From an uncultured Bdellovibrionales bacterium (GTDB lineage: Bacteria; Patescibacteriota; Minisyncoccia; Moranbacterales; UBA1568): DNA of 64,000 nt. Each line of letters begins with the position of its first letter. Positions within the stretch are counted from its first letter, which is position 1. This document shows, piece after piece, positions 1 to 64,000 of the stretch. The position numbers and the translations under genes are program-made. The notes beneath the pieces were generated by a model. The model was not told the DNA's origin. It searched no databases and saw only the letters and a program-made list of their open reading frames with translations. The stretch lies in NCBI GenBank assembly GCA_964384235.1, contig CAYLJX010000001.1:305709-369708 (forward strand). Reading direction: 5' to 3'.

Positions 1-436
1 TGAGTACCGACGAAAACGAGACCAGCCCGAACAACAGGAAGAGACTGATGGTCGCCCAGAGTCCCGTGAACCGGACGAAGAGCACCGTCGAGGCCGCCGC
101 CGCGTACCGCTTCTCCGGCTTGCCGAGGAGATAACTCCGATAGGCGTCCCCGCCGAAAAACGACGGCAGGAAATTATTGAGAAACAGTCCCGCGAAATGA
201 TAGCGTAGCCCATCCGCGAAGGAGAGCGAGAATCCCTTGAACGAAGCGGTCTTCCGCCAGCGGCTGACCGAGATCGTCGTCCCTCCGACATAGGCGAGAA
301 AGGCCAAAAGGACGAAAAACAGCGACGCTTCGGAAAATTCCTTCCACACGGCCGTCCAGTCCATGCGCATGATGAGCCAGGACACCAAGGCGGTGCTCAC
401 GATCAGTTTGAAAGCGAAAAGGAGTTTCTTTTTCAT
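1..436 (-). CDS. Integral membrane protein, flippase-like / lysylphosphatidylglycerol-synthase TM-domain (UPF0104-like) family, N-terminal part; the gene runs off the window
   Basis: Hand translation of the minus strand from the ATG at 434-436 gives MKKKLLFAFKLIVSTALVSWLIMRMDWTAVWKEF..., hydrophobic with several TM helices. Its start overlaps the stop of the GT4 gene (ATGA overlap). It is absent from the ORF track because it is truncated by the window edge. Confidence 0.5.
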   Translation of the reverse strand, partial: MKKKLLFAFKLIVSTALVSWLIMRMDWTAVWKEFSEASLFFVLLAFLAYVGGTTISVSRWRKTASFKGFSLSFADGLRYHFAGLFLNNFLPSFFGGDAYRSYLLGKPEKRYAAAASTVLFVRFTGLWATISLFLLFGLVSFSSVL

Positions 437-1584
437 GACTTTCGATACAGATCGACGTAGCTTGCCGCGACGTTTCGCCAGGAGAGCTCCTCGGCACGCC
501 TACGGCTAGCATCGGCGAACCGCTCGCACAACTGCCGGTCATCGAGGAGTCGTTTCGTTTTCTTCGCGATATCTTCGGCCGATTTCATCTCGAGGAAAAA
601 TCCGTTCTCACCGTCTTTGAGCAGCTCTTCCGTCCCGCCGGTCACCGTCGCAAGGAGCGGCAACCCGGAAGCGAGCGCCTCGAGCATGGTGTTGCTCATG
701 CCCTCGTTGAGAGAAGGAAGAACGAACGCGGAGGCCCGGACATAGTAAGGAGCGATGTGCTCGTGCGGGACACGCCCGACGAATTCCACGTTGGTCAGAC
801 CAGCTTCTTTGACCAAAACTTTCAGACTTTCACGCTCGTGTCCGTCACCGATGACCTGCAATTTCATCTTTTTCTCGTCCACACCCTCCTCTGCCAAAAG
901 CTTCATCGCCTGGATCAGGTAACGGATGCCCTTGCGCGGCGTGAGACGCGAGACGCACAGGAGCGTAAAGACATCCGAGCGGTCCTCGGACGTCCCTACC
1001 CGGAAATCTTCCGTCGAGACGCCGTTCGGGATGATAGCGATCGCCTGTTTTGGGTTTGTCTGAAGGGCGAGGTTTTTCAGTCCGCTGCTGTTGGACACGA
1101 CAAAAGCCGCTTTGGCCCACAGGTGCCGGATGAACGGACGTAGGAAAACATAGAGGAAAGAAAACCGCTCGCTGTACCCCGGGACATCCGCCCCGCGAAG
1201 CGACACGATGTACGGCAAACTGAATCTCCTCCCGAGAAAGTATGCCTGCACGCCGCAGGGCACGCTGAAAAACGCATGAATGACATCGAAGTCCCCTTCT
1301 TCTTTCAGAAGTTTCCTGGCATAGCGGTAACCGCCCCAGGAATACCGGAGAAGATCGAAAACGGACTGAAAATGAAGCGTCTCCCGGCTCTTGCCGATAG
1401 GGACGCTGTGGACGAAGACTTTCTCCCCGACCGAGACCTTGTGGAATTCCGCATCGACCGACGACGTCACGAGATGGACTTCCAGGTCGGGAACCTTCGC
1501 ATACTCCTTGAGCAGGTACTCTGTCGCATTCCCCGCCCCACCCCCCAAAGGAGGATATTCGTAGTTAAGGAAAAGAACTCGCAT
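433..1584 (-). CDS. Glycosyltransferase family 4 (GT-B, group 1)
   Basis: 383 aa. N-terminal YEYPPLGGGAGN motif and a C-terminal EGMSNTMLEALASGLPLLAT E-x7-E-like region are typical of GT4 retaining enzymes. ATG start verified at 1582-1584. Confidence 0.85.
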   Translation of the reverse strand: MRVLFLNYEYPPLGGGAGNATEYLLKEYAKVPDLEVHLVTSSVDAEFHKVSVGEKVFVHSVPIGKSRETLHFQSVFDLLRYSWGGYRYARKLLKEEGDFDVIHAFFSVPCGVQAYFLGRRFSLPYIVSLRGADVPGYSERFSFLYVFLRPFIRHLWAKAAFVVSNSSGLKNLALQTNPKQAIAIIPNGVSTEDFRVGTSEDRSDVFTLLCVSRLTPRKGIRYLIQAMKLLAEEGVDEKKMKLQVIGDGHERESLKVLVKEAGLTNVEFVGRVPHEHIAPYYVRASAFVLPSLNEGMSNTMLEALASGLPLLATVTGGTEELLKDGENGFFLEMKSAEDIAKKTKRLLDDRQLCERFADASRRRAEELSWRNVAASYVDLYRKS

Positions 1585-1593
1585 GTATCAAGT

Positions 1594-1615
1594 ATCACGT
1601 ATTATGTATCATGTA
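1594..1615. repeat. Left arm of an about 22-bp imperfect inverted repeat flanking the four-helix-bundle gene
   Basis: gtatcacgtattatgtatcatg. The right arm at 1997-2018 is cgcaatacataatactcgatac, whose reverse complement gtatcgagtattatgtattgcg matches at 19 of 22 positions. Confidence 0.55.
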
Positions 1616-1619
1616 TGAA

Positions 1620-1994
1620 TCAGGATGCTCTTCCTTGAGCAGTTTTCTTCAATCCGTTGATCAACTTACTCACGGTGACGGTTTCATCCGCTACTCTCTG
1701 GAATTCAATACCGGAAATATACTTCATATCCCGAGCCATCATAAGCTGACTCTGCAGCTCTGTCACGGAACCAAGAGCAATCGCGTAAAACTGCAATTTA
1801 TCCTTAGCCGAATGCCGACTGAATCCTTCAGCGATGTTCGACGTGACGGATATCGCGCAACGGCGCATCTGGCTTACCAGCACGAATATCTCTTCCTTGG
1901 GAAAACCTTTGGTGATGGTATATACATCAAGCGCTAACCTATGCGCTTCACGCCAGGCGTTAAGATCCGTAAACGAGCGAATCTTTTCACCCAT
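1620..1994 (-). CDS. Four-helix-bundle protein (TIGR02436, 23S rRNA intervening-sequence protein family)
   Basis: The internal ATG at 1992-1994 (MGEKIRSFTDLNAWREAHRLALDVY...) avoids overlap with ugd. About 125 aa, helical, with the family-typical AWREAHRLAL and NIAEGF motifs. Flanked by inverted repeats. Confidence 0.7.
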   Translation of the reverse strand: MGEKIRSFTDLNAWREAHRLALDVYTITKGFPKEEIFVLVSQMRRCAISVTSNIAEGFSRHSAKDKLQFYAIALGSVTELQSQLMMARDMKYISGIEFQRVADETVTVSKLINGLKKTAQGRAS

Positions 1995-1996
1995 AC

Positions 1997-2018
1997 GCAA
2001 TACATAATACTCGATACG
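1997..2018. repeat. Right arm of the inverted repeat flanking the four-helix-bundle gene
   Basis: See the left arm. The two arms bracket a 375-bp ORF with a few spacer nucleotides on each side. Confidence 0.55.
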
Positions 2019-2028
2019 AAATACAGAC

Positions 2029-3336
2029 CTAGACCCCGATACCAAAGTACGTGAAGCCTTCCTGTTCGGCTTCGCGGCGCTCGAAGATATTGCGGCCGTC
2101 AACGATCACCTTGCCCTTCATCCGGGAAGCGAGCTCGGGATACTCCGCGGTCCGGAACTCGTCCCACTCGGTCATGACCAGGAGCACATCGGCATCCTCC
2201 GCCGCCGTATAGGCGTGATCGACGTACTTGATCCGCTTGTCCGGAAAGGCAAGCTTGAAGTTCTCCATCGCGACCGGATCAAAAGCTTTTATCTTCGCAC
2301 CGGCCTTGAGGAGCCCTTCGATCACGTAGAGGGCCGGAGCCTCGCGGACATCGTCGGTACGCGGCTTGAAAGAGAGTCCCCACACGGCGATTGTCTTGCC
2401 TTTGAGGCTCTTGAAGTGTTGCTTGAGGAATCCGAGCGGACGGAGTTTCTGATCGTCATTGAACTTGTCTGCCGCCTCGATGATGGTGAAGCGGTGCTTG
2501 TGTTCCTTGCCGGTCTGCATCAGGGCCTCCACATCCTTGGGAAAGCACGAGCCGCCGTAGCCGATACCGGCATAGAGGAAGCGTGATCCGATGCGACTGT
2601 CATAACCCATGCCCTTGGCCACCTCCTTGACGTTGGCGCCGGCCTTCTCACAGAAGTTGGCGACCTCGTTGATGAAGGCGATCTTGGTCGCGAGGAAGGC
2701 GTTGGAGGCGTACTTGATGAGCTCGGCGCTCCGCACGTCGGTCACCATGACCGGCCGTCCGGCCCGCGCGATGGGACGATAGATCTTTTCCATGAGCTCC
2801 TTGGCCCGTTCGGACGCGACACCGACGACGACACGGTCAGGATTGAGAAAGTCTTTGATAGCCGCGCCCTCGCGGAGGAATTCCGGGTTGGAGACGATAT
2901 CGAACTCATGCTTGCCTTTGCTCGCGTGGAGGACGATGTCACGCACCTGGTCGGCCGTCCCGACCGGCACGGTGGATTTGTTGACGAGGATCTTGTAGCC
3001 GTTGAGATTCTTGCCGAAGGTCTCCGCTACGGCATAGACATACTGCATGTCAGCCTTGCCGGTCTTCTTGTCTTCCGGCGTACCGACCGCGCTGAAGACC
3101 ACTTCGGCTTCTTTCATGGCCGCGCCGATGGAATGCGTGAAGGACAGACGACCCTCCTTGACGTTCTTTTCGACCAGTTCCTCGAGACCGAGCTCGTAGA
3201 TCGGCATGATGCCCTTCTTGAGCTTCGCGATCTTCTTCTTATCGATATCGGCACAGACGACCGTATGACCGAGTTCCGCCATGCACGCGCCCGTCACCAA
3301 TCCGACATATCCCGTACCGATAAAAGCCAGTTTCAT
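2029..3336 (-). CDS. ugd: UDP-glucose 6-dehydrogenase family (nucleotide-sugar dehydrogenase)
   Basis: 435 aa. MKLAFIGTGYVGLVTG is the Rossmann motif. The catalytic GGSCFPKD region and a C-terminal UDP-binding domain are present. Confidence 0.9.
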   Translation of the reverse strand: MKLAFIGTGYVGLVTGACMAELGHTVVCADIDKKKIAKLKKGIMPIYELGLEELVEKNVKEGRLSFTHSIGAAMKEAEVVFSAVGTPEDKKTGKADMQYVYAVAETFGKNLNGYKILVNKSTVPVGTADQVRDIVLHASKGKHEFDIVSNPEFLREGAAIKDFLNPDRVVVGVASERAKELMEKIYRPIARAGRPVMVTDVRSAELIKYASNAFLATKIAFINEVANFCEKAGANVKEVAKGMGYDSRIGSRFLYAGIGYGGSCFPKDVEALMQTGKEHKHRFTIIEAADKFNDDQKLRPLGFLKQHFKSLKGKTIAVWGLSFKPRTDDVREAPALYVIEGLLKAGAKIKAFDPVAMENFKLAFPDKRIKYVDHAYTAAEDADVLLVMTEWDEFRTAEYPELASRMKGKVIVDGRNIFERREAEQEGFTYFGIGV

Positions 3337-3360
3337 AATCAGTTTCAGTTATTTAGTTAC

Positions 3361-3426
3361 GAGTTAACGCGTTAACGAGTTGTACAAAAAGAAAACAGAA
3401 ACACGTTAACCCGTGAACACGTTAAC
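3361..3426. repeat. Cluster of GTTAAC-containing dyads, likely an operator region upstream of ugd
   Basis: GTTAAC occurs at 3364, 3371, 3405 and 3421. GTTAACGCGTTAAC is a perfect 14-bp palindrome. CACGTTAAC is repeated twice around CCGTGAA. Confidence 0.5.
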
Positions 3427-3429
3427 ATT

Positions 3430-4371
3430 TTAACGCTCGGAAATTTCCCGAACGGTATAGTTCATCCGGTGACGGATATGGTAGTAGTTCCGGATCACGA
3501 CATCCGCCAGGAGACCGAAGACGAAGAGCTGTACCCCGACCAGGATGAAGAAGATACCGATGAGCGGCCAGATGCGCTCGGAAAGCGACGCGCCGTAGAC
3601 AAGCTTCTCTACGAGCATCCACAGGAGGATACCGCCGCCGATGAGCGACATGAGGATACCTGCCCCGCCGAAAAGGTGGATCGGGCGGTGCGAATACTTG
3701 CGCCAGAACCAGATCGCCACCATATCGACGAATCCTTTGACGGCCCGCCGCCAGTTGTACTTGGTCACGCCGTGGACGCGTGGGTGATGGGAGACCTTGA
3801 CCTCGGTGACGCGGAAGCCGTCGAGCGCGAGAAGGGCCGGCATGAACCGGTGCATCTCGCCGAAGAGGTCGACTTCGCGGAAACACTCGCTCCGATAGGC
3901 CTTGAGACTGCAGCCGGAATCATGGATGCCGTCCTTGACGAGGAGCTTGCGCAGGAGATTGGCGCCGCGCGAGAAGAAGCGCTTCATGAGCGTGTCCTTG
4001 CGCTTGTGCCGCCAGCCCGAAACGATGTCATAGCCCTCGTCGATCTTCTGGAGGAGGAGCGGGATATCGGCCGGATCGTTCTGCAGATCGCCGTCGAGCG
4101 TGATGATGATCTCACCGGTCGAGGCCTTGATCCCGGCGTCGAAGGCCGCCGTCTGACCGAAGTTCTTGCGAAAGACGACGAGTTTCAACGGCGAGAGGGT
4201 TCTCGCGATCTCGAGTGTCTTGTCCCGCGACCCGTCATCGACGAAGATGATTTCAAAAGGCCGTCCAATCCGTTGGACCGCTTCATAGATTCTCCGATGC
4301 AACTCCTTCACGTTCCCCTCTTCGTTATACAGAGGCACCACTATCGACAGATACGGCTTCATTTCCTGCAT
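3430..4371 (-). CDS. GT2 polyprenyl-phosphate glycosyltransferase (DPM1/GtrB/ArnC-like) with a C-terminal TM anchor
   Basis: Start moved to the ATG at 4369-4371 (MQEMKPYLSIVVPLYNEE...). DxD-type motifs FVDDGS and TLDGDLQ are present, with two C-terminal TM helices. Confidence 0.8.
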   Translation of the reverse strand: MQEMKPYLSIVVPLYNEEGNVKELHRRIYEAVQRIGRPFEIIFVDDGSRDKTLEIARTLSPLKLVVFRKNFGQTAAFDAGIKASTGEIIITLDGDLQNDPADIPLLLQKIDEGYDIVSGWRHKRKDTLMKRFFSRGANLLRKLLVKDGIHDSGCSLKAYRSECFREVDLFGEMHRFMPALLALDGFRVTEVKVSHHPRVHGVTKYNWRRAVKGFVDMVAIWFWRKYSHRPIHLFGGAGILMSLIGGGILLWMLVEKLVYGASLSERIWPLIGIFFILVGVQLFVFGLLADVVIRNYYHIRHRMNYTVREISER

Positions 4372-4398
4372 AGCATCTTTAGATTGTATTGTACTCCC

Positions 4399-4427
4399 AT
4401 TATATGACAAACCGTCCAGAGGGGCAA
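4399..4427 (-). promoter_or_regulatory. Sigma70-like promoter for the GT2 gene (TTGCCC-17-TATAAT, followed by GG)
   Basis: Minus-strand reading is ttgcccctctggacggtttgtcaTATAATggg, about 25 nt upstream of the ATG at 4371. Confidence 0.45.
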
Positions 4428-4447
4428 CTAGGAGCCAAAATGCAGTC

Positions 4448-4491
4448 AAAAACAAAGCCGCCCGTCACACGCAGTACGCGTAACGGGCAGG
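4448..4491 (-). terminator. Rho-independent terminator downstream of the GNAT gene
   Basis: Minus-strand hairpin CTGCCCGT...ACGGGCGG followed by CTTTGTTTTT. Confidence 0.55.
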
Positions 4492-4509
4492 AAAGGGACT
4501 GGAACCTCA

Positions 4510-5124
4510 TCAATGGGAAACGGAGGGAAGAAACAGGACGCAGTCATAGAGTCCGGGATCTTCGCGGCTGATAGAGAGGTCGAATTTGAATTTCCGGAAC
4601 AACCTCTTCATCCCCTCGTTATCCTTGAACGTTTGTGCCTGAAGGGACGGGGCATCCATGAAGGCAGCCCACGGGATGACCGCTTCCATGAGAAGCGTTC
4701 CGATACCCTGTTCGGGACGACACGAGAGCCGCGAATACGACACCTCATACGACCCGTCCGGTTGCCGGTAGGCCTGGCAGACTCCGAGGATGACATGATC
4801 GGTGATCGTCGCCACCAGAAATGCCATGTGACTGTAGTAGTCGAGTGTCTCGTCATAGCGAGGCTTGAGCCATTGTTCGCTCTGGAGATACTCGATGCTC
4901 ATGGTGTTGAAGTAACGCGTATACCGGTCATCCAGATTCAACCCCTTGAAATACTCCTGGATTTCCGGGATGTCCAGCGGCGTTGCCGGTCGGACGATCA
5001 CTGGTTCCTTGGTCTTCAGTTGCCCTTGTCGGACGAACTGCCAGGGAAACTTTTTGTAGTCCCAGCGAGACGCCTCTCCGAAGACAAGGGTTCTCACCGG
5101 CAGGTCTTCTACTGCGGTATCCAT
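4510..5124 (-). CDS. GNAT-family N-acetyltransferase (putative)
   Basis: 204 aa. The GNAT motif A-like RPEQGIGTLLMEAV is present. ATG verified. Confidence 0.55.
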   Translation of the reverse strand: MDTAVEDLPVRTLVFGEASRWDYKKFPWQFVRQGQLKTKEPVIVRPATPLDIPEIQEYFKGLNLDDRYTRYFNTMSIEYLQSEQWLKPRYDETLDYYSHMAFLVATITDHVILGVCQAYRQPDGSYEVSYSRLSCRPEQGIGTLLMEAVIPWAAFMDAPSLQAQTFKDNEGMKRLFRKFKFDLSISREDPGLYDCVLFLPSVSH

Positions 5125-5211
5125 AGCTTTATCTCCTTGAAAGTCACGGAAAGAAAAAGCTGCCGGCCGAAGAACGTCTCGGGCGGCAGCGTCGAAATCT
5201 TGATCGGTTGA

Positions 5212-6567
5212 TCAGTTCAGCATGACGCCAGGAAGCGTCCGGGCCTCTTCTTCCAACTGCTCGCGGAAGTCGGGATGGACGATACTGATGAGAAGCTTCG
5301 CCCGCTCACGACGTGTCTTGCCGGCGAGTCTTACCGCACCGTACTCGGTCACGACCCAATCGACCGTAGCCGCGGAATCAGTGACCTGTGACCCAAGCGC
5401 CAGACGAGAAACGATCCGGGAACCCAAGCCGCTTCCATCCTTCTTGAGATAGGTACTCGGAAGCGCGATGAACGACCGTCCGCCCTTGCTTTCTCGTGCC
5501 GCCAGGACGAAGTCCCGCTGACCCCCGAAAGAAGAGACGATCGTCGACCCGATAGTCGAAGCACAGACATTGCCGGCGAGATCCACGGAAAGAGCGCTGT
5601 TGACGCTCACCATGTTTCGGTTGCGGGCGATGATCCGCGGGTCGTTCACCCAGTGTTGCGGAAGGAAACAGAAATCGGAGTGTCCGAGCTCGGAGTAGAT
5701 CCGATCCCCAAGGACGAAACCGATCACCATCTTCCCTCGCAGAAGGTTCTTCTTCTTGCCAGTGATTACTCCTTGCTCCCAGAGGTCATAGACCCCGTCG
5801 GACACCATTTCCGAGTGAATACCGAGATCCTTGAACCCGCCGAGGCAAGCCAGGACCGCATCCGGCACCGAACCGATACCCAGCTGCAACGTATCGCCGT
5901 CACGGATATGCTCCGCGATATGGCGACCGATCGCTTGGGAAATCTCGTCGGGCTCACCGCTCATCGGAAACGTCATGAGCGGATTATCCGTCTCGACGAC
6001 CATATCGAACCAGTCATAGGGAACGGAACAGCTGCTCTCCAACCGGGTATTTTTTTCCCAGCCCCATTCCGGAAGGAGAAGTTCGCGGTGGAGACACGGC
6101 ATGTTGGAATTGACTTCCGCGATGATAGGTTTCCCCGCCTGCTTCGCCGCCATGACGGCCGGCTGACTCAGGCCAGGATCCAGTCCGAGAGAACAGAAAC
6201 CGTGGTCATCCGGCGGACTGACTTGAACGATGACGGCATCAGGAAGATGCTCTGTCTCAAGGAGGCCCGGCCACAGCGACAAATGTGTATCGATGAGGTC
6301 GGCATGACCGGCGTTTACCGCATTCCGAACAGCATGCCCCGGAAAGGGCGTAGCCATCCGTATGTGCTCCATGACTCCGGGAGTCGTCCAACCCGAAGTA
6401 AGCGTCAGGGCCTGGATGACCCGTGAGCCGGAAACGAGATGGGCGTTTTGCTGCAGCGTTTGAGCCATTGTTTTCGGCTCATTGGCGTTGCCGGAAACGT
6501 AGATCGTTTTCTTCTTCCCGATGGAAGCAACCGCTTCCTCGGCAGTGACTACGGTAGAGGCCTTCAT
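5212..6567 (-). CDS. Acetyl-CoA hydrolase/transferase family protein (acyl-CoA:acetate/succinate CoA-transferase-like)
   Basis: 451 aa. An N-terminal family I CoA-transferase region and a C-terminal domain with GSQVTDSAATVDWVVTEYG-like motifs are present. Confidence 0.7.
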   Translation of the reverse strand: MKASTVVTAEEAVASIGKKKTIYVSGNANEPKTMAQTLQQNAHLVSGSRVIQALTLTSGWTTPGVMEHIRMATPFPGHAVRNAVNAGHADLIDTHLSLWPGLLETEHLPDAVIVQVSPPDDHGFCSLGLDPGLSQPAVMAAKQAGKPIIAEVNSNMPCLHRELLLPEWGWEKNTRLESSCSVPYDWFDMVVETDNPLMTFPMSGEPDEISQAIGRHIAEHIRDGDTLQLGIGSVPDAVLACLGGFKDLGIHSEMVSDGVYDLWEQGVITGKKKNLLRGKMVIGFVLGDRIYSELGHSDFCFLPQHWVNDPRIIARNRNMVSVNSALSVDLAGNVCASTIGSTIVSSFGGQRDFVLAARESKGGRSFIALPSTYLKKDGSGLGSRIVSRLALGSQVTDSAATVDWVVTEYGAVRLAGKTRRERAKLLISIVHPDFREQLEEEARTLPGVMLN

Positions 6568-6683
6568 TTTTCAACTCCTGTAGAGAACAAAAGAGTACGA
6601 CAAAATCGAGAAGTGTTTAGTTAATGGAATTGTTAAAGAAAAACCGTAGAAAAAGGCGTTTGCCCTCCCCTACGACCGCCACC

Positions 6684-6711
6684 ATTATACTCTGAAACCG
6701 TATTTTGTCAA
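6684..6711 (-). promoter_or_regulatory. Near-consensus sigma70 promoter (TTGACA-16-TATAAT) for the CoA-transferase gene
   Basis: Minus strand reads TTGACAaaatacggtttcagagTATAATggtgg. The roughly 110-nt leader contains a small hairpin plus U-run (gggcaaacgccttttt). Confidence 0.6.
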
Positions 6712-6732
6712 TACTCGAATTTTTTTGAGTCT

Positions 6733-6760
6733 TGACAGATTCAAAAACAAGCGTATAATA
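6733..6760 (+). promoter_or_regulatory. Near-consensus sigma70 promoter (TTGACA-15/17-TATAAT) for the FabI-like gene
   Basis: cTTGACAgattcaaaaacaagcgTATAATatg, about 95 nt upstream of the ATG at 6853. Confidence 0.6.
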
Positions 6761-6779
6761 TGTTCGGTTATTACAACCG

Positions 6780-6828
6780 CCGAGGGGGTTCAGTGGTATT
6801 CGAATCCATCTCGGTTTTTGCTTTTTTA
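6780..6828 (+). promoter_or_regulatory. Leader hairpin plus U-run (attenuator-like or terminator-like element) between the promoter and the FabI-like start
   Basis: ccgag-ggggttcagtggtattcgaatccat-ctcgg followed by tttttgctttttt. An inner near-palindrome tggtattcgaatcca is present. A GAGGTG RBS follows. Confidence 0.4.
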
Positions 6829-6852
6829 ACAATTCACGAATGAGGTGAAATC

Positions 6853-7680
6853 ATGAGCACACAGCTCACAAGAGTCCAATACGACCTTTCCGGCATGGCT
6901 GGTATGTTTCTCGGCGTTCGCGACCGCCAGTCGATCACAACAGAATGTATGTTGGCAGCTCACCGCGCCGGCATGAAAGTCGGTATCGTCTGCCAGACAA
7001 TCACTCCGGAAATCGAGGATATCGCCAAGGAATGTGGGATCAATATCAACATCAACGAAGACGATGAGGAGGAAAAAAAGAAGGTAAGGCTTGCACAATG
7101 CAACGTCCTTAACTACGAAGAATACGAACCCGCTCTCCAGAAAGTCGTCACCGGCCTCGGCGGCGAAGTCGACTTGCTCTTCCACGGCATCGCCTTTGCT
7201 CCCAATCGCATCCTCTCGAGCGTTCTCAATGCACGATGGGGCGTCGACGGAAAAATGGGCGATTTCGACAAGATGATGAACATCTCCGTCGGCTCGCTCC
7301 TCTGTGCCGTCCAGTGCATCAGAGAAAACCTCCGGCCGGACAGCCGCATCCTCACGCTGAGCTACGGCGACAAGCACATGCGGGGTTACAACGGCATGGA
7401 TATGGCCAAAAGGGCCCTGGAAGCGCTCGTACGTACTCTCTCGGTGGAACTTGCCGAGATAGCCACCGTCAATGCCATCTCTCCCGGACCGATCGATACC
7501 ACCGCTGCAAACGGCATTCCGGCCTTCAAAGGGATCAAGCAAGACACTCTCGATCATGCCCCGCTGCACCGGTTACCGACACACGAAGAAGTTGCCCATG
7601 CAGCCTTGCACTTGATGACTGCGACAGGCATCACTGGAACAACGCACTTTGTTGACTGCGGCCGACACGCCGTGCAGTAA
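6853..7680 (+). CDS. Enoyl-[ACP] reductase FabI-like short-chain dehydrogenase/reductase
   Basis: 275 aa. It aligns by eye with E. coli FabI over the whole length, including LTLSYGDKHMRGYNGMDMAKRALEALVRTLSVELA and VNAISPGPIDTTAANGI. The N-terminal Gly-rich motif is degenerate. RBS and ATG verified. Confidence 0.65.
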   Translation: MSTQLTRVQYDLSGMAGMFLGVRDRQSITTECMLAAHRAGMKVGIVCQTITPEIEDIAKECGINININEDDEEEKKKVRLAQCNVLNYEEYEPALQKVVTGLGGEVDLLFHGIAFAPNRILSSVLNARWGVDGKMGDFDKMMNISVGSLLCAVQCIRENLRPDSRILTLSYGDKHMRGYNGMDMAKRALEALVRTLSVELAEIATVNAISPGPIDTTAANGIPAFKGIKQDTLDHAPLHRLPTHEEVAHAALHLMTATGITGTTHFVDCGRHAVQ

Positions 7681-7724
7681 CCCCTACCGAATTCAACCAA
7701 CCAAGAAAGAAAAGGAGTTGCATC

Positions 7725-8528
7725 ATGCAAACGCATCATGACGCCCTCGGGCGTCCGAAACACATTTCCGTCCGAGGCATCGGCTGCAATCAGGAAAAGT
7801 GGCTTGAAGGAATTGCCGTCGAGAAGTATCCCCAAGGCGATCGCGACGGCTACCTCTGCTACGTCACGCCCGAAGCGCTCGACGAAGACGATCTCGACCG
7901 GGATATCCGTCTTTCCGGCGACGACAACCTGGCACATACGAAAGGATTGCCGGGATTCCACGGAGGCAAACGACTCTTCCACGGGAAACGCGGCGTCGCA
8001 ACCGTCTTTCAGGGACTTCGTCGCTTCTTCGAAGAACGTCGGATGGAATGCGCTCCGGATTATCTGGATATCGCCTTCAGGGCTCCGGTTTCTCCGGGCG
8101 ATAGGCTCCGCGTCTTTCTCCAGGAAGCTGACACCGGTGATGGTCGAAAAATCTTCGTCGAAGCCATCCGGCCAGACGAGGCGCCGTCGATAGTCATAAG
8201 CGGCGACATCCGTCTCAAATCAGGCGATCCGGACGGGTGGTATGTTCCGTTTACGCAAGGGCTCTGGGGCGGGGTAAGTACTCTGTTGGGAACCACATAC
8301 CCCGGTCCCGGTACCATCTACACCGGCGTCCGCGTCCAGTGCAAGCGCTTCCCGGACAACCTGCCCGTGATCCATCGGATAAACCTTTACAACGGCTCCG
8401 TATCACGGGAAGACTCCAGGAATCTCGTCATCCCGTTCATGGCAACCACTGCCCAGGGTATCGAGATCTTCCGCGGCGAATCCATCGTTCGCCCACCTCG
8501 CCAGCCCAAGCCGGCCCTACAATCGTAA
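7725..8528 (+). CDS. Hypothetical protein
   Basis: 267 aa ORF with an AAAGGAG RBS 6 nt upstream and a Rho-independent terminator downstream. No recognisable family. Confidence 0.5.
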   Translation: MQTHHDALGRPKHISVRGIGCNQEKWLEGIAVEKYPQGDRDGYLCYVTPEALDEDDLDRDIRLSGDDNLAHTKGLPGFHGGKRLFHGKRGVATVFQGLRRFFEERRMECAPDYLDIAFRAPVSPGDRLRVFLQEADTGDGRKIFVEAIRPDEAPSIVISGDIRLKSGDPDGWYVPFTQGLWGGVSTLLGTTYPGPGTIYTGVRVQCKRFPDNLPVIHRINLYNGSVSREDSRNLVIPFMATTAQGIEIFRGESIVRPPRQPKPALQS

Positions 8529-8576
8529 GGCCTCGGCTGGAGCCATGACTTGAACCAAAGTCCATCGGCTCCGAAA

Positions 8577-8618
8577 GCCCTCCACGCCACAAGCGTCCGG
8601 AGGGCTTTTTGCTTTTTG
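8577..8618 (+). terminator. Rho-independent terminator
   Basis: gccctccacgccacaagcgtccggagggc followed by tttttgctttttg. Confidence 0.7.
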
Positions 8619-8680
8619 TAAAGCGATAATTTTGCTATACTGAAAGAAAGGGAGGAAATACCCATTTTTTTGTAGTCTGT

Positions 8681-9421
8681 ATGTCCTATCCAGAGATTTC
8701 CGTCGTCGTCCCCTGCTACAAGGAAGCCGAAGTCATCGAAACAAACCTCCAAACGCTCGATACCTACCTCAAGGGACACTTCGAGCGCTATGAGGTCATC
8801 GTCGTCATCGATGGCAGCCCCGATCAGACCAAGGTGAACGTGGAGCGTTTCGGGAATACGTATCCCGAGATTCCTCTCGTACTGCTTCCTTTCGCCAAAA
8901 ACCAAGGGAAAGGTGCCGCCGTCAAGGCTGGTGTCCTCGCTTCCCGGTACGATCCGGTCCTTTTCATCGACGCCGATCTCACCATCCCGATTGAGGAGTT
9001 AGAGAAATTTCTCGCGGCGCTTCAGTCCGCCGACATGGCCATCGCCTCACGCCTCGTCTCGGGCTCCCATTTCGAGGAACCCATTCCCTGGCACCGCACC
9101 GTCATGGCGAGAAGCTTCCACCTCCTCCAGATCCTCCTTCTTGGCAATTTCGAGTTTTCCGACACCCAGTGCGGCTTCAAACTCTTCCGTCGTGATATCG
9201 CGCTACAACTTTTCCGGAAACTCACCATCGAGCGCTTCGCCTTCGACGCGGAACTCCTCTACCTCGCGAGCAAACTCAACCTGAGTGTCGCCGTCCTCCC
9301 CGTCACCGTCAAGAAAGACTCCCGCAACACCAACGTCAAGTTCCTCCGCGACTCGATCAACATGCTCTTCTCCCTCTTCCGCATCCGTCTCAACGACTGG
9401 ACGGGAAGATACAGATCTTGA
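8681..9421 (+). CDS. GT2 glycosyltransferase (dolichyl-phosphate beta-glucosyltransferase-like)
   Basis: 246 aa. VVVPCYKE and VIDGSPD (DxD) motifs are present. An AAGGGAGG RBS precedes it. Confidence 0.85.
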   Translation: MSYPEISVVVPCYKEAEVIETNLQTLDTYLKGHFERYEVIVVIDGSPDQTKVNVERFGNTYPEIPLVLLPFAKNQGKGAAVKAGVLASRYDPVLFIDADLTIPIEELEKFLAALQSADMAIASRLVSGSHFEEPIPWHRTVMARSFHLLQILLLGNFEFSDTQCGFKLFRRDIALQLFRKLTIERFAFDAELLYLASKLNLSVAVLPVTVKKDSRNTNVKFLRDSINMLFSLFRIRLNDWTGRYRS

Positions 9422-9461
9422 CTTTACAGACTTGATGGACCTTTCGACTTTACAGACTTCT

Positions 9462-10124
9462 ATGTGGATAGTTATCCCCGCGTACAATGAGGAGAAAGTG
9501 ATCCAGGATGTCATCCGCGAAATCCAAGCGGCCGGCTACCGACAGATCATCGTCGTGGATGACGGAAGCTGCGACCATACCTACGAGCGCGCCAAGGAAA
9601 TGCCCGGAGTAGTGACACTCAAGCACCTCATCAACCGCGGCAAAGGCGCCGCCGTGAAGACCGGAGTGGAAGCCGCCAAGTTTCTGGGTGCGGACAAGGT
9701 GGTCACGATGGACGGCGACGGCCAGCACAATCCCAAAGACATCGTCCCTATGCTCGACAAGATCCAGGAGGGATACGACGTCGTCCTCGGCAGTCGGCTC
9801 ATCGATTGTCAAAACATGCCGAAGTACAAGATCGTCCACAACCGCATCGGAAACCTCCTCGTCTGGATGCTCTACGGCCTCTTCGTGACCGACAGTCAGT
9901 CCGGCTTCCGTGCCTACTCCCACAAGGCGCTTCATACCATCGATACCAGGACCGACCGGTACGAATACGACAGCGAGGTCGTCCGCGAGATCCATCGCCA
10001 CAAGCTCAAGTTCATCGAGATCCCCATCGAGGTCCGCTACACCGAATACTCCATGAGCAAGCAGCACAAGATGAACCTCAAGAACGGTTTCAAGACTTTG
10101 GTCAAAATGTTGATCTCAAGTTAG
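9462..10124 (+). CDS. GT2 glycosyltransferase (polyprenyl-phosphate sugar transferase-like)
   Basis: MWIVIPAYNEE..., VVDDGS and TMDGDGQH motifs are present. The alternative in-frame ATG at 9435 is possible. The 5 prime extension in the ORF track overlaps the previous gene. Confidence 0.8.
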   Translation: MWIVIPAYNEEKVIQDVIREIQAAGYRQIIVVDDGSCDHTYERAKEMPGVVTLKHLINRGKGAAVKTGVEAAKFLGADKVVTMDGDGQHNPKDIVPMLDKIQEGYDVVLGSRLIDCQNMPKYKIVHNRIGNLLVWMLYGLFVTDSQSGFRAYSHKALHTIDTRTDRYEYDSEVVREIHRHKLKFIEIPIEVRYTEYSMSKQHKMNLKNGFKTLVKMLISS

Positions 10125-10134
10125 TCAAAAACCT

Positions 10135-10488
10135 ATGAATCTTTCCTTCTCCATTTTTCAGATTGCTCTCGCCGTCATCGCGCTCTATTTCATGACAGCC
10201 GGAACCGCCAAATTCCTCAAACAGGAAAAGAGCCAGACACTCTTCAAATTTCTCGTGACTATAGCCGTCTGGGGCAGCATCTTCGTCTTTTCCATCGTCC
10301 CGAGCGCCAGCCATTCGCTCTCCCGGTCTTTAGGTCTCGGCGACAACCTCAACACTCTCATCTTCATTGGTTTCGTCATTCTCTTCATGATCGTCTTCAA
10401 ACTCCTCTCCGTCATCGAGCGTCTAGAACGGAACATTTCCGAGATCGTCAGAAAAAAAGCCTTAGAAGAATTGGAAAAAGAAAACTAG
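10135..10488 (+). CDS. DUF2304-family small membrane protein (commonly paired with GT2 polyprenyl-phosphate transferases)
   Basis: 117 aa with 3-4 TM helices and a C-terminal charged coiled segment. Positioned between GT2 genes. Confidence 0.65.
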   Translation: MNLSFSIFQIALAVIALYFMTAGTAKFLKQEKSQTLFKFLVTIAVWGSIFVFSIVPSASHSLSRSLGLGDNLNTLIFIGFVILFMIVFKLLSVIERLERNISEIVRKKALEELEKEN

Positions 10489-10496
10489 CACCTTTT

Positions 10497-11549
10497 ATGG
10501 ATTCCACTCCCAAAGTCGCCGTCCTCATCCTCGGCTACAACCACAAGAAAACACTGGGAGACGCGCTCGACGCAGCGCTTGTTCAGACCTACCCGAATTA
10601 CACGCTCACCTATATCGACAACGCTTCCTCCGACGGTTCGGCGGAGATGGTCAAGCATGACTACCATACCGTCATCCTGATCCGAAACGAAGAAAACCTC
10701 GGCTACGCCGGCGGATACGATACCGCTGTCCAGCAGGCTTTTTCGGAGGGGTATGATATCGCCGTTCTCCTCAATCCCGACACGATCGCTGACAAGGAAT
10801 GGCTCTCCGAACTCGTCCGATCCGCCTCTGCTGCATCGGATATCGCGCTCGTGCAGTCCAAAGTTCTCATATGGGATAACGGTCCGACCGACCGGATCAA
10901 CACCTTCGGCAACGCGATCAATTTCCTCGGCTTCGGCTACTGCGGACACTACAAGAAAACGGACGGGGAAGCTTTCACGAAAGACCAAGATGTCACGTAT
11001 GCGAGCGGCTCGACTCTTCTCATCAAGAAAGAATACTACGGGGATACTATCACTTTCGATACTGATTACTTCGCCTACCTCGAGGACCAGGACTTCGGCT
11101 GGCAGGCCCGTCTTCAGGGATTACGAATCGTCGCCTCCGCTCGCTCCAAAGTCTGGCATCAATACGATTTCAAGAAGAAACACTTAAGCGGCTTCAAGTT
11201 CTATCTCCTGGAGCGGAACCGCCTCACCTTTCTTCTCAAATTCTTCAGCCTGAAGTTTCTCATCCTCATTTTCCCCGCCTTCATCATCATGGAACTCGGC
11301 GTACTCACGGATTCCATCTTTCACAGATACTTCCTCACCAAGCTCAAGAGTTATCGTGATTTCCTAATGGTGCTCCCTCAGACCCTGAAAAAACGAAAAC
11401 TCATCCAACGGGACAGAAAGAGAACCGACCGTGAACTCTTCCGCTTTTTAAGTCCCACGATCGAGTTCCAGGAAGTAGATTCCCCTTTCCTTCGTCTCGC
11501 CAATATCTTCCTGGAAGGATATTATTCCCTTGTGAAACATCTTCTCTAA
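10497..11549 (+). CDS. GT2 glycosyltransferase (rhamnosyltransferase/WbbL-like) with a C-terminal membrane region
   Basis: 350 aa with VLILGYNH, YIDNASSDGS and YLEDQDF motifs. Confidence 0.85.
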   Translation: MDSTPKVAVLILGYNHKKTLGDALDAALVQTYPNYTLTYIDNASSDGSAEMVKHDYHTVILIRNEENLGYAGGYDTAVQQAFSEGYDIAVLLNPDTIADKEWLSELVRSASAASDIALVQSKVLIWDNGPTDRINTFGNAINFLGFGYCGHYKKTDGEAFTKDQDVTYASGSTLLIKKEYYGDTITFDTDYFAYLEDQDFGWQARLQGLRIVASARSKVWHQYDFKKKHLSGFKFYLLERNRLTFLLKFFSLKFLILIFPAFIIMELGVLTDSIFHRYFLTKLKSYRDFLMVLPQTLKKRKLIQRDRKRTDRELFRFLSPTIEFQEVDSPFLRLANIFLEGYYSLVKHLL

Positions 11550-11566
11550 ACGAAACGTCACATTCT

Positions 11567-11941
11567 ATGTCTGCTGTCATTCTTTGGATCATCCTCTTCT
11601 GCATTGCGACCGTCATCTCGATCACTCTGACCGGGTCACGCTCCCTGATCAGCGGGGATCTCACGTTTCAAAAGATCATCGGCATGATCTTTGATTGGCG
11701 ATTCATCGTGGGGGCAAGCTTCGCTTTCCTGGCCCGTCTGTTCTTTATTCTCGTCAACAACGCCCTCCTGAAAATCCCCCATCTCGCGGAGAGTTCGACG
11801 ACCATCACGATGTTCATCACGTCCATCGCCCTCATCTTCGTGATCATCGCCAACTATTATTTCCTCGGGGAACGACTCAATCTCACCCAAGGCATCGGCG
11901 CCTTCATTATCATTATCGGCATCCTCGTCATCACACGCTAA
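11567..11941 (+). CDS. Small 4-TM membrane protein (GtrA/DMT-like, possible glycolipid flippase component)
   Basis: 124 aa, four predicted TM helices, sitting in the GT cluster. Confidence 0.55.
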   Translation: MSAVILWIILFCIATVISITLTGSRSLISGDLTFQKIIGMIFDWRFIVGASFAFLARLFFILVNNALLKIPHLAESSTTITMFITSIALIFVIIANYYFLGERLNLTQGIGAFIIIIGILVITR

Positions 11942-11958
11942 GACAACCGGCCCCGATT

Positions 11959-12945
11959 TTACCCTTTGGAATATATCCTAAAAAACATCGGGACCAACCG
12001 AAGCCGATACATCAGGATGAAACCATACACCGCGACCCGGTTCCGCAGAGTCTCGCCCACCGGACGAAACAGGCTTATATTTTCGTTCTGAGCGAACTTC
12101 GGGAAATGATTTTTCAGCCAAGCGAATATTTTCTGGAATTCCGCGACCATCATCCGGCGATCGGAATGTCTCCCGATAAACAAGAGATACCAGACGACAT
12201 ATCTGATGAAGTAAAACTCGATCTCGCTCCTGCCAGTGACACGGAGATCGTTTAGCCTGTCATAACAGGAATCCAGCAGAAACATGACGTTTATCCCGCT
12301 TTTGATGGTCTTTTGACTGGTATTGGAAACCGAGGCGGTATTGTAGAACCAATTATATCCGCAATAATCAACGAAGGAGATCCGATCGGTCAGATTGATA
12401 GCCTGCAGATTGAAGTAGACATCCTCCCCGATATTATTGTCGAGAAACAATATACCGTGCCTGAGTAGGAATTCCCGTCGGTATATCTTGGCCCAGGGTG
12501 CCATCACCATGTATCTCGACCACGAGACATCCTGCAACCGCATCTCATATATCGTTTTTTCCCCGTCCGTGCGGCGATATCCCCCGATCACCATGTCGGC
12601 GCCGCTCCTTTCCGCTTCCGTCACGAACCGCTCCAGATAATCGCTCTCCACGTAATCGTCATGATCGATGAATATGACATATTTCGAATCGGCATACCCT
12701 AATCCCTTATTCCTGGTCCTTGCTACGCCTTGGTTCTCCTGATCAAAGATTTGTATCTTGTCAGGATACTTCTTCTTGTATGCTTCCAGTATCGTCATCG
12801 ATCCATCCGATGATCCGTCATTGATCAGAATGATCTGATACTCCCGGTATGTATTGACAAGGATGCTTTCCAGGCACTTCGAAATCGTTTTCTCGGAATT
12901 AAAAACCGGGATAATGATGGAAATCATTGTTTTCATAGGATTCAT
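11959..12945 (-). CDS. GT2 glycosyltransferase
   Basis: ISIIIPVFNSEKTISKCLESIL and ILINDGSSDGS motifs. ATG verified. The alternative start is M4. Confidence 0.85.
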   Translation of the reverse strand: MNPMKTMISIIIPVFNSEKTISKCLESILVNTYREYQIILINDGSSDGSMTILEAYKKKYPDKIQIFDQENQGVARTRNKGLGYADSKYVIFIDHDDYVESDYLERFVTEAERSGADMVIGGYRRTDGEKTIYEMRLQDVSWSRYMVMAPWAKIYRREFLLRHGILFLDNNIGEDVYFNLQAINLTDRISFVDYCGYNWFYNTASVSNTSQKTIKSGINVMFLLDSCYDRLNDLRVTGRSEIEFYFIRYVVWYLLFIGRHSDRRMMVAEFQKIFAWLKNHFPKFAQNENISLFRPVGETLRNRVAVYGFILMYRLRLVPMFFRIYSKG

Positions 12946-12972
12946 CCGTCAGACAAGAATCGTTCCCAACCC

Positions 12973-14346
12973 TCAGAAGTAGCTCGATATGTCCTTATAG
13001 TAGTATTCCACGATCTTGCGGAACACGAAGAAGAACGAAATCAGCAGAAAGATAAAGAGTGCTGCCGGAATATTGTTTCTGATCCATTCGCTTTTGAACC
13101 GAAATTTCGACTTATATATCGAAAAGATAATAAGCGGCGCTATGGCAAGAAGGTACCTCCCTTGGACACCGCTCACGCGATCGTTCCCAACCTGTGTCCA
13201 AACAAGATACAACGAAAGGAACACCAATATGAACTGGGCGAGGAATGTACCCAGGAGTACCAGCCTCTGCCTCGAATCAAGAAGAACTGTTTCCTCCTTG
13301 CTTCGCAAGATAAGAACCATACCGACAGCCATAAATATATACCATAAGTCAGGCAGAGCAGTTTTCAACCATCCGGGTTTCAGAAAAAATGTCTCAAAAT
13401 AGAAGAAAAAACCTTTATACAAGGAATGAAAGACTGCGTAAAGGAAATGCAAAGGATCTTTAAGGACGCCCATGGCCTGTGCGTTCGGATCTATCCCTTT
13501 CGGGAACGCTCCCGGCTCACTGAATACGAATCGGAGCAGAAGAAAGAATAATATGTTGGCCGTAATGAAACCTGTCGCATACATCCAATATTTTTTGTTG
13601 CCCTGGAATTTTGACTTCTTCAAAAGCAACACGAGAAAACTGAGCAGGAGATATCCTGATTTTACATTGAGCGCCAAAAGCGAAAGTCCGAGAAGTGTCC
13701 AACCCTGTTTCACTGTCAGTCGGTCAGGATCACTTGCCAGTTTGAGGATATACGCCGTAAAAAGAAGAATGAAGCTGATATGTAGCGCATCATAGCTCAC
13801 CGATGACAACTGCTGTACCACCGACGGCAGGAGGCCAATCATTACGAAAATGATTTTCCCGAACGGCGCGATACGGATAGCGAAATAAATACCCGTAACA
13901 GCGGCAAGAAAAACCAAAAGACGTCCGAGATAAAACGAAACAAGCGGAGGAGCATTCGTCATGAGTCCCAGCTTCAATCCGATAGCCTGCAAGAGGTGTC
14001 CGGCCGGATGAGCTCCGCATATGGCGGTCGGAACTGACACTCCCACCGAACTTGCCGGAACAGTGAGCGCTTCAAAGAGTTTTGATCCACTCACTTTTTT
14101 ATCATCTTCCCCCTTTATTTTCACAAGCTTGGTATCATCAGGAAGAGATACATAGTTTTCAGGAACTATGCCGGGTTCCCCGCTACAGCGGATCTGTCCC
14201 GAAGCGATAGCCAGAGATTTGAAGTAATGCGCTGGTTCATCCGGTACTTGGAACGGCGGATTCAGAAAAAGCATTATCAGGCCAAAGACGAGCGCGGGAT
14301 ACAGATACACCGTTTCCAGATTCAAGGATTTCAATCGTTCAAACAT
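12973..14346 (-). CDS. Polytopic membrane protein, GT-C-like (DUF2142/YfhO-like glycosyl-transfer or polymer-processing membrane protein)
   Basis: 457 aa with more than 10 TM helices. The N-terminal periplasmic motif PPFQVPDEPAHY is GT-C-like. Confidence 0.55.
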   Translation of the reverse strand: MFERLKSLNLETVYLYPALVFGLIMLFLNPPFQVPDEPAHYFKSLAIASGQIRCSGEPGIVPENYVSLPDDTKLVKIKGEDDKKVSGSKLFEALTVPASSVGVSVPTAICGAHPAGHLLQAIGLKLGLMTNAPPLVSFYLGRLLVFLAAVTGIYFAIRIAPFGKIIFVMIGLLPSVVQQLSSVSYDALHISFILLFTAYILKLASDPDRLTVKQGWTLLGLSLLALNVKSGYLLLSFLVLLLKKSKFQGNKKYWMYATGFITANILFFLLLRFVFSEPGAFPKGIDPNAQAMGVLKDPLHFLYAVFHSLYKGFFFYFETFFLKPGWLKTALPDLWYIFMAVGMVLILRSKEETVLLDSRQRLVLLGTFLAQFILVFLSLYLVWTQVGNDRVSGVQGRYLLAIAPLIIFSIYKSKFRFKSEWIRNNIPAALFIFLLISFFFVFRKIVEYYYKDISSYF

Positions 14347-14375
14347 ATAGCATTCATCAGTTTACCTATCACAAA

Positions 14376-14909
14376 CTATTCTTTCACCGGTTCGAGTTCA
14401 TAATATACTTCCTGAGCCGGAACGATCCAGCAGAAGAACCGCTCGTATACCAATGGTGCGAGATTCACGAGAAAGGTCAGCGGCTTATTCTCGAACGAAT
14501 ACCGGCTGGTCTTGGTGATATAGAAGAAGAGTTTCTTCCTGCGTATCCGGAAACGGACCGGGGTATAGAAGGACATCTCGTTATTCTCCGTATAATAGTC
14601 CATCGTGAAGTACCCGAAAAACCGCTTATGCGTCGGATCGGTATAGGCCCCGAAATTGGTGAAGTGCGGAACAAAAATTTTTATCACTCCACCCTTCTTG
14701 GTGATGCGGTAGAGTTCAGCCATGAGAGTATTCAAGTCCTCCATATGCTCGAGGACATGTGCCGTAAACACCTCATCGAAGGCATTATCCTCGAACGGCA
14801 ATCGTTTCGTGATATCGGCGACGACATCCACCCCCTCGAGCGGACACCCGTCCAAATTAACATATCCCTTCCGGATATCTTTCCCGCATCCCAGATTCAA
14901 TCGTTTCAT
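14376..14909 (-). CDS. Class I SAM-dependent methyltransferase
   Basis: LNLGCGKD motif I and the HVLEHM motif. Confidence 0.8.
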   Translation of the reverse strand: MKRLNLGCGKDIRKGYVNLDGCPLEGVDVVADITKRLPFEDNAFDEVFTAHVLEHMEDLNTLMAELYRITKKGGVIKIFVPHFTNFGAYTDPTHKRFFGYFTMDYYTENNEMSFYTPVRFRIRRKKLFFYITKTSRYSFENKPLTFLVNLAPLVYERFFCWIVPAQEVYYELEPVKE

Positions 14910-14988
14910 ACTTTACCGAAAAAGAGAATGTTATTTATCTTCATTGTACCACACGGAATCTCGTTCCTACTCCATCCAACCATCTCAC

Positions 14989-16134
14989 CTATTTAGGCTT
15001 TTCATGATCACGCAAAACCCATTCCATTGCCATTACCGATCTTTCCCACGACCATTCCTTGGCTGTCTGATATCCATTCTCAACAAGCCTCTCTCGAAGA
15101 GTTTTATCGTTCATCAATTTTAAGATAGATTCTCTCGCTCCCTTGGTATCTCTTGAGTCGACTACCAGCGCATTGACACCACCCCGGATATATTCGTCAT
15201 AACCTGTCACTTTCGCGACGACGACGGCGCAACCGCAAGCCATCGCCTCCATCGGCGGACCGAAGAACCCTTCGACACGGCTCATCTTGAGAAAGATGTC
15301 ACAGGAAGAATATATCTTTTTCATCTCATCGATAGGCACGTTCTGAAAAAACCGGTCATACCGCCAACCCGGCTTCGGTTTGCCTTGATTGCTGACGATC
15401 CAGAGTTCCGCGTCAAGATCTTTTACCGCAGCATATGCATCTTCCATTCCTTTGAAGGGAACATCGATTGATCCTTCGATAAGCACTCGCAATTTGTTTC
15501 CCTTCGGTTCCAACGGTTCAGTCTTATGAAACATCACTGGGTCAAGCCCATTGGGGACATAATACGACTCGTGCCCAAACTCCTCTTTGAGCCATTGTTG
15601 GATCCACTTTGCCTCAGTAACATACTCCAAGGGCAATCGATATGTCTCCCTTATTTTTTTACAGAGATCTGGATCTTTTTGGAAAAAACGACTTTCATCA
15701 GATTGAACGAAGTAAACCTTCCTTCGTGCCTTCGCCAAAGTAACTGAAAAGGCAGTGCTGTAGCTCGTCGCAAACAGTATATCCGTATCTCCGTTCTGCA
15801 AGATTTTTCGAGTCTGCACATAAGGAACTACTTTTACTCTTTGATTCGGAAACCAATCGCTATCATTAGTGGCATTCAAAGAGAGAAGTTCGACATCATA
15901 ACCTTTCTGATACAACCTGTTCGCATGCTGAAAAATCACAGCAATCCCTCCGGAAATACCGGTTCCCGGGATAAGAAAACGTATTTTCGTTCCCCATGAC
16001 TGCGCCCCGCCATCTGTGGTAGCAAAAATATTTTTTTGCCTACACCAGCGTTTATACTCTCCATCAAAAAAGAACCGCGTCCCGATCGTCGCGTCATTCA
16101 GATAAAGATAAACCTTCTTCAAAAATCCCTTCAT
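14989..16134 (-). CDS. GT4-family glycosyltransferase (group 1)
   Basis: 381 aa with C-terminal E-x7-E-like PMEAMACGCAVV motifs. Confidence 0.75.
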   Translation of the reverse strand: MKGFLKKVYLYLNDATIGTRFFFDGEYKRWCRQKNIFATTDGGAQSWGTKIRFLIPGTGISGGIAVIFQHANRLYQKGYDVELLSLNATNDSDWFPNQRVKVVPYVQTRKILQNGDTDILFATSYSTAFSVTLAKARRKVYFVQSDESRFFQKDPDLCKKIRETYRLPLEYVTEAKWIQQWLKEEFGHESYYVPNGLDPVMFHKTEPLEPKGNKLRVLIEGSIDVPFKGMEDAYAAVKDLDAELWIVSNQGKPKPGWRYDRFFQNVPIDEMKKIYSSCDIFLKMSRVEGFFGPPMEAMACGCAVVVAKVTGYDEYIRGGVNALVVDSRDTKGARESILKLMNDKTLRERLVENGYQTAKEWSWERSVMAMEWVLRDHEKPK

Positions 16135-16154
16135 GAAAATCCTAACAATCGGAA

Positions 16155-17267
16155 TTAGATGTTTCTCAAACTTCTCTTCAATATCCGGAAAATTCTCACG
16201 ACAAACCTGTACATTTTCTTTCTTATTTTCTTCATTACCGAGTACTGACTAGGATATCTCAAAGAATGATAGACATGATACCGAGAAATCAGACTCATGA
16301 AATCTTTCGGTAAAAATCCTATGGATTGCTCCAAATAACGCGAATTATCATTCAATGACATGAATCGAAAGAGCGTTTCTATTCCGAATGCCTGTACATG
16401 AGAATGGGGCGACGTAAGCGCAAGCCTGCCCAGATAATACGGGATGCTCCGATTATCCTCTGATCCGAAACGAACAACTTCTGGAAAAACTTCCTTCAAA
16501 ACCGCATATTCGCGTATATGCTTCAGATAATTCTCAAGAATAAAGAAGGTTTCGTTGTATTCCGCATTGATAGTCCGTTCATCATCGGTACTCGACAGAT
16601 TCGTATTATCAGACATTCTCCTGTACTGGATCAGCGGAACGGCATTAAATGCTGGTTTTGTCACGAACAATAACCTCACGTGATATTCGTAGTCCTGGGT
16701 CATTCTCAATAATGGATGGAAATATCCTACGGTATCGGCAACACTCTTTCTGAGAAACATTCCTGGAGAAACACAAGCGTTTCCCTCCAAATACATTGTC
16801 CTGAGCAATGCCTTCTGGTCAAACCGTTCCGGTGGAACGTAGCTGTATTTTTGAATGGAACCATATTCGTCAATCTGCTGCAATTGCCCATACAGCACAC
16901 CTATGTCCGTATGCTGCTCCATATATGCGACATCATGCGATAGTTTCTCAGGAAGAAAAACGTCATCACATGACATGAGACAGAGGTATTCTCCATGAGC
17001 ATTCCGCAGGGAATTATTGAGGGTATGCGATACGTGACGATTCTTGTCGTTTTGAAAAACCCTGATCCTTGGATCCTGAGCTTCGTACCGCTTCAATACC
17101 TCCATGCTCCGGTCGGTCGAGCAGTCATCGGTTATAATAAGCTCCCAATTCGGATACGTCTGACGCAAAACAGACTCGATAAAATACGGGATGAATTTCT
17201 CGAAATTGTAGCTTGAGGCCACTATCGAGACCAGTGGTTTTTTTTCACTCATACGCATTGATGACAT
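16155..17267 (-). CDS. GT2 glycosyltransferase
   Basis: [10 protein letters not shown] and ITDDCSTD motifs. In-frame ATGs at 17258 and 17252 would reduce the 23-nt overlap with the aminotransferase. Confidence 0.85.
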
Positions 17268-18342
17268 CCACGACTCTTCGCATCTCCTCTTCAGTGATCA
17301 CGGGAGAAATCGGGAGGCTGAGCACCTCCCGATGGATCTGTTCGGTAACCGGAAAATACAAATCATTCAACTCCGCGTAAGCGCGTTGCTTATGGGGCGG
17401 AACAGGATAATGTATCACCGTTTCAATCCCGTTTTCATCAAGATACTTCTTCAAGACATCTCTTTTCTTGCACCTGATAACAAACAGATGCCAGACATGC
17501 GAACCCTCTTCACTTGCCACATGAGGCAACGCAATAGACTTGTTTTTTATATGTGAGAGATAATAACGGGAAACAGCCCGCCTCTTCTCGTTGTCCTTAT
17601 CGAGCTCGGAAAGCTTCACCGACAAGATAGCAGCCTGAAGCTCATCCAGCCTTGCATTCATTCCCTTATAAAGATTCTCATATTTCACCAATGACCCGTA
17701 ATTTCTCAGACAACGAACTTTTTCAGCGATCATATCATCATCGGTCGTAACCATCCCCCCATCACCAAGTGCCCCGAGATTCTTCCCAGGATAAAACGAA
17801 AACCCGTTACAATCCCCAAATGAACCCACCCTTTTCTGCGCGTATATACTTCCATGAGCCTGAGCGCAATCCTCTATCACTTTTAAGTCATTCTTTCGTG
17901 CTATTTCCATGATAGAAGACATGTCACATGATTGACCATACAGATGAACCGGGATAATAGCCTTCGTTTTCGGCGTGATCGCTCGCTCGATATTTTTCGG
18001 ATCGATAGTATATGTCCTGATATCCGGCTCCACCAAGACAGGCTTTGCACCCGTCGAAGATACCGCAAGAACGCTTGCGATATAAGTATTTGAAGGAACC
18101 AATACCTCGTCACCATCAGATATGCCAACGGCCTTTAAGGAAATGATCAGTGCATCAAGACCATTGGACACGCCCAATGCATGCTTTACTCCGCAATATT
18201 CCGCAAAACGTCTCTCAAACTCCTCCCCCTCTCTCCCTAAAATATACCATCCGGAATCAAGAACTCGTTTCATCGCCGCATCGATTTCTTTTCGATAGCG
18301 ATCGTTTATCTTATGCAAATCAAGAAATTTGACCGTGTCCAT
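17245..18342 (-). CDS. DegT/DnrJ/EryC1/StrS-family PLP-dependent sugar aminotransferase (FdtB/WecE-like)
   Basis: 365 aa. Motifs include [16 protein letters not shown], and [15 protein letters not shown] containing the lysine. Confidence 0.9.
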
Positions 18343-18371
18343 ACGTGTTCCCGTATCTGATTATTTCTTTA

Positions 18372-19820
18372 TCATTCTTTCGTCTCATGATGCTCGTTCA
18401 GGACGTGCCGCGAAAGCCGGATACCCTTTACCAGCCCATAAGGCATTATAAACCTGACGAAGCGGTAGAGATACTGAAGAGGAAGCGAATAGAAAAAACG
18501 TTTTCCGAATCCATTGAGACCGCTCGCGATTAAAAGCACCATCCGAGCTACTGATCCGAAATACTTCTTATGTCTATTCCTTCGAAAGATACCCCCAAGG
18601 GAAAACGCCTTGTAATACCTTGCCACATCCAGTATTGCATACCGCCCCTCCTCCGAAGCTACTCTTACCAGAGGCACTCTTACAATTTCCTCTATTTCCC
18701 TGATCCGCACATCCCACGTATGGTATTTCCGCACCAGCTCGTTCGAACGCGACACGATCCTCTCTCTCAAGGCATCGTTCTTCAGGAGACGATCACAGAG
18801 TTCGTAGGCCTCTTGTGGCGTATCATAGAAAATATCCTTGGAGAGATCGCCGAGTTCTTCCGCAAGGTCTTTGGAGTAGTTACTCACCAGAACGGCAGAA
18901 GATGCCAAAATATCCATCACCCGCCAACTGTAACCGCTCTTAGCCTGGGCATGATTGATATTCAGCCCTATCTTCGATTCGTTATACATCTGCTGCGTCT
19001 GATCCAGGGAGTATACGCGCTTCGGATTATACGCCGCAAAGATGTCCAAGGAAGAGTCCAGTCCTATGTCAAGCCATCCTTCTCCGCCGTGAATATTCAG
19101 TCCGAGAGGAGCTATGCGGGCAAGCGTACCAGTTCGCATCGCTACGCTTCCAAAATCCAGAATCGTCTGATCGACATCAGGAATGAATGAAAACTGTTCA
19201 GACAATTTTTCAGGGCTCTCTTTCTCTTCAATAAGGGCTTTTACCAAATCGACATACTTTTCTTTGTACCGATGAAGTTTTTCTTTTTCCGCATGATTGA
19301 CAAACGGCGTCCCGATGAAACTTATATTGTGACTCTTCTTCATGTTAGCATCGGCCTCGACCGAAGTCGCCGGTCGTACCAAATGGCACTGTTCACGGGA
19401 GGCCCCGAGTATCTTCTGACAATCTGAAAGATCGCTCGTTTGGGAGCAAAAGAAGATATATCTTCCGACATTCGTTTTGAGGGTATCGATGTCGTTGAAG
19501 TGATGGAAATGATCCGCATCCCAAATGGCGATCGGACACGAAACGATCCTCTCCAATCCCTCAAAAGAGGAGTTATTGAAGGAAATAATAAGGTCCGGTC
19601 GAAACCGCCTCATATCGTCCATCAAAGCCGGCTTGTCTATTCCGGATTTCAAACGGTTCGACCCGCTCCATGGCCTCTTCAGAAAATCGTTTGTAATGAT
19701 TTCCAATACGGTATTCCCGTTTTTGGTCAGGGTCCTGATCAGACCCTCATAAAAGACAAGGGTCCTGTATTTCCCCTCCGTCTTTATTCCGCCGTAATGA
19801 ATGATGATGATTCGAGCCAT
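18372..19820 (-). CDS. CgeB-like / DUF3880-type glycosyltransferase
   Basis: 482 aa. The C-terminal half is GT1-like, the N-terminal half resembles the DUF3880 spacer. Confidence 0.5.
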   Translation of the reverse strand: MARIIIIHYGGIKTEGKYRTLVFYEGLIRTLTKNGNTVLEIITNDFLKRPWSGSNRLKSGIDKPALMDDMRRFRPDLIISFNNSSFEGLERIVSCPIAIWDADHFHHFNDIDTLKTNVGRYIFFCSQTSDLSDCQKILGASREQCHLVRPATSVEADANMKKSHNISFIGTPFVNHAEKEKLHRYKEKYVDLVKALIEEKESPEKLSEQFSFIPDVDQTILDFGSVAMRTGTLARIAPLGLNIHGGEGWLDIGLDSSLDIFAAYNPKRVYSLDQTQQMYNESKIGLNINHAQAKSGYSWRVMDILASSAVLVSNYSKDLAEELGDLSKDIFYDTPQEAYELCDRLLKNDALRERIVSRSNELVRKYHTWDVRIREIEEIVRVPLVRVASEEGRYAILDVARYYKAFSLGGIFRRNRHKKYFGSVARMVLLIASGLNGFGKRFFYSLPLQYLYRFVRFIMPYGLVKGIRLSRHVLNEHHETKE

Positions 19821-19856
19821 GAGTTTCTGATATCCTAAAAGATCACGAGCTATACT

Positions 19857-20564
19857 CTACAGCGTCGCGACGACGAAGATTTCAGCCGCTATTTCCGGGT
19901 ATTTTTCTCCAAGTTTCATAAACGCGGCGATCATCTGCGGCGTCCAGGTCTCATCAATCTGCTTGTTGGAAACAGGTTTCAGCCAATACCCTTCCATTTT
20001 TTTCACGGTAAGCCCCGCTTTCTCGAAATCTCTCCGGAGTTCCTTGGCGGAATACACTCTCTGATGCCCATGGTGGATATCCAGTTCATTGAGAGAGTTA
20101 GTCTTCTTCAGAAGACCCATCTCGACCGCCGCCTGCCTATGGATGGAATTAGCATTGGGTACCGCTACGAGAATGACTCCTCTTTTCTTCAGGAATCCCT
20201 TCACGTGTTTCAAAACACGTACCGGATCATGGACGTGTTCGAGCACGTGTCCCAGTACGATATTGTCGAACTTTTCATCCGTGTTGAAGTCTTCAAACAT
20301 GGAGTGATGAACCCTTATCTTCGGATACCTCCGTTTCAAGTCATCGCAAAACTTTTCGGCTCCTTCCACGACCGAAAGATCCCGGCCCGATTTGACGAAA
20401 AAATCAGTCATGACACCTTCCGCTGGACCAAGCTCCAGGATATTTCCCTTTCGAAGGTGTCGGGAAAAAACCACGTAGGAATATTCCACCATCGCGGCAC
20501 TCACCCCTTCGGCATATCGGGAATGCTTCGCTATCTTCTGCAAAGATTTCAAGTCATGAGACAT
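19857..20564 (-). CDS. Class I SAM-dependent methyltransferase
   Basis: ILELGPAEG motif I and DNIVLGHVLEHV. Confidence 0.85.
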   Translation of the reverse strand: MSHDLKSLQKIAKHSRYAEGVSAAMVEYSYVVFSRHLRKGNILELGPAEGVMTDFFVKSGRDLSVVEGAEKFCDDLKRRYPKIRVHHSMFEDFNTDEKFDNIVLGHVLEHVHDPVRVLKHVKGFLKKRGVILVAVPNANSIHRQAAVEMGLLKKTNSLNELDIHHGHQRVYSAKELRRDFEKAGLTVKKMEGYWLKPVSNKQIDETWTPQMIAAFMKLGEKYPEIAAEIFVVATL

Positions 20565-20566
20565 AT

Positions 20567-21565
20567 TCAGGCCCTTTCTATTAACTCAATGATTAGTCCG
20601 TTGGAAAACATGATGAAACATATTTCTCTTGAATTGAACGCCACCGAAGGCCTCTTGGGTGATACGATCCTTCCTCGGAATTTCCGTGTATACAGATGGA
20701 TAGCGACATCGATATCATCGACAAGATAGGCAAAATGATAGAACTTTACGCCCTTCTCGAGCCACACGTCAAGCGTATGGGACGAAGGCAGATTTTCCAG
20801 CAGCTCCAGTCTTGGTTGGTTTTTGGAGACCAGAAAAATGCCTTTTACCCCCTGAAGAGAGTCTTCAAAAAAACTCTTTTCCAGAACGTACCCGACCATT
20901 TCCCATATTTTTTGTTCCGTATCGATGCTCCGCGTCGCGATACCAATATGATGGAATTCCATCTTCGATATCTCTTGCTTAAGGAACCGATCATGCATCA
21001 TCTTGACGATCATTTCTGCCTTCTTAGCCATAGATCCACTACTCCAGATTTCCCGATCCACGAAGTGTTCAACCGCATCGTACTTTACTCCTTCGATTTC
21101 GAACTCTCCCGGCAATATCCCTTTGTTCAGGGCCCCGAACGAATCATGGAAAGACACGACTGCCACATTGTCTTTCACCGTTCTTGAGTACACGCTCTCA
21201 AGTCCGAGTATCTCAAATGCCACCCTGTACATAAGATAGGCGGACTCTACGGCAGCAAGACTCTCCGGAAGGATAATCCATCTCCCCCACTCGGCGATTT
21301 TCTTCTGCTGATCGATATCATAGATACCCACCAGCCCCTCGGGCTTCCCGGTCAGCATGTTCTCTATGACGAAATAATAGTCGTTATCCCGCTCATAATA
21401 CTTTTTCATCCAGTCTTCCTGAAGGGAGACATCCCGAGAAACAGCATGAATATACCTGTTACGCTCAGAATGTCCGGCACGGACATCCACGATAAAACCG
21501 GCGTCCTCGATCTCTGCCGGACGCAACAAATAAGAGTATCCTGAAATCGAAATCGCATGCTTCAT
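20567..21565 (-). CDS. Fusion protein with an N-terminal GNAT acyltransferase and a C-terminal VOC (glyoxalase-fold) domain
   Basis: 332 aa. The N-terminal part is GNAT-like and the C-terminal part is VOC-like (HHIGIATRSID...). Likely the N-acyl transferase of the amino-sugar pathway. Confidence 0.55.
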   Translation of the reverse strand: MKHAISISGYSYLLRPAEIEDAGFIVDVRAGHSERNRYIHAVSRDVSLQEDWMKKYYERDNDYYFVIENMLTGKPEGLVGIYDIDQQKKIAEWGRWIILPESLAAVESAYLMYRVAFEILGLESVYSRTVKDNVAVVSFHDSFGALNKGILPGEFEIEGVKYDAVEHFVDREIWSSGSMAKKAEMIVKMMHDRFLKQEISKMEFHHIGIATRSIDTEQKIWEMVGYVLEKSFFEDSLQGVKGIFLVSKNQPRLELLENLPSSHTLDVWLEKGVKFYHFAYLVDDIDVAIHLYTRKFRGRIVSPKRPSVAFNSREICFIMFSNGLIIELIERA

Positions 21566-21792
21566 GAAATTTCTTTTGATCTATGAAGGACCTCTTCGAT
21601 AGAACGTACGGATTTCATGGAGGGGATATCAGCACTGTCGATAGCCACGCCGAGCTCCTGCTCAAGACAGAATACGATCTCTATCATCTGCAGCGAATCC
21701 CAATACCGTTCATGATCCTTATCGAGCTCCAAGACCTCCTCTTTTGATTTCTTTAGCACGCTGGCCAATATTTCAACGATTTTTTCAGTCAT
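21562..21792 (-). CDS. Acyl carrier protein (PP-binding)
   Basis: 76 aa, acidic. DSLQMIEIV contains the phosphopantetheine-attachment Ser. Overlaps neighbours by 4 nt. Confidence 0.8.
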   Translation of the reverse strand: MTEKIVEILASVLKKSKEEVLELDKDHERYWDSLQMIEIVFCLEQELGVAIDSADIPSMKSVRSIEEVLHRSKEIS

Positions 21793-21806
21793 AACGATTT
21801 CTTAAT

Positions 21807-23444
21807 TTAATGATTATCGACCAGTATAGTCACGTGATTACTGTCTATATCAAAAAGATCCTGAGGCAACACGGCATACCCATCCTCCTTGAGTTCTTGA
21901 TTGGTTATTTTCTGCAACCATGCCCGAGCTGGCTGATTACGTTCTCCTTTCTTATAGTTAATTCTCACCTCCTGAGAAGCATGTTTCTGCCGCATTATGT
22001 CCATAGCCTTGAGCAGCATAACGTCTTCGATTTCTCTCCCGAGCGCGCGGCAACTCACGAATGCCTCTTCGATGACCAAGACACCGTCGGAAAAACTCGT
22101 GATAATCGTTCCTATCAGTCCGCTGTCGGAAAGTCTGTCCTTCAGGGAAAAATCAACGACGTCCTGAAAATCCCGTCGCATGCGCTCCAAGACCTCTTGC
22201 TCGTTGAGTCGCAGGTAAGAAAAGATAAACTGATTGGTTTTCCCGCCAAGTTCCGTTATTCTCGAAAGATTTTTTTCGTCGTTTACATGATACGAGATCC
22301 GAAGATCCAATTGCCTGATATATTCCTCTTGAGTCAACGACTGTCTCAGATGTTCCCTTGCCTCGTTTGACCGGAGATCAGCCAACCGTTTCGCATCATC
22401 CTTGGTAGTCCGCCATTTGAATATCCCTGGGAACGACATCAGGGCATGTATAGTGCTGGACGGATCACCACTGTCCGCCAAGATCATCCTGATATCAGGG
22501 AGATTTGACCCAACGGAAGATATCTCGCCGATATTGTCGTCGATAAACAGCATGCTGTCCGGAGCGATCCTCAAACGCTCCGCGATTTTCAGGATATTCG
22601 AGGCCTTTTTTTCCCAGGAAATTTCTACAGCAGAAAAATCTTCCCATGTCAGGGGGAAATCCTTTCTTTTTCTAAACATTTCTTGGACATCCTGGATCTC
22701 GTTTTTTGAGACAAGACTTAAAAAAAATCCTTTTTCCTTGAGTTTCTTGAGCTCTTCCTGAAGCCGCTTGTGTTCTTCGGTCAGAATAATACCTTCAGTA
22801 CCGTCTTCTCCTAGAACACCGGCATACAGCGTGTTGTCCAAATCAAGGACAATCGCCTTTATGTTTGGCTGGAAGATAGACGGGAGAAGCGACATTCCTA
22901 ACCATCGGGCCATTTCAAGGCAGGCTGCATTGCTCAACCTGGTAGCCGTAATCTTACGGAAACGTTCGTCATAAAAAGATTCCCCCATCTGGTTTCGGAT
23001 TACGTTTGTATCCGCGACATAACATCCGCTCATGCCGAGATTTTCTGAAAAAACAGCTTCTCCTCCTACTCCGACAACCAAGATATCTGCTTTAGTCTTC
23101 TTCCTCAGAAAACCGAGACGATCCCACAAGAAAGATCTGACATCAAAATCCTTTCCATAGTGATCAAAATCGATCCAGAGCAATACCAGATCGAGATTAT
23201 CGGGAATATCGGAAAAACTGAGACTATCATCATAACTCCCATACGAGAAACGAGCCTGTATTCCGGAGTATCCCAGAAACGATCCGATTACGGATGCTAC
23301 GGGTTCGAACGAGTGGTTTCTGTACACATAAATCCTTACAGTCCTTGTGATCTCCTGCTCAGGACATGACATCAGTTCCATCCTGTTCAAGGTTTTCTTG
23401 AACAGGACCTTCTGCAAATCGATTTTTGACATCAAAGCATTCAT
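21807..23444 (-). CDS. FkbH-like HAD-IIIC domain protein (loads a glyceryl-type unit onto ACP)
   Basis: A HAD DxDxT motif IVLDLDNTLY is present, as are FkbH-domain features. The start was chosen at the ATG that forms an ATGA overlap with the acpS stop. Confidence 0.75.
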   Translation of the reverse strand: MNALMSKIDLQKVLFKKTLNRMELMSCPEQEITRTVRIYVYRNHSFEPVASVIGSFLGYSGIQARFSYGSYDDSLSFSDIPDNLDLVLLWIDFDHYGKDFDVRSFLWDRLGFLRKKTKADILVVGVGGEAVFSENLGMSGCYVADTNVIRNQMGESFYDERFRKITATRLSNAACLEMARWLGMSLLPSIFQPNIKAIVLDLDNTLYAGVLGEDGTEGIILTEEHKRLQEELKKLKEKGFFLSLVSKNEIQDVQEMFRKRKDFPLTWEDFSAVEISWEKKASNILKIAERLRIAPDSMLFIDDNIGEISSVGSNLPDIRMILADSGDPSSTIHALMSFPGIFKWRTTKDDAKRLADLRSNEAREHLRQSLTQEEYIRQLDLRISYHVNDEKNLSRITELGGKTNQFIFSYLRLNEQEVLERMRRDFQDVVDFSLKDRLSDSGLIGTIITSFSDGVLVIEEAFVSCRALGREIEDVMLLKAMDIMRQKHASQEVRINYKKGERNQPARAWLQKITNQELKEDGYAVLPQDLFDIDSNHVTILVDNH

Positions 23445-23815
23445 AGAAGATTCAATGCGTCCCTGGAAACGATCACGCAAGCCACTGCGCTCATCTCATC
23501 ATGAGAAAGGCTAATTTTTGAAACGATACCTTCTTCTTTTACATATCGGACCTGGGGACAACCCCGTTCGTCGTGGTAAATCTCGATTTCATCCAGAGAA
23601 ACCTTCTCCGTGTCGCTCCCGATGCCTGATAATGCCTTTATAAAAGCTTCTTTGGCACAAAACCGGGCCGCGAAGTGCTGCTCCGGATACGACATCGAAT
23701 CACAGTAACGCCGCTCGCTTTCGGTGAAAATCTTTTCATAAAAAGAATAGGGCTTGTTCCTGAAACGGGAAATTTGCTCGATATCCACACCGATTGAAAT
23801 ACTTTCGAGACTCAT
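23441..23815 (-). CDS. acpS: Holo-[acyl-carrier-protein] synthase (4-phosphopantetheinyl transferase)
   Basis: GVDIEQISRF, FTESERRYC and FAARFCAKEAFIKA motifs. My hand translation shows a 1-nt frame inconsistency near 23759, but the ORF track gives an intact ORF. Confidence 0.8.
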   Translation of the reverse strand: MSLESISIGVDIEQISRFRNKPYSFYEKIFTESERRYCDSMSYPEQHFAARFCAKEAFIKALSGIGSDTEKVSLDEIEIYHDERGCPQVRYVKEEGIVSKISLSHDEMSAVACVIVSRDALNLL

Positions 23816-24234
23816 TTTTGCAACTGTCTTAAAAATTCCTCATAACTTCTGATGTAGTCGCTCTCGTTGTACTCCTCGCTCGCCAGTACCATCAGAGCGG
23901 CGCCTTTTGAAAAGTTTTTCATCTCCCTCCAGATCATTCCCTCTATATACAACCCCTTATCAGGCCAATCAAGCGTATACTCCTTTCGTTCCTTTCCGTC
24001 ATCGCAGACGACTACACATGAACCACTGATCGAAATAAGAAGCTGTTTCAGTTCCCTGTGAGCATGATGTCCTCGTACCGTTCCGGGAGTGGTATCGAAA
24101 ATGTAGTAAACTCGCCTGATATCGAACGGAACATGGTCCGTATTGGACTCTAATGCCACAAGGTTTCCCCGATCATCACCGATCGGTTTCAACCGTACCA
24201 CTTCCACTTTTTGCACTAGTGAACATTCATTCAT
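23812..24234 (-). CDS. dTDP-4-keto-6-deoxyhexose 3,4-ketoisomerase (FdtA/WxcM C-terminal cupin family)
   Basis: 140 aa with the typical RGNLVALE...VPFDIRRVYYIFD...RGHHAH region. Confidence 0.85.
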   Translation of the reverse strand: MNECSLVQKVEVVRLKPIGDDRGNLVALESNTDHVPFDIRRVYYIFDTTPGTVRGHHAHRELKQLLISISGSCVVVCDDGKERKEYTLDWPDKGLYIEGMIWREMKNFSKGAALMVLASEEYNESDYIRSYEEFLRQLQK

Positions 24235-24260
24235 AGCCCCTCCTCTAAACTTATGGCTTT

Positions 24261-25007
24261 TTATTCTTTTGACCCGCTTTGGCGAAGATATTCCTCACCG
24301 ACGCGCTTCGGATCTCCAAGCATCACTACCTTCCCTCCTTGTATCATTATTAGCCGGTCACAAAAATTCTCCGCAATTTCTATATCGTGAGTGACAAGAA
24401 GCACCGTCTTTCCCTTTTTCTTGTATTGATCAAAAATAGACAGGCATTTTTTCTGAAAATTACTATCACCTACCGCGAGGACTTCGTCCATAAGGAGGAT
24501 GTCGCGGTTGGCGTGGATGGAGACAGCGAAGGCGAGACGCACCTGCATGCCGCTCGAGTAGTTCTTGAGCTTCTGGTCGATGAAGCGCTCGAGCTCGGAG
24601 AACCGGACGATGTCGTCGAACTTCTCATCGATCTGTTTCCTCGTCATACCGAGAACCGTCGCGTTGAGATAGACGTTGTCCCTGCCGGAAAGCTCCGGAT
24701 TGAAACCGATGCCAAGCTCGAGAAACGGAGAGATCATCCCGTTCACCCGCACGCGGCCCTTGTCCGGCTGGTAGATGCCGGCGAGGATCTTGAGAAGGGT
24801 CGATTTGCCGCTCCCGTTTCGTCCGATGATACCGAAAAATTCCCCTTTCTTTACCTCGAACGACACGTCGTCAAGCGCCTGGAATTCTTCGTACGTCTTT
24901 TGCTTGAACGCCGAAACGACGGCTCCGCGCACGGAAGAGATCTTCTCATGGGGAATGCGGAAGGTCTTGGAGAGATGTTCGACTTTGATGGCTATTTCTT
25001 TGTCCAT
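24261..25007 (-). CDS. ABC transporter ATP-binding protein for glycan export (Wzt/TagH-like, no C-terminal CBM)
   Basis: Start at the internal ATG (MDKEIAIKVEHLSK...), since the upstream part of the track ORF overlaps wzm. Walker A GRNGSGKST, signature SSGMQ and Walker B LLMDE are present. Confidence 0.9.
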   Translation of the reverse strand: MDKEIAIKVEHLSKTFRIPHEKISSVRGAVVSAFKQKTYEEFQALDDVSFEVKKGEFFGIIGRNGSGKSTLLKILAGIYQPDKGRVRVNGMISPFLELGIGFNPELSGRDNVYLNATVLGMTRKQIDEKFDDIVRFSELERFIDQKLKNYSSGMQVRLAFAVSIHANRDILLMDEVLAVGDSNFQKKCLSIFDQYKKKGKTVLLVTHDIEIAENFCDRLIMIQGGKVVMLGDPKRVGEEYLRQSGSKE

Positions 25008-25015
25008 ATTTGCTT

Positions 25016-25795
25016 TTAGAGGTCTTCGGCTACTTTCGGGGCGAGCTTGCGATACGAGAGCATACTCAAGAAAAACACCGTGACGATGAGAGCGACGAAA
25101 ATACTCCCCTGCCAAAGTTCAGGAAAGTGACCGTTGATGAGCGATTCCTTGGTGAAGTGGATGATGAAGGCCATCGGATTCATGAGCAGGATCTGCTGGA
25201 TGTAGAGCGGCATGAGCTGGAGCGCATAAAAGACCGGCGTCGCGTAGAAGAGTATCTGGAGGAGCACCTCCCAGATCATCGAGAGGTCCCGGAACTTAGC
25301 GTAGAGCGGCGCCGTAAAGAGCGAGAAGGAAATGATGATGCCGTAGATGAGAAACGACGAGAAAACGAACAGTACGATCGCTCCCGGACTCGGCAGAAAC
25401 TGGTTCCAAACGAAAAACGCCACGACCACGGCCAGGTTCATGACGTAGATCATGGCGGAATTGAGCGTCGAAGCAAGAATGATCGTCCAACGCGGGATAT
25501 ATATCTTGGTCACGAGCTGGGACTTGGAAAGAAGCGACTGCATCCCGGCACTCGTCCCCTCGGAGAAAAAGTTGAACATTAGGATGGCCACCAGGAGCTG
25601 GAGCGAATAATACTCACCCCCCGCTATCCGGTTGGCAAAGATGGAAGAGAAGACGAAGTTGAGGATCGTAAAGGTGAGAAGCGGCTTCAGAAGGGCCCAG
25701 AGATAGCCTAGTACGGATCCGTGGTAACGGAGCTTGAAGTCCGTCTTGGCAAGCATCCAGATGAGCTCGTAATAATTTTCGTGTTGACGTGACAT
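25016..25795 (-). CDS. ABC-2 type transporter permease (Wzm-like)
   Basis: 259 aa with 6 TM helices. Confidence 0.9.
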   Translation of the reverse strand: MSRQHENYYELIWMLAKTDFKLRYHGSVLGYLWALLKPLLTFTILNFVFSSIFANRIAGGEYYSLQLLVAILMFNFFSEGTSAGMQSLLSKSQLVTKIYIPRWTIILASTLNSAMIYVMNLAVVVAFFVWNQFLPSPGAIVLFVFSSFLIYGIIISFSLFTAPLYAKFRDLSMIWEVLLQILFYATPVFYALQLMPLYIQQILLMNPMAFIIHFTKESLINGHFPELWQGSIFVALIVTVFFLSMLSYRKLAPKVAEDL

Positions 25796-25811
25796 AGAGC
25801 CAAGTATAGCA

Positions 25812-25841
25812 CAAAAAAACGCCCATTAAAAGGCGTTTTTA
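25812..25841. terminator. Bidirectional Rho-independent terminator
   Basis: aaaaaaacgcccattaaaaggcgttttt has an A-run on one side and a T-run on the other. Confidence 0.65.
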
Positions 25842-25862
25842 AGGCAAAAGAGGTTTACCCTT

Positions 25863-26207
25863 CTAATCTTCCCTGTTATTCAGTGCCCAGTGGGCGAGGG
25901 TGTTGATGACGGAGAGGACGAGGGCGCCGAGGATGGCGACAAGGAGACCCTGCACCTCGAAGCCCTTGATGATGCCGCCGAGCATGTAGAGGAGGAAGCC
26001 GTTGAGGATGAACGTGAAGATCCCAAGGGTGAGAATGTTGATCGGAAGCGTGAGGATAAGAAGGACCGGTTTGACCGTGATGCCGATGAGCCCCCAGAGG
26101 AGCGCCAGGATAAGCGCCGTACCGAACCCTTTCACCGCGATACCGGGGATGATGTACGGGAGCGAGAGAAACGCAAGCGCCGAGACCAACCATTTGAGCA
26201 GCAGCAT
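25863..26207 (-). CDS. DUF360 / phage-holin-4-like small membrane protein
   Basis: 114 aa with 3-4 TM helices. The arrangement WALNN at the C-terminus is seen in this family. Confidence 0.65.
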   Translation of the reverse strand: MLLLKWLVSALAFLSLPYIIPGIAVKGFGTALILALLWGLIGITVKPVLLILTLPINILTLGIFTFILNGFLLYMLGGIIKGFEVQGLLVAILGALVLSVINTLAHWALNNRED

Positions 26208-26258
26208 AGGACAAACTTATAACTTACAACTCACAACGAGCGACTGACGACGAAAAAA

Positions 26259-27686
26259 TCACTTCTTGATGTTCTTGCGGCGGCGGACGACGGCCGTGAC
26301 GGTCTTGAGACAGATGAGGATATCGAGCCACAGCGACCAGTTCTCGATATAGAAGACGTCGAGACGGTACTCGTCCTCGAACGGCAGGTCGGAACGTCCC
26401 GAGACCTGGGCCATGCCGGTCACACCCGGCTTGATGGTGAGGAGACGGCGATGATACTCGGAATAGCGCTCCACCTCACGCTCCTGATGCGGGCGCGGCC
26501 CCACCAGACTCATCTCACCGCGCAGGACGTTGAAGAACTGCGGCAGCTCGTCGAGCGAATACCGCTCGATGAAGGCCCCGACTCTCATCTTGCGCGGATC
26601 GTTCTTGATCTTGTAGAGGACGCCGCCTTTTCGGGCGTTGTGTTTCTCGATCAGGTGCTGTTCGAAGGCGAGCGCTTCCTTGATATCCGGGTTTTCCTTG
26701 GTGATGCAGTATTTCCACCGCATGTAGCGGAACTTGTAGACGAAGAACTTGCGCCCGTTCTCACCGATGCGTTCGTTCTTGTAGATGATGGGCCCCTTGG
26801 GATCCTCGAGTTTGATGAGGAGGGCGATGACGAGCATCACCGGCGAAAAAAGCACCGTCAGGACAAAGCCGGCGAAGATGTCATAGAGGTGCTTGAGCAC
26901 CCTCCCCCAGCCGTCGAGCGGCGTGTGCTGGAGCTCGATCATCGGCTCGCCGTTGAAGATCTGCATGGAAAAACGCGACGTCTGGAGCGTCGTCGGGATG
27001 TATTTGTAGGTGATGTTGTTGATCTGACAGAAGTCGAGGAGCTTCTCCAGTTCCTCGTCCGTAAAGGTCGGGTCGCAGACGATGATCTCGTCGACACCCT
27101 TGGCATCGCGGATCGTCTTGATATGACGGAGGCTCAGGTCCTCGATCTGGTCCACGACACGGTAGCCGAGGGAGCGGTCCTTCATCAGGTACCGGCGGAG
27201 CGCCTTCATCTTGTCGTTGTAGCCGATGAGAAGCACCCGGTGGATGCCCGAGCCTTTCCTCAAGAGGAACCATTTCTGCAGACGCTGGAGGAGATAGCGG
27301 GCGAACACCACGTACACGACCACCAGCATCCAGCCGACCAGGATGATGAAACGCGAAGAAAACCATTCGCGCTTGAGGAAGATCGCGACGATCAAGATGA
27401 CCAGCACCAACGACGTCGCCTGAAAGACGCGGTAGGCTTCCCGCCAGAATTTGCGCGTCGTCCGCATGGCATAGAGTCCCTCAAGGGCGAACACGATGAG
27501 GAAGATCGGCAGCACGAACCCGACCACCTGGACGTAGTCGATGAGCGTAAAGTTGACGAACTTCGGGAGAAGATCGTACCCCTGCATCACCTCACGCGCG
27601 TACCATACCGAAAGCGCCGCCAGGGAAATCATGATGAGATCCACGGGGACTTGGACGGCACTGAAAAATATCTCCGATCGTTTCAT
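26259..27686 (-). CDS. Polyprenyl-phosphate hexose-1-phosphate transferase (WbaP/WcaJ-like bacterial sugar transferase)
   Basis: 475 aa with N-terminal TM helices and the C-terminal catalytic domain LVGPRP...PGVTGMAQV. Confidence 0.9.
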
Positions 27687-27711
27687 AGGTTGTAGAGTCC
27701 CCCTCTCCCGT

Positions 27712-28072
27712 TCCTTTTTCAGGACAGATCCGTAAGCCGGATTCTGTTTTCATCGTCATTTCTCTTGTCCCGATGTCACCATCGGGATCCTTGCGGTTCT
27801 CCCATATCTTCCTGAGCTCCAAGAAGATACAAGCGCGACCTTGCACCCGGGTAAGGATTTAGCCGTTTCATTTCTGCCTTCCGACAGAATTATTCCCGAA
27901 GGAACCCTCAGTCTTTCGACTTTGGCGTCACTGTTCGCACCTCGTAGGTCACCCTAGACAGGCGTTACCTGCTACCCTTTGCCGCCGTATAACGGCGGCG
28001 AGTGTCCGGACTTTCCTCACCGACAAAGATTTTCATCTCTACCAGCGCGACGATTCGATCTGTCCTGAAAAA
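27712..28072 (-). ncRNA. rnpB: RNase P RNA (bacterial type), rnpB
   Basis: The minus strand carries the P4 5 prime strand GAGGAAAGTCCGGAC, the conserved CAGGTAACGCCTG, and the P4 3 prime strand ACAGAATCCGGCTTA. A long P1 helix forms from CTTTTTCAGGACAGATC and GATCTGTCCTGAAAAAG. Not in the ORF track. Confidence 0.85.
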
Positions 28073-28091
28073 GAACTGGGAAGCGCCTTGT

Positions 28092-28120
28092 ATTCTAGCA
28101 TGAACAAGCAAATCTGTCAA
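28092..28120 (-). promoter_or_regulatory. Consensus-like sigma70 promoter for rnpB (TTGACA-17-TAGAAT)
   Basis: Minus strand reads TTGACAgatttgcttgttcatgcTAGAAT, just upstream of the P1 5 prime strand. Confidence 0.6.
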
Positions 28121-28159
28121 TCGAACAGAAGTACATATAATGGCTTAAAAAAGCCATTA

Positions 28160-30553
28160 TTAGTTCCTTAATCCCCCTCCTAGCCGCTCATTCGCCAAAG
28201 CGACTATCCTGTCGAAAACGGCATCCATCTCCTCGCTCTTGAGCGTCCGGTCCGGCGCCCCGAAGAAGAGATGGAAGGCGAGGCTCTTTTCTTCGTCCTT
28301 CTCGTAGATATCGAAGAGTTCAAAGCGCGTGAGAAGCGGCGCTCCGGCTTCGCGGAACAGTTCTTCGACTTGACTCACGGTCGTCTTGCGAGGAACGACA
28401 AGAGAGATATCACGCGTCGCATTGGGAAACTTCTGGAGCGGGGCAAAGAGGATTTCTTGCTGCCGCAGCATCCGGAGATCTTCCGTGACGAATCCGGCCA
28501 TCGCGAGGCGCGGTTCCAATCCGAAGTTGCGGAGTACCTGCGGGTGGAACTCCCCGATGATACCGATCGGTTTTCCGGAAACCGCGATCACCGCGCTCCT
28601 CGTCGGATGAAGCATCGCAAGTACGGGAATATGAGGGAATTTTTCCGGCAGTTCCCAGGAGATTTTTTCCGTATCGATACGAAGGGCTTCCAGGAAAGCC
28701 AACGTCTTTCCCTTGATGGACAGGAATGCTTCGCCTCGCGCGCTCTTTTTCGGAAGAACGGTGAAGAGTCCGAGCGATGAGACCTCCGCCGGGAGATGGG
28801 TTTTCGGATCCTTGGCGAACGCTCTCCCCCACTCGAAACAATCGAAAGCATCGAAATGACGGAGATTCTCACCCGCCTTGCGGAGAAAGAGCGGTACGGT
28901 CGAGAGCGCGAGATACTTCTGGTCAGGATTGAGAGGGTTCTCAAGTTCCAGATGCGCCTCAAGCGGAAGTCTGGCCGACGCGATATCTTTCTCACCGTAG
29001 AAGGCGTAGGTCATGATCTCGTCGAAACCGGCATGCGAGCAATACTCTTTTACTTCGCGTTCGAAACGTTTGCCGGGATCCTCCGTTACCGGGGCGAGCG
29101 CGATCCGCGGTGCCGTCGCGACGACCTTGTCATAGCCGCGCATCCGGCCGATCTCCTCGATCAAGTCCCATTCGTCACGGAGATCCGGACGCCTGGTCGG
29201 AACGGTCACCTCGAGCGCTTTCTCGTTGGCGATCTTCTTCACCTTGAGTCCGAGAAGCGCCAGATACTGCACCGCCTCGAAAAGAGGGATCTTGGTCCCG
29301 AGGACCCCTTCTACCCGACTGAGCGAGAGCGATACTTTCCACGGCTTGGTCAGAGGGGCATGGACATCCCGCATACCAACGAGCTTGGCGCCGGTAAGCG
29401 ACACGAAGAGCGCCGCCGCCTCACGGGCCGCATCCGTCGGAAGATGGATATCGAGTCCTCGCTCGAAGCGATAACTCGCGTCGGTCGAAAGACCGTGTCG
29501 TACTTTGGCACGACGGATCGTACTACCGTCAAAGTTGGCGATCTCAAGGAAAACCTTTTTCGTCTCGAGTGTCACGGAGGAACCCTTCCCGCCCATGACA
29601 CCCGCAAGCGCGAGCGCTTTCTTGGCGTCGGCGATGACGAGATCCTCGGCGTGAAGCGTCACCGTTTCCCCGGTGAGCAGCTCGAGCTTTTCGTTCTTCT
29701 TGGCGCGACGGATCGTCACCGGACTTTTCAGTTTGTCGAGATCGAAGGCGTGCATCGGCTGCCCCGTCAGGAGCATGAGATAGTTGGTGCAATCGACGAC
29801 GTTGTTGATGGGCCGCAGTCCGGAAAGCAGGAGCTTGGACTTGAGCCACAAAGGCGACTCCCCGACCATGACATCTGTGAAGGCGAGTCCGACATAGCGC
29901 GGACAAGCTTTCTTGTCGGCGATGACGACCTTGGGGGAGCGGTTGTACGATGGGATATGCAGGGACTTGAGTTTCTTGTCGACGAAGCGCGGGGCATGTC
30001 CGTCGAGTGCGGCGATCTCGCGCGCGAGTCCCTGATAGGCGATCGCATCGGAGCCACGATCCGGCAGGATCTTCACGTCGAGAATGTTATCCTCGATCTC
30101 AAAATACTTGGCAAACGGAGCGCCGACCGGCGTGTCTTCCGGCAGGACCAGAATACCTTCATGCCCCTCGCCGAGAGCCAGTTCTTTCTCGGAGCAGATC
30201 ATTCCCTTGGACTTCACATCTCGGATATCCGCCTCCTTGATCTCGATACCGCTCGGAAGCTTGGTACCTGGAAGCGCGACAGCGACCTTCTGTCCTTCGG
30301 CGACATTGGGCGCACCGCAGACGATCTGACGGATATCCTTCTTGCCTACTTCCACTTTGGCCACACGCAACCGGTCGGCATTGGGATGCGATTTCAGTGA
30401 CACGACCTTCCCGACGACTACTCCGTCGAGACCATGCGCGTACTTTTCGATGCTCTCCACCTCGAAGGCATGCGTCATGAGAAGCTTCCCAAGCTGTTCA
30501 GCCGACTTCTTCGTTCCGCTCAATTCTTTTAACCAGTGATAGCTGTATTTCAT
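28160..30553 (-). CDS. pheT: Phenylalanine--tRNA ligase beta subunit
   Basis: 797 aa with an N-terminal tRNA-binding domain, B3/B4 and B5 domains, and a C-terminal FDX-ACB domain. Confidence 0.95.
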   Translation of the reverse strand: MKYSYHWLKELSGTKKSAEQLGKLLMTHAFEVESIEKYAHGLDGVVVGKVVSLKSHPNADRLRVAKVEVGKKDIRQIVCGAPNVAEGQKVAVALPGTKLPSGIEIKEADIRDVKSKGMICSEKELALGEGHEGILVLPEDTPVGAPFAKYFEIEDNILDVKILPDRGSDAIAYQGLAREIAALDGHAPRFVDKKLKSLHIPSYNRSPKVVIADKKACPRYVGLAFTDVMVGESPLWLKSKLLLSGLRPINNVVDCTNYLMLLTGQPMHAFDLDKLKSPVTIRRAKKNEKLELLTGETVTLHAEDLVIADAKKALALAGVMGGKGSSVTLETKKVFLEIANFDGSTIRRAKVRHGLSTDASYRFERGLDIHLPTDAAREAAALFVSLTGAKLVGMRDVHAPLTKPWKVSLSLSRVEGVLGTKIPLFEAVQYLALLGLKVKKIANEKALEVTVPTRRPDLRDEWDLIEEIGRMRGYDKVVATAPRIALAPVTEDPGKRFEREVKEYCSHAGFDEIMTYAFYGEKDIASARLPLEAHLELENPLNPDQKYLALSTVPLFLRKAGENLRHFDAFDCFEWGRAFAKDPKTHLPAEVSSLGLFTVLPKKSARGEAFLSIKGKTLAFLEALRIDTEKISWELPEKFPHIPVLAMLHPTRSAVIAVSGKPIGIIGEFHPQVLRNFGLEPRLAMAGFVTEDLRMLRQQEILFAPLQKFPNATRDISLVVPRKTTVSQVEELFREAGAPLLTRFELFDIYEKDEEKSLAFHLFFGAPDRTLKSEEMDAVFDRIVALANERLGGGLRN

Positions 30554-30556
30554 ATA

Positions 30557-31597
30557 CTAGAATTGTCGGATAAACCGCAGGTCGCCGCTCATGAGGAGAC
30601 GGATGTCGGAAATCTTGTACTTCATCATAGCGAGACGGGTCAGACCGAAGCCCCAGGCAAATCCCTGGTACTGACCCCGCTTGTAACCGGCTGCTTCGAA
30701 CACCCGCTGATTAACCATGCCGGCCCCCCCGATCTCGAGCCAGCCGGACTGCTTACACACCGCGCAGCCCTTACCATCGCAGAGGATACAGCTGATATCG
30801 AACTCGAAACTCGGCTCAGTAAAAGGAAAAAAGCTCGGTCGCAAACGGATATCCACCTTCTTCCCGAAGAAGTTCTCGAAAAAGACTTCAGCCACGTACT
30901 TGAAAGTCGCGACATTCACTTTGGCTCCCTCGTCGACCATCAGACACTCGAACTGATGAAAGGTGTGCTCATGCGAAGCATCGGTCGCCTCATTGCGGAA
31001 GATCCGACCGGGAATGATGATCCGGAGCGGCGGTTTGTGCGTCTGCATATACCGCACCTGGACAGCCGAGGTATGCGTGCGTGGGAGATAGCGCTCCTTG
31101 TGTTTCTTGTCTGTCTTGATCCAAAAGGTATCCTGCATGTCGCGCGCGGGATGGTCCTTGAGAAAGTTCAGAGCATCGAAGTTGTAGAACTCGCTCTCGA
31201 CTTCCGGACCGTCCGCCACGACGAAACCCATCGAAGCGAAGATGTCTTCCACCTCGTGCTCGAGACGCGTGATAGGATGCAGATGCCCGACCGCTCTTTT
31301 CGTCCCGGGAGCGGTGATGTCGATCCGCTCTTTCTCCCAGTCGATGCTCCCTTCGGTCAGTTCGTTTTTCTTGGACTCAAAAGCCTTCACCAGCGTCTGC
31401 CTGGCGTTGTTCGCAAGCGGTCCGACGACACGCTTCTCTTCCGGCGAGAGGTCTTTCAGTCCCTTAAGAAGCGAATTGAGCTCACTCTTGCGACCGAGGT
31501 ATTTCACTTCCCACACTTCCAACTCGGCCACCGTCTTGATGGCCGCGAGGGATTCCTCTCCTTCCTTCCTGATATGGGCGATGCGTTCCTGTAACAT
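30557..31597 (-). CDS. pheS: Phenylalanine--tRNA ligase alpha subunit
   Basis: 346 aa with class II aaRS motifs (FRNE, GAGMV). Confidence 0.95.
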   Translation of the reverse strand: MLQERIAHIRKEGEESLAAIKTVAELEVWEVKYLGRKSELNSLLKGLKDLSPEEKRVVGPLANNARQTLVKAFESKKNELTEGSIDWEKERIDITAPGTKRAVGHLHPITRLEHEVEDIFASMGFVVADGPEVESEFYNFDALNFLKDHPARDMQDTFWIKTDKKHKERYLPRTHTSAVQVRYMQTHKPPLRIIIPGRIFRNEATDASHEHTFHQFECLMVDEGAKVNVATFKYVAEVFFENFFGKKVDIRLRPSFFPFTEPSFEFDISCILCDGKGCAVCKQSGWLEIGGAGMVNQRVFEAAGYKRGQYQGFAWGFGLTRLAMMKYKISDIRLLMSGDLRFIRQF

Positions 31598-31618
31598 GTC
31601 CCTATTCTATCGAAAAAG

Positions 31619-32815
31619 TCATTTCTTTTCAAAAACGATCCTGACGAAATCTTTCTTGCCGACCTTGAGGACGTTGCCGTCGTGATCCTTGTTCACGACG
31701 AACTGCCCATCGGTCACCTTTTCCCCGTCAAGCTCCACGCCACCCTGCTCGATCTTTCGACGGGCATCCCCTTTGCTCGAAGCAAGGCTGTTCTTCACGA
31801 TGAGATCGACAAGAGCTATCGGCTCTTCAAGGATCGCCTCCGGCATGTTTTCCGGCACATGCTTCTTGGAAAACGTCTCGATAAAATATTGCTCTTCCTT
31901 GTCCGCGGCATCGGCACCATGGTAGAGCGTGACGATTTCCTTGGCGAGGCGGAGCTTGGCATCGCGCGGGTTACCGCCGTTTATGATATCGGCCGCCATT
32001 TTTTCCACTTCCGTCATGGGGACGCGCGTACAATGGACGAAATATTCCATGATGAGTTCGTCGGGAATGCTCATGATTTTCCCGAACATGTCATTCGACG
32101 TATCGAGGAGGTTGATGGTATTTCCCCAGCTCGAACTCATCTTGCGCCCGTCCGTTCCGAGGATGAGGTCGGTCATGAGGATGTCCTGCGTCGGCTGGCC
32201 GTGCGCTTCCTGGAGACGCCGACCAGCGAGCAGATTGAAGCGCTGATCCGTACCGCCGATCTCCACATCGGCATTGACCGCAATACTGTCGAAACCCTGC
32301 ATGAGAGGATAAAATGCCTCCCGCATGGATACGCGTTTTCCGGCATCCAGACGCCGTTTGATATTGTCCCGAGCAATGAACTCAGCCAATGAGAAGATAC
32401 TCGCCTGCTGTCCGATTTCTTCGTAACCAAGCTTGTCGAGCCAGGTGGAATTGTAATGCACTTCGGCTTTCTCAAGATCGATAAGTTTGCCCATCTGCCC
32501 GGTATATGTCTTCATGTTCTGCTCTATCGTTTCAGACGAAAGCATGGGCCGTTCGCTTTCTTTGTCGCTCGTATCACCGATCTGACCAGTAAAATCACCG
32601 ACAATCAGCACAATCTGGCAACCAAGCTCCTGAAAATCACGAAGCTTGAGAAGTGACACTGCCCGACCGAGGTGGATATTCGGACTCGTCGGATCGATGC
32701 CAAGCTTCACCCGGAGCTTCTCGCCTTTCAGAAGGCGCGCCTTCAGATGTTCCCGGTCGATCGTTTCGGCAACACCGCGGGTGAGGAGCTCTTCGATCTT
32801 TTGTTCTCTGTCCAT
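31619..32815 (-). CDS. tyrS: Tyrosine--tRNA ligase
   Basis: 398 aa with a HIGH-like GIDPTSPNIHLG motif, a KMSKS-like KMSSS motif and a C-terminal S4 domain. Confidence 0.9.
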   Translation of the reverse strand: MDREQKIEELLTRGVAETIDREHLKARLLKGEKLRVKLGIDPTSPNIHLGRAVSLLKLRDFQELGCQIVLIVGDFTGQIGDTSDKESERPMLSSETIEQNMKTYTGQMGKLIDLEKAEVHYNSTWLDKLGYEEIGQQASIFSLAEFIARDNIKRRLDAGKRVSMREAFYPLMQGFDSIAVNADVEIGGTDQRFNLLAGRRLQEAHGQPTQDILMTDLILGTDGRKMSSSWGNTINLLDTSNDMFGKIMSIPDELIMEYFVHCTRVPMTEVEKMAADIINGGNPRDAKLRLAKEIVTLYHGADAADKEEQYFIETFSKKHVPENMPEAILEEPIALVDLIVKNSLASSKGDARRKIEQGGVELDGEKVTDGQFVVNKDHDGNVLKVGKKDFVRIVFEKK

Positions 32816-32828
32816 ACGAGAAGGGACA

Positions 32829-33131
32829 TTAGATACCCAATTTACGCTTGGCGAGACGATATTGATCGTCGGAAATCTGCCCTGCCTTTTTCATGGCGTC
32901 CAGCGAGGCGAGGATCTCGTCCTTGTGCTTGGCGACGTTCTTGGGCGTCATGGCCTTGCGCATGAGCTTCTCACGCTCCTGCGGACTCATGGCCATGATA
33001 CGCTTCATGGCGAAGCGCTGGAGCATGTTCATGTCTTCCATCTTCGGAGCACCGGACGCGTTCAGGAAGTCCTCGTCCTGCCGTTTCTCCTTTTCGGATT
33101 TCTCTCTTTTTTTGAACGGGTTCCATTTCAT
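32829..33131 (-). CDS. Hypothetical small basic protein
   Basis: 100 aa, ATG verified, Lys/Arg-rich. Positioned immediately upstream of tyrS in the same orientation. Confidence 0.45.
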   Translation of the reverse strand: MKWNPFKKREKSEKEKRQDEDFLNASGAPKMEDMNMLQRFAMKRIMAMSPQEREKLMRKAMTPKNVAKHKDEILASLDAMKKAGQISDDQYRLAKRKLGI

Positions 33132-33138
33132 ACGAAAA

Positions 33139-33170
33139 GTATTATGTAGGATGTATTACGTATTATGTAT
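33139..33170. repeat. Two solo copies of the GTATTATGTA(T) motif that also flanks the four-helix-bundle gene
   Basis: gtattatgta at 33139-33148 and acgtattatgtat at 33158-33170, in an AT-rich gtat/atac-rich spacer between secF and the tyrS-operon start. Confidence 0.5.
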
Positions 33171-33230
33171 GAGGATCCTGATCATGAGTATTCCATACAT
33201 ACTACATGATACGAGATACCTGATACATCT

Positions 33231-34127
33231 TCATTTCGTTTTCATCTTATACCTCGTGACCAACAGCGCCGACGCGACGTAGATGGACGAATAGGTACCG
33301 AAGGTGACACCGATGAGGATGGCGAGCGCGAAATACCGGATGCTTTCCCCGCCGAAGAGCACGATGGCGAGGAGCGTGATGATGACCGTGAGCGAGGTGT
33401 TGACGGAACGGCCGAGCGTTTCGTTGAGCGAGCGGTTGACCGTCACTTCGAAGTCTTCGCCTTTGCGGGAACGGAGCAGATTCTCACGCACGCGGTCATA
33501 AACGACGATCGTGTCATTGACCGAATAGCCGAGGATAGTAAGGAGGGCTGCGATAAACGGGACACCGATTTCGATACCGTAGAACTTTCCCAGGATCACG
33601 AACGCTCCGATCGTCACGACGATATCATGGGCGAGCGCGATGATGGCACCGAGACCATACTCCCACGACGTGACTATCCCCGACACCCGACGGAAAGCCC
33701 AGGCGATATAGAGCGCGATACCGATGACGGAGAGTATCACCCCGCTGTAGGCGTTCTTCTTGATCTGATCGGAAACCGATCCCCCGATGAAGTCGGTGCG
33801 AAGGAGCGTCAGTCCCGGATCCAACCCCTTGAGTTTCCCGAGAACCTGTTCATTCCCCGCCTCATCGGACGCGAGATATCGGAGAAGCATCGCCTTGTCA
33901 CCCGTCGGCTGGACCGTGAGGCTCTGGAGCGAGAGGCTCCCGAGTGCCTCGGACACTTCCGCGACCTGCGGCACCGGATCCTTTGTGAACTGCACCTCCA
34001 TGAGCGTACCACCCTTGAAGTCGATACCGAGCTTGAGCCCCCACAGTGCCAAAAGAATCACACTCCCGACCGTAAGGATACCGGAGAACAGGTAGGCATA
34101 CTTTCTTTTCTGAATGATCTGCAACAT
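33231..34127 (-). CDS. secF: Protein translocase subunit SecF
   Basis: The track ORF begins with a TTG at 34154. The first ATG at 34125-34127 (MLQIIQKRKYAYLF...) is the more likely start. Typical SecF 6-TM organisation. Confidence 0.9.
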   Translation of the reverse strand: MLQIIQKRKYAYLFSGILTVGSVILLALWGLKLGIDFKGGTLMEVQFTKDPVPQVAEVSEALGSLSLQSLTVQPTGDKAMLLRYLASDEAGNEQVLGKLKGLDPGLTLLRTDFIGGSVSDQIKKNAYSGVILSVIGIALYIAWAFRRVSGIVTSWEYGLGAIIALAHDIVVTIGAFVILGKFYGIEIGVPFIAALLTILGYSVNDTIVVYDRVRENLLRSRKGEDFEVTVNRSLNETLGRSVNTSLTVIITLLAIVLFGGESIRYFALAILIGVTFGTYSSIYVASALLVTRYKMKTK

Positions 34128-34152
34128 ATATTTCAGTAAACAATCAGCAATC

Positions 34153-34230
34153 AACAGTCAACATCTTACACCGCACTTCATTTTCTTAATCGTATCCGGT
34201 TTATTGTTGACTGTTAACTGTTAACCGGAT
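34153..34230. repeat. secD-secF intergenic inverted repeat plus GTTAAC dyads
   Basis: An 11-bp perfect inverted repeat pairs AACAGTCAACA (34153-34163) with TGTTGACTGTT (34205-34215). CCGGTT...GTTAACTGTTAACCGG contains two GTTAAC sites. Confidence 0.5.
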
Positions 34231-35907
34231 TCACTCCAATGGTTTTTTCGGTGAAACAAGGAGATTAGAATGTTTCTCCATCCACTCTCCTGACAGAAAA
34301 TCGATGATGATGCGCACCAGGACCACTGCCGTAAAGAGCGAGAGAGCCACACCGAGCGCCAGGATGATCGCAAAACCCTTCACGAATCCGGTTCCGAGTC
34401 CCATGAGGATGAACGTCGTGATAAGAGTCGAGACGTGGCCGTCCCGGATGCTCGGCCAGGCACGACGGAAGCCTTCCTTCAGCGACTTGAGCACGTTCTT
34501 GCCATAGGAGAGTTCTTCGCGGGTGCGCTCGAAAATGAGCACGTTAGCATCGACCGCGATACCGATGGAGAGGATGAAACCAGCGATACCCGAGAGCGTC
34601 AGTGTGATGGCAAACGGCGTAAAGACAGAGAGCTTGAAAATAGTCGCGAGCATCGCCGTATACAGGAGAAGCGCGACGACCGCGATCACGCCGAGGAAGC
34701 GATAGTACAAGACCATGAACACCGCCACCGCCAACAGCCCCATCACACCGGCAAAGAGGCTCTGCTGGAGCGCGCTCTCCCCGAGCGACGCATCCACGCT
34801 CTGCTGTCCGACCAGGGTGATCGGTACCGGGAGTGCACCTTCGTTGAGACGCTTCACGAGAGCATTCGCCTCCTGCATGGTGAAGTTGCCGGTGATGACC
34901 GCCTGTCCTGCGACGATCTCGCTCTGGACGGTCGGCTGACTGATGATCTCGCCGTCGAGCATGATCGCGACCGGTTTTCCGATGTTTCGCTTGGTGATTT
35001 CGGCGAAGAGCCGGGTCCCTTCGTCATCGAACCGCAAAGCAATCTGAGGCGACCCGATACCCTGGCTCTGATAGTCCACGTAGGCATCTTTCAGATTTTT
35101 TCCGGAAAGTCCCGTTGCCTGGAACATCAGATCCGGGTACTGTTCGATGGAGCGCTTGATGAAGAGGATGTGCGAGGCGCGCACTTCCTTGTCGTCGCCC
35201 TCGCCACGCTCGTCGGTCTTCTTGATGATGTGCCAGCCGAACGGACTCTCCACGAGAGACGGATACACCTCGCCGTTCTTCAAAGCATCGCCGAAGACGA
35301 CATCATCGAACTGCGGAACGAACGTCCCCTTTTTGGCGAAATCCAAGTCACCGCCCTTGTCCTTGGATCCGGGGTCCTGACTGAATTCCGTCGCCAGCTT
35401 GGCAAAGTCTTCGCCTTTCTTGGCACGTTCCAAGACGCCCTCCGCCTGTCGCTTCGTCTCTGCATTGAACTCATCGAACTGCCTCTCAGCTTCCTCACCG
35501 GCCGGCTCACGGAACTCCAGAAACGGCGTCTCCTTGATCATCGATTTCGCCTGCTCGATATCCTTGATACCGGGAAGTTCCACGATGATATGGTGTTCCG
35601 TACCGGAACGCGAGAGCTGGACCAAGGGTTCACCGACACCGAAGGCGTTGACACGGCGTTCGATGACCGCCTCCGCGGCAGAGAGAGCGTCGCTCACTTT
35701 GGCGTCCTCCACCTGGGACACGTCGGCCTTGTACTCGAGGTGGATACCACCCTGCAAGTCGAGTCCTTTGTTGAACTTGAACTGGTCGAAGAAATCGAAG
35801 ATGCCCGGCACGAATTTCACCGCCTGCGGATAGGCGACAAGTCCGGTCAACAGACCAAGCAGGAGCACTCCGGCAAACTGGTAGCGGATTTTCGATTGAT
35901 ATTTCAT
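34231..35907 (-). CDS. secD: Protein translocase subunit SecD carrying an inserted parvulin-type PPIase domain
   Basis: 558 aa, ATG verified. A SecD TM1 and P1 head are followed by 6 C-terminal TM helices. Residues about 140-260 match parvulin (GEDFAKLATEFSQDPGSKDKGGDLDF...FGWHIIK...ASHILF). Confidence 0.85.
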   Translation of the reverse strand: MKYQSKIRYQFAGVLLLGLLTGLVAYPQAVKFVPGIFDFFDQFKFNKGLDLQGGIHLEYKADVSQVEDAKVSDALSAAEAVIERRVNAFGVGEPLVQLSRSGTEHHIIVELPGIKDIEQAKSMIKETPFLEFREPAGEEAERQFDEFNAETKRQAEGVLERAKKGEDFAKLATEFSQDPGSKDKGGDLDFAKKGTFVPQFDDVVFGDALKNGEVYPSLVESPFGWHIIKKTDERGEGDDKEVRASHILFIKRSIEQYPDLMFQATGLSGKNLKDAYVDYQSQGIGSPQIALRFDDEGTRLFAEITKRNIGKPVAIMLDGEIISQPTVQSEIVAGQAVITGNFTMQEANALVKRLNEGALPVPITLVGQQSVDASLGESALQQSLFAGVMGLLAVAVFMVLYYRFLGVIAVVALLLYTAMLATIFKLSVFTPFAITLTLSGIAGFILSIGIAVDANVLIFERTREELSYGKNVLKSLKEGFRRAWPSIRDGHVSTLITTFILMGLGTGFVKGFAIILALGVALSLFTAVVLVRIIIDFLSGEWMEKHSNLLVSPKKPLE

Positions 35908-35960
35908 ACTTCCTCAGTATATCGGGGACGCGGAGGAATTGCAAATCCAAGCCAAAAACC

Positions 35961-37661
35961 CTATCCCGGGTATCTTTCTTCCAGACGTTTGAGGACGCGT
36001 TCGGTCTGAGGGAGAAGTTTCGCGGCGTAGGCTTCGTAGCTCTCGACTGATGTAAGTCCACCGTTTTCCAAGAGAAGCAATCGGTCGAGACGGACGCGTT
36101 CGAGGAAGCGGCGGTCGTGCGTCACCAAGAGAAGTGTACCGGGATAATTTTCGAGCGCCTCTTCGAGAGCTTCGATCGCCTCAAGGTCGAGATGATTGGT
36201 CGGCTCGTCCAGGACAAGCACGTTCGCACCCTTGGCCGAGAGCAGCGCGAGGATGAACCGCACCCGCTCCCCTGGACTCAAGGTCTCTATCTTGTCATCG
36301 ATCACGTCCGGGGAAAACTGGAACCGTGTGAGATGTATGAGCACCTCGTCCTTGTCGTACATGTCGAGACGCTTTTTGAAGAGTCCGGAGAGCGTTTCCT
36401 TCTGTGGGATGTCCTCGTGCTCCTGCAAGAGATTGCCGAACACCAGCGCACTCCCACGGATCACTTCTCCTCCGAGCGGTGCGATCTCTCCGGAGAGCGT
36501 CTTCAGAAGCGTCGATTTGCCAGCACCGTTCGTCCCGAGGATGCCGAGACGTGTCCCGAACGGCACTTCCAGCGTCGCCGGCTCGGATCGGAAACCCTCC
36601 TCGTATCCGAACACGACATCCTTGAAGGCAATACTGTTTTCCTCTTCGCTTTTCTTCGGATCCAGAACGATGGAAATCGGCGTACGCTCAAGCGGCCGCT
36701 CCACTCCGCGCAATCGTTTCTCCCGTTCCTCTAGTACCTTGGCGGATGTGCTGAATTTCTTGGCGGCACGTTCTTTCTTGTAGTTCGAGGTAAGCTTGTC
36801 ACGGTCCGGCGCGATGCTTTCCTTGGTCCGTTCCACCCACTTCCTCTTCTGCTCCATAGAGGACAGAAGACGCGAGCGTTCCTCTTCCTGCATACGATAA
36901 GCTTCCTTGTGCTGGCGGACGACATGTGCCTTCATCTCGGCGAAGTCGCTCCACCCGCCGGTGTACATCGTGACATCCCGTCTGTACCAGTCGATCTCGA
37001 TGACCTTGTCCACGACGTTGTCGAGGAAGCGTCGGTCATGCGAAGCAATGAGACACGTCGCCTCGGAACGCGAGAGGTACCGCTCCAACCACAAGAGTGC
37101 CGGCAGGTCGAGATTGTTCGTCGGCTCGTCAAGCAACAACAGATCGACGCCGCGAAGGAGTACCGCCGCGAGCGCCGCCTTGCGCTTTTCCCCGCCGGAG
37201 AGTGTCGCCACTAAGACGTCGAGACCGACATGTGAGAGGAATAGTCCCTCGAGCATCCCTCGTACTTTTCGCTCGAAGTCGTACCCGCCGAGACGACGGT
37301 ACTCAGTTTCCAATGCCTCGTACTTTTCGAGCGCTTCCGGTTTCTCCAGGCGCGGCTCCAGGATTTTCATTCCTCTCTCGATTTCTTCGAGTCCTGCCAT
37401 ACGACGAAGGTATGCGAGGAGCGTTTCTTCAGACTGCGCTATTGATTCTTGTGACAGATATCCGATGAGGGCGCGTTTACCCACCTGACGTTCGCCCTTC
37501 TCGAAGGATTCTTCCCCTGCCACGATCCGAAGCAAAGTCGATTTGCCGACGCCGTTCTGCCCCACGAGCGCGACCTTCTGCCCGGCACCCAGACTGAAAG
37601 ACACCTTGTCCAGGACACGGCGCGTACCGAATGTTTTGCGGATATTCTTGAGCGTGAGCAT
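35961..37661 (-). CDS. ABC-F family ATPase (EttA/Uup/YheS-like, two ABC domains, no TMD)
   Basis: 566 aa with two Walker A motifs (GQNGVGKST and GTNGAGKST) and two signature motifs. Confidence 0.9.
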   Translation of the reverse strand: MLTLKNIRKTFGTRRVLDKVSFSLGAGQKVALVGQNGVGKSTLLRIVAGEESFEKGERQVGKRALIGYLSQESIAQSEETLLAYLRRMAGLEEIERGMKILEPRLEKPEALEKYEALETEYRRLGGYDFERKVRGMLEGLFLSHVGLDVLVATLSGGEKRKAALAAVLLRGVDLLLLDEPTNNLDLPALLWLERYLSRSEATCLIASHDRRFLDNVVDKVIEIDWYRRDVTMYTGGWSDFAEMKAHVVRQHKEAYRMQEEERSRLLSSMEQKRKWVERTKESIAPDRDKLTSNYKKERAAKKFSTSAKVLEEREKRLRGVERPLERTPISIVLDPKKSEEENSIAFKDVVFGYEEGFRSEPATLEVPFGTRLGILGTNGAGKSTLLKTLSGEIAPLGGEVIRGSALVFGNLLQEHEDIPQKETLSGLFKKRLDMYDKDEVLIHLTRFQFSPDVIDDKIETLSPGERVRFILALLSAKGANVLVLDEPTNHLDLEAIEALEEALENYPGTLLLVTHDRRFLERVRLDRLLLLENGGLTSVESYEAYAAKLLPQTERVLKRLEERYPG

Positions 37662-37678
37662 ATTTTTCCTAAAAAACG

Positions 37679-37707
37679 ATTATGCCACGCTTCATATAAA
37701 AAAGCAA
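37679..37707 (-). promoter_or_regulatory. Extended -10 promoter for the ABC-F gene (TTGCTT-17-TGGCATAAT), followed by an AGGA RBS
   Basis: Minus strand reads TTGCTTttttatatgaagcgTGGCATAATcgttttttAGGAaaaatATG. Confidence 0.5.
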
Positions 37708-37751
37708 CACTCCTCGGAAGCGAAGCGTCTCTCGCGGCATACTTGCTATCC

Positions 37752-37985
37752 CTATCGGGTCCTCCTCTTTTCTATTTCCGGCCACATCATCTCGAGATCC
37801 TTCTGGACCTGGGCCATATCGTCATGTTTGTCGAAGAATCCGTACCCGAGCTTTTCCTGGAGCAGCTCGTCCACCATGTCGATATACTCGTCATACGATT
37901 CCACGCCCTGCGCCCGCACCCTGGCCCGCAACTGAAAGTAGAGGCTTTGCAAGGAGACATCTTGTGGATTGACGGTCTGCATCAT
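37752..37985 (-). CDS. Hypothetical small acidic protein
   Basis: The track ORF starts with TTG. The in-frame ATG at 37985 (MMQTVNPQDV...) gives 77 aa. The overlapping plus-strand ORF 37743..38042 is less protein-like. Confidence 0.4.
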   Translation of the reverse strand: MMQTVNPQDVSLQSLYFQLRARVRAQGVESYDEYIDMVDELLQEKLGYGFFDKHDDMAQVQKDLEMMWPEIEKRRTR

Positions 37986-38038
37986 AGGTTCTTGTTTCGC
38001 TGTACTATAATACAAGCGTCCATGGAAAAATATTCTCC

Positions 38039-38548
38039 CTAACGGTCGCTCTGGAGGTATTGTTCCGTCTCACGGAGTATGCGCCGCGCGTTCTCGAAGG
38101 TCACTTTCTGGAGCGCCTCGGCGAACGGCAGCCAGACATACCCGATGTGCTCATGCGAGATCGTGACGTTCTCTTCGGTCGTCCGAGCCGGGAAAAAATG
38201 CACCTGTTTGAAGATCCAGACACCCCGCCCTTCCCGCTTCCGACGCTCGCGCTCCGTTCCCTTGGCGACATAGAAGTAACGGATGCTGGAACGCGATGAC
38301 AGCACCTCGAGAGTCGTAATCCCCGTCTCCTCAGCCGTCTCGCGACGAAGCGTCTCCTCCTCCGTCTCGCCCGCCTCGATATGTCCCTTGGCGAAATCGA
38401 AGTGTCCGCTCGGATAATGAAGGAGCAGGTACTCGCGTCCGGCTTCCGTCTCACGGAACACCACCGCTCCGACGGAAATCTCCCAAGCTACCGAGCAACC
38501 GATCGTCTTGAGAAAAAGATACAATGGTTTGAAAACGGGAAGTTTCAT
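38039..38548 (-). CDS. NUDIX hydrolase
   Basis: The Nudix box GHIEAGETEEETLRRETAEETG is present. Confidence 0.85.
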   Translation of the reverse strand: MKLPVFKPLYLFLKTIGCSVAWEISVGAVVFRETEAGREYLLLHYPSGHFDFAKGHIEAGETEEETLRRETAEETGITTLEVLSSRSSIRYFYVAKGTERERRKREGRGVWIFKQVHFFPARTTEENVTISHEHIGYVWLPFAEALQKVTFENARRILRETEQYLQSDR

Positions 38549-38686
38549 AAAGAAAGAGATTTTTTGAAAAAAGAAGCCGTTTGCAGTACTCTTCAGAGTA
38601 CGTCCATATTTCCAGAGTACACGAAAGAATCATCCTTGACAAAGTGACTTTTCGGTGTTCCAATTGAATTTCCTCACTTTCCCGTC

Positions 38687-40810
38687 ATGAAACGTCTCTC
38701 CGTCTTCCCGCAATTCATCGGTCGCTCCCTCTTCCGGGAAATCCTCTGGTTCTCGGGCCTGTTCGTTCTCGGAGTAGCCTTTGGCATCGCGAGCATCTAT
38801 CTCTGGGGCACTCCGAGCGTCGAGGGCGTCGCTTCGTTCCCCTTCAAACAGTCCTCCGTCCTCTACGACCGGACCGGTTCCATCGAACTCTACCGCCTCT
38901 ACGGCGAAGAAAACCGCACCGTGGTCGGCCATGACGCCATCCCTGCCGCCGTCCGTCTCGCCACCATCGCCTCGGAAGACGCGCACTTCTATTCGCACCA
39001 GGGTATCGATCCCCTGGCCATCCTCCGCGCGCTCAAGGTCAACCTCATGAACCAGGAGATCGAACAGGGTGCCTCGACCATCACCCAGCAGCTCACGCGA
39101 AACCTCTTCCTCACCCGGGAACGTACCCTGGGACGCAAAGTCCGCGAGATCTTCCTCGCGGTCAAGATCGACCGCTACCTCGACAAGGACACTATCCTCG
39201 ACATGTACCTGAACGCCGTCCCCTACGGCTCCAACGCCTACGGCATCCAGGCAGCCGCCGAAACCTATTTCAAAAAAGACGCCCGGAATCTCTCGATCGA
39301 CGAGAGCGCCTTCCTCGCCGCCCTTCCCAACGCCCCGACCTACTACTCCCCCTATGGCACCCACAAGGAAGAACTGCGAAGACGACAACACGACATCCTC
39401 CGCAAGATGTACGATCTCGGCCTCATCGATCGGGAGAAGTTCGACGGGGCGATCGGGACGGACACGCTCGCCAAGGTGAAACCGATCGAACGTCCGATCC
39501 GCGCCCCGCACTTCGTCTTCTATACGCTCGATACGCTCCGGGAAAAATACGGTCAGGAAGCGCTCGAGACCGGCGGGTACGCCATCTACACCACGCTCGA
39601 CCACGACCTGCAGCAGGCCGCCGAAAAAGCGGTGAAGACCGGTGCCGCCAAAAACCTCTCCCGCCGTGCCGAAAACGCCGCTCTCGTCTCGATCAACCCC
39701 AGGACCGGAGAAGTCCTCGCCATGGTCGGCTCCAAGGATTACTTCGATCCCAAAATCGACGGGCAGGTGAACGTCACCACGCGCGCCCGCCAGCCAGGCT
39801 CTTCCTTCAAACCCTTCGCCTACGCCAAGGCCTTCGAAAAGGGCTTCCAGCCGGAGACACCGCTCTATGACGTTCCGATCAACTTCGGCCCGGACGGCAG
39901 CGGCAAGGACTACATCCCCCACAACTACGACGGCAGGTATCACGGCAAAACGACGATGCGCGGCGCTCTCGCCATGTCTCTCAATATCCCGGCCGTCCAG
40001 ACACTCGCCCTGGCCGGTGTCCCGGACACCATCGAACTCGCCACCCGCCTCGGTATCACGACCCTCACCGATCCCAAACGGTACGGCCTCGCGCTCGTCC
40101 TCGGCGGTGCCGAGGTCCGCCCCCTTGATATGGCAAGTGCCTTCTCCGTCTTCAGTCAGGAGGGTGTCCGGCATGATATCCAGCCGATCTCCCGTCTCTA
40201 TGACCGCTATGGGAGAATCCTCCAGAAAAGCGACGCGGCGAGCAGTACGCGTGTCCTCGACACCGAGATCGCGAGAAAGATCAATTCCATCCTCTCCGAC
40301 AACCAGGCCCGCACCCCCATCTTCGGCCCGCGCAGTCCGCTCGCGTTCCCCAAGGGCGTGACCGTCGCCGCCAAGACCGGTACGACACAGAACTTCCGTG
40401 ACGCCTGGACGGTCGGATACACGGGATCCATCGCCGCGGCCGTCTGGGTCGGTAACAACGACAACCGCGCCATGGCGCCGGGATCGGACGGTATCTTTGT
40501 CGCCGCCCCGATCTTCCGGGAATACATGGACTATGCGCTCACGCGCTTCCCGGAAACCGGCTTCACTCCGTATACCCCCTCGGCGACCAAGTTCGCTGCC
40601 AAAGACCTCGGGGAACGACTCGGCGATATCGATGTGGACACCGTCTATATCGACAAGAAGACCGGTCGGGAAGTCTCCAAGAAAAAAGCCAAGAAACTCG
40701 GAAGTGACAAGGTGGAGAAACGTTCCGTCCTCGACCTCGACGACGATGAGGACAAACCTGGAACGGTGCGTTTCGAGGACATGCGCAAACTCTACACCCC
40801 CGCTTCCTAA
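38687..40810 (+). CDS. Class A penicillin-binding protein (GT51 transglycosylase plus transpeptidase)
   Basis: 707 aa with an N-terminal TM helix. GT51 motifs EDAHFYSHQGID and ASTITQQ are followed by transpeptidase SxxK, SxN and KTG (AKTGTT). Confidence 0.9.
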   Translation: MKRLSVFPQFIGRSLFREILWFSGLFVLGVAFGIASIYLWGTPSVEGVASFPFKQSSVLYDRTGSIELYRLYGEENRTVVGHDAIPAAVRLATIASEDAHFYSHQGIDPLAILRALKVNLMNQEIEQGASTITQQLTRNLFLTRERTLGRKVREIFLAVKIDRYLDKDTILDMYLNAVPYGSNAYGIQAAAETYFKKDARNLSIDESAFLAALPNAPTYYSPYGTHKEELRRRQHDILRKMYDLGLIDREKFDGAIGTDTLAKVKPIERPIRAPHFVFYTLDTLREKYGQEALETGGYAIYTTLDHDLQQAAEKAVKTGAAKNLSRRAENAALVSINPRTGEVLAMVGSKDYFDPKIDGQVNVTTRARQPGSSFKPFAYAKAFEKGFQPETPLYDVPINFGPDGSGKDYIPHNYDGRYHGKTTMRGALAMSLNIPAVQTLALAGVPDTIELATRLGITTLTDPKRYGLALVLGGAEVRPLDMASAFSVFSQEGVRHDIQPISRLYDRYGRILQKSDAASSTRVLDTEIARKINSILSDNQARTPIFGPRSPLAFPKGVTVAAKTGTTQNFRDAWTVGYTGSIAAAVWVGNNDNRAMAPGSDGIFVAAPIFREYMDYALTRFPETGFTPYTPSATKFAAKDLGERLGDIDVDTVYIDKKTGREVSKKKAKKLGSDKVEKRSVLDLDDDEDKPGTVRFEDMRKLYTPAS

Positions 40811-40831
40811 AACTCGCTATAATTCCTAGCG

Positions 40832-40860
40832 AGCCTACAAGAGAAAGTAGGCTTTCGCTT
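40832..40860 (+). terminator. Putative terminator hairpin after the PBP gene
   Basis: agcctac-aagagaaa-gtaggct followed by ttcgctt. A second 8-bp hairpin aagcgctg-taa-cagcgctt lies at 40881-40899 in the convergent gap. Confidence 0.4.
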
Positions 40861-40897
40861 GGGACGAGCGACGGAATTTCAAGCGCTGTAACAGCGC

Positions 40898-42151
40898 TTA
40901 TTCCTTCCGCAAGGCTTCCATCGGAGAAAGCTTGGAGGCGCGGTAGGCCGGAGCGATACCGAAGATCAGCCCGACCGCCATCGCGAAACCCGCTCCCAAA
41001 AGAAGCGAGTCCGGCGTCACCCGAAGCGTCAAAACAAAACCCATCGCGTCAAAAACAACGCTCGCCCCGAACGCTAACAGTATCCCCAGGAGAATGCCGA
41101 TGAGACCGCCCAAAAGCGTGATGATCAACGCCTCAAAGAGGAATTGCCGAAGCACGCTCGCGGACGTCGCGCCTACCGCCTTGCGCAGGCCGATTTCCGA
41201 CGTGCGCTCCGACACCGAGACGTACATGACGTTCATGATACCGACCCCGCCGACGACCAGTGATATCGACGTGAGCGCGAGGAGAAGGATCGTCATAGCC
41301 CCGAGCACGTCATCGAGCGTCGCCTGAGCCTCCTTGATCGACGTCACCGAGAAGTCGTCCTTGTCCGGATCGTCGATGTCATGCCGCTTGCGAAGGAGCG
41401 CGATGATATCCGCGACCGTCTGCGCTTCCAAGGAAGGATCTTTCATCTTGGCGGAGATCATCTGGACATAGTCGACGCCGAGGATCTTCTTTTCGAGCGT
41501 CTTCACCGGCACATAGGTGAAGGTGTCGAGGTCGATGAACCCGGCCGCTCCGCGCGATTCGAGCACGCCGATGACCCGGTACTTCTCACCCTTGATTGTG
41601 ACGGATTCCCCGACTGCTCCGCCACTTCCGAAAAACGTCTCCTTGGTATCCGATCCGAGCACTGCCACCCGCGCGAGATTCTCGTTTTCCTCTTCCGTGA
41701 AAAACCGTCCCGCAGAAAGTTTCAGTTTGTCATCGGCGAGCGGCGCCTCCGCTCCCGATCCGAAAAGCATGATGCGCTTGCCCGTCGAACCGTATGTGGC
41801 CCGCTCCTGCCCGATGGTCCCGGCATAAGCCGCCTCGACATTCGGAAGCTTCCTGATGGCGTCCCGATCATCGTCGGTGAGCGTCGTGATCTGCGTCCCC
41901 ATCGCCCTTGATGTCGCGTTTTCCGAAGACATCTTGCCCGATCCGGGGATCTTGACTTCGATCTGGATGAGATCGGTGCCGAAGCTCTCCACCTGCCCGC
42001 GCACAAATCCCTTGACCCCCTCGCCGAGCACCGTCACCATGACGACCGCGAACACCCCGATGACCACGCCGAGCAAAGCCAAAGCCGTCCGTGCCTTATG
42101 CGTACGGATGGTCTTTAAAGCAAAGAAAAGCGAGACGAACGCATGGTGCAT
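40898..42151 (-). CDS. ABC transporter permease, FtsX/MacB-like (MacB-type periplasmic domain, 4 TM)
   Basis: 417 aa with an N-terminal TM helix, a large periplasmic domain and a C-terminal FtsX domain. Confidence 0.9.
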   Translation of the reverse strand: MHHAFVSLFFALKTIRTHKARTALALLGVVIGVFAVVMVTVLGEGVKGFVRGQVESFGTDLIQIEVKIPGSGKMSSENATSRAMGTQITTLTDDDRDAIRKLPNVEAAYAGTIGQERATYGSTGKRIMLFGSGAEAPLADDKLKLSAGRFFTEEENENLARVAVLGSDTKETFFGSGGAVGESVTIKGEKYRVIGVLESRGAAGFIDLDTFTYVPVKTLEKKILGVDYVQMISAKMKDPSLEAQTVADIIALLRKRHDIDDPDKDDFSVTSIKEAQATLDDVLGAMTILLLALTSISLVVGGVGIMNVMYVSVSERTSEIGLRKAVGATSASVLRQFLFEALIITLLGGLIGILLGILLAFGASVVFDAMGFVLTLRVTPDSLLLGAGFAMAVGLIFGIAPAYRASKLSPMEALRKE

Positions 42152-42166
42152 AGGGAAAAAGACAGC

Positions 42167-43066
42167 TTAAGATCCAGGCGCGGAAGAAGGACGGTTCTCA
42201 GCGACGTGCCTGGCCCTCATCTTCTTCCACTGGGGTATGATATTCCGAACGACGATGCGGACGACGATAAGCAGGGAAACGATCGCGACCGAACCGATAT
42301 ACAAAGCCCGCATCCACCATTCGCCGGAATCCGTTCCTGAAAAGAAACCGTGCAGGACGAAAAGCGGGTAGGCGACAAAGCTTCCGTAGTGGATCGCACG
42401 CCACACCCTGATAGGCATCTTGGAGCGGATTTCTGACGTGAAGATGAGAATGAGGACAAGATAGAACGCGATGATACCGAGACCGACGGATCCGGTCAGA
42501 TCGTATCCCATTGCCGCCCGAAACGGCCGCTCCAATACGAAGGGGACAAGCGCTTCCACAAGGCGCAACCGGAAGAAACCATCAAAGAAAAAACTTCCCA
42601 GGTGAAGCAGAATGGTACCGAGCGCCAAAAACGAAAGAAAGCGATGGACTTCCAAGGCAAGCGCTCCGGAAACATAACGAAGGAAAGCGCGGGAACTGAT
42701 GATAAGGCCGTGCACGACAATGAACGTCAGGAGAACAAAGGAGAGAATCCCGGTCGCCCGACCGAAATACCAGACTGTTTTTTGCGGTTCACCGAGGATC
42801 CCGGGATCCGGCCGCTGTAATTCCAAGAGACGGGAGCTTTCAGGATCCAAAGGGTTGGTGCTCTCACGGATCTCCTCTCCATCGCCGATACCATCGCCAT
42901 CCGTATCAAAAAGCGTCGGGTCGGTCCCATAAATCCGAACCTCGCTCTCGTCAGTCAAGCCATCCACGTCGTTATCCTTGACAGCCGCATGGACAGACGG
43001 CGAAAAAACCGCCAACAGAACGGTTCCCCAGGCAAGTATTATCGATACAAGGATACGGTTTCTCAT
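42167..43066 (-). CDS. Secreted/membrane protein with N-terminal thrombospondin-type-3-like Ca-binding repeats and a C-terminal ferric-reductase-like (MsrQ/YedZ-like) heme-b membrane domain
   Basis: Signal peptide. DNDVDGLTDESE and DTDGDGIGDGEE are DxDxDG repeats. The C-terminal half has 5-6 TM helices with conserved His pairs (VHGLI, LLHLG, IHYG, LHGFF) resembling PF01794. Confidence 0.65.
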   Translation of the reverse strand: MRNRILVSIILAWGTVLLAVFSPSVHAAVKDNDVDGLTDESEVRIYGTDPTLFDTDGDGIGDGEEIRESTNPLDPESSRLLELQRPDPGILGEPQKTVWYFGRATGILSFVLLTFIVVHGLIISSRAFLRYVSGALALEVHRFLSFLALGTILLHLGSFFFDGFFRLRLVEALVPFVLERPFRAAMGYDLTGSVGLGIIAFYLVLILIFTSEIRSKMPIRVWRAIHYGSFVAYPLFVLHGFFSGTDSGEWWMRALYIGSVAIVSLLIVVRIVVRNIIPQWKKMRARHVAENRPSSAPGS

Positions 43067-43094
43067 GACGGATCATTTTTAGGAGATATGCACA

Positions 43095-44009
43095 CTATTT
43101 CCCCTTCCAGAGGTATCGGGCAAAAGCGTCGCTTACCGTTATTGTACCATCTTTCCCTATGAAATAAGCGGCCAGGCCGTTTGCTTGGGCAAACTTCAGT
43201 CCTCGTTCCCTATCCAGAAGGAGGAGCGTCTTGGCATACACATCGGCTTCCGTAGCATGCGCTCCCACCACCGTGACGGAGAGTACGCCGCTGCGCGTGC
43301 TTTTCATGGTAATCGGATCGATCAGGTGCGACTTCTCCTCACCGGCAATATGCCAGATACGGCGGTTGGTCCCGGACGTCGCGACGCTTCGATCCGACAG
43401 AAGAAGCGTGTCAACGGAACGCGCCTTATTGTGCGCATCCTCGATATCGATCGCCCACCACCGGTACCCATGCCCGAGATCCTCTCCGGACACATACATG
43501 TCTCCGCCGGCATCGACGATAAAATGCCGGTATTTCCGCTTGAGAAAATCTGTAATCTGATCAACGATATATCCCTTGCCGATGCCGCCGAAATCGATAC
43601 GAAGCGCGAGCGGTTTCCGTACATGGAAGTCCGGAGCCAGTACGACATCCCTGAACGTATGCCGCGGTGCCGAAAACGCCGCCGCCCTACCTGCCGATGA
43701 GACATGCGTATGTCTCGGGTCAAAGCTCTCACTATACCCCTCCCGTTCCAGGATTGGCAACACGGCCGGATCAAAGATTCCGCCTGTCTTCTCATGGTAG
43801 AACCGACACGTCTCCAAAAGCTCGAAACATTCCGGGGACACCTGCATGTCTTCGGAAGCATTCAACCGGCAGAGCTCGCTTTCCTCTCGGAATCGACTGA
43901 ACCGTTCCGAAAAATCACGAAACATCCGAAAACACGTATCGAGATCGGATTCCATCTCGTCCGCTTCATGAGAAGAGGAAAAGACCCGCACGAAAACATC
44001 CGTCTTCAT
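43095..44009 (-). CDS. FAD:protein FMN transferase (ApbE family)
   Basis: IDFGGIGKGY, VDAGGD and VATSGT motifs. Start chosen at the ATG preceded by GGAGG/GGGGGA (MKTDVFVRVF...). No signal peptide is evident. Confidence 0.8.
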   Translation of the reverse strand: MKTDVFVRVFSSSHEADEMESDLDTCFRMFRDFSERFSRFREESELCRLNASEDMQVSPECFELLETCRFYHEKTGGIFDPAVLPILEREGYSESFDPRHTHVSSAGRAAAFSAPRHTFRDVVLAPDFHVRKPLALRIDFGGIGKGYIVDQITDFLKRKYRHFIVDAGGDMYVSGEDLGHGYRWWAIDIEDAHNKARSVDTLLLSDRSVATSGTNRRIWHIAGEEKSHLIDPITMKSTRSGVLSVTVVGAHATEADVYAKTLLLLDRERGLKFAQANGLAAYFIGKDGTITVSDAFARYLWKGK

Positions 44010-44069
44010 GATTTCCCCCTTGACCTCCCTGGTAGCGGACTTCAGTGGCTGCATACGATCGGGACGATA

Positions 44070-44522
44070 TCACTGTCCGGTATCCACCAGTCCGTCAAGA
44101 TCGCCGTCAAAAAAATCAAGATAGGCGAAGTCGTCTTCGCCGGGATATTTATCGGAAACATCGGGAATGCTGTCCCCGTCGGTATCGGTAAAGTATTCCC
44201 ACTGAGGCACCTTCGGATCCGGATCAAGAGCATCGACCAACTGATCGCTGTCAGTATCGGTATCATAGCCCGCTGCCGTGACGATGACCTGCACCGGGAC
44301 CCGCTCCATGACCGTTATGGTCCTGGTTTCTTCCGTGACAGATGCCTCCTCTTCATCGTCATCCGATGATTGTCGATCATCCTCGGATTCCTCTTCAGAT
44401 TCTTCATCTTCTTCAGCCGAAGCAAACAGGAAGCCGTTCGTCACGTCCCAGGAAAACAGGGCCAGCGATCCAAAGGATGCGCTTCCGACAAACAGAGTGA
44501 GAAAAAGCATCCTGCGTACCAT
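44070..44522 (-). CDS. Secreted acidic protein with TSP3-like Asp-rich Ca-binding motifs
   Basis: Signal peptide, a poly-E/D/S tract, and DTDTDSDQLVD, DTDGDSIPDVSD and DGDLDGLVD motifs. Confidence 0.55.
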   Translation of the reverse strand: MVRRMLFLTLFVGSASFGSLALFSWDVTNGFLFASAEEDEESEEESEDDRQSSDDDEEEASVTEETRTITVMERVPVQVIVTAAGYDTDTDSDQLVDALDPDPKVPQWEYFTDTDGDSIPDVSDKYPGEDDFAYLDFFDGDLDGLVDTGQ

Positions 44523-44525
44523 ATC

Positions 44526-44906
44526 CTAAGAAGTTTTCGTCTTGCGCGTACTGGTCGGTTTCGTGACCTGTACGGTTTCCGTCTTCGTGACCGGCCGTTC
44601 CACGATCTTGGTCACGGTCTTTTGGTTCGCCTTTATCGCATCCGGCTGTTTTTTCAAGAGAGCGTCATACTCCGCCTTTGATCGCTCCATCTCCGCCTGA
44701 TACTCGGCTCTTTTCGAGGCTACCTGGTCGAAATATTCTTTCCTCGCCTGATCGCTTTCCTTGAGGGCCTGCAGATACTCCGATTTCTGCCGGTCTGCTT
44801 TCGCAAAACGATCCTGTTCATCGGTATAGAGCACCAGGAACAGCGATCCGCCCATCCCGAGAATCACAAACAGTATTATGATGACACGTATTTTTGTCTT
44901 ATCCAT
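44526..44906 (-). CDS. Membrane-anchored coiled-coil protein (hypothetical)
   Basis: An N-terminal TM helix followed by a charged helical region. Confidence 0.5.
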   Translation of the reverse strand: MDKTKIRVIIILFVILGMGGSLFLVLYTDEQDRFAKADRQKSEYLQALKESDQARKEYFDQVASKRAEYQAEMERSKAEYDALLKKQPDAIKANQKTVTKIVERPVTKTETVQVTKPTSTRKTKTS

Positions 44907-44953
44907 AGGCTTCCAGTATACCTGAAATCAGCAATCATGGCGAGACCTCTTTA

Positions 44954-46195
44954 TCATTCATACCGGAGTGCCTCCATCGGACTGACTTTCGACGCCTTGA
45001 GCGCCGGATAGAGACCGAAAACGAACCCGATACAGAGCGAGACGAAAAACCCGAGAGCAAGCGAGGAAGGTGGAACGATGAACCGCCATTCGTAGCCGAG
45101 GGTCGGAATGATGAGCGACGCGAGATAGATGACCCCGATACCGAGGACGATGCCGATAAGACCACCGATGAGCGTGATGACCGCCGACTCGAGGAGAAAC
45201 TGCGTGATGATGTGCCGCGACCGGGCACCGACCGCTTTGCGCAGACCGATCTCACGGATCCGCTGCGACACGGAGATGAGCATCGAGTTCATGATCCCGA
45301 TGCCGCCGACCAAAAGCGAGATGGACGCGATGGCCGAGAGAAAGTACTTGAGCACGTCTGTCACGGCCGTCAGTGTCCCCAGCGCCGCCTTGGTACTCCG
45401 GACAGAGAAGTCAGACTCTTCGCCCTCCTCGAGGTTATGGCGCTTGCGAAGGAGCGTCGCGACATCCGCGAGAGTATGTTCTATATTCTCTACCGCATCC
45501 ACCTTGCCGCGCGCGAAGTTGAGATAGTCGATCCCGAGAAGGAGCTTCTGAGCCGTTTCCAACGGGACATACACGAGCACATCAGGATTGGAGAACGCCG
45601 CGGAACCGCGCTCTTCGAGCACGCCCACCACCTTGAAAGGGATATCTTTGAGCGTCACGGTCTCACCGAGAGGACTACGGTCCGGAAAGAGGTCTTTGGA
45701 CCGCGACGATCCCAGGACGATCACCCGGGAGAGATCGCTCTCCTCTTCCGGAAAGAAGAATCTCCCCTCCGCGACACGGATCTCTTCCACTTCGATCATC
45801 TCCGGCGACACGCCCTGAAAACTCACTTCGAACGAATCCGTAGGTGACTCCGCGGTCGCGCTCCCCGTCACGTATCCCGAGACTGCCTTGAGGTGCGGGA
45901 CATTGCGCCGCTCCCGGAGCGCTTTCAGATCGTCGTTCTTGAAGGTCGTGGTGACGATACCGAGAGCCGATGCCGGCGCCCCTTTTTCCTCGGATGCGCC
46001 AGGAAGGATCCCGACCAGGTTCGATCCCACTTTTTCCACCTGTGAGAGCACCAATTGTTGCGCCGACGCCCCGATCCCCATCACCATGATGACGGCCGCC
46101 ACCCCGATGACGACGCCAAGCACGGTCAGAAAGAACCGCAATTTCGACGCGGCAAGCGCCCGGTAAGAAATCTTGAAAGGATCGGAAAGCTTCAT
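44954..46195 (-). CDS. ABC transporter permease, FtsX/MacB-like (second copy)
   Basis: 413 aa. Same architecture as 40898..42151 and clearly homologous. Confidence 0.9.
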   Translation of the reverse strand: MKLSDPFKISYRALAASKLRFFLTVLGVVIGVAAVIMVMGIGASAQQLVLSQVEKVGSNLVGILPGASEEKGAPASALGIVTTTFKNDDLKALRERRNVPHLKAVSGYVTGSATAESPTDSFEVSFQGVSPEMIEVEEIRVAEGRFFFPEEESDLSRVIVLGSSRSKDLFPDRSPLGETVTLKDIPFKVVGVLEERGSAAFSNPDVLVYVPLETAQKLLLGIDYLNFARGKVDAVENIEHTLADVATLLRKRHNLEEGEESDFSVRSTKAALGTLTAVTDVLKYFLSAIASISLLVGGIGIMNSMLISVSQRIREIGLRKAVGARSRHIITQFLLESAVITLIGGLIGIVLGIGVIYLASLIIPTLGYEWRFIVPPSSLALGFFVSLCIGFVFGLYPALKASKVSPMEALRYE

Positions 46196-46196
46196 G

Positions 46197-46919
46197 CTAT
46201 TTCAAAAGTTCGTTTTCGCCGTCCGCGATACGCCGATTTCGGACCGGTTCGTCCGCGACGATCTGTCCGTCCTTCATGCGGAGGATCCGTTTGGCATGCT
46301 CGGCGGTATAGGTCTCATGTGTGACCAGGATGATCGTATGCCCCCTATCGTTGAGTCGCTGGAGGATACGCATCACCTGGAGTCCGGCCTTGGAATCAAG
46401 GTTGCCGGTCGGCTCGTCCGCGAAGATGATTTCCGGGTCGTTTACCAAGGCACGCGCGATGGCGACGCGCTGTTTCTCGCCGCCGGAAAGCTGCCCGGAG
46501 AGGTATCCGGTCCGGTGTGAGAGATCGACCGCCTCGAGCGCAGCCCGGACCTTCGCGTCGTTGTTCTCGACGTGATGCTCGTCATAGAGGAGTGGGAGTT
46601 CGACGTTCTCAAAGACGCTCGTCTTCGGCAGCAGATTGAACGCCTGAAAGACGAAACCGATCTTTTTGTTGCGAAGTCTCGCCAACTCGTCATCGGAAAA
46701 TCCGGAAACTTCCCTGCCATCGAGAAGGTAGGTGCCCCCGGTCGATCGGTCCAAGAGACCCAAGATCTGCATCAAGGTCGATTTTCCCGATCCGGAGGGT
46801 CCCATGATGGAGACGAACTCGCCTTTGGCGATATCGAAACTCGCATCGGAGAGGGCTTTCGTTTCTACGCCTTCATTGGCATATGTCTTGGAAAGATGTC
46901 TGACAGAAATAAGCGCCAT
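46197..46919 (-). CDS. ABC transporter ATP-binding protein (MacB/LolD-like)
   Basis: Start at the internal ATG (MALISVRHLSKTY...). Walker A GPSGSGKST, signature LSGGEKQR and Walker B IIFADEPTGNLD are present. Confidence 0.9.
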   Translation of the reverse strand: MALISVRHLSKTYANEGVETKALSDASFDIAKGEFVSIMGPSGSGKSTLMQILGLLDRSTGGTYLLDGREVSGFSDDELARLRNKKIGFVFQAFNLLPKTSVFENVELPLLYDEHHVENNDAKVRAALEAVDLSHRTGYLSGQLSGGEKQRVAIARALVNDPEIIFADEPTGNLDSKAGLQVMRILQRLNDRGHTIILVTHETYTAEHAKRILRMKDGQIVADEPVRNRRIADGENELLK

Positions 46920-46920
46920 A

Positions 46921-47916
46921 TCACTTCTGTGGAGCGATAATACCGACTTGATCGCCTTCACTAAGACCTGAAACGATCTCAACCAAGCCATCATCGCCTT
47001 CCAGTCCGGTCTTCACTTCGACGCGCTTGAGCGTGCCGTCAGTCTGCTTCACGTCCGCGAACGATTTTCCGCCTTCTTTCACGACCGCCCGGAACGGGAG
47101 AACCGACACGTTCTCACGCTTCTTCGTCGCGATATCGACATTGGCTGTCATTCCCTCCTTGAGACGGCTGTCGGTATCTTTCAGACGGAACTTCACGACA
47201 TACGAAACGACATCCTGCACCACGGTCGCTCCCCGATCGATTTCCGCCACCTCCGCTTCGAAGACATCGGCGGTCGAGAGCGCATCGAACGTCACGGAGG
47301 CCGTCATGCCGGATACGACCTTGGCGATATCGGATTCAGGGACGCGTGCCTCGATAATAAGATCGCCCTCGCTCACCCGAGCCACGACCTTGCCGAGAGC
47401 GGACGTTTCCCCGACACGGATGTCCGCTTGGGAAACTACCCCAGCCATCGGCGAGACGATGATGCTTTCGTCCATCTGCGCGACGATCGAACGGACCCGT
47501 TCTCTTGCCTGCTCCGATGCCAGTTTCTTGGCCGCGCGTTCTTCTTCCTCATTTGTCTTGCTCTTCTTCCGGGCAAGCCGCTCTTCTTCGACAGCGATGG
47601 CCGCGGCGACCCGGGCCTGATTGAGTTCGGTCTGCAGCACTACGCGGTCAAGAGAGGCGATCTTTTGTCCCGCCCCAACCCGTTCCCCCTCCGTCACGTA
47701 TACGTGATCCACCACCCCGATCTTCTGAAAGGAAAGATCGGCATACTCGGTCGGTACGAGTTCGCCCGTCACCGAAACCGTTTCCGCCACCGTCCCGCGC
47801 CGGACCGTTTCCGTCTGATAGGTCGGCTGTGCGGGAGTCTGCTGCCACCGATAGAGACCTATTGCTACGAGAGCAAGGACAACAACCGTCAGAATGATTT
47901 TTGTTTTTCGAGACAT
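46921..47916 (-). CDS. HlyD/MacA-family periplasmic adaptor subunit
   Basis: Start at the ATG (MSRKTKIILTVVVLALVAIG...), giving a TM anchor, a coiled-coil region and a beta-barrel. The 5 prime part of the track ORF is GC-rich non-protein-like. Confidence 0.85.
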   Translation of the reverse strand: MSRKTKIILTVVVLALVAIGLYRWQQTPAQPTYQTETVRRGTVAETVSVTGELVPTEYADLSFQKIGVVDHVYVTEGERVGAGQKIASLDRVVLQTELNQARVAAAIAVEEERLARKKSKTNEEEERAAKKLASEQARERVRSIVAQMDESIIVSPMAGVVSQADIRVGETSALGKVVARVSEGDLIIEARVPESDIAKVVSGMTASVTFDALSTADVFEAEVAEIDRGATVVQDVVSYVVKFRLKDTDSRLKEGMTANVDIATKKRENVSVLPFRAVVKEGGKSFADVKQTDGTLKRVEVKTGLEGDDGLVEIVSGLSEGDQVGIIAPQK

Positions 47917-47921
47917 ATTTG

Positions 47922-48350
47922 CTAAAAGAATTTCGTTTGTTTTTCCGCCTCGTCCATGGCCTTGTTCGCCTCCGCATCCGCCACGGTATTCTGTTCGCGC
48001 GGCACATGGACGAACCGCACCTCGCCGAAATCGAGCATCAGATTCCAGACAGCGAAGAAAAGCTTCTGGATATGTTCCTTTTCCACCTTGTACTGATGGG
48101 TGAGCTGCTTCATGGCGAGTTCCGAATCCATCCGACATTCCACCGCCGTCTGTTTGGCACGCTCCTTGCCGATGAGGGATTTGATCTTCTTGAGACCCGC
48201 CGCGATGGCCATGTATTCGGCCTCGTTATTCGTCTTCTCGCCCAAAAATTCCCCGAACCGCTTGTCGAGCGTCTCGATATATACTCCCAAAGCGGCCGGA
48301 CCGGGATTGCCGCGCGATCCGCCGTCACTGTACATCACGATTTTTTCCAT
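47922..48350 (-). CDS. rnhA: Ribonuclease HI
   Basis: Start at the internal ATG (MEKIVMYSDGGSRGNPGPAA...). The DEDD catalytic residues are present (D..E..D..D). Confidence 0.8.
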   Translation of the reverse strand: MEKIVMYSDGGSRGNPGPAALGVYIETLDKRFGEFLGEKTNNEAEYMAIAAGLKKIKSLIGKERAKQTAVECRMDSELAMKQLTHQYKVEKEHIQKLFFAVWNLMLDFGEVRFVHVPREQNTVADAEANKAMDEAEKQTKFF

Positions 48351-48433
48351 ACTGAATATCAAAAAATCCGAAAGATTTCCCTTCCATGATACCACAAAAA
48401 ACAAGGGTTGCTCAGACATTCATCCAAACAACC

Positions 48434-48826
48434 CTATACGTCCTTGGTCGTGAGCCGACTGAGAAACGCCAGGTATTCCGCCGGACAGAGATCCTTGAGA
48501 GCGACCTCTGTCACAGGAGCAGCTCTCCTGTCCATCTCCGGAAACCGTTTTGCGGCCAAGCGATTCAAAAGAACGACTTCGTCCGAAATTTTCTGCCTCA
48601 CGATCATGGCCAGATCCTCACATTCCCATTCGGGAATCCCTCCTGGAGCAATCTTCGGTCGCCAGTCCTGATCGAGAAAAAGCACGACTTTCGCCGTCTT
48701 CTTTTGATCATCCATGTTAATGATTTTCCCGAGCCGCCAGCTCGTATCACGATGATCTTTCTGATTTCGGAAGAAACAGCACACTACCTGCCCCACCTTG
48801 TACCAGGACAGCTTCATTTTCACCAT
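48434..48826 (-). CDS. Hypothetical protein
   Basis: The track ORF starts with GTG. The ATG at 48826 (MVKMKLSWYK...) gives about 130 aa. No family recognised. The overlapping plus-strand ORF was rejected. Confidence 0.45.
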   Translation of the reverse strand: MVKMKLSWYKVGQVVCCFFRNQKDHRDTSWRLGKIINMDDQKKTAKVVLFLDQDWRPKIAPGGIPEWECEDLAMIVRQKISDEVVLLNRLAAKRFPEMDRRAAPVTEVALKDLCPAEYLAFLSRLTTKDV

Positions 48827-48854
48827 GTTTTCCCCCACTCAAAGTTGAAAAGAA

Positions 48855-50561
48855 CTACGTTTTCCGCCGGATGTCCACGAGCTTGAGCTGCAGGCTCGTG
48901 TGACCGTTCCAGGTATTCTCGTTCAAGGTAAAGGCGACGTCAAGCCGCTCTCCTTCCTTGAGATCAGGAAAGGCCTCACCAAGGGAAAATCCGATGGCAT
49001 CGAAGCGTCGCGATCCGTCCGGTGACGCGAGGACGAACTTGAGATGCTTTTCCCCGTTCCCCACGAAGCGCACCGACTCGATGATCATATCCTCAAGCGC
49101 GAACACCGGCTCCGTATTCCCCTCGCCGAAAGGAGCAAAGAGCATGGTGTCGGAGAAAAGCTTCGGAACGATATGTTCCGGTCGCAGACGGCAGTCGATC
49201 AGGAGTTCCGGTTCCGTCACGACGCCCTGGAGCTTCTCCTCCACGAGCGCGTTGAATCTCTCATAAAACATATCCAAACGATCGTTTCTGATCGTCATGC
49301 CGGCCGCCTGGGAATGTCCGCCGAACTTCTCGAGCATGTCGCCGCACTCCTCGAGCGTCTCGATGATACTCAGTTCCGGAATGCTCCGAAACGATCCTTG
49401 ACTCGTCGTCTCTCCCTTGGTCAGGACGCAGGTCGGCTTACGAAACTCGTTGGCGATCCGTCCTGCGACCAGCCCGACGATCCCGAAAGGATAGTGTTCG
49501 CTCACCGCGAAAATGAACTTCTTGTCGGCATATTTCTCCTTGGCCACCGAACGTACCATGTCCGTCGTCTCGGTACTCACCTTCTGCCGGGCGACGTTCT
49601 GCGCTTCCAGATCGAGAGCAAGCATCCGGGCATCGGCCGGATCGCGCTCCATGAGGAGGTTGTGGGCAAGCAGGGCGTGCGCCATCCGGGATGCAGCATT
49701 GATACGCGGTGCGATCTGGAAACCAATCATACGCGCATCCGGTCTCGCCTCCTCACTTATCTTCATCCCACCGACCGCGAACATCTCTTGGAAGCCTACC
49801 CGACGCGTCTTGGACAAAACGATGAGGCCGTACTTCACGATGGTGCGATTCTCCCCGACAAGCGGCATGACATCCGCCACCGTCCCGGTCGCCACCACAT
49901 CAAGGAGCCACTTGAGTTGTTCCTTTTCTTTCGGAAGAAACCGCTCATAAAGGGCCTGCGCCACCTTGAAGCTCGTCCCGGCGCCGCAGAGTTCATGAAA
50001 CGGATAGGTTTCGCCGGGAAGCTTGGGATTGATGATGGCAAACGCATCCGGCAATACCTCCGGCACATGGTGATGATCGATGACGATGACCTGCATGCCT
50101 CGACCGTTCGCCGCCGCTATTTCGGCATGGTTGGTCATGCCACAATCGAGTGTCAGGACCAGTTTCACCCCTTCCTTCTCGAAGAAATCCAGTGCGTTCA
50201 TATTGAGCCCGTGTCCCTCGGAAAGCTTCTCGGGGATATAGACACGCGTCGCGACACCGAGCGCCGTGAGCGCCTCGCGCATGATGACCGACGACGTCAC
50301 TCCGTCCGCGTCATAGTCGCCGAAGACACCGACGATCTCGCTCTTCTCCTTGGCCTCGCCGATACGCCGTACCACGAGATCCATCTGCCGAAAGAGAAAC
50401 GGGTCATGGAGATCCCGATCGAAATTGGGGGAGAGAAACCTCTCTCGTGCCTCCTCGTCGGCATATCCGCGCTCCCGGAGCAACGCTTCCGTCACAGGAT
50501 GAAAAGCCGCCTTCTCGGCGGCTTCCTGAATGGAGTCGATCTTGTATTTCCATTTTGGCAT
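48855..50561 (-). CDS. recJ: Single-stranded-DNA-specific exonuclease RecJ
   Basis: 568 aa with DHH motifs (VFGDYDADGV, DHHH) and a DHHA1 domain. Confidence 0.9.
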   Translation of the reverse strand: MPKWKYKIDSIQEAAEKAAFHPVTEALLRERGYADEEARERFLSPNFDRDLHDPFLFRQMDLVVRRIGEAKEKSEIVGVFGDYDADGVTSSVIMREALTALGVATRVYIPEKLSEGHGLNMNALDFFEKEGVKLVLTLDCGMTNHAEIAAANGRGMQVIVIDHHHVPEVLPDAFAIINPKLPGETYPFHELCGAGTSFKVAQALYERFLPKEKEQLKWLLDVVATGTVADVMPLVGENRTIVKYGLIVLSKTRRVGFQEMFAVGGMKISEEARPDARMIGFQIAPRINAASRMAHALLAHNLLMERDPADARMLALDLEAQNVARQKVSTETTDMVRSVAKEKYADKKFIFAVSEHYPFGIVGLVAGRIANEFRKPTCVLTKGETTSQGSFRSIPELSIIETLEECGDMLEKFGGHSQAAGMTIRNDRLDMFYERFNALVEEKLQGVVTEPELLIDCRLRPEHIVPKLFSDTMLFAPFGEGNTEPVFALEDMIIESVRFVGNGEKHLKFVLASPDGSRRFDAIGFSLGEAFPDLKEGERLDVAFTLNENTWNGHTSLQLKLVDIRRKT

Positions 50562-50588
50562 GTTTTTTTCTTTCTGTGCCCGACACCT

Positions 50589-51140
50589 CTACACACACGT
50601 CAGCTCGGCATCGAAGCGTTTCTTGTCACGGTCGCGCAGGGTAAGCTTGAGCACGACCTTTTCCCCTTTGCCTTCGGTGCAGAGAAAATCACGATTGAGT
50701 CCGAGATCGCGCGCCAGGCGCTGTGCGTCAAGCGTATACGGATCGACGTTCACCACATACTCCGTCGTCGTGAAAAGCGACTTGATCCGATCGATCACTT
50801 CGTTGGGCATCGTCATGTCACGCACGATGAAGTCCTTGACCCCGAGCTCCTTGGCCCGGACCTGATCCTCTTCGCGTCCGAGGTGCGAGAGGAACATGAC
50901 CGGGACATGTGCGGTCGCCACGTTCTTCTTGAGCGCCTCGACCAGACCGAAGCCGTCGAGCCGCGGCATGATGATACCCGTGATGATGACATCCGGCATG
51001 ATCTGACTGACCATTTCCAGACCCTCCAGACCGTCACCCGCCTCGCGGATCTCGAACCCGGCTCCCCGGAGGAACTCAGCATAGAGCGTGCGCGTATCGA
51101 GGTCGTCGTCGATGAGGAGAATGGAGAGATGTTTGTTCAT
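50589..51140 (-). CDS. Response regulator receiver-domain protein with a C-terminal domain of unknown function
   Basis: REC domain (LLIDDD with the phospho-acceptor D, and the IITGIIMP region). No sensor kinase is adjacent. Confidence 0.75.
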   Translation of the reverse strand: MNKHLSILLIDDDLDTRTLYAEFLRGAGFEIREAGDGLEGLEMVSQIMPDVIITGIIMPRLDGFGLVEALKKNVATAHVPVMFLSHLGREEDQVRAKELGVKDFIVRDMTMPNEVIDRIKSLFTTTEYVVNVDPYTLDAQRLARDLGLNRDFLCTEGKGEKVVLKLTLRDRDKKRFDAELTCV

Positions 51141-51210
51141 ACTCGATCCGTTAAAAAAGACTTCTCTCCCATTGTAGGAAAAAAGCCTCTTTCTGGCAAA
51201 ACCAGCAATC

Positions 51211-52332
51211 TCACTGTTTTTTCTCCTGTTCCCGGAGTGCCTCGATCAGCCGCTTTTCTTCGGAAGAGAGTTTCTTGGGAACGGACAGGCGGATTTGGAC
51301 AAGGTGATCGCCCCGACCGTAGCGACCGAGGTGCGGCACGCCCTTGCCTTTGATCCGAAAGACTTCTCCCGGTTGTGTCCCGGCGGGAATCTTCATAGTC
51401 ACGTCCCCTTCGATGGTCCCTATCTCCACCTTGTCACCGAGTACCGCCTGGGCATAGGTAGTCTCGAATATCGATATGATATCGTCACCACGACGCGTGA
51501 GCAACGCGTGCGGACGGACATGGATCGTGATAAAAAGATCTCCTGCCGGAGCACCCGCCTCACCGGCCGCTCCACCGCCTGGTACGGACACGATCTGTTC
51601 GTCGTGCACCCCGGCTGGGATATCCACAGTAATCGTTTCTTCCTCTTGGACACGTCCGTCCCCGTTGCAGGTACGGCAGCGCTCGGTATAGATCTTACCC
51701 TTGCCACGGCAGCGGTCACACACGGCGATCTGCGCGAACGTCCCAAAGACGCTCTGTACGGTTTTTCTGACCTCGCCCTTCCCCTGGCACTGCGGACACG
51801 TCTCCTCCTTGGATCCCGGCTGTCCGCCTGTTCCGGAACAGGTACCGCAGCGTTTCAGTTTGCGCAGGCGGATTTCTTTCTTCGTACCGCGCACCATCTC
51901 CTCGAAGGTGATTTCCGTATCCACCTGGATATCCATACCGGCCTGCCGACCCCTGCCCCGGCGTGCGCCACCGAAAATATCCGAGAAAATATCCTCGAAT
52001 CCTGCTCCACCGAAATTAAAACCGCCGGATGACCCGCCTTGGGCGGAGAAATTACCGAAATCGAAACCGGAAAAGTCAAAACCACCGAACCCCTGGCCCG
52101 CGCCCGGTCCGGCCCCCGCTCCATTGAACGTCTGTCCGAACTGGTCGTACTGGCGACGCTTCTCCTTGTTCGAGAGAACCTGGTAGGCTTCGTTGATCTC
52201 CTTGAACTTCTTCTCATCGCCGCCGCCCTTGTCCGGATGATATTTGTGGGCAAGCTTGCGGAACGCCTTCTTGATATCGTCTTCCGACGCATCCCGCGCC
52301 ACGCCTAAAATGTCATAGTAATTCACTGCCAT
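51211..52332 (-). CDS. dnaJ: Molecular chaperone DnaJ
   Basis: Start at the ATG (MAVNYYDILGV...). J domain with HPD, a G/F-rich region, four CxxCxGxG zinc motifs and a C-terminal domain. Confidence 0.9.
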   Translation of the reverse strand: MAVNYYDILGVARDASEDDIKKAFRKLAHKYHPDKGGGDEKKFKEINEAYQVLSNKEKRRQYDQFGQTFNGAGAGPGAGQGFGGFDFSGFDFGNFSAQGGSSGGFNFGGAGFEDIFSDIFGGARRGRGRQAGMDIQVDTEITFEEMVRGTKKEIRLRKLKRCGTCSGTGGQPGSKEETCPQCQGKGEVRKTVQSVFGTFAQIAVCDRCRGKGKIYTERCRTCNGDGRVQEEETITVDIPAGVHDEQIVSVPGGGAAGEAGAPAGDLFITIHVRPHALLTRRGDDIISIFETTYAQAVLGDKVEIGTIEGDVTMKIPAGTQPGEVFRIKGKGVPHLGRYGRGDHLVQIRLSVPKKLSSEEKRLIEALREQEKKQ

Positions 52333-52380
52333 AGTTTCAAAAGGATAGCATATTCCCCATCCTACCAAGGAAAACAAAAA

Positions 52381-52407
52381 TTAGCAATCTCTACGAAAGA
52401 CTGCTAA
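52381..52407. promoter_or_regulatory. CIRCE-like inverted repeat (HrcA operator) upstream of dnaJ
   Basis: TTAGCAATC-tctacgaaa-GACTGCTAA against the consensus TTAGCACTC-N9-GAGTGCTAA (2 mismatches, exact 9-nt spacer). On the minus strand it is followed by TTTTTGTTTT, so it may double as the terminator of the upstream Fn3 gene. Confidence 0.55.
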
Positions 52408-52442
52408 TTCTTATCGGCTACCGTCCGCTACTATTCCATGCT

Positions 52443-54656
52443 TCACGGAGCCGTCCCGTTCGCGCACGGACCGAATCCGGACAAGACCCGGACACCGTTG
52501 ACATTGACACAGCTAGGAGCAAAGGCAGCCTCGACCGCTGAGAGAGAGTAATAGACATTGCCTTGGATGGTCCACGGGAAAGACGGCGTGGAAGACGATG
52601 AGGAACTACCGGAACCGGAAGAAGATCCGGAGGAGGTTCCTCCCGAAGTCACCATATTGAACCGCACCGGGGAAGATTGAGCGTAGTCGGTTCCTTGTCC
52701 TGCGACACCACCATCGTTGGCGAGACTGCAACCGCCGGAATTGCATTTCCTGACGATGGCAACAACTTCGTAAAGACCAGGGGTAGTTAAGTTTCCTGAA
52801 CCGGTCGGCCACTGGTAGGACCCGCTGCTGTTGCCTGATGAAATCGGATTTGTCTGAGAGCTGCCTCCGGCAAGACCGCTCGCGCCACCGGAAGCAGTGA
52901 CCAGCGAGACCTGTAGAATCACCTGGGTAACGGAAGGGGCTCCCGTCACGTTCCAACTGATCGGGATCGGAGAACCGATATTGTATGAACCGTTCTGGGT
53001 GGGAGACGTGAGCGTGATAGTCGTGTTACTCGGAACGGAAGATGGCCCCCCACTGCTCCCGCTCGTACTCCCTCCCGATCCGGTGCAGCTCCCAGCGAAG
53101 TTCAGTCCGAAGAGCTGTACGCTGTTCGTTCCTTGCGGAGTATAGTTCGCCGTGCCGGTGGCCGCCTGGACGTTGCAGGTATACCCCTGATTATTAGCGA
53201 GGGTCTGAGAACGGTTCGCCAGGACACTGAACGACGAAGCGGTCATATTTCCGATCGGTGCCGTCACCTGTGGAGTGACGTCGCTACCACGGCCCACGGA
53301 ACTGAACCGACAGGTGATCGCAAGCGTCATGTTCCCGTTCCCGTCGAAGGCGACCGTGGTGTGGAGCGGTACGCCGTCATTGCTCGTCCGATCGTTCGCC
53401 CAACTCTTCCCATAAAGGAACTGCGAAGAACCCGGAGTGGCGCACACTCCCCCGCCTGTGCTTCCCCCGCCGCTCACGCCGTCAGAACAATTGAAGCCGC
53501 TGGTGCAGTTAGCCGTACCGGAACCGCTGCCACCGGTATCCCCCGAAGCGGTGACGCTCCCGATACTGGACCACGACGTGGTGCCCGAGGTCGTGACCGC
53601 CCTCAACCGATAAGAGTATGTGGTGCTGCCCTGGACGGAAGAGTCGATATAGCTCGTCCCGGTAGTGGTCCCTAAAGCGGTAAAGAAAGAACACGCTATC
53701 CCCTCGCAACGTTGGATCTCATAGGAAGAGGCTCCCGAGACGGGTGTCCAGGAGAGGGAGACGTCACCGCCCGTGGTCGCAAGGGTAGGCTTCTGCGGAG
53801 CCGAGGAGGAAGAAGCGGTTGCGAGAGTAGTCGTACCGGACCAGGCGGAGACACCCTCCGAAGTGACGGTCCGCACCCGATAGGTATAGTTCTGGCCGGC
53901 GGAGAGGTCGGTGTCGGTGTAACTCGCCTGGGTGGTGGTCCCAAGGGAGGAAAAGGCCGTACAGCTCGTACCGGCACAACGCTCGATCTCATAGCCTGAG
54001 GCGCCTGCAACCGGGGTCCAGGAGAGGGAGGTCTGGGAGGGAGAGGCATTGGTGGAAGAGAGAGCGGTGGGAGCGGGAAGATCAGGACGGACCACTGGTT
54101 GGCCGCTGCGGTCATCGGTCACGGAGAGAGGTTCGGTGCCATCTGCTCCGGGAGCGGCTGCGATGAAGCCAGGATCGACGGTGCCGGCAGTGCCAGTACC
54201 GGCCTGGGAGACGATGCTGCAGCTGAAGCTGAAGCCATTGCCTGTGAGAGTCAGACCAGGGATGTTGGCTCCGAGGATTCGGATGGCGGTGTTCACCAGG
54301 AGCCAGGCACCAAGCATGAGAGCGAAGCCGATGAGGGCGGCCTTGATACCGCCTTTGGCGGTAGACATCATGGAGTCGTTGCCGGAGGAGACAATGTAGT
54401 AGATAGCCATGGCCACGATGACGGCGATGGCGAGGATGGTCATGAGACGGAGGCCGTAGTCGATGACACCCTTGCCTCCGAGGACGAGGTGGCAGAGGGT
54501 ACAGGGAGCGGTTTCGTTGATAGTGGGAGTGGACTGGTCATCGACTTGTCTCCCGCAGGGGACGAGGGCGGCCTCCACAGAGTGAAGAGGAAGAAAAGAG
54601 AAAAAGAAGGAAAGCAAGAAGAAAGAAAGGAAAAGGGAGCGGGAGAGGCGGGACAT
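52443..54656 (-). CDS. Large secreted/surface protein with a VirB2/TrbC-pilin-like two-helix membrane region, two tandem fibronectin type III domains, and Ser/Thr/Gly-rich C-terminal domains
   Basis: 737 aa. Signal peptide, CxxxC pairs, then two hydrophobic helices (ILAIAVIVAMAIYYI and AALIGFALMLGAWLL). Two Fn3 repeats (SLSWTPVAGASGYEIERC..., SLSWTPVSGASSYEIQRC...) are followed by low-complexity T/S/G-rich beta-rich regions. Confidence 0.8.
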   Translation of the reverse strand: MSRLSRSLFLSFFLLSFFFSFLPLHSVEAALVPCGRQVDDQSTPTINETAPCTLCHLVLGGKGVIDYGLRLMTILAIAVIVAMAIYYIVSSGNDSMMSTAKGGIKAALIGFALMLGAWLLVNTAIRILGANIPGLTLTGNGFSFSCSIVSQAGTGTAGTVDPGFIAAAPGADGTEPLSVTDDRSGQPVVRPDLPAPTALSSTNASPSQTSLSWTPVAGASGYEIERCAGTSCTAFSSLGTTTQASYTDTDLSAGQNYTYRVRTVTSEGVSAWSGTTTLATASSSSAPQKPTLATTGGDVSLSWTPVSGASSYEIQRCEGIACSFFTALGTTTGTSYIDSSVQGSTTYSYRLRAVTTSGTTSWSSIGSVTASGDTGGSGSGTANCTSGFNCSDGVSGGGSTGGGVCATPGSSQFLYGKSWANDRTSNDGVPLHTTVAFDGNGNMTLAITCRFSSVGRGSDVTPQVTAPIGNMTASSFSVLANRSQTLANNQGYTCNVQAATGTANYTPQGTNSVQLFGLNFAGSCTGSGGSTSGSSGGPSSVPSNTTITLTSPTQNGSYNIGSPIPISWNVTGAPSVTQVILQVSLVTASGGASGLAGGSSQTNPISSGNSSGSYQWPTGSGNLTTPGLYEVVAIVRKCNSGGCSLANDGGVAGQGTDYAQSSPVRFNMVTSGGTSSGSSSGSGSSSSSSTPSFPWTIQGNVYYSLSAVEAAFAPSCVNVNGVRVLSGFGPCANGTAP

Positions 54657-54707
54657 AGGGAGAAGTTTTGTTTGTGTTTTGAAATTCTATTCTTAGTATA
54701 CCATCAT

Positions 54708-54866
54708 TACCAAGCGTAGCGAGCGGAGCGCAGGTAAAATCGGGTCGATACCCGCGGCTTGCTTGCCCGCCTCCGGAGGGCCGCGTGGGGATCGGGAGCG
54801 GGGACTGCCCCGTGGTGCACCCCGAGTCCCGTCGGTGCGGCAGGAGGGGTAGCGTCGCCTCTACCT
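54708..54866 (-). pseudogene. Start-less relic of the C-terminal DTTPPAAPTGL tag-family gene (tag present, terminal stop lost)
   Basis: Minus-strand frame encodes ...GDATPPAAPTGLGVHHGAVPAPDPHAALRRRASKPRVSTRFYLRSARYAW*, with no start codon and an in-frame stop just upstream. Sits immediately upstream of the Fn3 gene. Confidence 0.35.
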
Positions 54867-54894
54867 CCACATCAGAGAAAGGCATTTTTCCTCC

Positions 54895-56025
54895 TCACGC
54901 CAGGAACTGCCGGTAGTTCGAATTGTTGACCACCCTGTATTCCGCTCCGTACGTATTGACAAACTCCGAGGGGACGCGGGCGTTCTTCTTCGGATTCCAT
55001 TTGAACTCAAACCCCCGTATACGACCGCCTTCTTCTTCCACATAATCTATCTCCTTCTGTCCATACGTCCTCCAAAAATAAGCATTGACTCCGTACGAAC
55101 GATGTGCATTAAACTTCTGCCGTTCGGCGATACAGTAGTTCTCCCACAGCGCGCCGACATCATCGCGCAGCGCCAACCTCCGATAGTTCTGCACCAGACC
55201 GTTCCTGATGCCCGTGTCATAAAAGTAGATCTTCACCGATTTCTTCACCTCGTTCCGCAGGTTTCGCGCGAAGGCGCGTACGGTAAAGATGACGAAACTC
55301 TGCTCAAGCACGTCGAGGTATTTCCGGACCGTCTGACGGCTCACCTGGAGCTCTTTCGCCAGTTCATTGTATGAGACCTCCTGCCCCAACTGCAAGGCAA
55401 TCAACTTCAAAAGGTCACGGACTAATCCGGATTTTTTCAGGTCATCGAAGCGAAGCGTATCCTTGTACAGGTATGCCGATGCCAACGCGTTCAACCGTTC
55501 CTCCGCCTGTCCTTCAGGCAATCCGAACACTTCCGGATAACTTCCGAAACGCAGTATCGCCTCGATGTCCTCATCCGATGTCAGGAGGTGTCCGGACGCG
55601 GTGATTTCTTCGAACGACAGCGGATAGAGCGTGAAATGAAAGGCACGTCCCGTGAGCGGTTCGGCCGTCTTGTCGGCCAGCTCGAAACTCGATGACCCGG
55701 TCGCGATAATCTGCAAATCAGGAAACGTATCGATAAGGAGCTTCAGCTTCAATCCGATATCCGGAATATACTGCGCTTCATCCAACACGACGACCTTGTG
55801 ATTCCCCAAAAACGCGTGCAACTTCCGAGAGTCAGCCACTGCTAACCCGTCCTGAGCCGAGACTTCCTCACAGTTGAAATATCCGGACGACGAATCAAAA
55901 TCCGCAAGGATTTTCTTCACCAGCGTGGTTTTCCCTACTTGTCTAGCACCGTATAAAACGATGATTTTCCCTTTAAAAAGCCTTTCTTTCAGAGATTTTT
56001 CTATGCTACGCTGAATGAGTTTCAT
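54895..56025 (-). CDS. AAA+ ATPase (AAA_14 / DUF4143 family)
   Basis: 376 aa with Walker A GARQVGKTT and Walker B VVVLDEAQ, plus a C-terminal DUF4143-like region. Its upstream region contains the palindrome ACTACAAATGTAGT. Confidence 0.85.
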   Translation of the reverse strand: MKLIQRSIEKSLKERLFKGKIIVLYGARQVGKTTLVKKILADFDSSSGYFNCEEVSAQDGLAVADSRKLHAFLGNHKVVVLDEAQYIPDIGLKLKLLIDTFPDLQIIATGSSSFELADKTAEPLTGRAFHFTLYPLSFEEITASGHLLTSDEDIEAILRFGSYPEVFGLPEGQAEERLNALASAYLYKDTLRFDDLKKSGLVRDLLKLIALQLGQEVSYNELAKELQVSRQTVRKYLDVLEQSFVIFTVRAFARNLRNEVKKSVKIYFYDTGIRNGLVQNYRRLALRDDVGALWENYCIAERQKFNAHRSYGVNAYFWRTYGQKEIDYVEEEGGRIRGFEFKWNPKKNARVPSEFVNTYGAEYRVVNNSNYRQFLA

Positions 56026-56125
56026 AATTTATTAAAATATTAAAAAGTGTAACTACAAATGTAGTATTTCATAAAATCATGAAAAATGCAACTCCAACAA
56101 TATCCTGAATCCTAACAGCCTCCGA

Positions 56126-57598
56126 TCACTGCGCCCCCAACCCCGTCGGCACGGCAGGAGGAGTGGTGTCGGCTGCTCCGCGCTCGTAGCCGCGCGTTCC
56201 GAGATAGGTCGTCCGATACGATCCCTGCAGATTGCCATTGCTATCCAGGATCCCGGTCGCGGGCGCACCGCTCAACACGTTGGCGACGGTCGGCACCTGA
56301 CCGCCGCTGTAATTGATACGATTGGGTGATCCGGAGGAGTTCACGACGATATCCGCGTTGAAGCTCGCCGGACCGGTATCGAAGTTTGACAATTCGACGG
56401 TGCCAACATAGGTGTTGCGGTAAGACTCGAATGCCCCCCATCCCCCGGTCTCCTGACCGATCCAGAGCGCCATGCTGCCACGTGCCAGATTGTATGATAC
56501 TTCGACATTGTTGACCGTCGGGTAGGTATCGATCCAGATCGCCTGACCGTTCGGGATATTGAAACGGTTGTCCCGTATGTACCAGTAAGAGAAGTTCATC
56601 TTCGGTCCCACACCCTTGGAATCGCTCGCCGTGATATTCGTAAACGTGTTCCGTTCGACCAGAACCTTGTCGGCCCAATACCCGAGGATGCCGTAGGCCG
56701 TGCCGCCGATGAAATCGGAGAACGTATTGCCCACGAACGCGATATGATTCGACTTGCTCCCGCCATTGGCGATCATTACTCCGGACGCGTTCGTGCCGAC
56801 CCCTCCCGCGCCGACCGGCATGTCATCGAAGGTGTTGCGATAGAACATCATGTCGTTTCCGCCGCTGTCGATATGGACGCCGAAGTCGGTATTCATATTG
56901 CGGATCGTCAGTCCTTCCATGTACCAATTCGAAATCGCCGGGTACGCCGAGATATGCGATCCGGTGACGTTGATGACGGGTGACTCGCCTGGATACGCGA
57001 GCCACACCGTCGGCTTGTGCGACGGCATTGCCAGCCGCCACCCGTCCTCGACCGGCGCGGCGTTGGTATTGTATGTCCCGTTGCGATAGTAGACGAACTG
57101 GCCGTTGTATGTCGTGTCCGCCTTCGCGATATACCAGTCGTCAATCGAATTGAACGGCGATGCGGCAGAACCGGTACCGCCGCCCGGCGCCGAAGCATCG
57201 ACGAAGATGAAGCCGCTCGTCGTGACAGTGATCGCCCATGTCACGCTGGCCGTACCACCCGCCGCATCCGTCGCCCGAACCGTCACGGTATGCGGACTGC
57301 CAGTCGTGGTCGGATTCGGCCAAGACAATACGCCGGTTGACGCATCGATGGACATGCCGGACGGCCCACTAATCAGACTGTAGGTATTGGGAAAAGTGCC
57401 GCCGATTACCGCGATCGGCACTTCGTACCGTAAACCCGGATAGGCCTTGTAATAACGGTTGCCGATATCCAACCCAGCACGTGGTGCGATGATCTCAATC
57501 GGTTGAATCGCCGCTTGGGCGTTTTCAGGAAAGAGAGAAATGAGGACCACGAATCCGACAAAGACATCCCGGAAAATACGCGCCGTTTTTTCGGACAT
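56126..57598 (-). CDS. Secreted right-handed parallel beta-helix (pectate-lyase-fold) protein with an N-terminal cadherin-like/He_PIG Ig domain, ending in the DTTPPAVPTGLGAQ tag
   Basis: 490 aa. Signal peptide, then an Ig-like SGPSGMSIDASTGVLSW domain, then repeated N/G-x-x-F/I beta-helix rungs (MFYRNTF, AFVGNTF, VERNTFTN, IRDNRFN). TGA stop directly follows the tag. Confidence 0.85.
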   Translation of the reverse strand: MSEKTARIFRDVFVGFVVLISLFPENAQAAIQPIEIIAPRAGLDIGNRYYKAYPGLRYEVPIAVIGGTFPNTYSLISGPSGMSIDASTGVLSWPNPTTTGSPHTVTVRATDAAGGTASVTWAITVTTSGFIFVDASAPGGGTGSAASPFNSIDDWYIAKADTTYNGQFVYYRNGTYNTNAAPVEDGWRLAMPSHKPTVWLAYPGESPVINVTGSHISAYPAISNWYMEGLTIRNMNTDFGVHIDSGGNDMMFYRNTFDDMPVGAGGVGTNASGVMIANGGSKSNHIAFVGNTFSDFIGGTAYGILGYWADKVLVERNTFTNITASDSKGVGPKMNFSYWYIRDNRFNIPNGQAIWIDTYPTVNNVEVSYNLARGSMALWIGQETGGWGAFESYRNTYVGTVELSNFDTGPASFNADIVVNSSGSPNRINYSGGQVPTVANVLSGAPATGILDSNGNLQGSYRTTYLGTRGYERGAADTTPPAVPTGLGAQ

Positions 57599-57672
57599 AG
57601 TTTCTTACATTCGAAAAAAAAGAAAGAGGCACCCCCATCCTTTCTTCTCATTATACCATGTCTAAAAATATT
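57599..57672 (-). promoter_or_regulatory. Promoter/leader module with extended -10 (TGGTATAATG), homologous to the module at 63231-63300
   Basis: Minus strand reads catGGTATAATGagaagaaaggatgggggtgcctctttcttttttttcgaatgtaagaaactATG, with an AAGAAAG...CTTTCTT hairpin and a U-run in the leader. Confidence 0.5.
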
Positions 57673-58944
57673 TCATTGTGCCACAAGCCCCGTCGGCGCG
57701 GCGGGAGGAGTGGTGTCGCCGACCATGTACTCATCCGCACCGGCATCGATACCGCCGCCTTGGGGACGTACCTGCCCATCGAAGTCATCCGTCAGTCCGC
57801 TGATACTTGTTCCGGCATTATTGGCCGACGTCGATCCGGACACCAAATGAAGATTTCCTGAAGAAACATCGGTAAACCAGTTGGCCGCGGCCGAGGTGAG
57901 ATTATTCGAGAGAGTCCCGGTCGCGCCGTCGCGGGCCGCGATGGATCGGTTAGTGAGGTTGTTTCTGATCGTGACGCCGGAAGTCGCCGAGAAGCGGTAC
58001 TCGATGGCATTAGGGTAGCCGTTCTCGAGATAGACGGTGTTATTGTACACCTGAGTGTTAGGACTGGTTTCCAGGCCGATCGGGACATCGGCGAAGGAGC
58101 CGTTCCCGGAGGCGTGGTAGATCATGTTGTTGCGGATGATGCCGCCGCTCGCCCCGCGAGTGCCGAGACCGAACCCGATGCCGCGGTCGCAGTTGATGAT
58201 GACATTCCTCTCCACCAGGTTGTTGCTCGCCGGCGAGTCCCAGATATGCACCGCGTGCTCGGCAATCGCCGTATCGGGGCTGATGATATTACGGAAGGTG
58301 TTCCCTCGGACGATCCAGTCACTCCCGCCGTGGATATCGATGCCGCCGATGTAGTACTGCGGACCGATGCCGGCCGTATACTCGAAGAGACTGTTCTCGA
58401 TCAATCCGCCGTCACCGGTGACATTGGGACTCCCCGTACTCTGGCTGACCTTGAGGATCTGCTCGTAGGCGTTCCGCAGGACACAGTTACTCACCACCGT
58501 GAAATCCGCATCGTCCTCCCCCACCACCTGGATCACGTGCCAGCCGACGCGCTGGAGCGTGACGTTGCGGACGGTGAAGTAGTCCGCATCCACCCGGAAG
58601 ATCTCCTTGACCGAGGCCGAGGCGCTCATCGCATCGCCCTGGATAATAACCGCGTCACGGTTGCCGGACTGGCTCTCGACCGTGATGTGCGGCGCCGAGA
58701 TCGGGAGCAGATCAGAGAGCGTGTACGTCCCGTTCGCAAGCGCGATCGTGACATTGCCGCCGGACGCGTTGGCGCTGTTGATAGCGTTCACGAGTTCCGT
58801 CACGTTGCTCACCGTCACCGCCGCCGAGGCGGAACGGGGAAGCAGCGAAAAGATACCCGGCAGGAGAACGACCAGCGACACACCGAGCAGGAATATTCCA
58901 GTGAAAGACCTTATCCCCATATCATGAGACTCGTACATCCACAC
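57673..58944 (-). CDS. Secreted right-handed beta-helix (pectin-lyase-fold) protein ending in the DTTPPAAPTGLVAQ tag
   Basis: The track start is GTG. In-frame ATGs at 58938 and 58920 (MGIRSFTGIFLLGV..., a signal peptide) are more likely. Beta-helix rungs RGNTFRN, VERNVIIN, IRNNMIY and VYNNTVY. Only a 9-nt gap separates it from the upstream gene. Confidence 0.85.
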   Translation of the reverse strand: MWMYESHDMGIRSFTGIFLLGVSLVVLLPGIFSLLPRSASAAVTVSNVTELVNAINSANASGGNVTIALANGTYTLSDLLPISAPHITVESQSGNRDAVIIQGDAMSASASVKEIFRVDADYFTVRNVTLQRVGWHVIQVVGEDDADFTVVSNCVLRNAYEQILKVSQSTGSPNVTGDGGLIENSLFEYTAGIGPQYYIGGIDIHGGSDWIVRGNTFRNIISPDTAIAEHAVHIWDSPASNNLVERNVIINCDRGIGFGLGTRGASGGIIRNNMIYHASGNGSFADVPIGLETSPNTQVYNNTVYLENGYPNAIEYRFSATSGVTIRNNLTNRSIAARDGATGTLSNNLTSAAANWFTDVSSGNLHLVSGSTSANNAGTSISGLTDDFDGQVRPQGGGIDAGADEYMVGDTTPPAAPTGLVAQ

Positions 58945-58953
58945 AAAGGCTTG

Positions 58954-60303
58954 TCATTGTACCGTCAGACCGGTCGGCGCGGCAGGCGGGGTGGTGTCGC
59001 CGCCTCCGCTTGAGAGACCAGACACACTGTAAATATGCATCGTCGGAGTATGCGCCTGTCCGGAATTGTTCCGTCCACGATAAACATACAGTTTGCCGGT
59101 GCTCGAAGTCGGGGTATCCCGGAGAAACTGGACGCCATGAACATGCCAATCACCGGAACACGAAGACGGCCAATTGCCCCATGTGGCGACACTGAACGCT
59201 GTATATGGCGTGACATCCCAGGGATTCACCGTTCCGTTTTTTGCCGCTGCGAGATCATCCACATCAAACAGCATAAAGATGTATTTGGTAGGAGCAGCAG
59301 AATGCCCGGCTGAAGGAAGTGAACAACCTGCATCCATATTGCCAGATGAACACCCCTCCTTGTAACAAACCTGCCCCGTTCCCGATGACATAGCGAACAG
59401 TACGGTGTCCGATCCATCGATAAATGTCACCCCACCGACTTTTGTTGTGCCGTTAGCAAGCGCCTGCCCACCAGCCCCGTTCTGTGAATTCCATGTACAG
59501 CGACTACCAGAGCCCGTGCAGGCTGGAAATTCTGCGTTGCCCGCCCATGGCATGTGACGCGCCTCATTATCGCCATCATAGCGCATGAGCCACGTGGGCG
59601 CTGCACTGCTCCCTGGAGTCATAACCGCCAGCGCCGGGCCAAACGAGGTACGACTGATAACCGAAGAGAAACCATTGCCCATGACATGTGTCCCTCCAAG
59701 AAGAGCCTGATGTTCGCTCGGGATCCTGGTAATCCAGCCGTTTAGATAATCCTGGAATGATGCCGAATTACCAATTGTATTGGGACCAGTCTGGCCAGAT
59801 GCATTTGACAGTGTCGGCGAATGTGTGAACTGGGGATGAGTGACACCAGACGAGTAATACGACATGACATTGACATACAGCTTGCTATTGTACACGATGT
59901 GTCCATCAATAAAACATCCATTGCCACATACACCACTTGGCAACAGGTTATAGTGGTCACCACCGAGGGTGTCATAGTTCCATCCCTGGAGGAGCGTTGG
60001 GGTAGAGCCCACGGTTGGGACAGCAATTTCCGCCATGCAAGCTGTGTTGCGAGAACCAGTGAGATAGAATGATCCCGCGCCACCATTGCCAGCTGGATTA
60101 TATGATAGACCAGGCGTGTAGTCATTTTCAGAAGGCGCACCCCCGCAATTACCCGTAGGAGCTGGGAGTGTACTCGATCCGAGATAGGTGATGTTGGCCT
60201 GCTGAACGCGCACCCCGGCCTGCACATCCGTTCCCATGAAAAAGAACAAAACGACGACCAGCGTGACCAACGAACCGAGAGAGGATGGAAAAAGATGTTT
60301 CAT
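58954..60303 (-). CDS. Secreted protein of unknown fold (Gly/Ser/Thr/Cys-rich) ending in the DTTPPAAPTGLTVQ tag
   Basis: 449 aa with a signal peptide and many Cys residues. A 20-nt AT-rich gap separates it from the LamG gene. Confidence 0.8.
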   Translation of the reverse strand: MKHLFPSSLGSLVTLVVVLFFFMGTDVQAGVRVQQANITYLGSSTLPAPTGNCGGAPSENDYTPGLSYNPAGNGGAGSFYLTGSRNTACMAEIAVPTVGSTPTLLQGWNYDTLGGDHYNLLPSGVCGNGCFIDGHIVYNSKLYVNVMSYYSSGVTHPQFTHSPTLSNASGQTGPNTIGNSASFQDYLNGWITRIPSEHQALLGGTHVMGNGFSSVISRTSFGPALAVMTPGSSAAPTWLMRYDGDNEARHMPWAGNAEFPACTGSGSRCTWNSQNGAGGQALANGTTKVGGVTFIDGSDTVLFAMSSGTGQVCYKEGCSSGNMDAGCSLPSAGHSAAPTKYIFMLFDVDDLAAAKNGTVNPWDVTPYTAFSVATWGNWPSSCSGDWHVHGVQFLRDTPTSSTGKLYVYRGRNNSGQAHTPTMHIYSVSGLSSGGGDTTPPAAPTGLTVQ

Positions 60304-60323
60304 ATCGATATATATATTATATA

Positions 60324-63230
60324 CTACCTCCCCATATTATACAGCTGGGTCACTTCGGACGGAGACAGGCCGCGGTTGTAGAGGCGGACGTCGTCGATCT
60401 GGCCCGCAGCATTCACGTAGCCGTCGTATCCGATGGAAAGATCGTTGGTTTCGCTGTCCGCCGTCCCGGTGGGCGCGGAAAGTTCCGTCACCGTTTGAGA
60501 GATTCCGTTCACGTACACCACCGGGTCGTTCGTGGTCGAAGTCCGATCGTAGGTCACGACGACGTGCGCCCACTGATCCGCCAGTACGGAGTCGGCTCCC
60601 AATCGCCATTTTCCATCGGTTCCGGAAAAGGCGTGGTAGTACACGAGATGCCCGGCCGTTCCGTTGCAATCCGTCGCATCGTTCGAGCATATTTGAAAAG
60701 CCCAGGTAGTACGGCCCATGACGGCGCGATACTGCGTCAACCCCGACGGCTTGATCCAGGCGGAAATGGTTTTTGCATCGAGATTATCGAATACCGGATC
60801 AGTGAAGAGATCCACTCTGGCACTACTCCCGTCGAAACTAAGGGCTTGGCCGATGCGACCGGGAGTGGCGGAGGCGGCGGACATGCCGATCGCATCGCCG
60901 TGATTGGCGTTGCCGGAAGTGTCTTTCACCTCGGTCGTGGTGTCGTTCCAAGCGACGCTCGGCCCGTCGAAGCTCCACTGCCCGACGAGACCGTTCGTCA
61001 GGACGCCGTTCTGGGAAGACTGGAGCGTCGTCTTGCCGCCAGACGCTTGGTAGATATCGGTCACCTGCGCCTGAGTGAGCGCCGTGTCGTAGATGCGAAC
61101 ATCGTCGAGCTTGCCGTCGAAAGGAATGGTAGTGCCGGCATACCCGATGCCGATGGCCAATGCATCGCCGTTGGATAGGTCTCCCGCTATCGAACAATCG
61201 TTACTCCCGATGTTCGTCCCGTCGAGGTACAGCGTCGCGACGTGGCTGCTATCGACCGATAGCACATAGTGATGCCATACGCCGGTGATATCGCCGACAT
61301 TGACGTACCAGCCGCAGTCGTCCGACGCGTCGTTCAAGAACGCGGTTAGCAGATTGCCATCGAACAACAGTCCATACCCTTGGGAAAGGTCGTTTGAGGC
61401 TTTGAAGAGAAGCGCATCCATGGTGCCGTTCGTATCCCGATAGAACCAGCCCGCGAGGCTGAAGGCTTGGCCGGAACCGAAATCCAACGCGCCGCTTGTC
61501 GGATCGGCCACGGCGACGTAATCGTCGGCGTCGTCGAAATTGAGGGATTGTCCGAGGCGTCCAGGGGCGACCGTCGGGCCGTTGGTGAGCGTCCCATTGT
61601 TCGTTGCACGACTACGATCGAGAGCGGCCGCCCCCCGCACATCCGTTCCGTCAAACGTCCAATACCCGACGAGATTGGTATTAGGGTCGTCAGGATGAGT
61701 CTCTTGATACAGTCGCCGAGCCTCGTCGGGAGAGAGGGCGCGATGATACGTCCGCACCTCGTCGATCTTGCCGTCGAAAGGATTGCCCGCATCCGATTCG
61801 GCCGCGATACGGAAATCCACCGCGTTGCCCAGATTCCCGATACTCGCCGTGGAGCTCGCGGTACTGTTGTCGAGACGGCCGTCGATGTAGAGATCTATTC
61901 CCTTGGCGTCATGCCAGACTGCCACGAAATGGTGCCAGCCGGTGGCAGTAAACGTACTCGCCGAAGCAAGCGTGTACTGATCGCTCGCCGTCCCGCCGCC
62001 GTCACCGACGGTAAAGTTGAGCTTGTCATTGGTCGCGTCGATCCACACGATATATCCGGCATCCGTATTGGTAGCGGAACTGTTACGTTTGGCGACGATG
62101 GTATCCTCGGTCGTGGCGGTATCGCGGTTGAACCAGCCCGTCACCGTCACATCAGCGCCGTCAGGAACATCCAGGACACCGCTCGCCGGATCGGCGACAC
62201 CGGCATACTGGGTCGATCCGTCGAAATCGATCCCTCCGCCTATCTGACCGGTCGTCCACGTAGGACTGGCTGTCAGGGAAAGGGTATTGCCGTTCCCGCT
62301 CGCGTCCGTCGCGCTGCTTCCCGAACCGTCGTCGAGCTTCCAGTAGCCGGAGAGGCCTTCTTCGAGGACGTCATCCCCCGGACGGAGATTGGCCGTCACC
62401 TTGCCGAGATCGTAGAGACTCGCCACTTCTGTCGCCGAAAGAGCACGATTATAGAGACGAATTTCGTCCAGGGTGCCGCTGAAGTTCTCGTTGTTCATGG
62501 TACCGATCTGCTGCTCGCCCGCTGTCCCAGTGATATTGTCGAAGAAAAAGTCCGTCGACGCGCTCCCGGTCGTATACGTAAGCGTCTGCAGGACGCCGTC
62601 GATGTAGAGCTTGTGACCGGAGGTATCGTCGGTGAACACGACGTGATGCCAATCGGTCGGGTTCGGGAGCGTCACGCTGGCATCAACCGTCGCCGTACAA
62701 CTGGATCCGGACGCTGTCATCCAGAGATAGATCGTGCTGTTCTGCATGTCCATAGCGAGCTGGAACTGGCCGCGATTACTGGTGCAATTATCGTACCCCC
62801 AGAGCGTCCCTGAGGTCGGCGTCTCCCCAACCGTCCCGCTGTACTTGATCCACATGGCAATCGTCCCGGTCGTGTAACTGTCGAAAACGCTCGGGGCGAT
62901 ACCTACCGTACCTGCCGTTGTCGGAAAACGAAACCCCTGACCTAATCGACCCGGAACTTCCGTCGGCGCATCGCCGCCGATCTGAAGATTGATGTGACGA
63001 GCGTTCCCGGACACGTCCTTTACTTCGCTCGTCGTATCCGCCCAAACGATAGCTCCACCGTCCAAAGTCCAGTACCCCTGCAGACCGTTGGTAAGACTCC
63101 CCGTCTGCGGACTCTGAAATTTGGTCGAAGCCTGAGACTTTTGATAGTACCACCAGCCCCCTACCGCCAGGATGATGAGGGTCGTGATGATGAAGACGTA
63201 TTGGATGACCCGCGCTTTGGTTTCGGACAT
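60324..63230 (-). CDS. Membrane-anchored giant surface protein with four tandem LamG / concanavalin-A-like lectin domains
   Basis: 968 aa with an N-terminal TM helix. Four repeats each end with LDE/DDVRxYNRALS..EV..LY. W-x-H/WHH motifs are typical of LamG. Confidence 0.85.
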   Translation of the reverse strand: MSETKARVIQYVFIITTLIILAVGGWWYYQKSQASTKFQSPQTGSLTNGLQGYWTLDGGAIVWADTTSEVKDVSGNARHINLQIGGDAPTEVPGRLGQGFRFPTTAGTVGIAPSVFDSYTTGTIAMWIKYSGTVGETPTSGTLWGYDNCTSNRGQFQLAMDMQNSTIYLWMTASGSSCTATVDASVTLPNPTDWHHVVFTDDTSGHKLYIDGVLQTLTYTTGSASTDFFFDNITGTAGEQQIGTMNNENFSGTLDEIRLYNRALSATEVASLYDLGKVTANLRPGDDVLEEGLSGYWKLDDGSGSSATDASGNGNTLSLTASPTWTTGQIGGGIDFDGSTQYAGVADPASGVLDVPDGADVTVTGWFNRDTATTEDTIVAKRNSSATNTDAGYIVWIDATNDKLNFTVGDGGGTASDQYTLASASTFTATGWHHFVAVWHDAKGIDLYIDGRLDNSTASSTASIGNLGNAVDFRIAAESDAGNPFDGKIDEVRTYHRALSPDEARRLYQETHPDDPNTNLVGYWTFDGTDVRGAAALDRSRATNNGTLTNGPTVAPGRLGQSLNFDDADDYVAVADPTSGALDFGSGQAFSLAGWFYRDTNGTMDALLFKASNDLSQGYGLLFDGNLLTAFLNDASDDCGWYVNVGDITGVWHHYVLSVDSSHVATLYLDGTNIGSNDCSIAGDLSNGDALAIGIGYAGTTIPFDGKLDDVRIYDTALTQAQVTDIYQASGGKTTLQSSQNGVLTNGLVGQWSFDGPSVAWNDTTTEVKDTSGNANHGDAIGMSAASATPGRIGQALSFDGSSARVDLFTDPVFDNLDAKTISAWIKPSGLTQYRAVMGRTTWAFQICSNDATDCNGTAGHLVYYHAFSGTDGKWRLGADSVLADQWAHVVVTYDRTSTTNDPVVYVNGISQTVTELSAPTGTADSETNDLSIGYDGYVNAAGQIDDVRLYNRGLSPSEVTQLYNMGR

Positions 63231-63300
63231 AATTTCGTTTTGTATTCAGCAAGAAAAGAAAGAGGTCTATCTCCCCATTCTTTTTTACCATTATACCACG
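63231..63300 (-). promoter_or_regulatory. Promoter/leader module with extended -10 (TGGTATAATGG) for the LamG operon
   Basis: Minus strand reads cgTGGTATAATGGtaaaaaagaatggggagatagacctctttcttttcttgctgaatacaaaacgaaattATG. Confidence 0.5.
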
Positions 63301-63315
63301 TTCGGCAGCATCTCA

Positions 63316-64000
63316 CTGCACCACGAGTCCCGTCGGTGCAACGGGAGGAGCAGCATCACTCACCGACGTAGTATCAGAGACGACAATATCATCGATATAA
63401 TAAGCACTCGAAAAATTATCGGTTGACGAGAGAAGTTTGAAAGCTGTATCCATTGGAAATCCGTTTTGGTCATAGTATCGACCGAAGTAAACCTCCGAAG
63501 CCTATCGATCCAACCTGTTTCATATCGCAGGTCGAAACCTTTCACGACACTGACACCGTTTAACGAGGACATATTCCCCCCTCTCTCGAATCACTCGTCA
63601 CATCTATACCGACAGGCAGAATCGCAAATATACATCCGTTGCTTCCAGGACCACAACTACTTAAATAGAAATTAACATACCCTGATGAAGGAGGAACGCA
63701 ATGCGTACTATCGAGGATGACGAGTCCGCTCGTTCCACTCGTGCATACGGCAGTTGCCCCTCCTCCCGGTACCGAGGAGAGCGATATTCTTGTTCTTCCT
63801 GCACTCCCGCTCCCTTCAAACCACCTGGTTTGCACATTGCCGGTACCGATAGAAGTATAGGGGACAGAGACGATGCCTCCTGGGACTCCATAAACGTATA
63901 CCTTTGCCCCGACGTCATGGTATTGACCCGGACTAGTGGGGTAATCGAACACGTTAGTGGAATTCAAGCGACTCCCAATCCGACAATTATTGATTCCAGG
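63316..64000 (-). pseudogene. Frame-disrupted member of the C-terminal tag family (ends ...DTTSVSDAAPPVAPTGLVVQ-TGA); alternatively a gene with sequencing frameshifts
   Basis: Three consecutive minus-strand frames carry protein-like sequence (63560..63967, 63360..63572, 63318..63503). Only the last carries the conserved tag, and it has no start codon. It continues beyond the window. Confidence 0.35.

Follow-up and report, generated by a model that had tools for sequence, protein, structure and literature searches.

The dockerin of the cellulosome is a folded, calcium-binding domain of roughly 60–70 residues. Other secreted proteins carry C-terminal sorting signals, among which processing of the T9SS C-terminal domain (CTD) pairs with PorU, while YSIRK signal peptides pair with LPXTG. 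Exopolysaccharide loci can encode depolymerases, examples being WceF (Pantoea stewartii), RbmB (Vibrio cholerae) and VexL. The PilC/PilY1 beta-propeller adhesins are anchored through their last ~10–12 residues, a beta-strand that complements the minor pilin PilK (Ellison et al., bioRxiv 2026, PMC12918778). In Xanthomonas, the C-terminal Fn3 domain of CbsA is required for SecB binding and export, and is missing from the secreted enzyme (PMC9190976).

Here we describe a 64,000-nucleotide stretch of DNA (the window) in which adjacent secreted proteins end in the same 14 residues. The shared ending forms a separate C-terminal module and is widely conserved. It is made up of the proline-rich final part of a linker between domains and the A-strand of an Fn3-type domain, with the stop codon following 1–3 residues later. 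A flexible, variable linker joins it to Sec-exported enzymes whose folds are unrelated, and purifying selection maintains both the stub peptide and the point at which translation ends. The stub is covered by no NCBIfam or Pfam model and appears to be undescribed so far.

Results

Tagged genes and their neighbours

A six-frame motif search of the window, together with its ORF list, placed all tag copies on the minus strand. Three intact genes (g1, g2 and g3) and a frameshifted fourth (g4) share the ending D-T/A-T/A-P-P-x-x-P-T-G-L-x-x-Q-stop; in g1–g3 the 14 residues lie exactly where an earlier note on this DNA had placed them, and the copies that it reported in a disrupted gene and in a relic were also recovered by the six-frame search. 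The features are as follows.

52443..54656, minus strand: membrane protein of 737 aa, weakly T4SS-pilin-like at the N-terminus, with two complete Fn3 domains and additional beta-rich regions (Pfam)
54815-54856, minus strand: relic tag GDATPPAAPTGLGVHH... (DATPPAAPTGLGVHH), non-coding (six-frame motif search)
54895..56025, minus strand: AAA_14/DUF4143 ATPase gene, with the g1 tag on one side and the relic tag on the other (Pfam, geometry)
56126..57598, minus strand: g1, secreted protein of 490 aa with a He_PIG Ig domain and a Pel9A-like beta-helix (ORF, translation, Pfam He_PIG)
56129-56170, minus strand: g1 tag ...GAADTTPPAVPTGLGAQ (stub DTTPPAVPTGLGAQ), stop at 56126-56128 (six-frame search, ORF list)
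57540..57717, minus strand: g2-to-g1 junction, comprising tag, TGA, TGGTATAATG box (57649-57658), 5' leader and codons 1 to ~20 of g1 (MSEKTARIF...) (alignment)
57673..58944, minus strand: g2, secreted protein of 423 aa (GTG start), a right-handed beta-helix of polysaccharide-lyase-like fold (ORF, AF2, Foldseek)
57676-57717, minus strand: g2 tag ...GDTTPPAAPTGLVAQ (stub DTTPPAAPTGLVAQ), then stop (six-frame search, ORF list)
58954..60303, minus strand: g3, secreted beta-propeller protein of 449 aa (ORF, AF2, Foldseek)
58957-58998, minus strand: g3 tag ...GGDTTPPAAPTGLTVQ (stub DTTPPAAPTGLTVQ), then stop (six-frame search, ORF list)
60324..63230, minus strand: membrane-anchored protein of 968 aa with four Laminin_G_3 domains, without the stub (Pfam)
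63170..63357, minus strand: g4-to-LamG junction, comprising tag, TGA, TGGTATAATG box (63289-63298), 5' leader and codons 1 to ~20 of the LamG gene (MSETKARVI...) (alignment)
63313..64000, minus strand: g4, a fourth tagged gene, present as a frameshifted remnant (three-frame translation; BLAST to metagenomic tagged proteins)
63316-63357, minus strand: g4 tag ...DAAPPVAPTGLVVQ, stop at 63313-63315 (six-frame search, three-frame translation)

Both g1 and g2 are beta-helices resembling polysaccharide lyases; g3 is a beta-propeller of sialidase/glycosidase-like type. Database gene calls start g2 at 58920 or 58938, giving 415 aa (P0001) or 421 aa (P0405). Its AF2 model (pLDDT 86, with the tail 415-423 below 50) matched PL6/PL9 lyases in Foldseek, RbmB and VexL also being among the fold matches, and the protein scored 25.2 bits against NCBIfam choice_anch_Q. 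Homologs of g1 carry PF22842/PF13229 domains, with the stub mostly at the end. A Pfam search found no family for g3; its AF2 model (pTM 0.77, with the tail 434-449 below 50 pLDDT) matched propeller glycosidases, sialidases and one phage receptor-binding protein. The N-terminal domains had been called unrelated: profiles indeed do not relate g1 and g2, but both are beta-helices, and g3 is a propeller. That the peptide is independent of the N-terminal domain family is supported by profile comparison of g3 with g2, in which the tag alone aligns. The final segments of the g4 pseudogene are spread over three frames, and its end (...AYYIDDIVV...) resembles by BLAST a metagenomic tagged family ending W.DD.VV, LamG-like by inspection. 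TGA is the stop in 4/4 tagged window genes, and is also the commonest stop overall (15/24 long ORFs of the window).

Among the neighbours, the four-Laminin_G_3 protein is only a candidate scaffold for the tagged enzymes; related LamG proteins adjoin tagged genes in loci L005, L084, L009 and L011 (BLAST, Pfam). The relic tag, with no stop 3' and no ORF 5', lies ~35 nt past the stop of the DUF4143 ATPase gene. Several assemblies break just beyond that gene, which is probably an insertion or cassette replacement between two tag copies and outside the tagged system. The 737-aa membrane protein (Pfam fn3, E=3.8e-13) may be regarded, speculatively, as a partner of the stub; the label 'VirB2-like' once attached to it is not supported, its match to Pfam T4SS_pilin being sub-threshold (22.3 bits against a cut-off of 26.6). 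Nor do we retain the view of the cluster as a surface-appendage apparatus, given that g1 and g2 are lyase-like and g3 glycosidase-like, and that in Proteobacteria the homologs of these genes are located within ordinary Wzy-type exopolysaccharide gene clusters.

The g2-to-g1 and g4-to-LamG junctions align at ~74% identity, and the TGGTATAATG box, which is -10-like, has exact copies within the window only in these two. Because they share ~190 nt, part of the tag similarity belongs to a duplicated junction module and not to the peptide alone. Hence the claim that the copies are not simply a recent DNA duplication stands in so far as they are not nucleotide-identical, but it overlooked the duplicated junctions. 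In metagenomic arrays, junction modules are ~90% identical (by inspection) between unrelated gene bodies, and the tag is accompanied by unusually conserved signal peptides.

Conservation of the stub

Homologs of the g1, g2 and g3 families mostly end in [P/L]-x-[P/A]-P-[T/S]-[N/G]-[L/V]-x-[V/I]-x(1-3)-COOH. Such endings were found in Proteobacteria, Acidobacteriota, CPR bacteria and one phage; the motif is thus widespread and not confined to this genome. Single-membrane CPR-like and double-membrane lineages alike possess the stub. It forms the C-terminal end in 111/120 best g2 homologs, in at least 68/120 g1 homologs and in 10/13 g3 homologs. A looser motif regex applied to end-trimmed ORFs as a control matched only 3–11/2599, which, set against the g2 figure, excludes a chance origin. 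Positions outside the tail selection are conserved as P 70% (-3), P/A 84% (-1), T/S 64% (+1) and N/G 79% (+2). Tag carriers fall into at least seven unrelated BLAST clusters, often in tandem arrays, with beta-helix lyase-like, beta-propeller, polysaccharide-lyase-like and S8 protease folds.

Orthologs from several phyla share only 55–60% identity and have a hypervariable linker next to the stub, yet the stub residues and the exact place of the stop are kept in them; linkers before the stub are variable and S/T/G-rich. Across the first 11 tag codons of g1–g3, codon differences are synonymous in 13 cases and non-synonymous in 2, in agreement with the earlier inference of purifying selection at the protein level, and 12 proteobacterial g2/g3 tag pairs use different codons at 39/69 identical residues. 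Amino-acid decay is seen in the pseudogene and relic copies of the window and in phage copies. The g2 and g3 tags are more alike within one genome than across genomes (0/20000 permutations reach the observed score), and position +3 (L or V) matches between them in 12/12 genomes. This likeness could derive partly from older gene conversion; the junction modules have clearly been copied as DNA.

At the same C-terminal position, homologs of stub-bearing families may carry Dockerin_1, Por_Secre_tail (T9SS sorting), PG_binding_1, or Fn3 with further domains, and some have hydrophobic tails that are PEP-CTERM-like by inspection. Many members of the g3 family have no tail at all. One close homolog, from a phage, has no signal peptide yet retains a degenerate stub; the stub is therefore not strictly tied to export.

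Origin from an Fn3 domain

We scanned metagenomes for DNA encoding DTTPPAAPTG[LF] and found 139 occurrences in two classes, with almost nothing between them. In 93/139 the peptide opens a complete Fn3-type domain; in 37/139 a stop follows 3 codons (33 cases) or 4–6 codons past the Leu. The truncated class stops at TAA (14), TAG (13) or TGA (10), with ordinary intergenic DNA beyond. The earlier note had remarked on a resemblance to the first Fn3 strand, and this proves well founded: where the identical 11-mer is internal, the Pfam fn3 model begins inside it, and a Moraniibacteriota (CPR) genome encodes a single protein, g3-Fn3-Fn3-X-Fn3-g2, in which the window g3 stub aligns with the start of the first Fn3 and the orthologous sequence continues into the full domain. 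From the two classes, the three stop codons and the presence of the ending in at least seven unrelated families, we conclude that the stub is an Fn3 A-strand with its proline linker under purifying selection. To describe it as the remnant of a shuffled Fn3 module was thus correct as to origin but left its conservation unexplained. A mis-assembly concealing Fn3 had also been envisaged; none of the frames downstream encodes Fn3, and the same stop position, with TAA, TAG or TGA, recurs in independent assemblies and in hundreds of homologs.

Discussion

We tentatively favour, as quite possible, the reading of the stub as a tethered docking strand, or 'mini-dockerin'. After export, the free C-terminal strand would add to or complete a beta-sheet of a partner protein in the envelope, which might be a scaffold of Ig/Fn3-like or LamG-like type, a second tagged enzyme or a protein resembling a pilin. 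Several glycan-active enzymes would thereby be held together at the cell surface, the stub acting as a non-covalent substitute for the Fn3 spacers, dockerins, T9SS or cell-wall-binding domains of homologs, and the tandem genes of the window, with their duplicated tag-promoter-signal-peptide junctions, would form an array of cargo genes. This reading is suggested because the early-stop class of the scan marks a discrete module; because the ending is conserved in homologs of g1, g2 and g3 with mostly synonymous codon change, and independently of catalytic fold; and because homologs bear dockerin, T9SS or other anchors at the stub position, a 'choice of anchor' in keeping with the choice_anch_Q match of g2. 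Furthermore, the g3-Fn3-Fn3-X-Fn3-g2 fusion gives a Rosetta-stone link, co-variation of g2 and g3 tags within genomes points to shared recognition, and the PilC/PilY1 C-terminal strand offers a precedent. The S/T/G-rich linkers and the AF2 tails below 50 pLDDT beside confident domains suggest a flexible tether, although low model confidence is no proof that the g2 and g3 tails are free. The tag-less g3-family members and the phage stub without a signal peptide count against docking. Neighbour-family enrichment and metagenomic arrays revealed no acceptor protein or recognition enzyme near tagged genes: the only enriched families were ordinary exopolysaccharide genes (Wzy_C in 13/21 vs 1/62 loci, a contrast confounded by phylogeny), and the short arrays held no recurrent untagged partner.

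We consider it unlikely that the stub is instead a sorting or processing signal, at which a dedicated enzyme or secretion component would cleave the protein, ligate it to a surface polymer or route its export. It does sit where homologs carry known sorting signals, many unrelated secreted proteins per genome or array share it in a many-to-one pattern, and array tags are paired with conserved signal peptides much as YSIRK is with LPXTG. Yet it has neither a hydrophobic helix nor a basic tail, so that nothing would retain the protein in the membrane for a sortase-like enzyme embedded there; none of the residues is constant enough to serve as a chemical attachment point (T 52%, N 58%, the last residue varying); and no peptidase or transpeptidase candidate recurs near tagged genes in the loci and arrays examined. 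Its span across single- and double-membrane lineages, and the phage copy, also tell against such a signal.

It is similarly doubtful that the stub is an evolutionary leftover with little or no function, produced when Fn3-joined enzymes were split or truncated at the Fn3 start and the junction cassette was then shuffled. An 'A-strand, stop, promoter/RBS, signal peptide' junction would have been copied between genes by recombination, with Fn3 starts and junction modules supplying the DNA homology, and the conserved peptide would be a by-product. In favour of this, the orthologous fused protein contains a real Fn3 whose start is homologous to the stub, the same 11-mer opens real Fn3 domains elsewhere, junctions are duplicated as DNA in the window and in metagenomic arrays, and the ATPase gene lies between two tag copies, one a relic. 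A neutral remnant would, however, drift in sequence and length, whereas diverged orthologs keep residues and stop position beside a hypervariable linker, tags differ mainly at synonymous sites, and decay is limited to pseudogene, relic and phage copies.

A cis-acting tail that aids the biogenesis or stability of its own protein, for instance by binding an export chaperone, pausing translation at a PP motif before termination or shielding against a tail-specific protease, seems very unlikely. CbsA is a parallel, and the stub has PP, PxxP and a polar final residue, but a generic part in stability or pausing would explain neither the N/G-L/V-x-V/I strand pattern, nor the within-genome co-variation between unrelated proteins, nor replacement by dockerins and other anchors; the AF2 models, moreover, predict no cis contact.

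Finally, an artefact of mis-assembly, a frameshift hiding Fn3, TGA recoding or read-through has a negligible chance of being correct, for although 4/4 window copies stop at TGA and the g3 stop and g2 start lie in one frame 9 nt apart, the independent assembly P0001 (100% identity over 98% of g2) ends identically, as do hundreds of homologs from unrelated samples, TAA, TAG and TGA are all used, the DNA beyond is intergenic, carrying several stops ahead of a new signal peptide, and code 11 leaves the long ORFs of the window intact. We reject mis-assembly, recoding and recent duplication alike as sources of the stub.

Comparison with known systems

LPXTG/sortase, PEP-CTERM/exosortase, GlyGly-CTERM/rhombosortase and T9SS CTD signals, like the stub, occupy the extreme C-terminus of many unrelated secreted proteins, and the stub is interchangeable with them among homologs. 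As the earlier note had argued, it does not resemble these: it lacks the transmembrane helix and basic cluster of the first three and falls far short of a T9SS CTD in length; no curated model matches it, and we found no cognate enzyme to process it. From WceF, RbmB and VexL, g1 and g2 differ in having no detectable sequence relationship to them, but they too are beta-helices of lyase/tailspike-like fold, and g2 homologs lie inside Wzy-type EPS clusters. The Fn3 spacers of bacterial carbohydrate-active enzymes contain an identical linker end and A-strand (PxxPxN/G-L-x-V), of which the stub represents ~10 of ~90 residues; six other strands are therefore missing and no domain forms in cis.

Whereas a dockerin is a domain with a cohesin, the stub has 10–14 residues, no fold of its own and no cohesin-like acceptor that was found; both are common C-terminal modules of many unrelated, often clustered, secreted glycan-degrading enzymes, and some g3-family members bear a real Dockerin_1 exactly at the stub position. 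With PilC/PilY1 there are differences in that the neighbourhoods of the tagged genes here contain no genes for pilins or minor pilins, and that the stub is Fn3-derived, is borne by many enzymes per genome instead of one adhesin, and takes part in an interaction that is putative. What the two share is a short, strand-like extreme C-terminus on a large beta-propeller, a donor strand in PilC/PilY1 and, in g3, the stub.

The shared C-terminal peptide and its carriers

A six-frame search of the window found D-[TA]-[TA]-P-P-x-x-P-T-G-L-x-x-Q followed immediately by TGA at the end of three intact genes for secreted proteins (g1, g2 and g3) and of a frameshifted fourth gene (g4), and located a fifth, non-coding copy (the relic, 54815-54856), which is neither preceded by an ORF nor followed by a stop. 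The shared terminal peptide and TGA that the earlier note had seen on adjacent secreted proteins are thereby confirmed; TGA is also the usual stop of the window, closing 15 of 24 long ORFs. The tagged array and its neighbours run along the minus strand in the following order:

ends 63313, minus strand: g4, the frameshifted gene, first of the tagged array
60324-63230, minus strand: LamG protein, 968 aa, four Laminin_G_3 domains (Pfam)
58954-60303, minus strand: g3 (ORF)
57673-58944, minus strand: g2 (ORF)
56126-57598, minus strand: g1 (ORF)
54895-56025, minus strand: AAA_14/DUF4143 ATPase gene (Pfam)
52443-54656, minus strand: 737-aa membrane protein, two Fn3 domains (Pfam)

Judged by profile comparison, g1, g2 and g3 are mutually unrelated apart from the tag: g1 matches g2 only weakly, over one beta-helix coil, and between g3 and g2 the tag alone aligns. 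The AlphaFold2 (AF2) model of g2 is a confident right-handed beta-helix (pLDDT 86), with fold matches to PL6/PL9 polysaccharide lyases, RbmB and VexL, while that of g3 is a beta-propeller (pTM 0.77) matching generic propellers, including sialidases, glycosidases and a phage receptor-binding protein; the tag has pLDDT <50 in both. Pfam recognises a He_PIG Ig domain in g1, the homologs of which match Pel9A-like beta-helix models, and a sequence search of the PDB returned no relatives of g1 or g2. Residues 367-406 of g2 match the NCBIfam choice-of-anchor Q model (NF041518; 25.2 bits against a cut-off of 25), which describes the C-terminal end of a beta-helix (...D.DG..R......DIGA.E), and the tail of a metagenomic tagged beta-helix scores 32.8 bits with the same model. 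Docking of the tag in cis onto its own enzyme receives no support from AF2, the tails being modelled with low confidence.

An Fn3 fragment with a fixed end

The tag corresponds to the start of the fn3 family model (PF00041), P-x-x-P-x-N/G-L-x-V, comprising the end of a linker and strand A. A complete Fn3 domain is a seven-stranded beta-sandwich of ~85-90 residues; g1-g3 contain none, their stop falling 3 residues past the strand-A Leu, and they give no fn3 match.

Metagenomes and three viral contigs were scanned for DNA encoding DTTPPAAPTG[LF], with 139 occurrences. An internal class (n=93) starts a complete Fn3-type beta-sandwich (...TATAGDGSVSLDWNDN...GYNVYR...; pattern ...SLDW...GYxVYR...), and in one such case, L129, the Pfam fn3 model (profile positions 2-82) begins inside the identical 11-mer DTTPPAAPTGL. 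A terminal class (n=37) has its stop exactly 3 codons past the Leu in 33 cases and 4-6 codons past it in four, and only five further occurrences carry 7-23 residues past the Leu. All three stop codons are used in the terminal class (TAA 14, TAG 13, TGA 10), and the DNA beyond them is AT-rich and intergenic, leading to a new signal peptide, with no Fn3 coding sequence downstream of the tags in any frame; recoding, read-through and assembly error are therefore ruled out. Mis-assembly is further ruled out by one independent assembly and by hundreds of homologs that end identically.

A natural counterpart of the tagged pair occurs in L005, a locus of a Moraniibacteriota MAG (JBPOHW010000001.1, 7289-11545), where orthologs of g3 and g2 are joined in one 1418-aa protein laid out as g3-Fn3-Fn3-unknown domain (X)-Fn3-g2-Cys-rich tail, with three Pfam fn3 domains. 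The g3 stub of the window (...HIYSVSGLSSGGG, then DTTPPAAPTGLTVQ and the stop) aligns with the start of the first Fn3 domain of this fusion (...HVYQVSGASTP, then DTSPPTSPTTLAATSPNQSSISVSW...), and is therefore the end of a linker plus strand A of Fn3, and nothing more. Preceding the fusion is a protein with one Pfam Laminin_G_3 domain, the C-terminal part of which matches the window LamG protein, so that the L005 locus is syntenic with the window. A CPR/Patescibacteria origin of the window is suggested only by L005, the closest syntenic locus, and by the weak T4SS_pilin-type membrane protein. Within the window itself, the TGA of g3 and the GTG start of g2 (58944-58956, minus strand) stand 9 nt apart in one reading frame, such that read-through would yield a g3-g2 fusion; this spacing echoes the L005 arrangement, though it is probably a coincidence.

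Distribution and consensus

Stub-type endings are found in 111 of the 120 best g2 homologs (of 1835 with E<=1e-5), in which a conserved ...DIGADEY is followed by a variable linker and then by P-x-P-P-T-N-L-R-V-x-x-stop or a close variant, as well as in at least 68 of 120 g1 homologs and 10 of 13 g3 homologs. A scan of one genome per species produced 327 relatives of g2, from Acidobacteriota, Gamma- and Betaproteobacteria, Desulfobacterota, Bacteroidota, Verrucomicrobiota, Thermotogota, two phyla of Patescibacteria-type (CPR) bacteria and others. The proteobacterial g2 and g3 homologs, both stub-ended, adjoin one another within Wzy-type exopolysaccharide (EPS) clusters that encode glycosyltransferases, Wzy_C, asparagine synthase and a flippase.

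From 189 tails the consensus is [P 70%/L 20%]-x-[P 62%/A 22%]-P-[T 52%/S 12%]-[N 58%/G 21%]-[L 68%/V 26%]-x-[V/I/A]-x(1-3)-COOH, the final residue usually being Q, N, E, P or K. A general role for Thr O-glycosylation is unlikely with T at only 52% and K, R, Q, A and S also occurring; so is an Asn-directed ligase or cleavage motif, N reaching 58% and being G in the window type; and a PDZ-type C-terminal ligand is unlikely given a variable, mostly polar last residue and 1-3 residues past the strand.

The carriers are diverse. The terminal DTTPPAAPTG[LF] class alone falls into at least seven unrelated BLAST clusters, and by their C-terminal endings the carriers include GAYEY-type beta-helices, ...YPHPL proteins and W.DD.VV proteins resembling LamG domains. 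Pfam families could be assigned only to a pectate-lyase/rhamnogalacturonase-like protein, a polysaccharide lyase and an S8 peptidase bearing cadherin domains; the remaining carriers mostly fall outside any Pfam family. Runs of two to four tagged genes per contig, each with a signal peptide, are frequent (L102, L108, L128, L157 and L178).

Mobile elements offered few relatives: none of g1 in a cultured-phage collection, none of the g2 homolog of locus L011 in a plasmid collection, and in IMG/VR none of g2 and only 5 distant relatives of g1, among which the stub expression picked out no tagged ORF. An Fn3-containing protein in the IMG/VR contig L094 (7048-7152) closes with two tandem stubs, DTTPPAAPTGLAATISG-DTTPPDAPTGLTATTQE-stop. 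A g1 homolog of 69% identity (P0144) lies between capsid and SU10-type adaptor genes of a podophage-like contig (L085, 10001-11389; logan:SRR10571213_163095); it lacks a signal peptide and ends in a degenerate stub, LPAPTNLGRTP-stop. This protein points to exchange of depolymerases between phage and a CPR-like host.

Selection and co-variation

Across the first 11 codons of the g1-g3 tags there are 13 synonymous changes against 2 non-synonymous, bearing out the earlier observation that the copies differ at synonymous positions; such mostly synonymous differences rule out recent DNA duplication as the sole cause of tag identity. Amino-acid changes are more numerous in the g4 pseudogene and relic tags than in the intact tags, and decay is also seen in three close phage-type g1 homologs, P0144 among them. 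Orthologs of only 55-60% identity, from different phyla, keep the tag residues and the position of the stop, while the linker before the stub is hypervariable in both length and sequence.

The tags of g2 and g3 are also more alike within genomes than across them (0 of 20000 permutations reached the observed score); at position +3, counted from the conserved P of the motif, the choice of L or V agrees between the two in 12 of 12 genomes. Different codons are used at 39 of the 69 identical residues of paired g2/g3 tags, which are thus not fresh DNA copies of each other. The tag is a separate C-terminal peptide that is under selection and independent of the fold of the secreted glycan-active enzymes that carry it; it is flexibly tethered and disordered in monomer models.

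Junction modules and possible cassette exchange

The junctions between g2 and g1 and between g4 and the LamG gene are alike over ~190 nt (~74% identity), a stretch that spans the tag, the stop, an exact TGGTATAATG box (57649-57658 and 63289-63298, the sole exact copies within the window) and the first ~20 codons of the next gene, which begins MSEKTARIF... in g1 and MSETKARVI... in the LamG protein. A junction composed of tag, promoter and signal peptide was therefore duplicated as DNA. The window junctions share the architecture of those in L178 and related contigs, where the tag, ~45 nt that include a ribosome-binding site, and a signal peptide of 29 codons are, by inspection, ~90% conserved between neighbouring genes with unrelated bodies.

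Near-identical junctions between unrelated gene bodies are seen in the tagged arrays of five metagenome contigs (L178, L104, L175, L180 and L201), in the order tag, TGA, TTGG..GAAACTAAGCACAATGTAGAAAGGAAATCTCAAAATG, and signal peptide MQNDNVKFKIILL...AKSSWA; these look like the product of concerted evolution or cassette exchange. The ATPase gene of the window stands between two tag copies in direct orientation (g1 tag 56129-56170, relic 54815-54856, minus strand), an arrangement suggestive of insertion into, or replacement of, a former tagged cassette. Six independent Logan contigs carry the ATPase gene, and five of them break off ~160 nt beyond it, close to the relic.

Recombination sites such as the attC of integrons and the sfx of shufflons are non-coding or inverted-repeat DNA with a cognate integrase or recombinase, and are conserved as DNA rather than as peptide. 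Unlike these, the copies of the tag lie in direct orientation and in frame, with most of their differences at synonymous positions, and no integrase or recombinase is present among the annotated genes of the window.

Genomic setting

A glycan-synthesis block occupies ~0-27 kb of the window and is followed by housekeeping genes. It encloses a low-GC island (10497-23480; GC 0.44-0.47 against ~0.55-0.58 elsewhere) encoding GT2 and GT4 glycosyltransferases, a DUF2142 membrane protein, a DegT aminotransferase, a methyltransferase and an acetyltransferase, which looks like a horizontally acquired cluster for surface-glycan synthesis. The island is flanked by further glycan genes:

2029-3336: UDP-glucose dehydrogenase
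26259-27686: Bac_transf

The suggestion in the earlier note that the tagged cluster is a surface-appendage or attachment apparatus is not supported, the tagged proteins being enzyme-like, the ATPase looking inserted and the pilin-like call falling below threshold.

Elsewhere in the window, residues ~147-233 of a SecD homolog (34231-35907, minus strand) form a PpiC-type peptidyl-prolyl isomerase (rotamase) domain that separates the first P1 segment from the P1 head, an unusual union of foldase and export component in one protein. In the protein at 42167-43066 (minus strand), bacterial TSP3 (thrombospondin type 3) repeats are joined to a ferric-reductase-like transmembrane domain; the related contig L086 likewise has a Ferric_reduct gene, close to its g3-g2 pair.

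Possible functions

We tentatively favour the view that the tag is a docking strand, which would add to the beta-sheet of a partner and so hold the tagged enzymes at the envelope or together. The existence of a natural g3-Fn3-g2 fusion is an argument for g3 and g2 acting physically close to each other, and the co-variation of their tags is one for a shared, co-evolving recognition surface; our confidence stays limited because no acceptor was found. Clustering of neighbours around 83 loci and 33 metagenomic loci gave, as potential partner or processing enzyme, only EPS biosynthesis genes (an enrichment confounded by phylogeny) and the tagged families themselves, and no untagged gene recurs in the short tagged arrays.

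Laminin_G_3 (ConA-like) proteins lie directly beside tagged genes in five loci: the window, L005 (Moraniibacteriota), the related contig L084, and two from Gammaproteobacteria, L009 and L011, the latter from the cultured Thiococcus pfennigii 8320, in which the LamG, g2 and g3 genes adjoin one another. Those not already placed are:

L084, 11563-13200: LamG protein beside tagged genes
L009, 4170-6263: LamG protein beside tagged genes
L011, 1835-4558: LamG protein beside tagged genes

In the window, four LamG domains stand beside four tagged genes, and the LamG protein is a possible scaffold for the tagged enzymes, although its adjacency in five loci is suggestive only.

A more speculative elaboration of the docking strand, and a doubtful one at present, is a split beta-sandwich or 'mini-dockerin' system, in which an Fn3 A-strand of 10-14 residues would be the cargo half, carried by secreted polysaccharide-degrading or -modifying enzymes, and would plug into the acceptor sheet of a surface scaffold or filament, building cellulosome-like multi-enzyme complexes in CPR bacteria, Proteobacteria and Acidobacteriota. 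The conserved tag-to-signal-peptide junctions would then let enzyme cassettes swap in and out of arrays.

A true sorting or processing signal would fit the pattern of many cargos and the conserved signal peptides, but we consider it unlikely, since the tag comes without a membrane-retention segment, an invariant reactive residue or a candidate enzyme. There is likewise only a small chance that the tag is an Fn3 remnant that has largely no function and was propagated through recombination at the conserved junctions; while this accounts for its origin and for the copying of junctions as DNA, it fails to explain why both the sequence and the stop position are so deeply conserved. A role in cis, in export or stability, has one loose precedent in the CbsA Fn3 domain, which is needed for SecB binding (PMC9190976), but explains neither the strand pattern nor the co-variation of tags, and is distinctly improbable. 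That the ending is an artefact is excluded for all practical purposes.

If the tag is indeed a docking strand, it would explain how CPR bacteria and exopolysaccharide-producing Proteobacteria retain secreted glycan-cutting enzymes at the cell, provide a natural, minimal counterpart of engineered split-domain tags, and supply a simple annotation rule for a large set of secreted enzymes currently called 'hypothetical'. Even as a mere conserved remnant, its two-class distribution (continuation into a full Fn3 domain or termination after exactly three codons) and the junction modules would represent an unusual mode of evolution in arrays of secreted-enzyme genes.

Comparison with known anchors and tags

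What follows the conserved domain in the g2 and g3 families is nothing, the stub, or one or more full Fn3 domains; other ends are a T9SS sorting domain (in Bacteroidota), Dockerin_1, PG_binding_1 and, in some members, hydrophobic tails that are PEP-CTERM-like by inspection. The tag occupies the place of docking and anchoring modules. The T9SS sorting domain (Por_Secre_tail, PF18962) is a C-terminal beta-sandwich of ~75 residues, and has no Pfam match in g1-g3 although it is present at the same position in Bacteroidota homologs of g2 and g3. Dockerin (PF00404), a duplicated Ca-binding loop-helix motif of ~60 residues, is similarly absent from g1-g3 but present in two g3-family proteins (P0285 and P0334).

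Tripartite C-terminal sorting signals (LPXTG, PEP-CTERM, GlyGly-CTERM and PGF-CTERM) consist of a motif, a hydrophobic transmembrane helix and a basic cluster, whereas the tag has just 1-3 mostly polar residues past its motif. Seven tails gave no match to NCBIfam, the home of curated CTERM models, even at E<=10; no NCBIfam or Pfam model covers the stub itself, and literature searches by motif strings and keywords found no description of it.

The tag shares with donor-strand tags (the C-beta of PilC/PilY1, the N-terminal extensions of pilus subunits) a short, terminal, strand-like pattern of alternating hydrophobic residues, with L/V at +3, V/I at +5, a variable linker before the motif and AF2 tails of pLDDT <50. 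A direct precedent for docking is offered by the beta-propeller adhesins PilC/PilY1, whose final 10-12 residues serve as their anchor through strand complementation of the minor pilin PilK (PMC12918778). The tag differs in having no linkage to minor-pilin genes of type IV filaments: Pfam identified no type IV pilus or T2SS genes among most long ORFs of the 64-kb window, and none were seen in the EPS loci.

Each of several short C-terminal signals, among them LPXTG, PEP-CTERM, GlyGly-CTERM and the T9SS domain, brought to light a complete system that puts proteins on the bacterial surface. The tag has their bioinformatic hallmarks, namely a precise terminal position, many unrelated cargos and interchange with known anchors, and differs from them in its lack of a membrane segment and its origin as a domain fragment. 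Both C-terminal tags and donor strands are established types of device; this tag belongs to no known family and appears to be uncatalogued, a truncated but precisely terminated domain fragment found across single- and double-membrane phyla.
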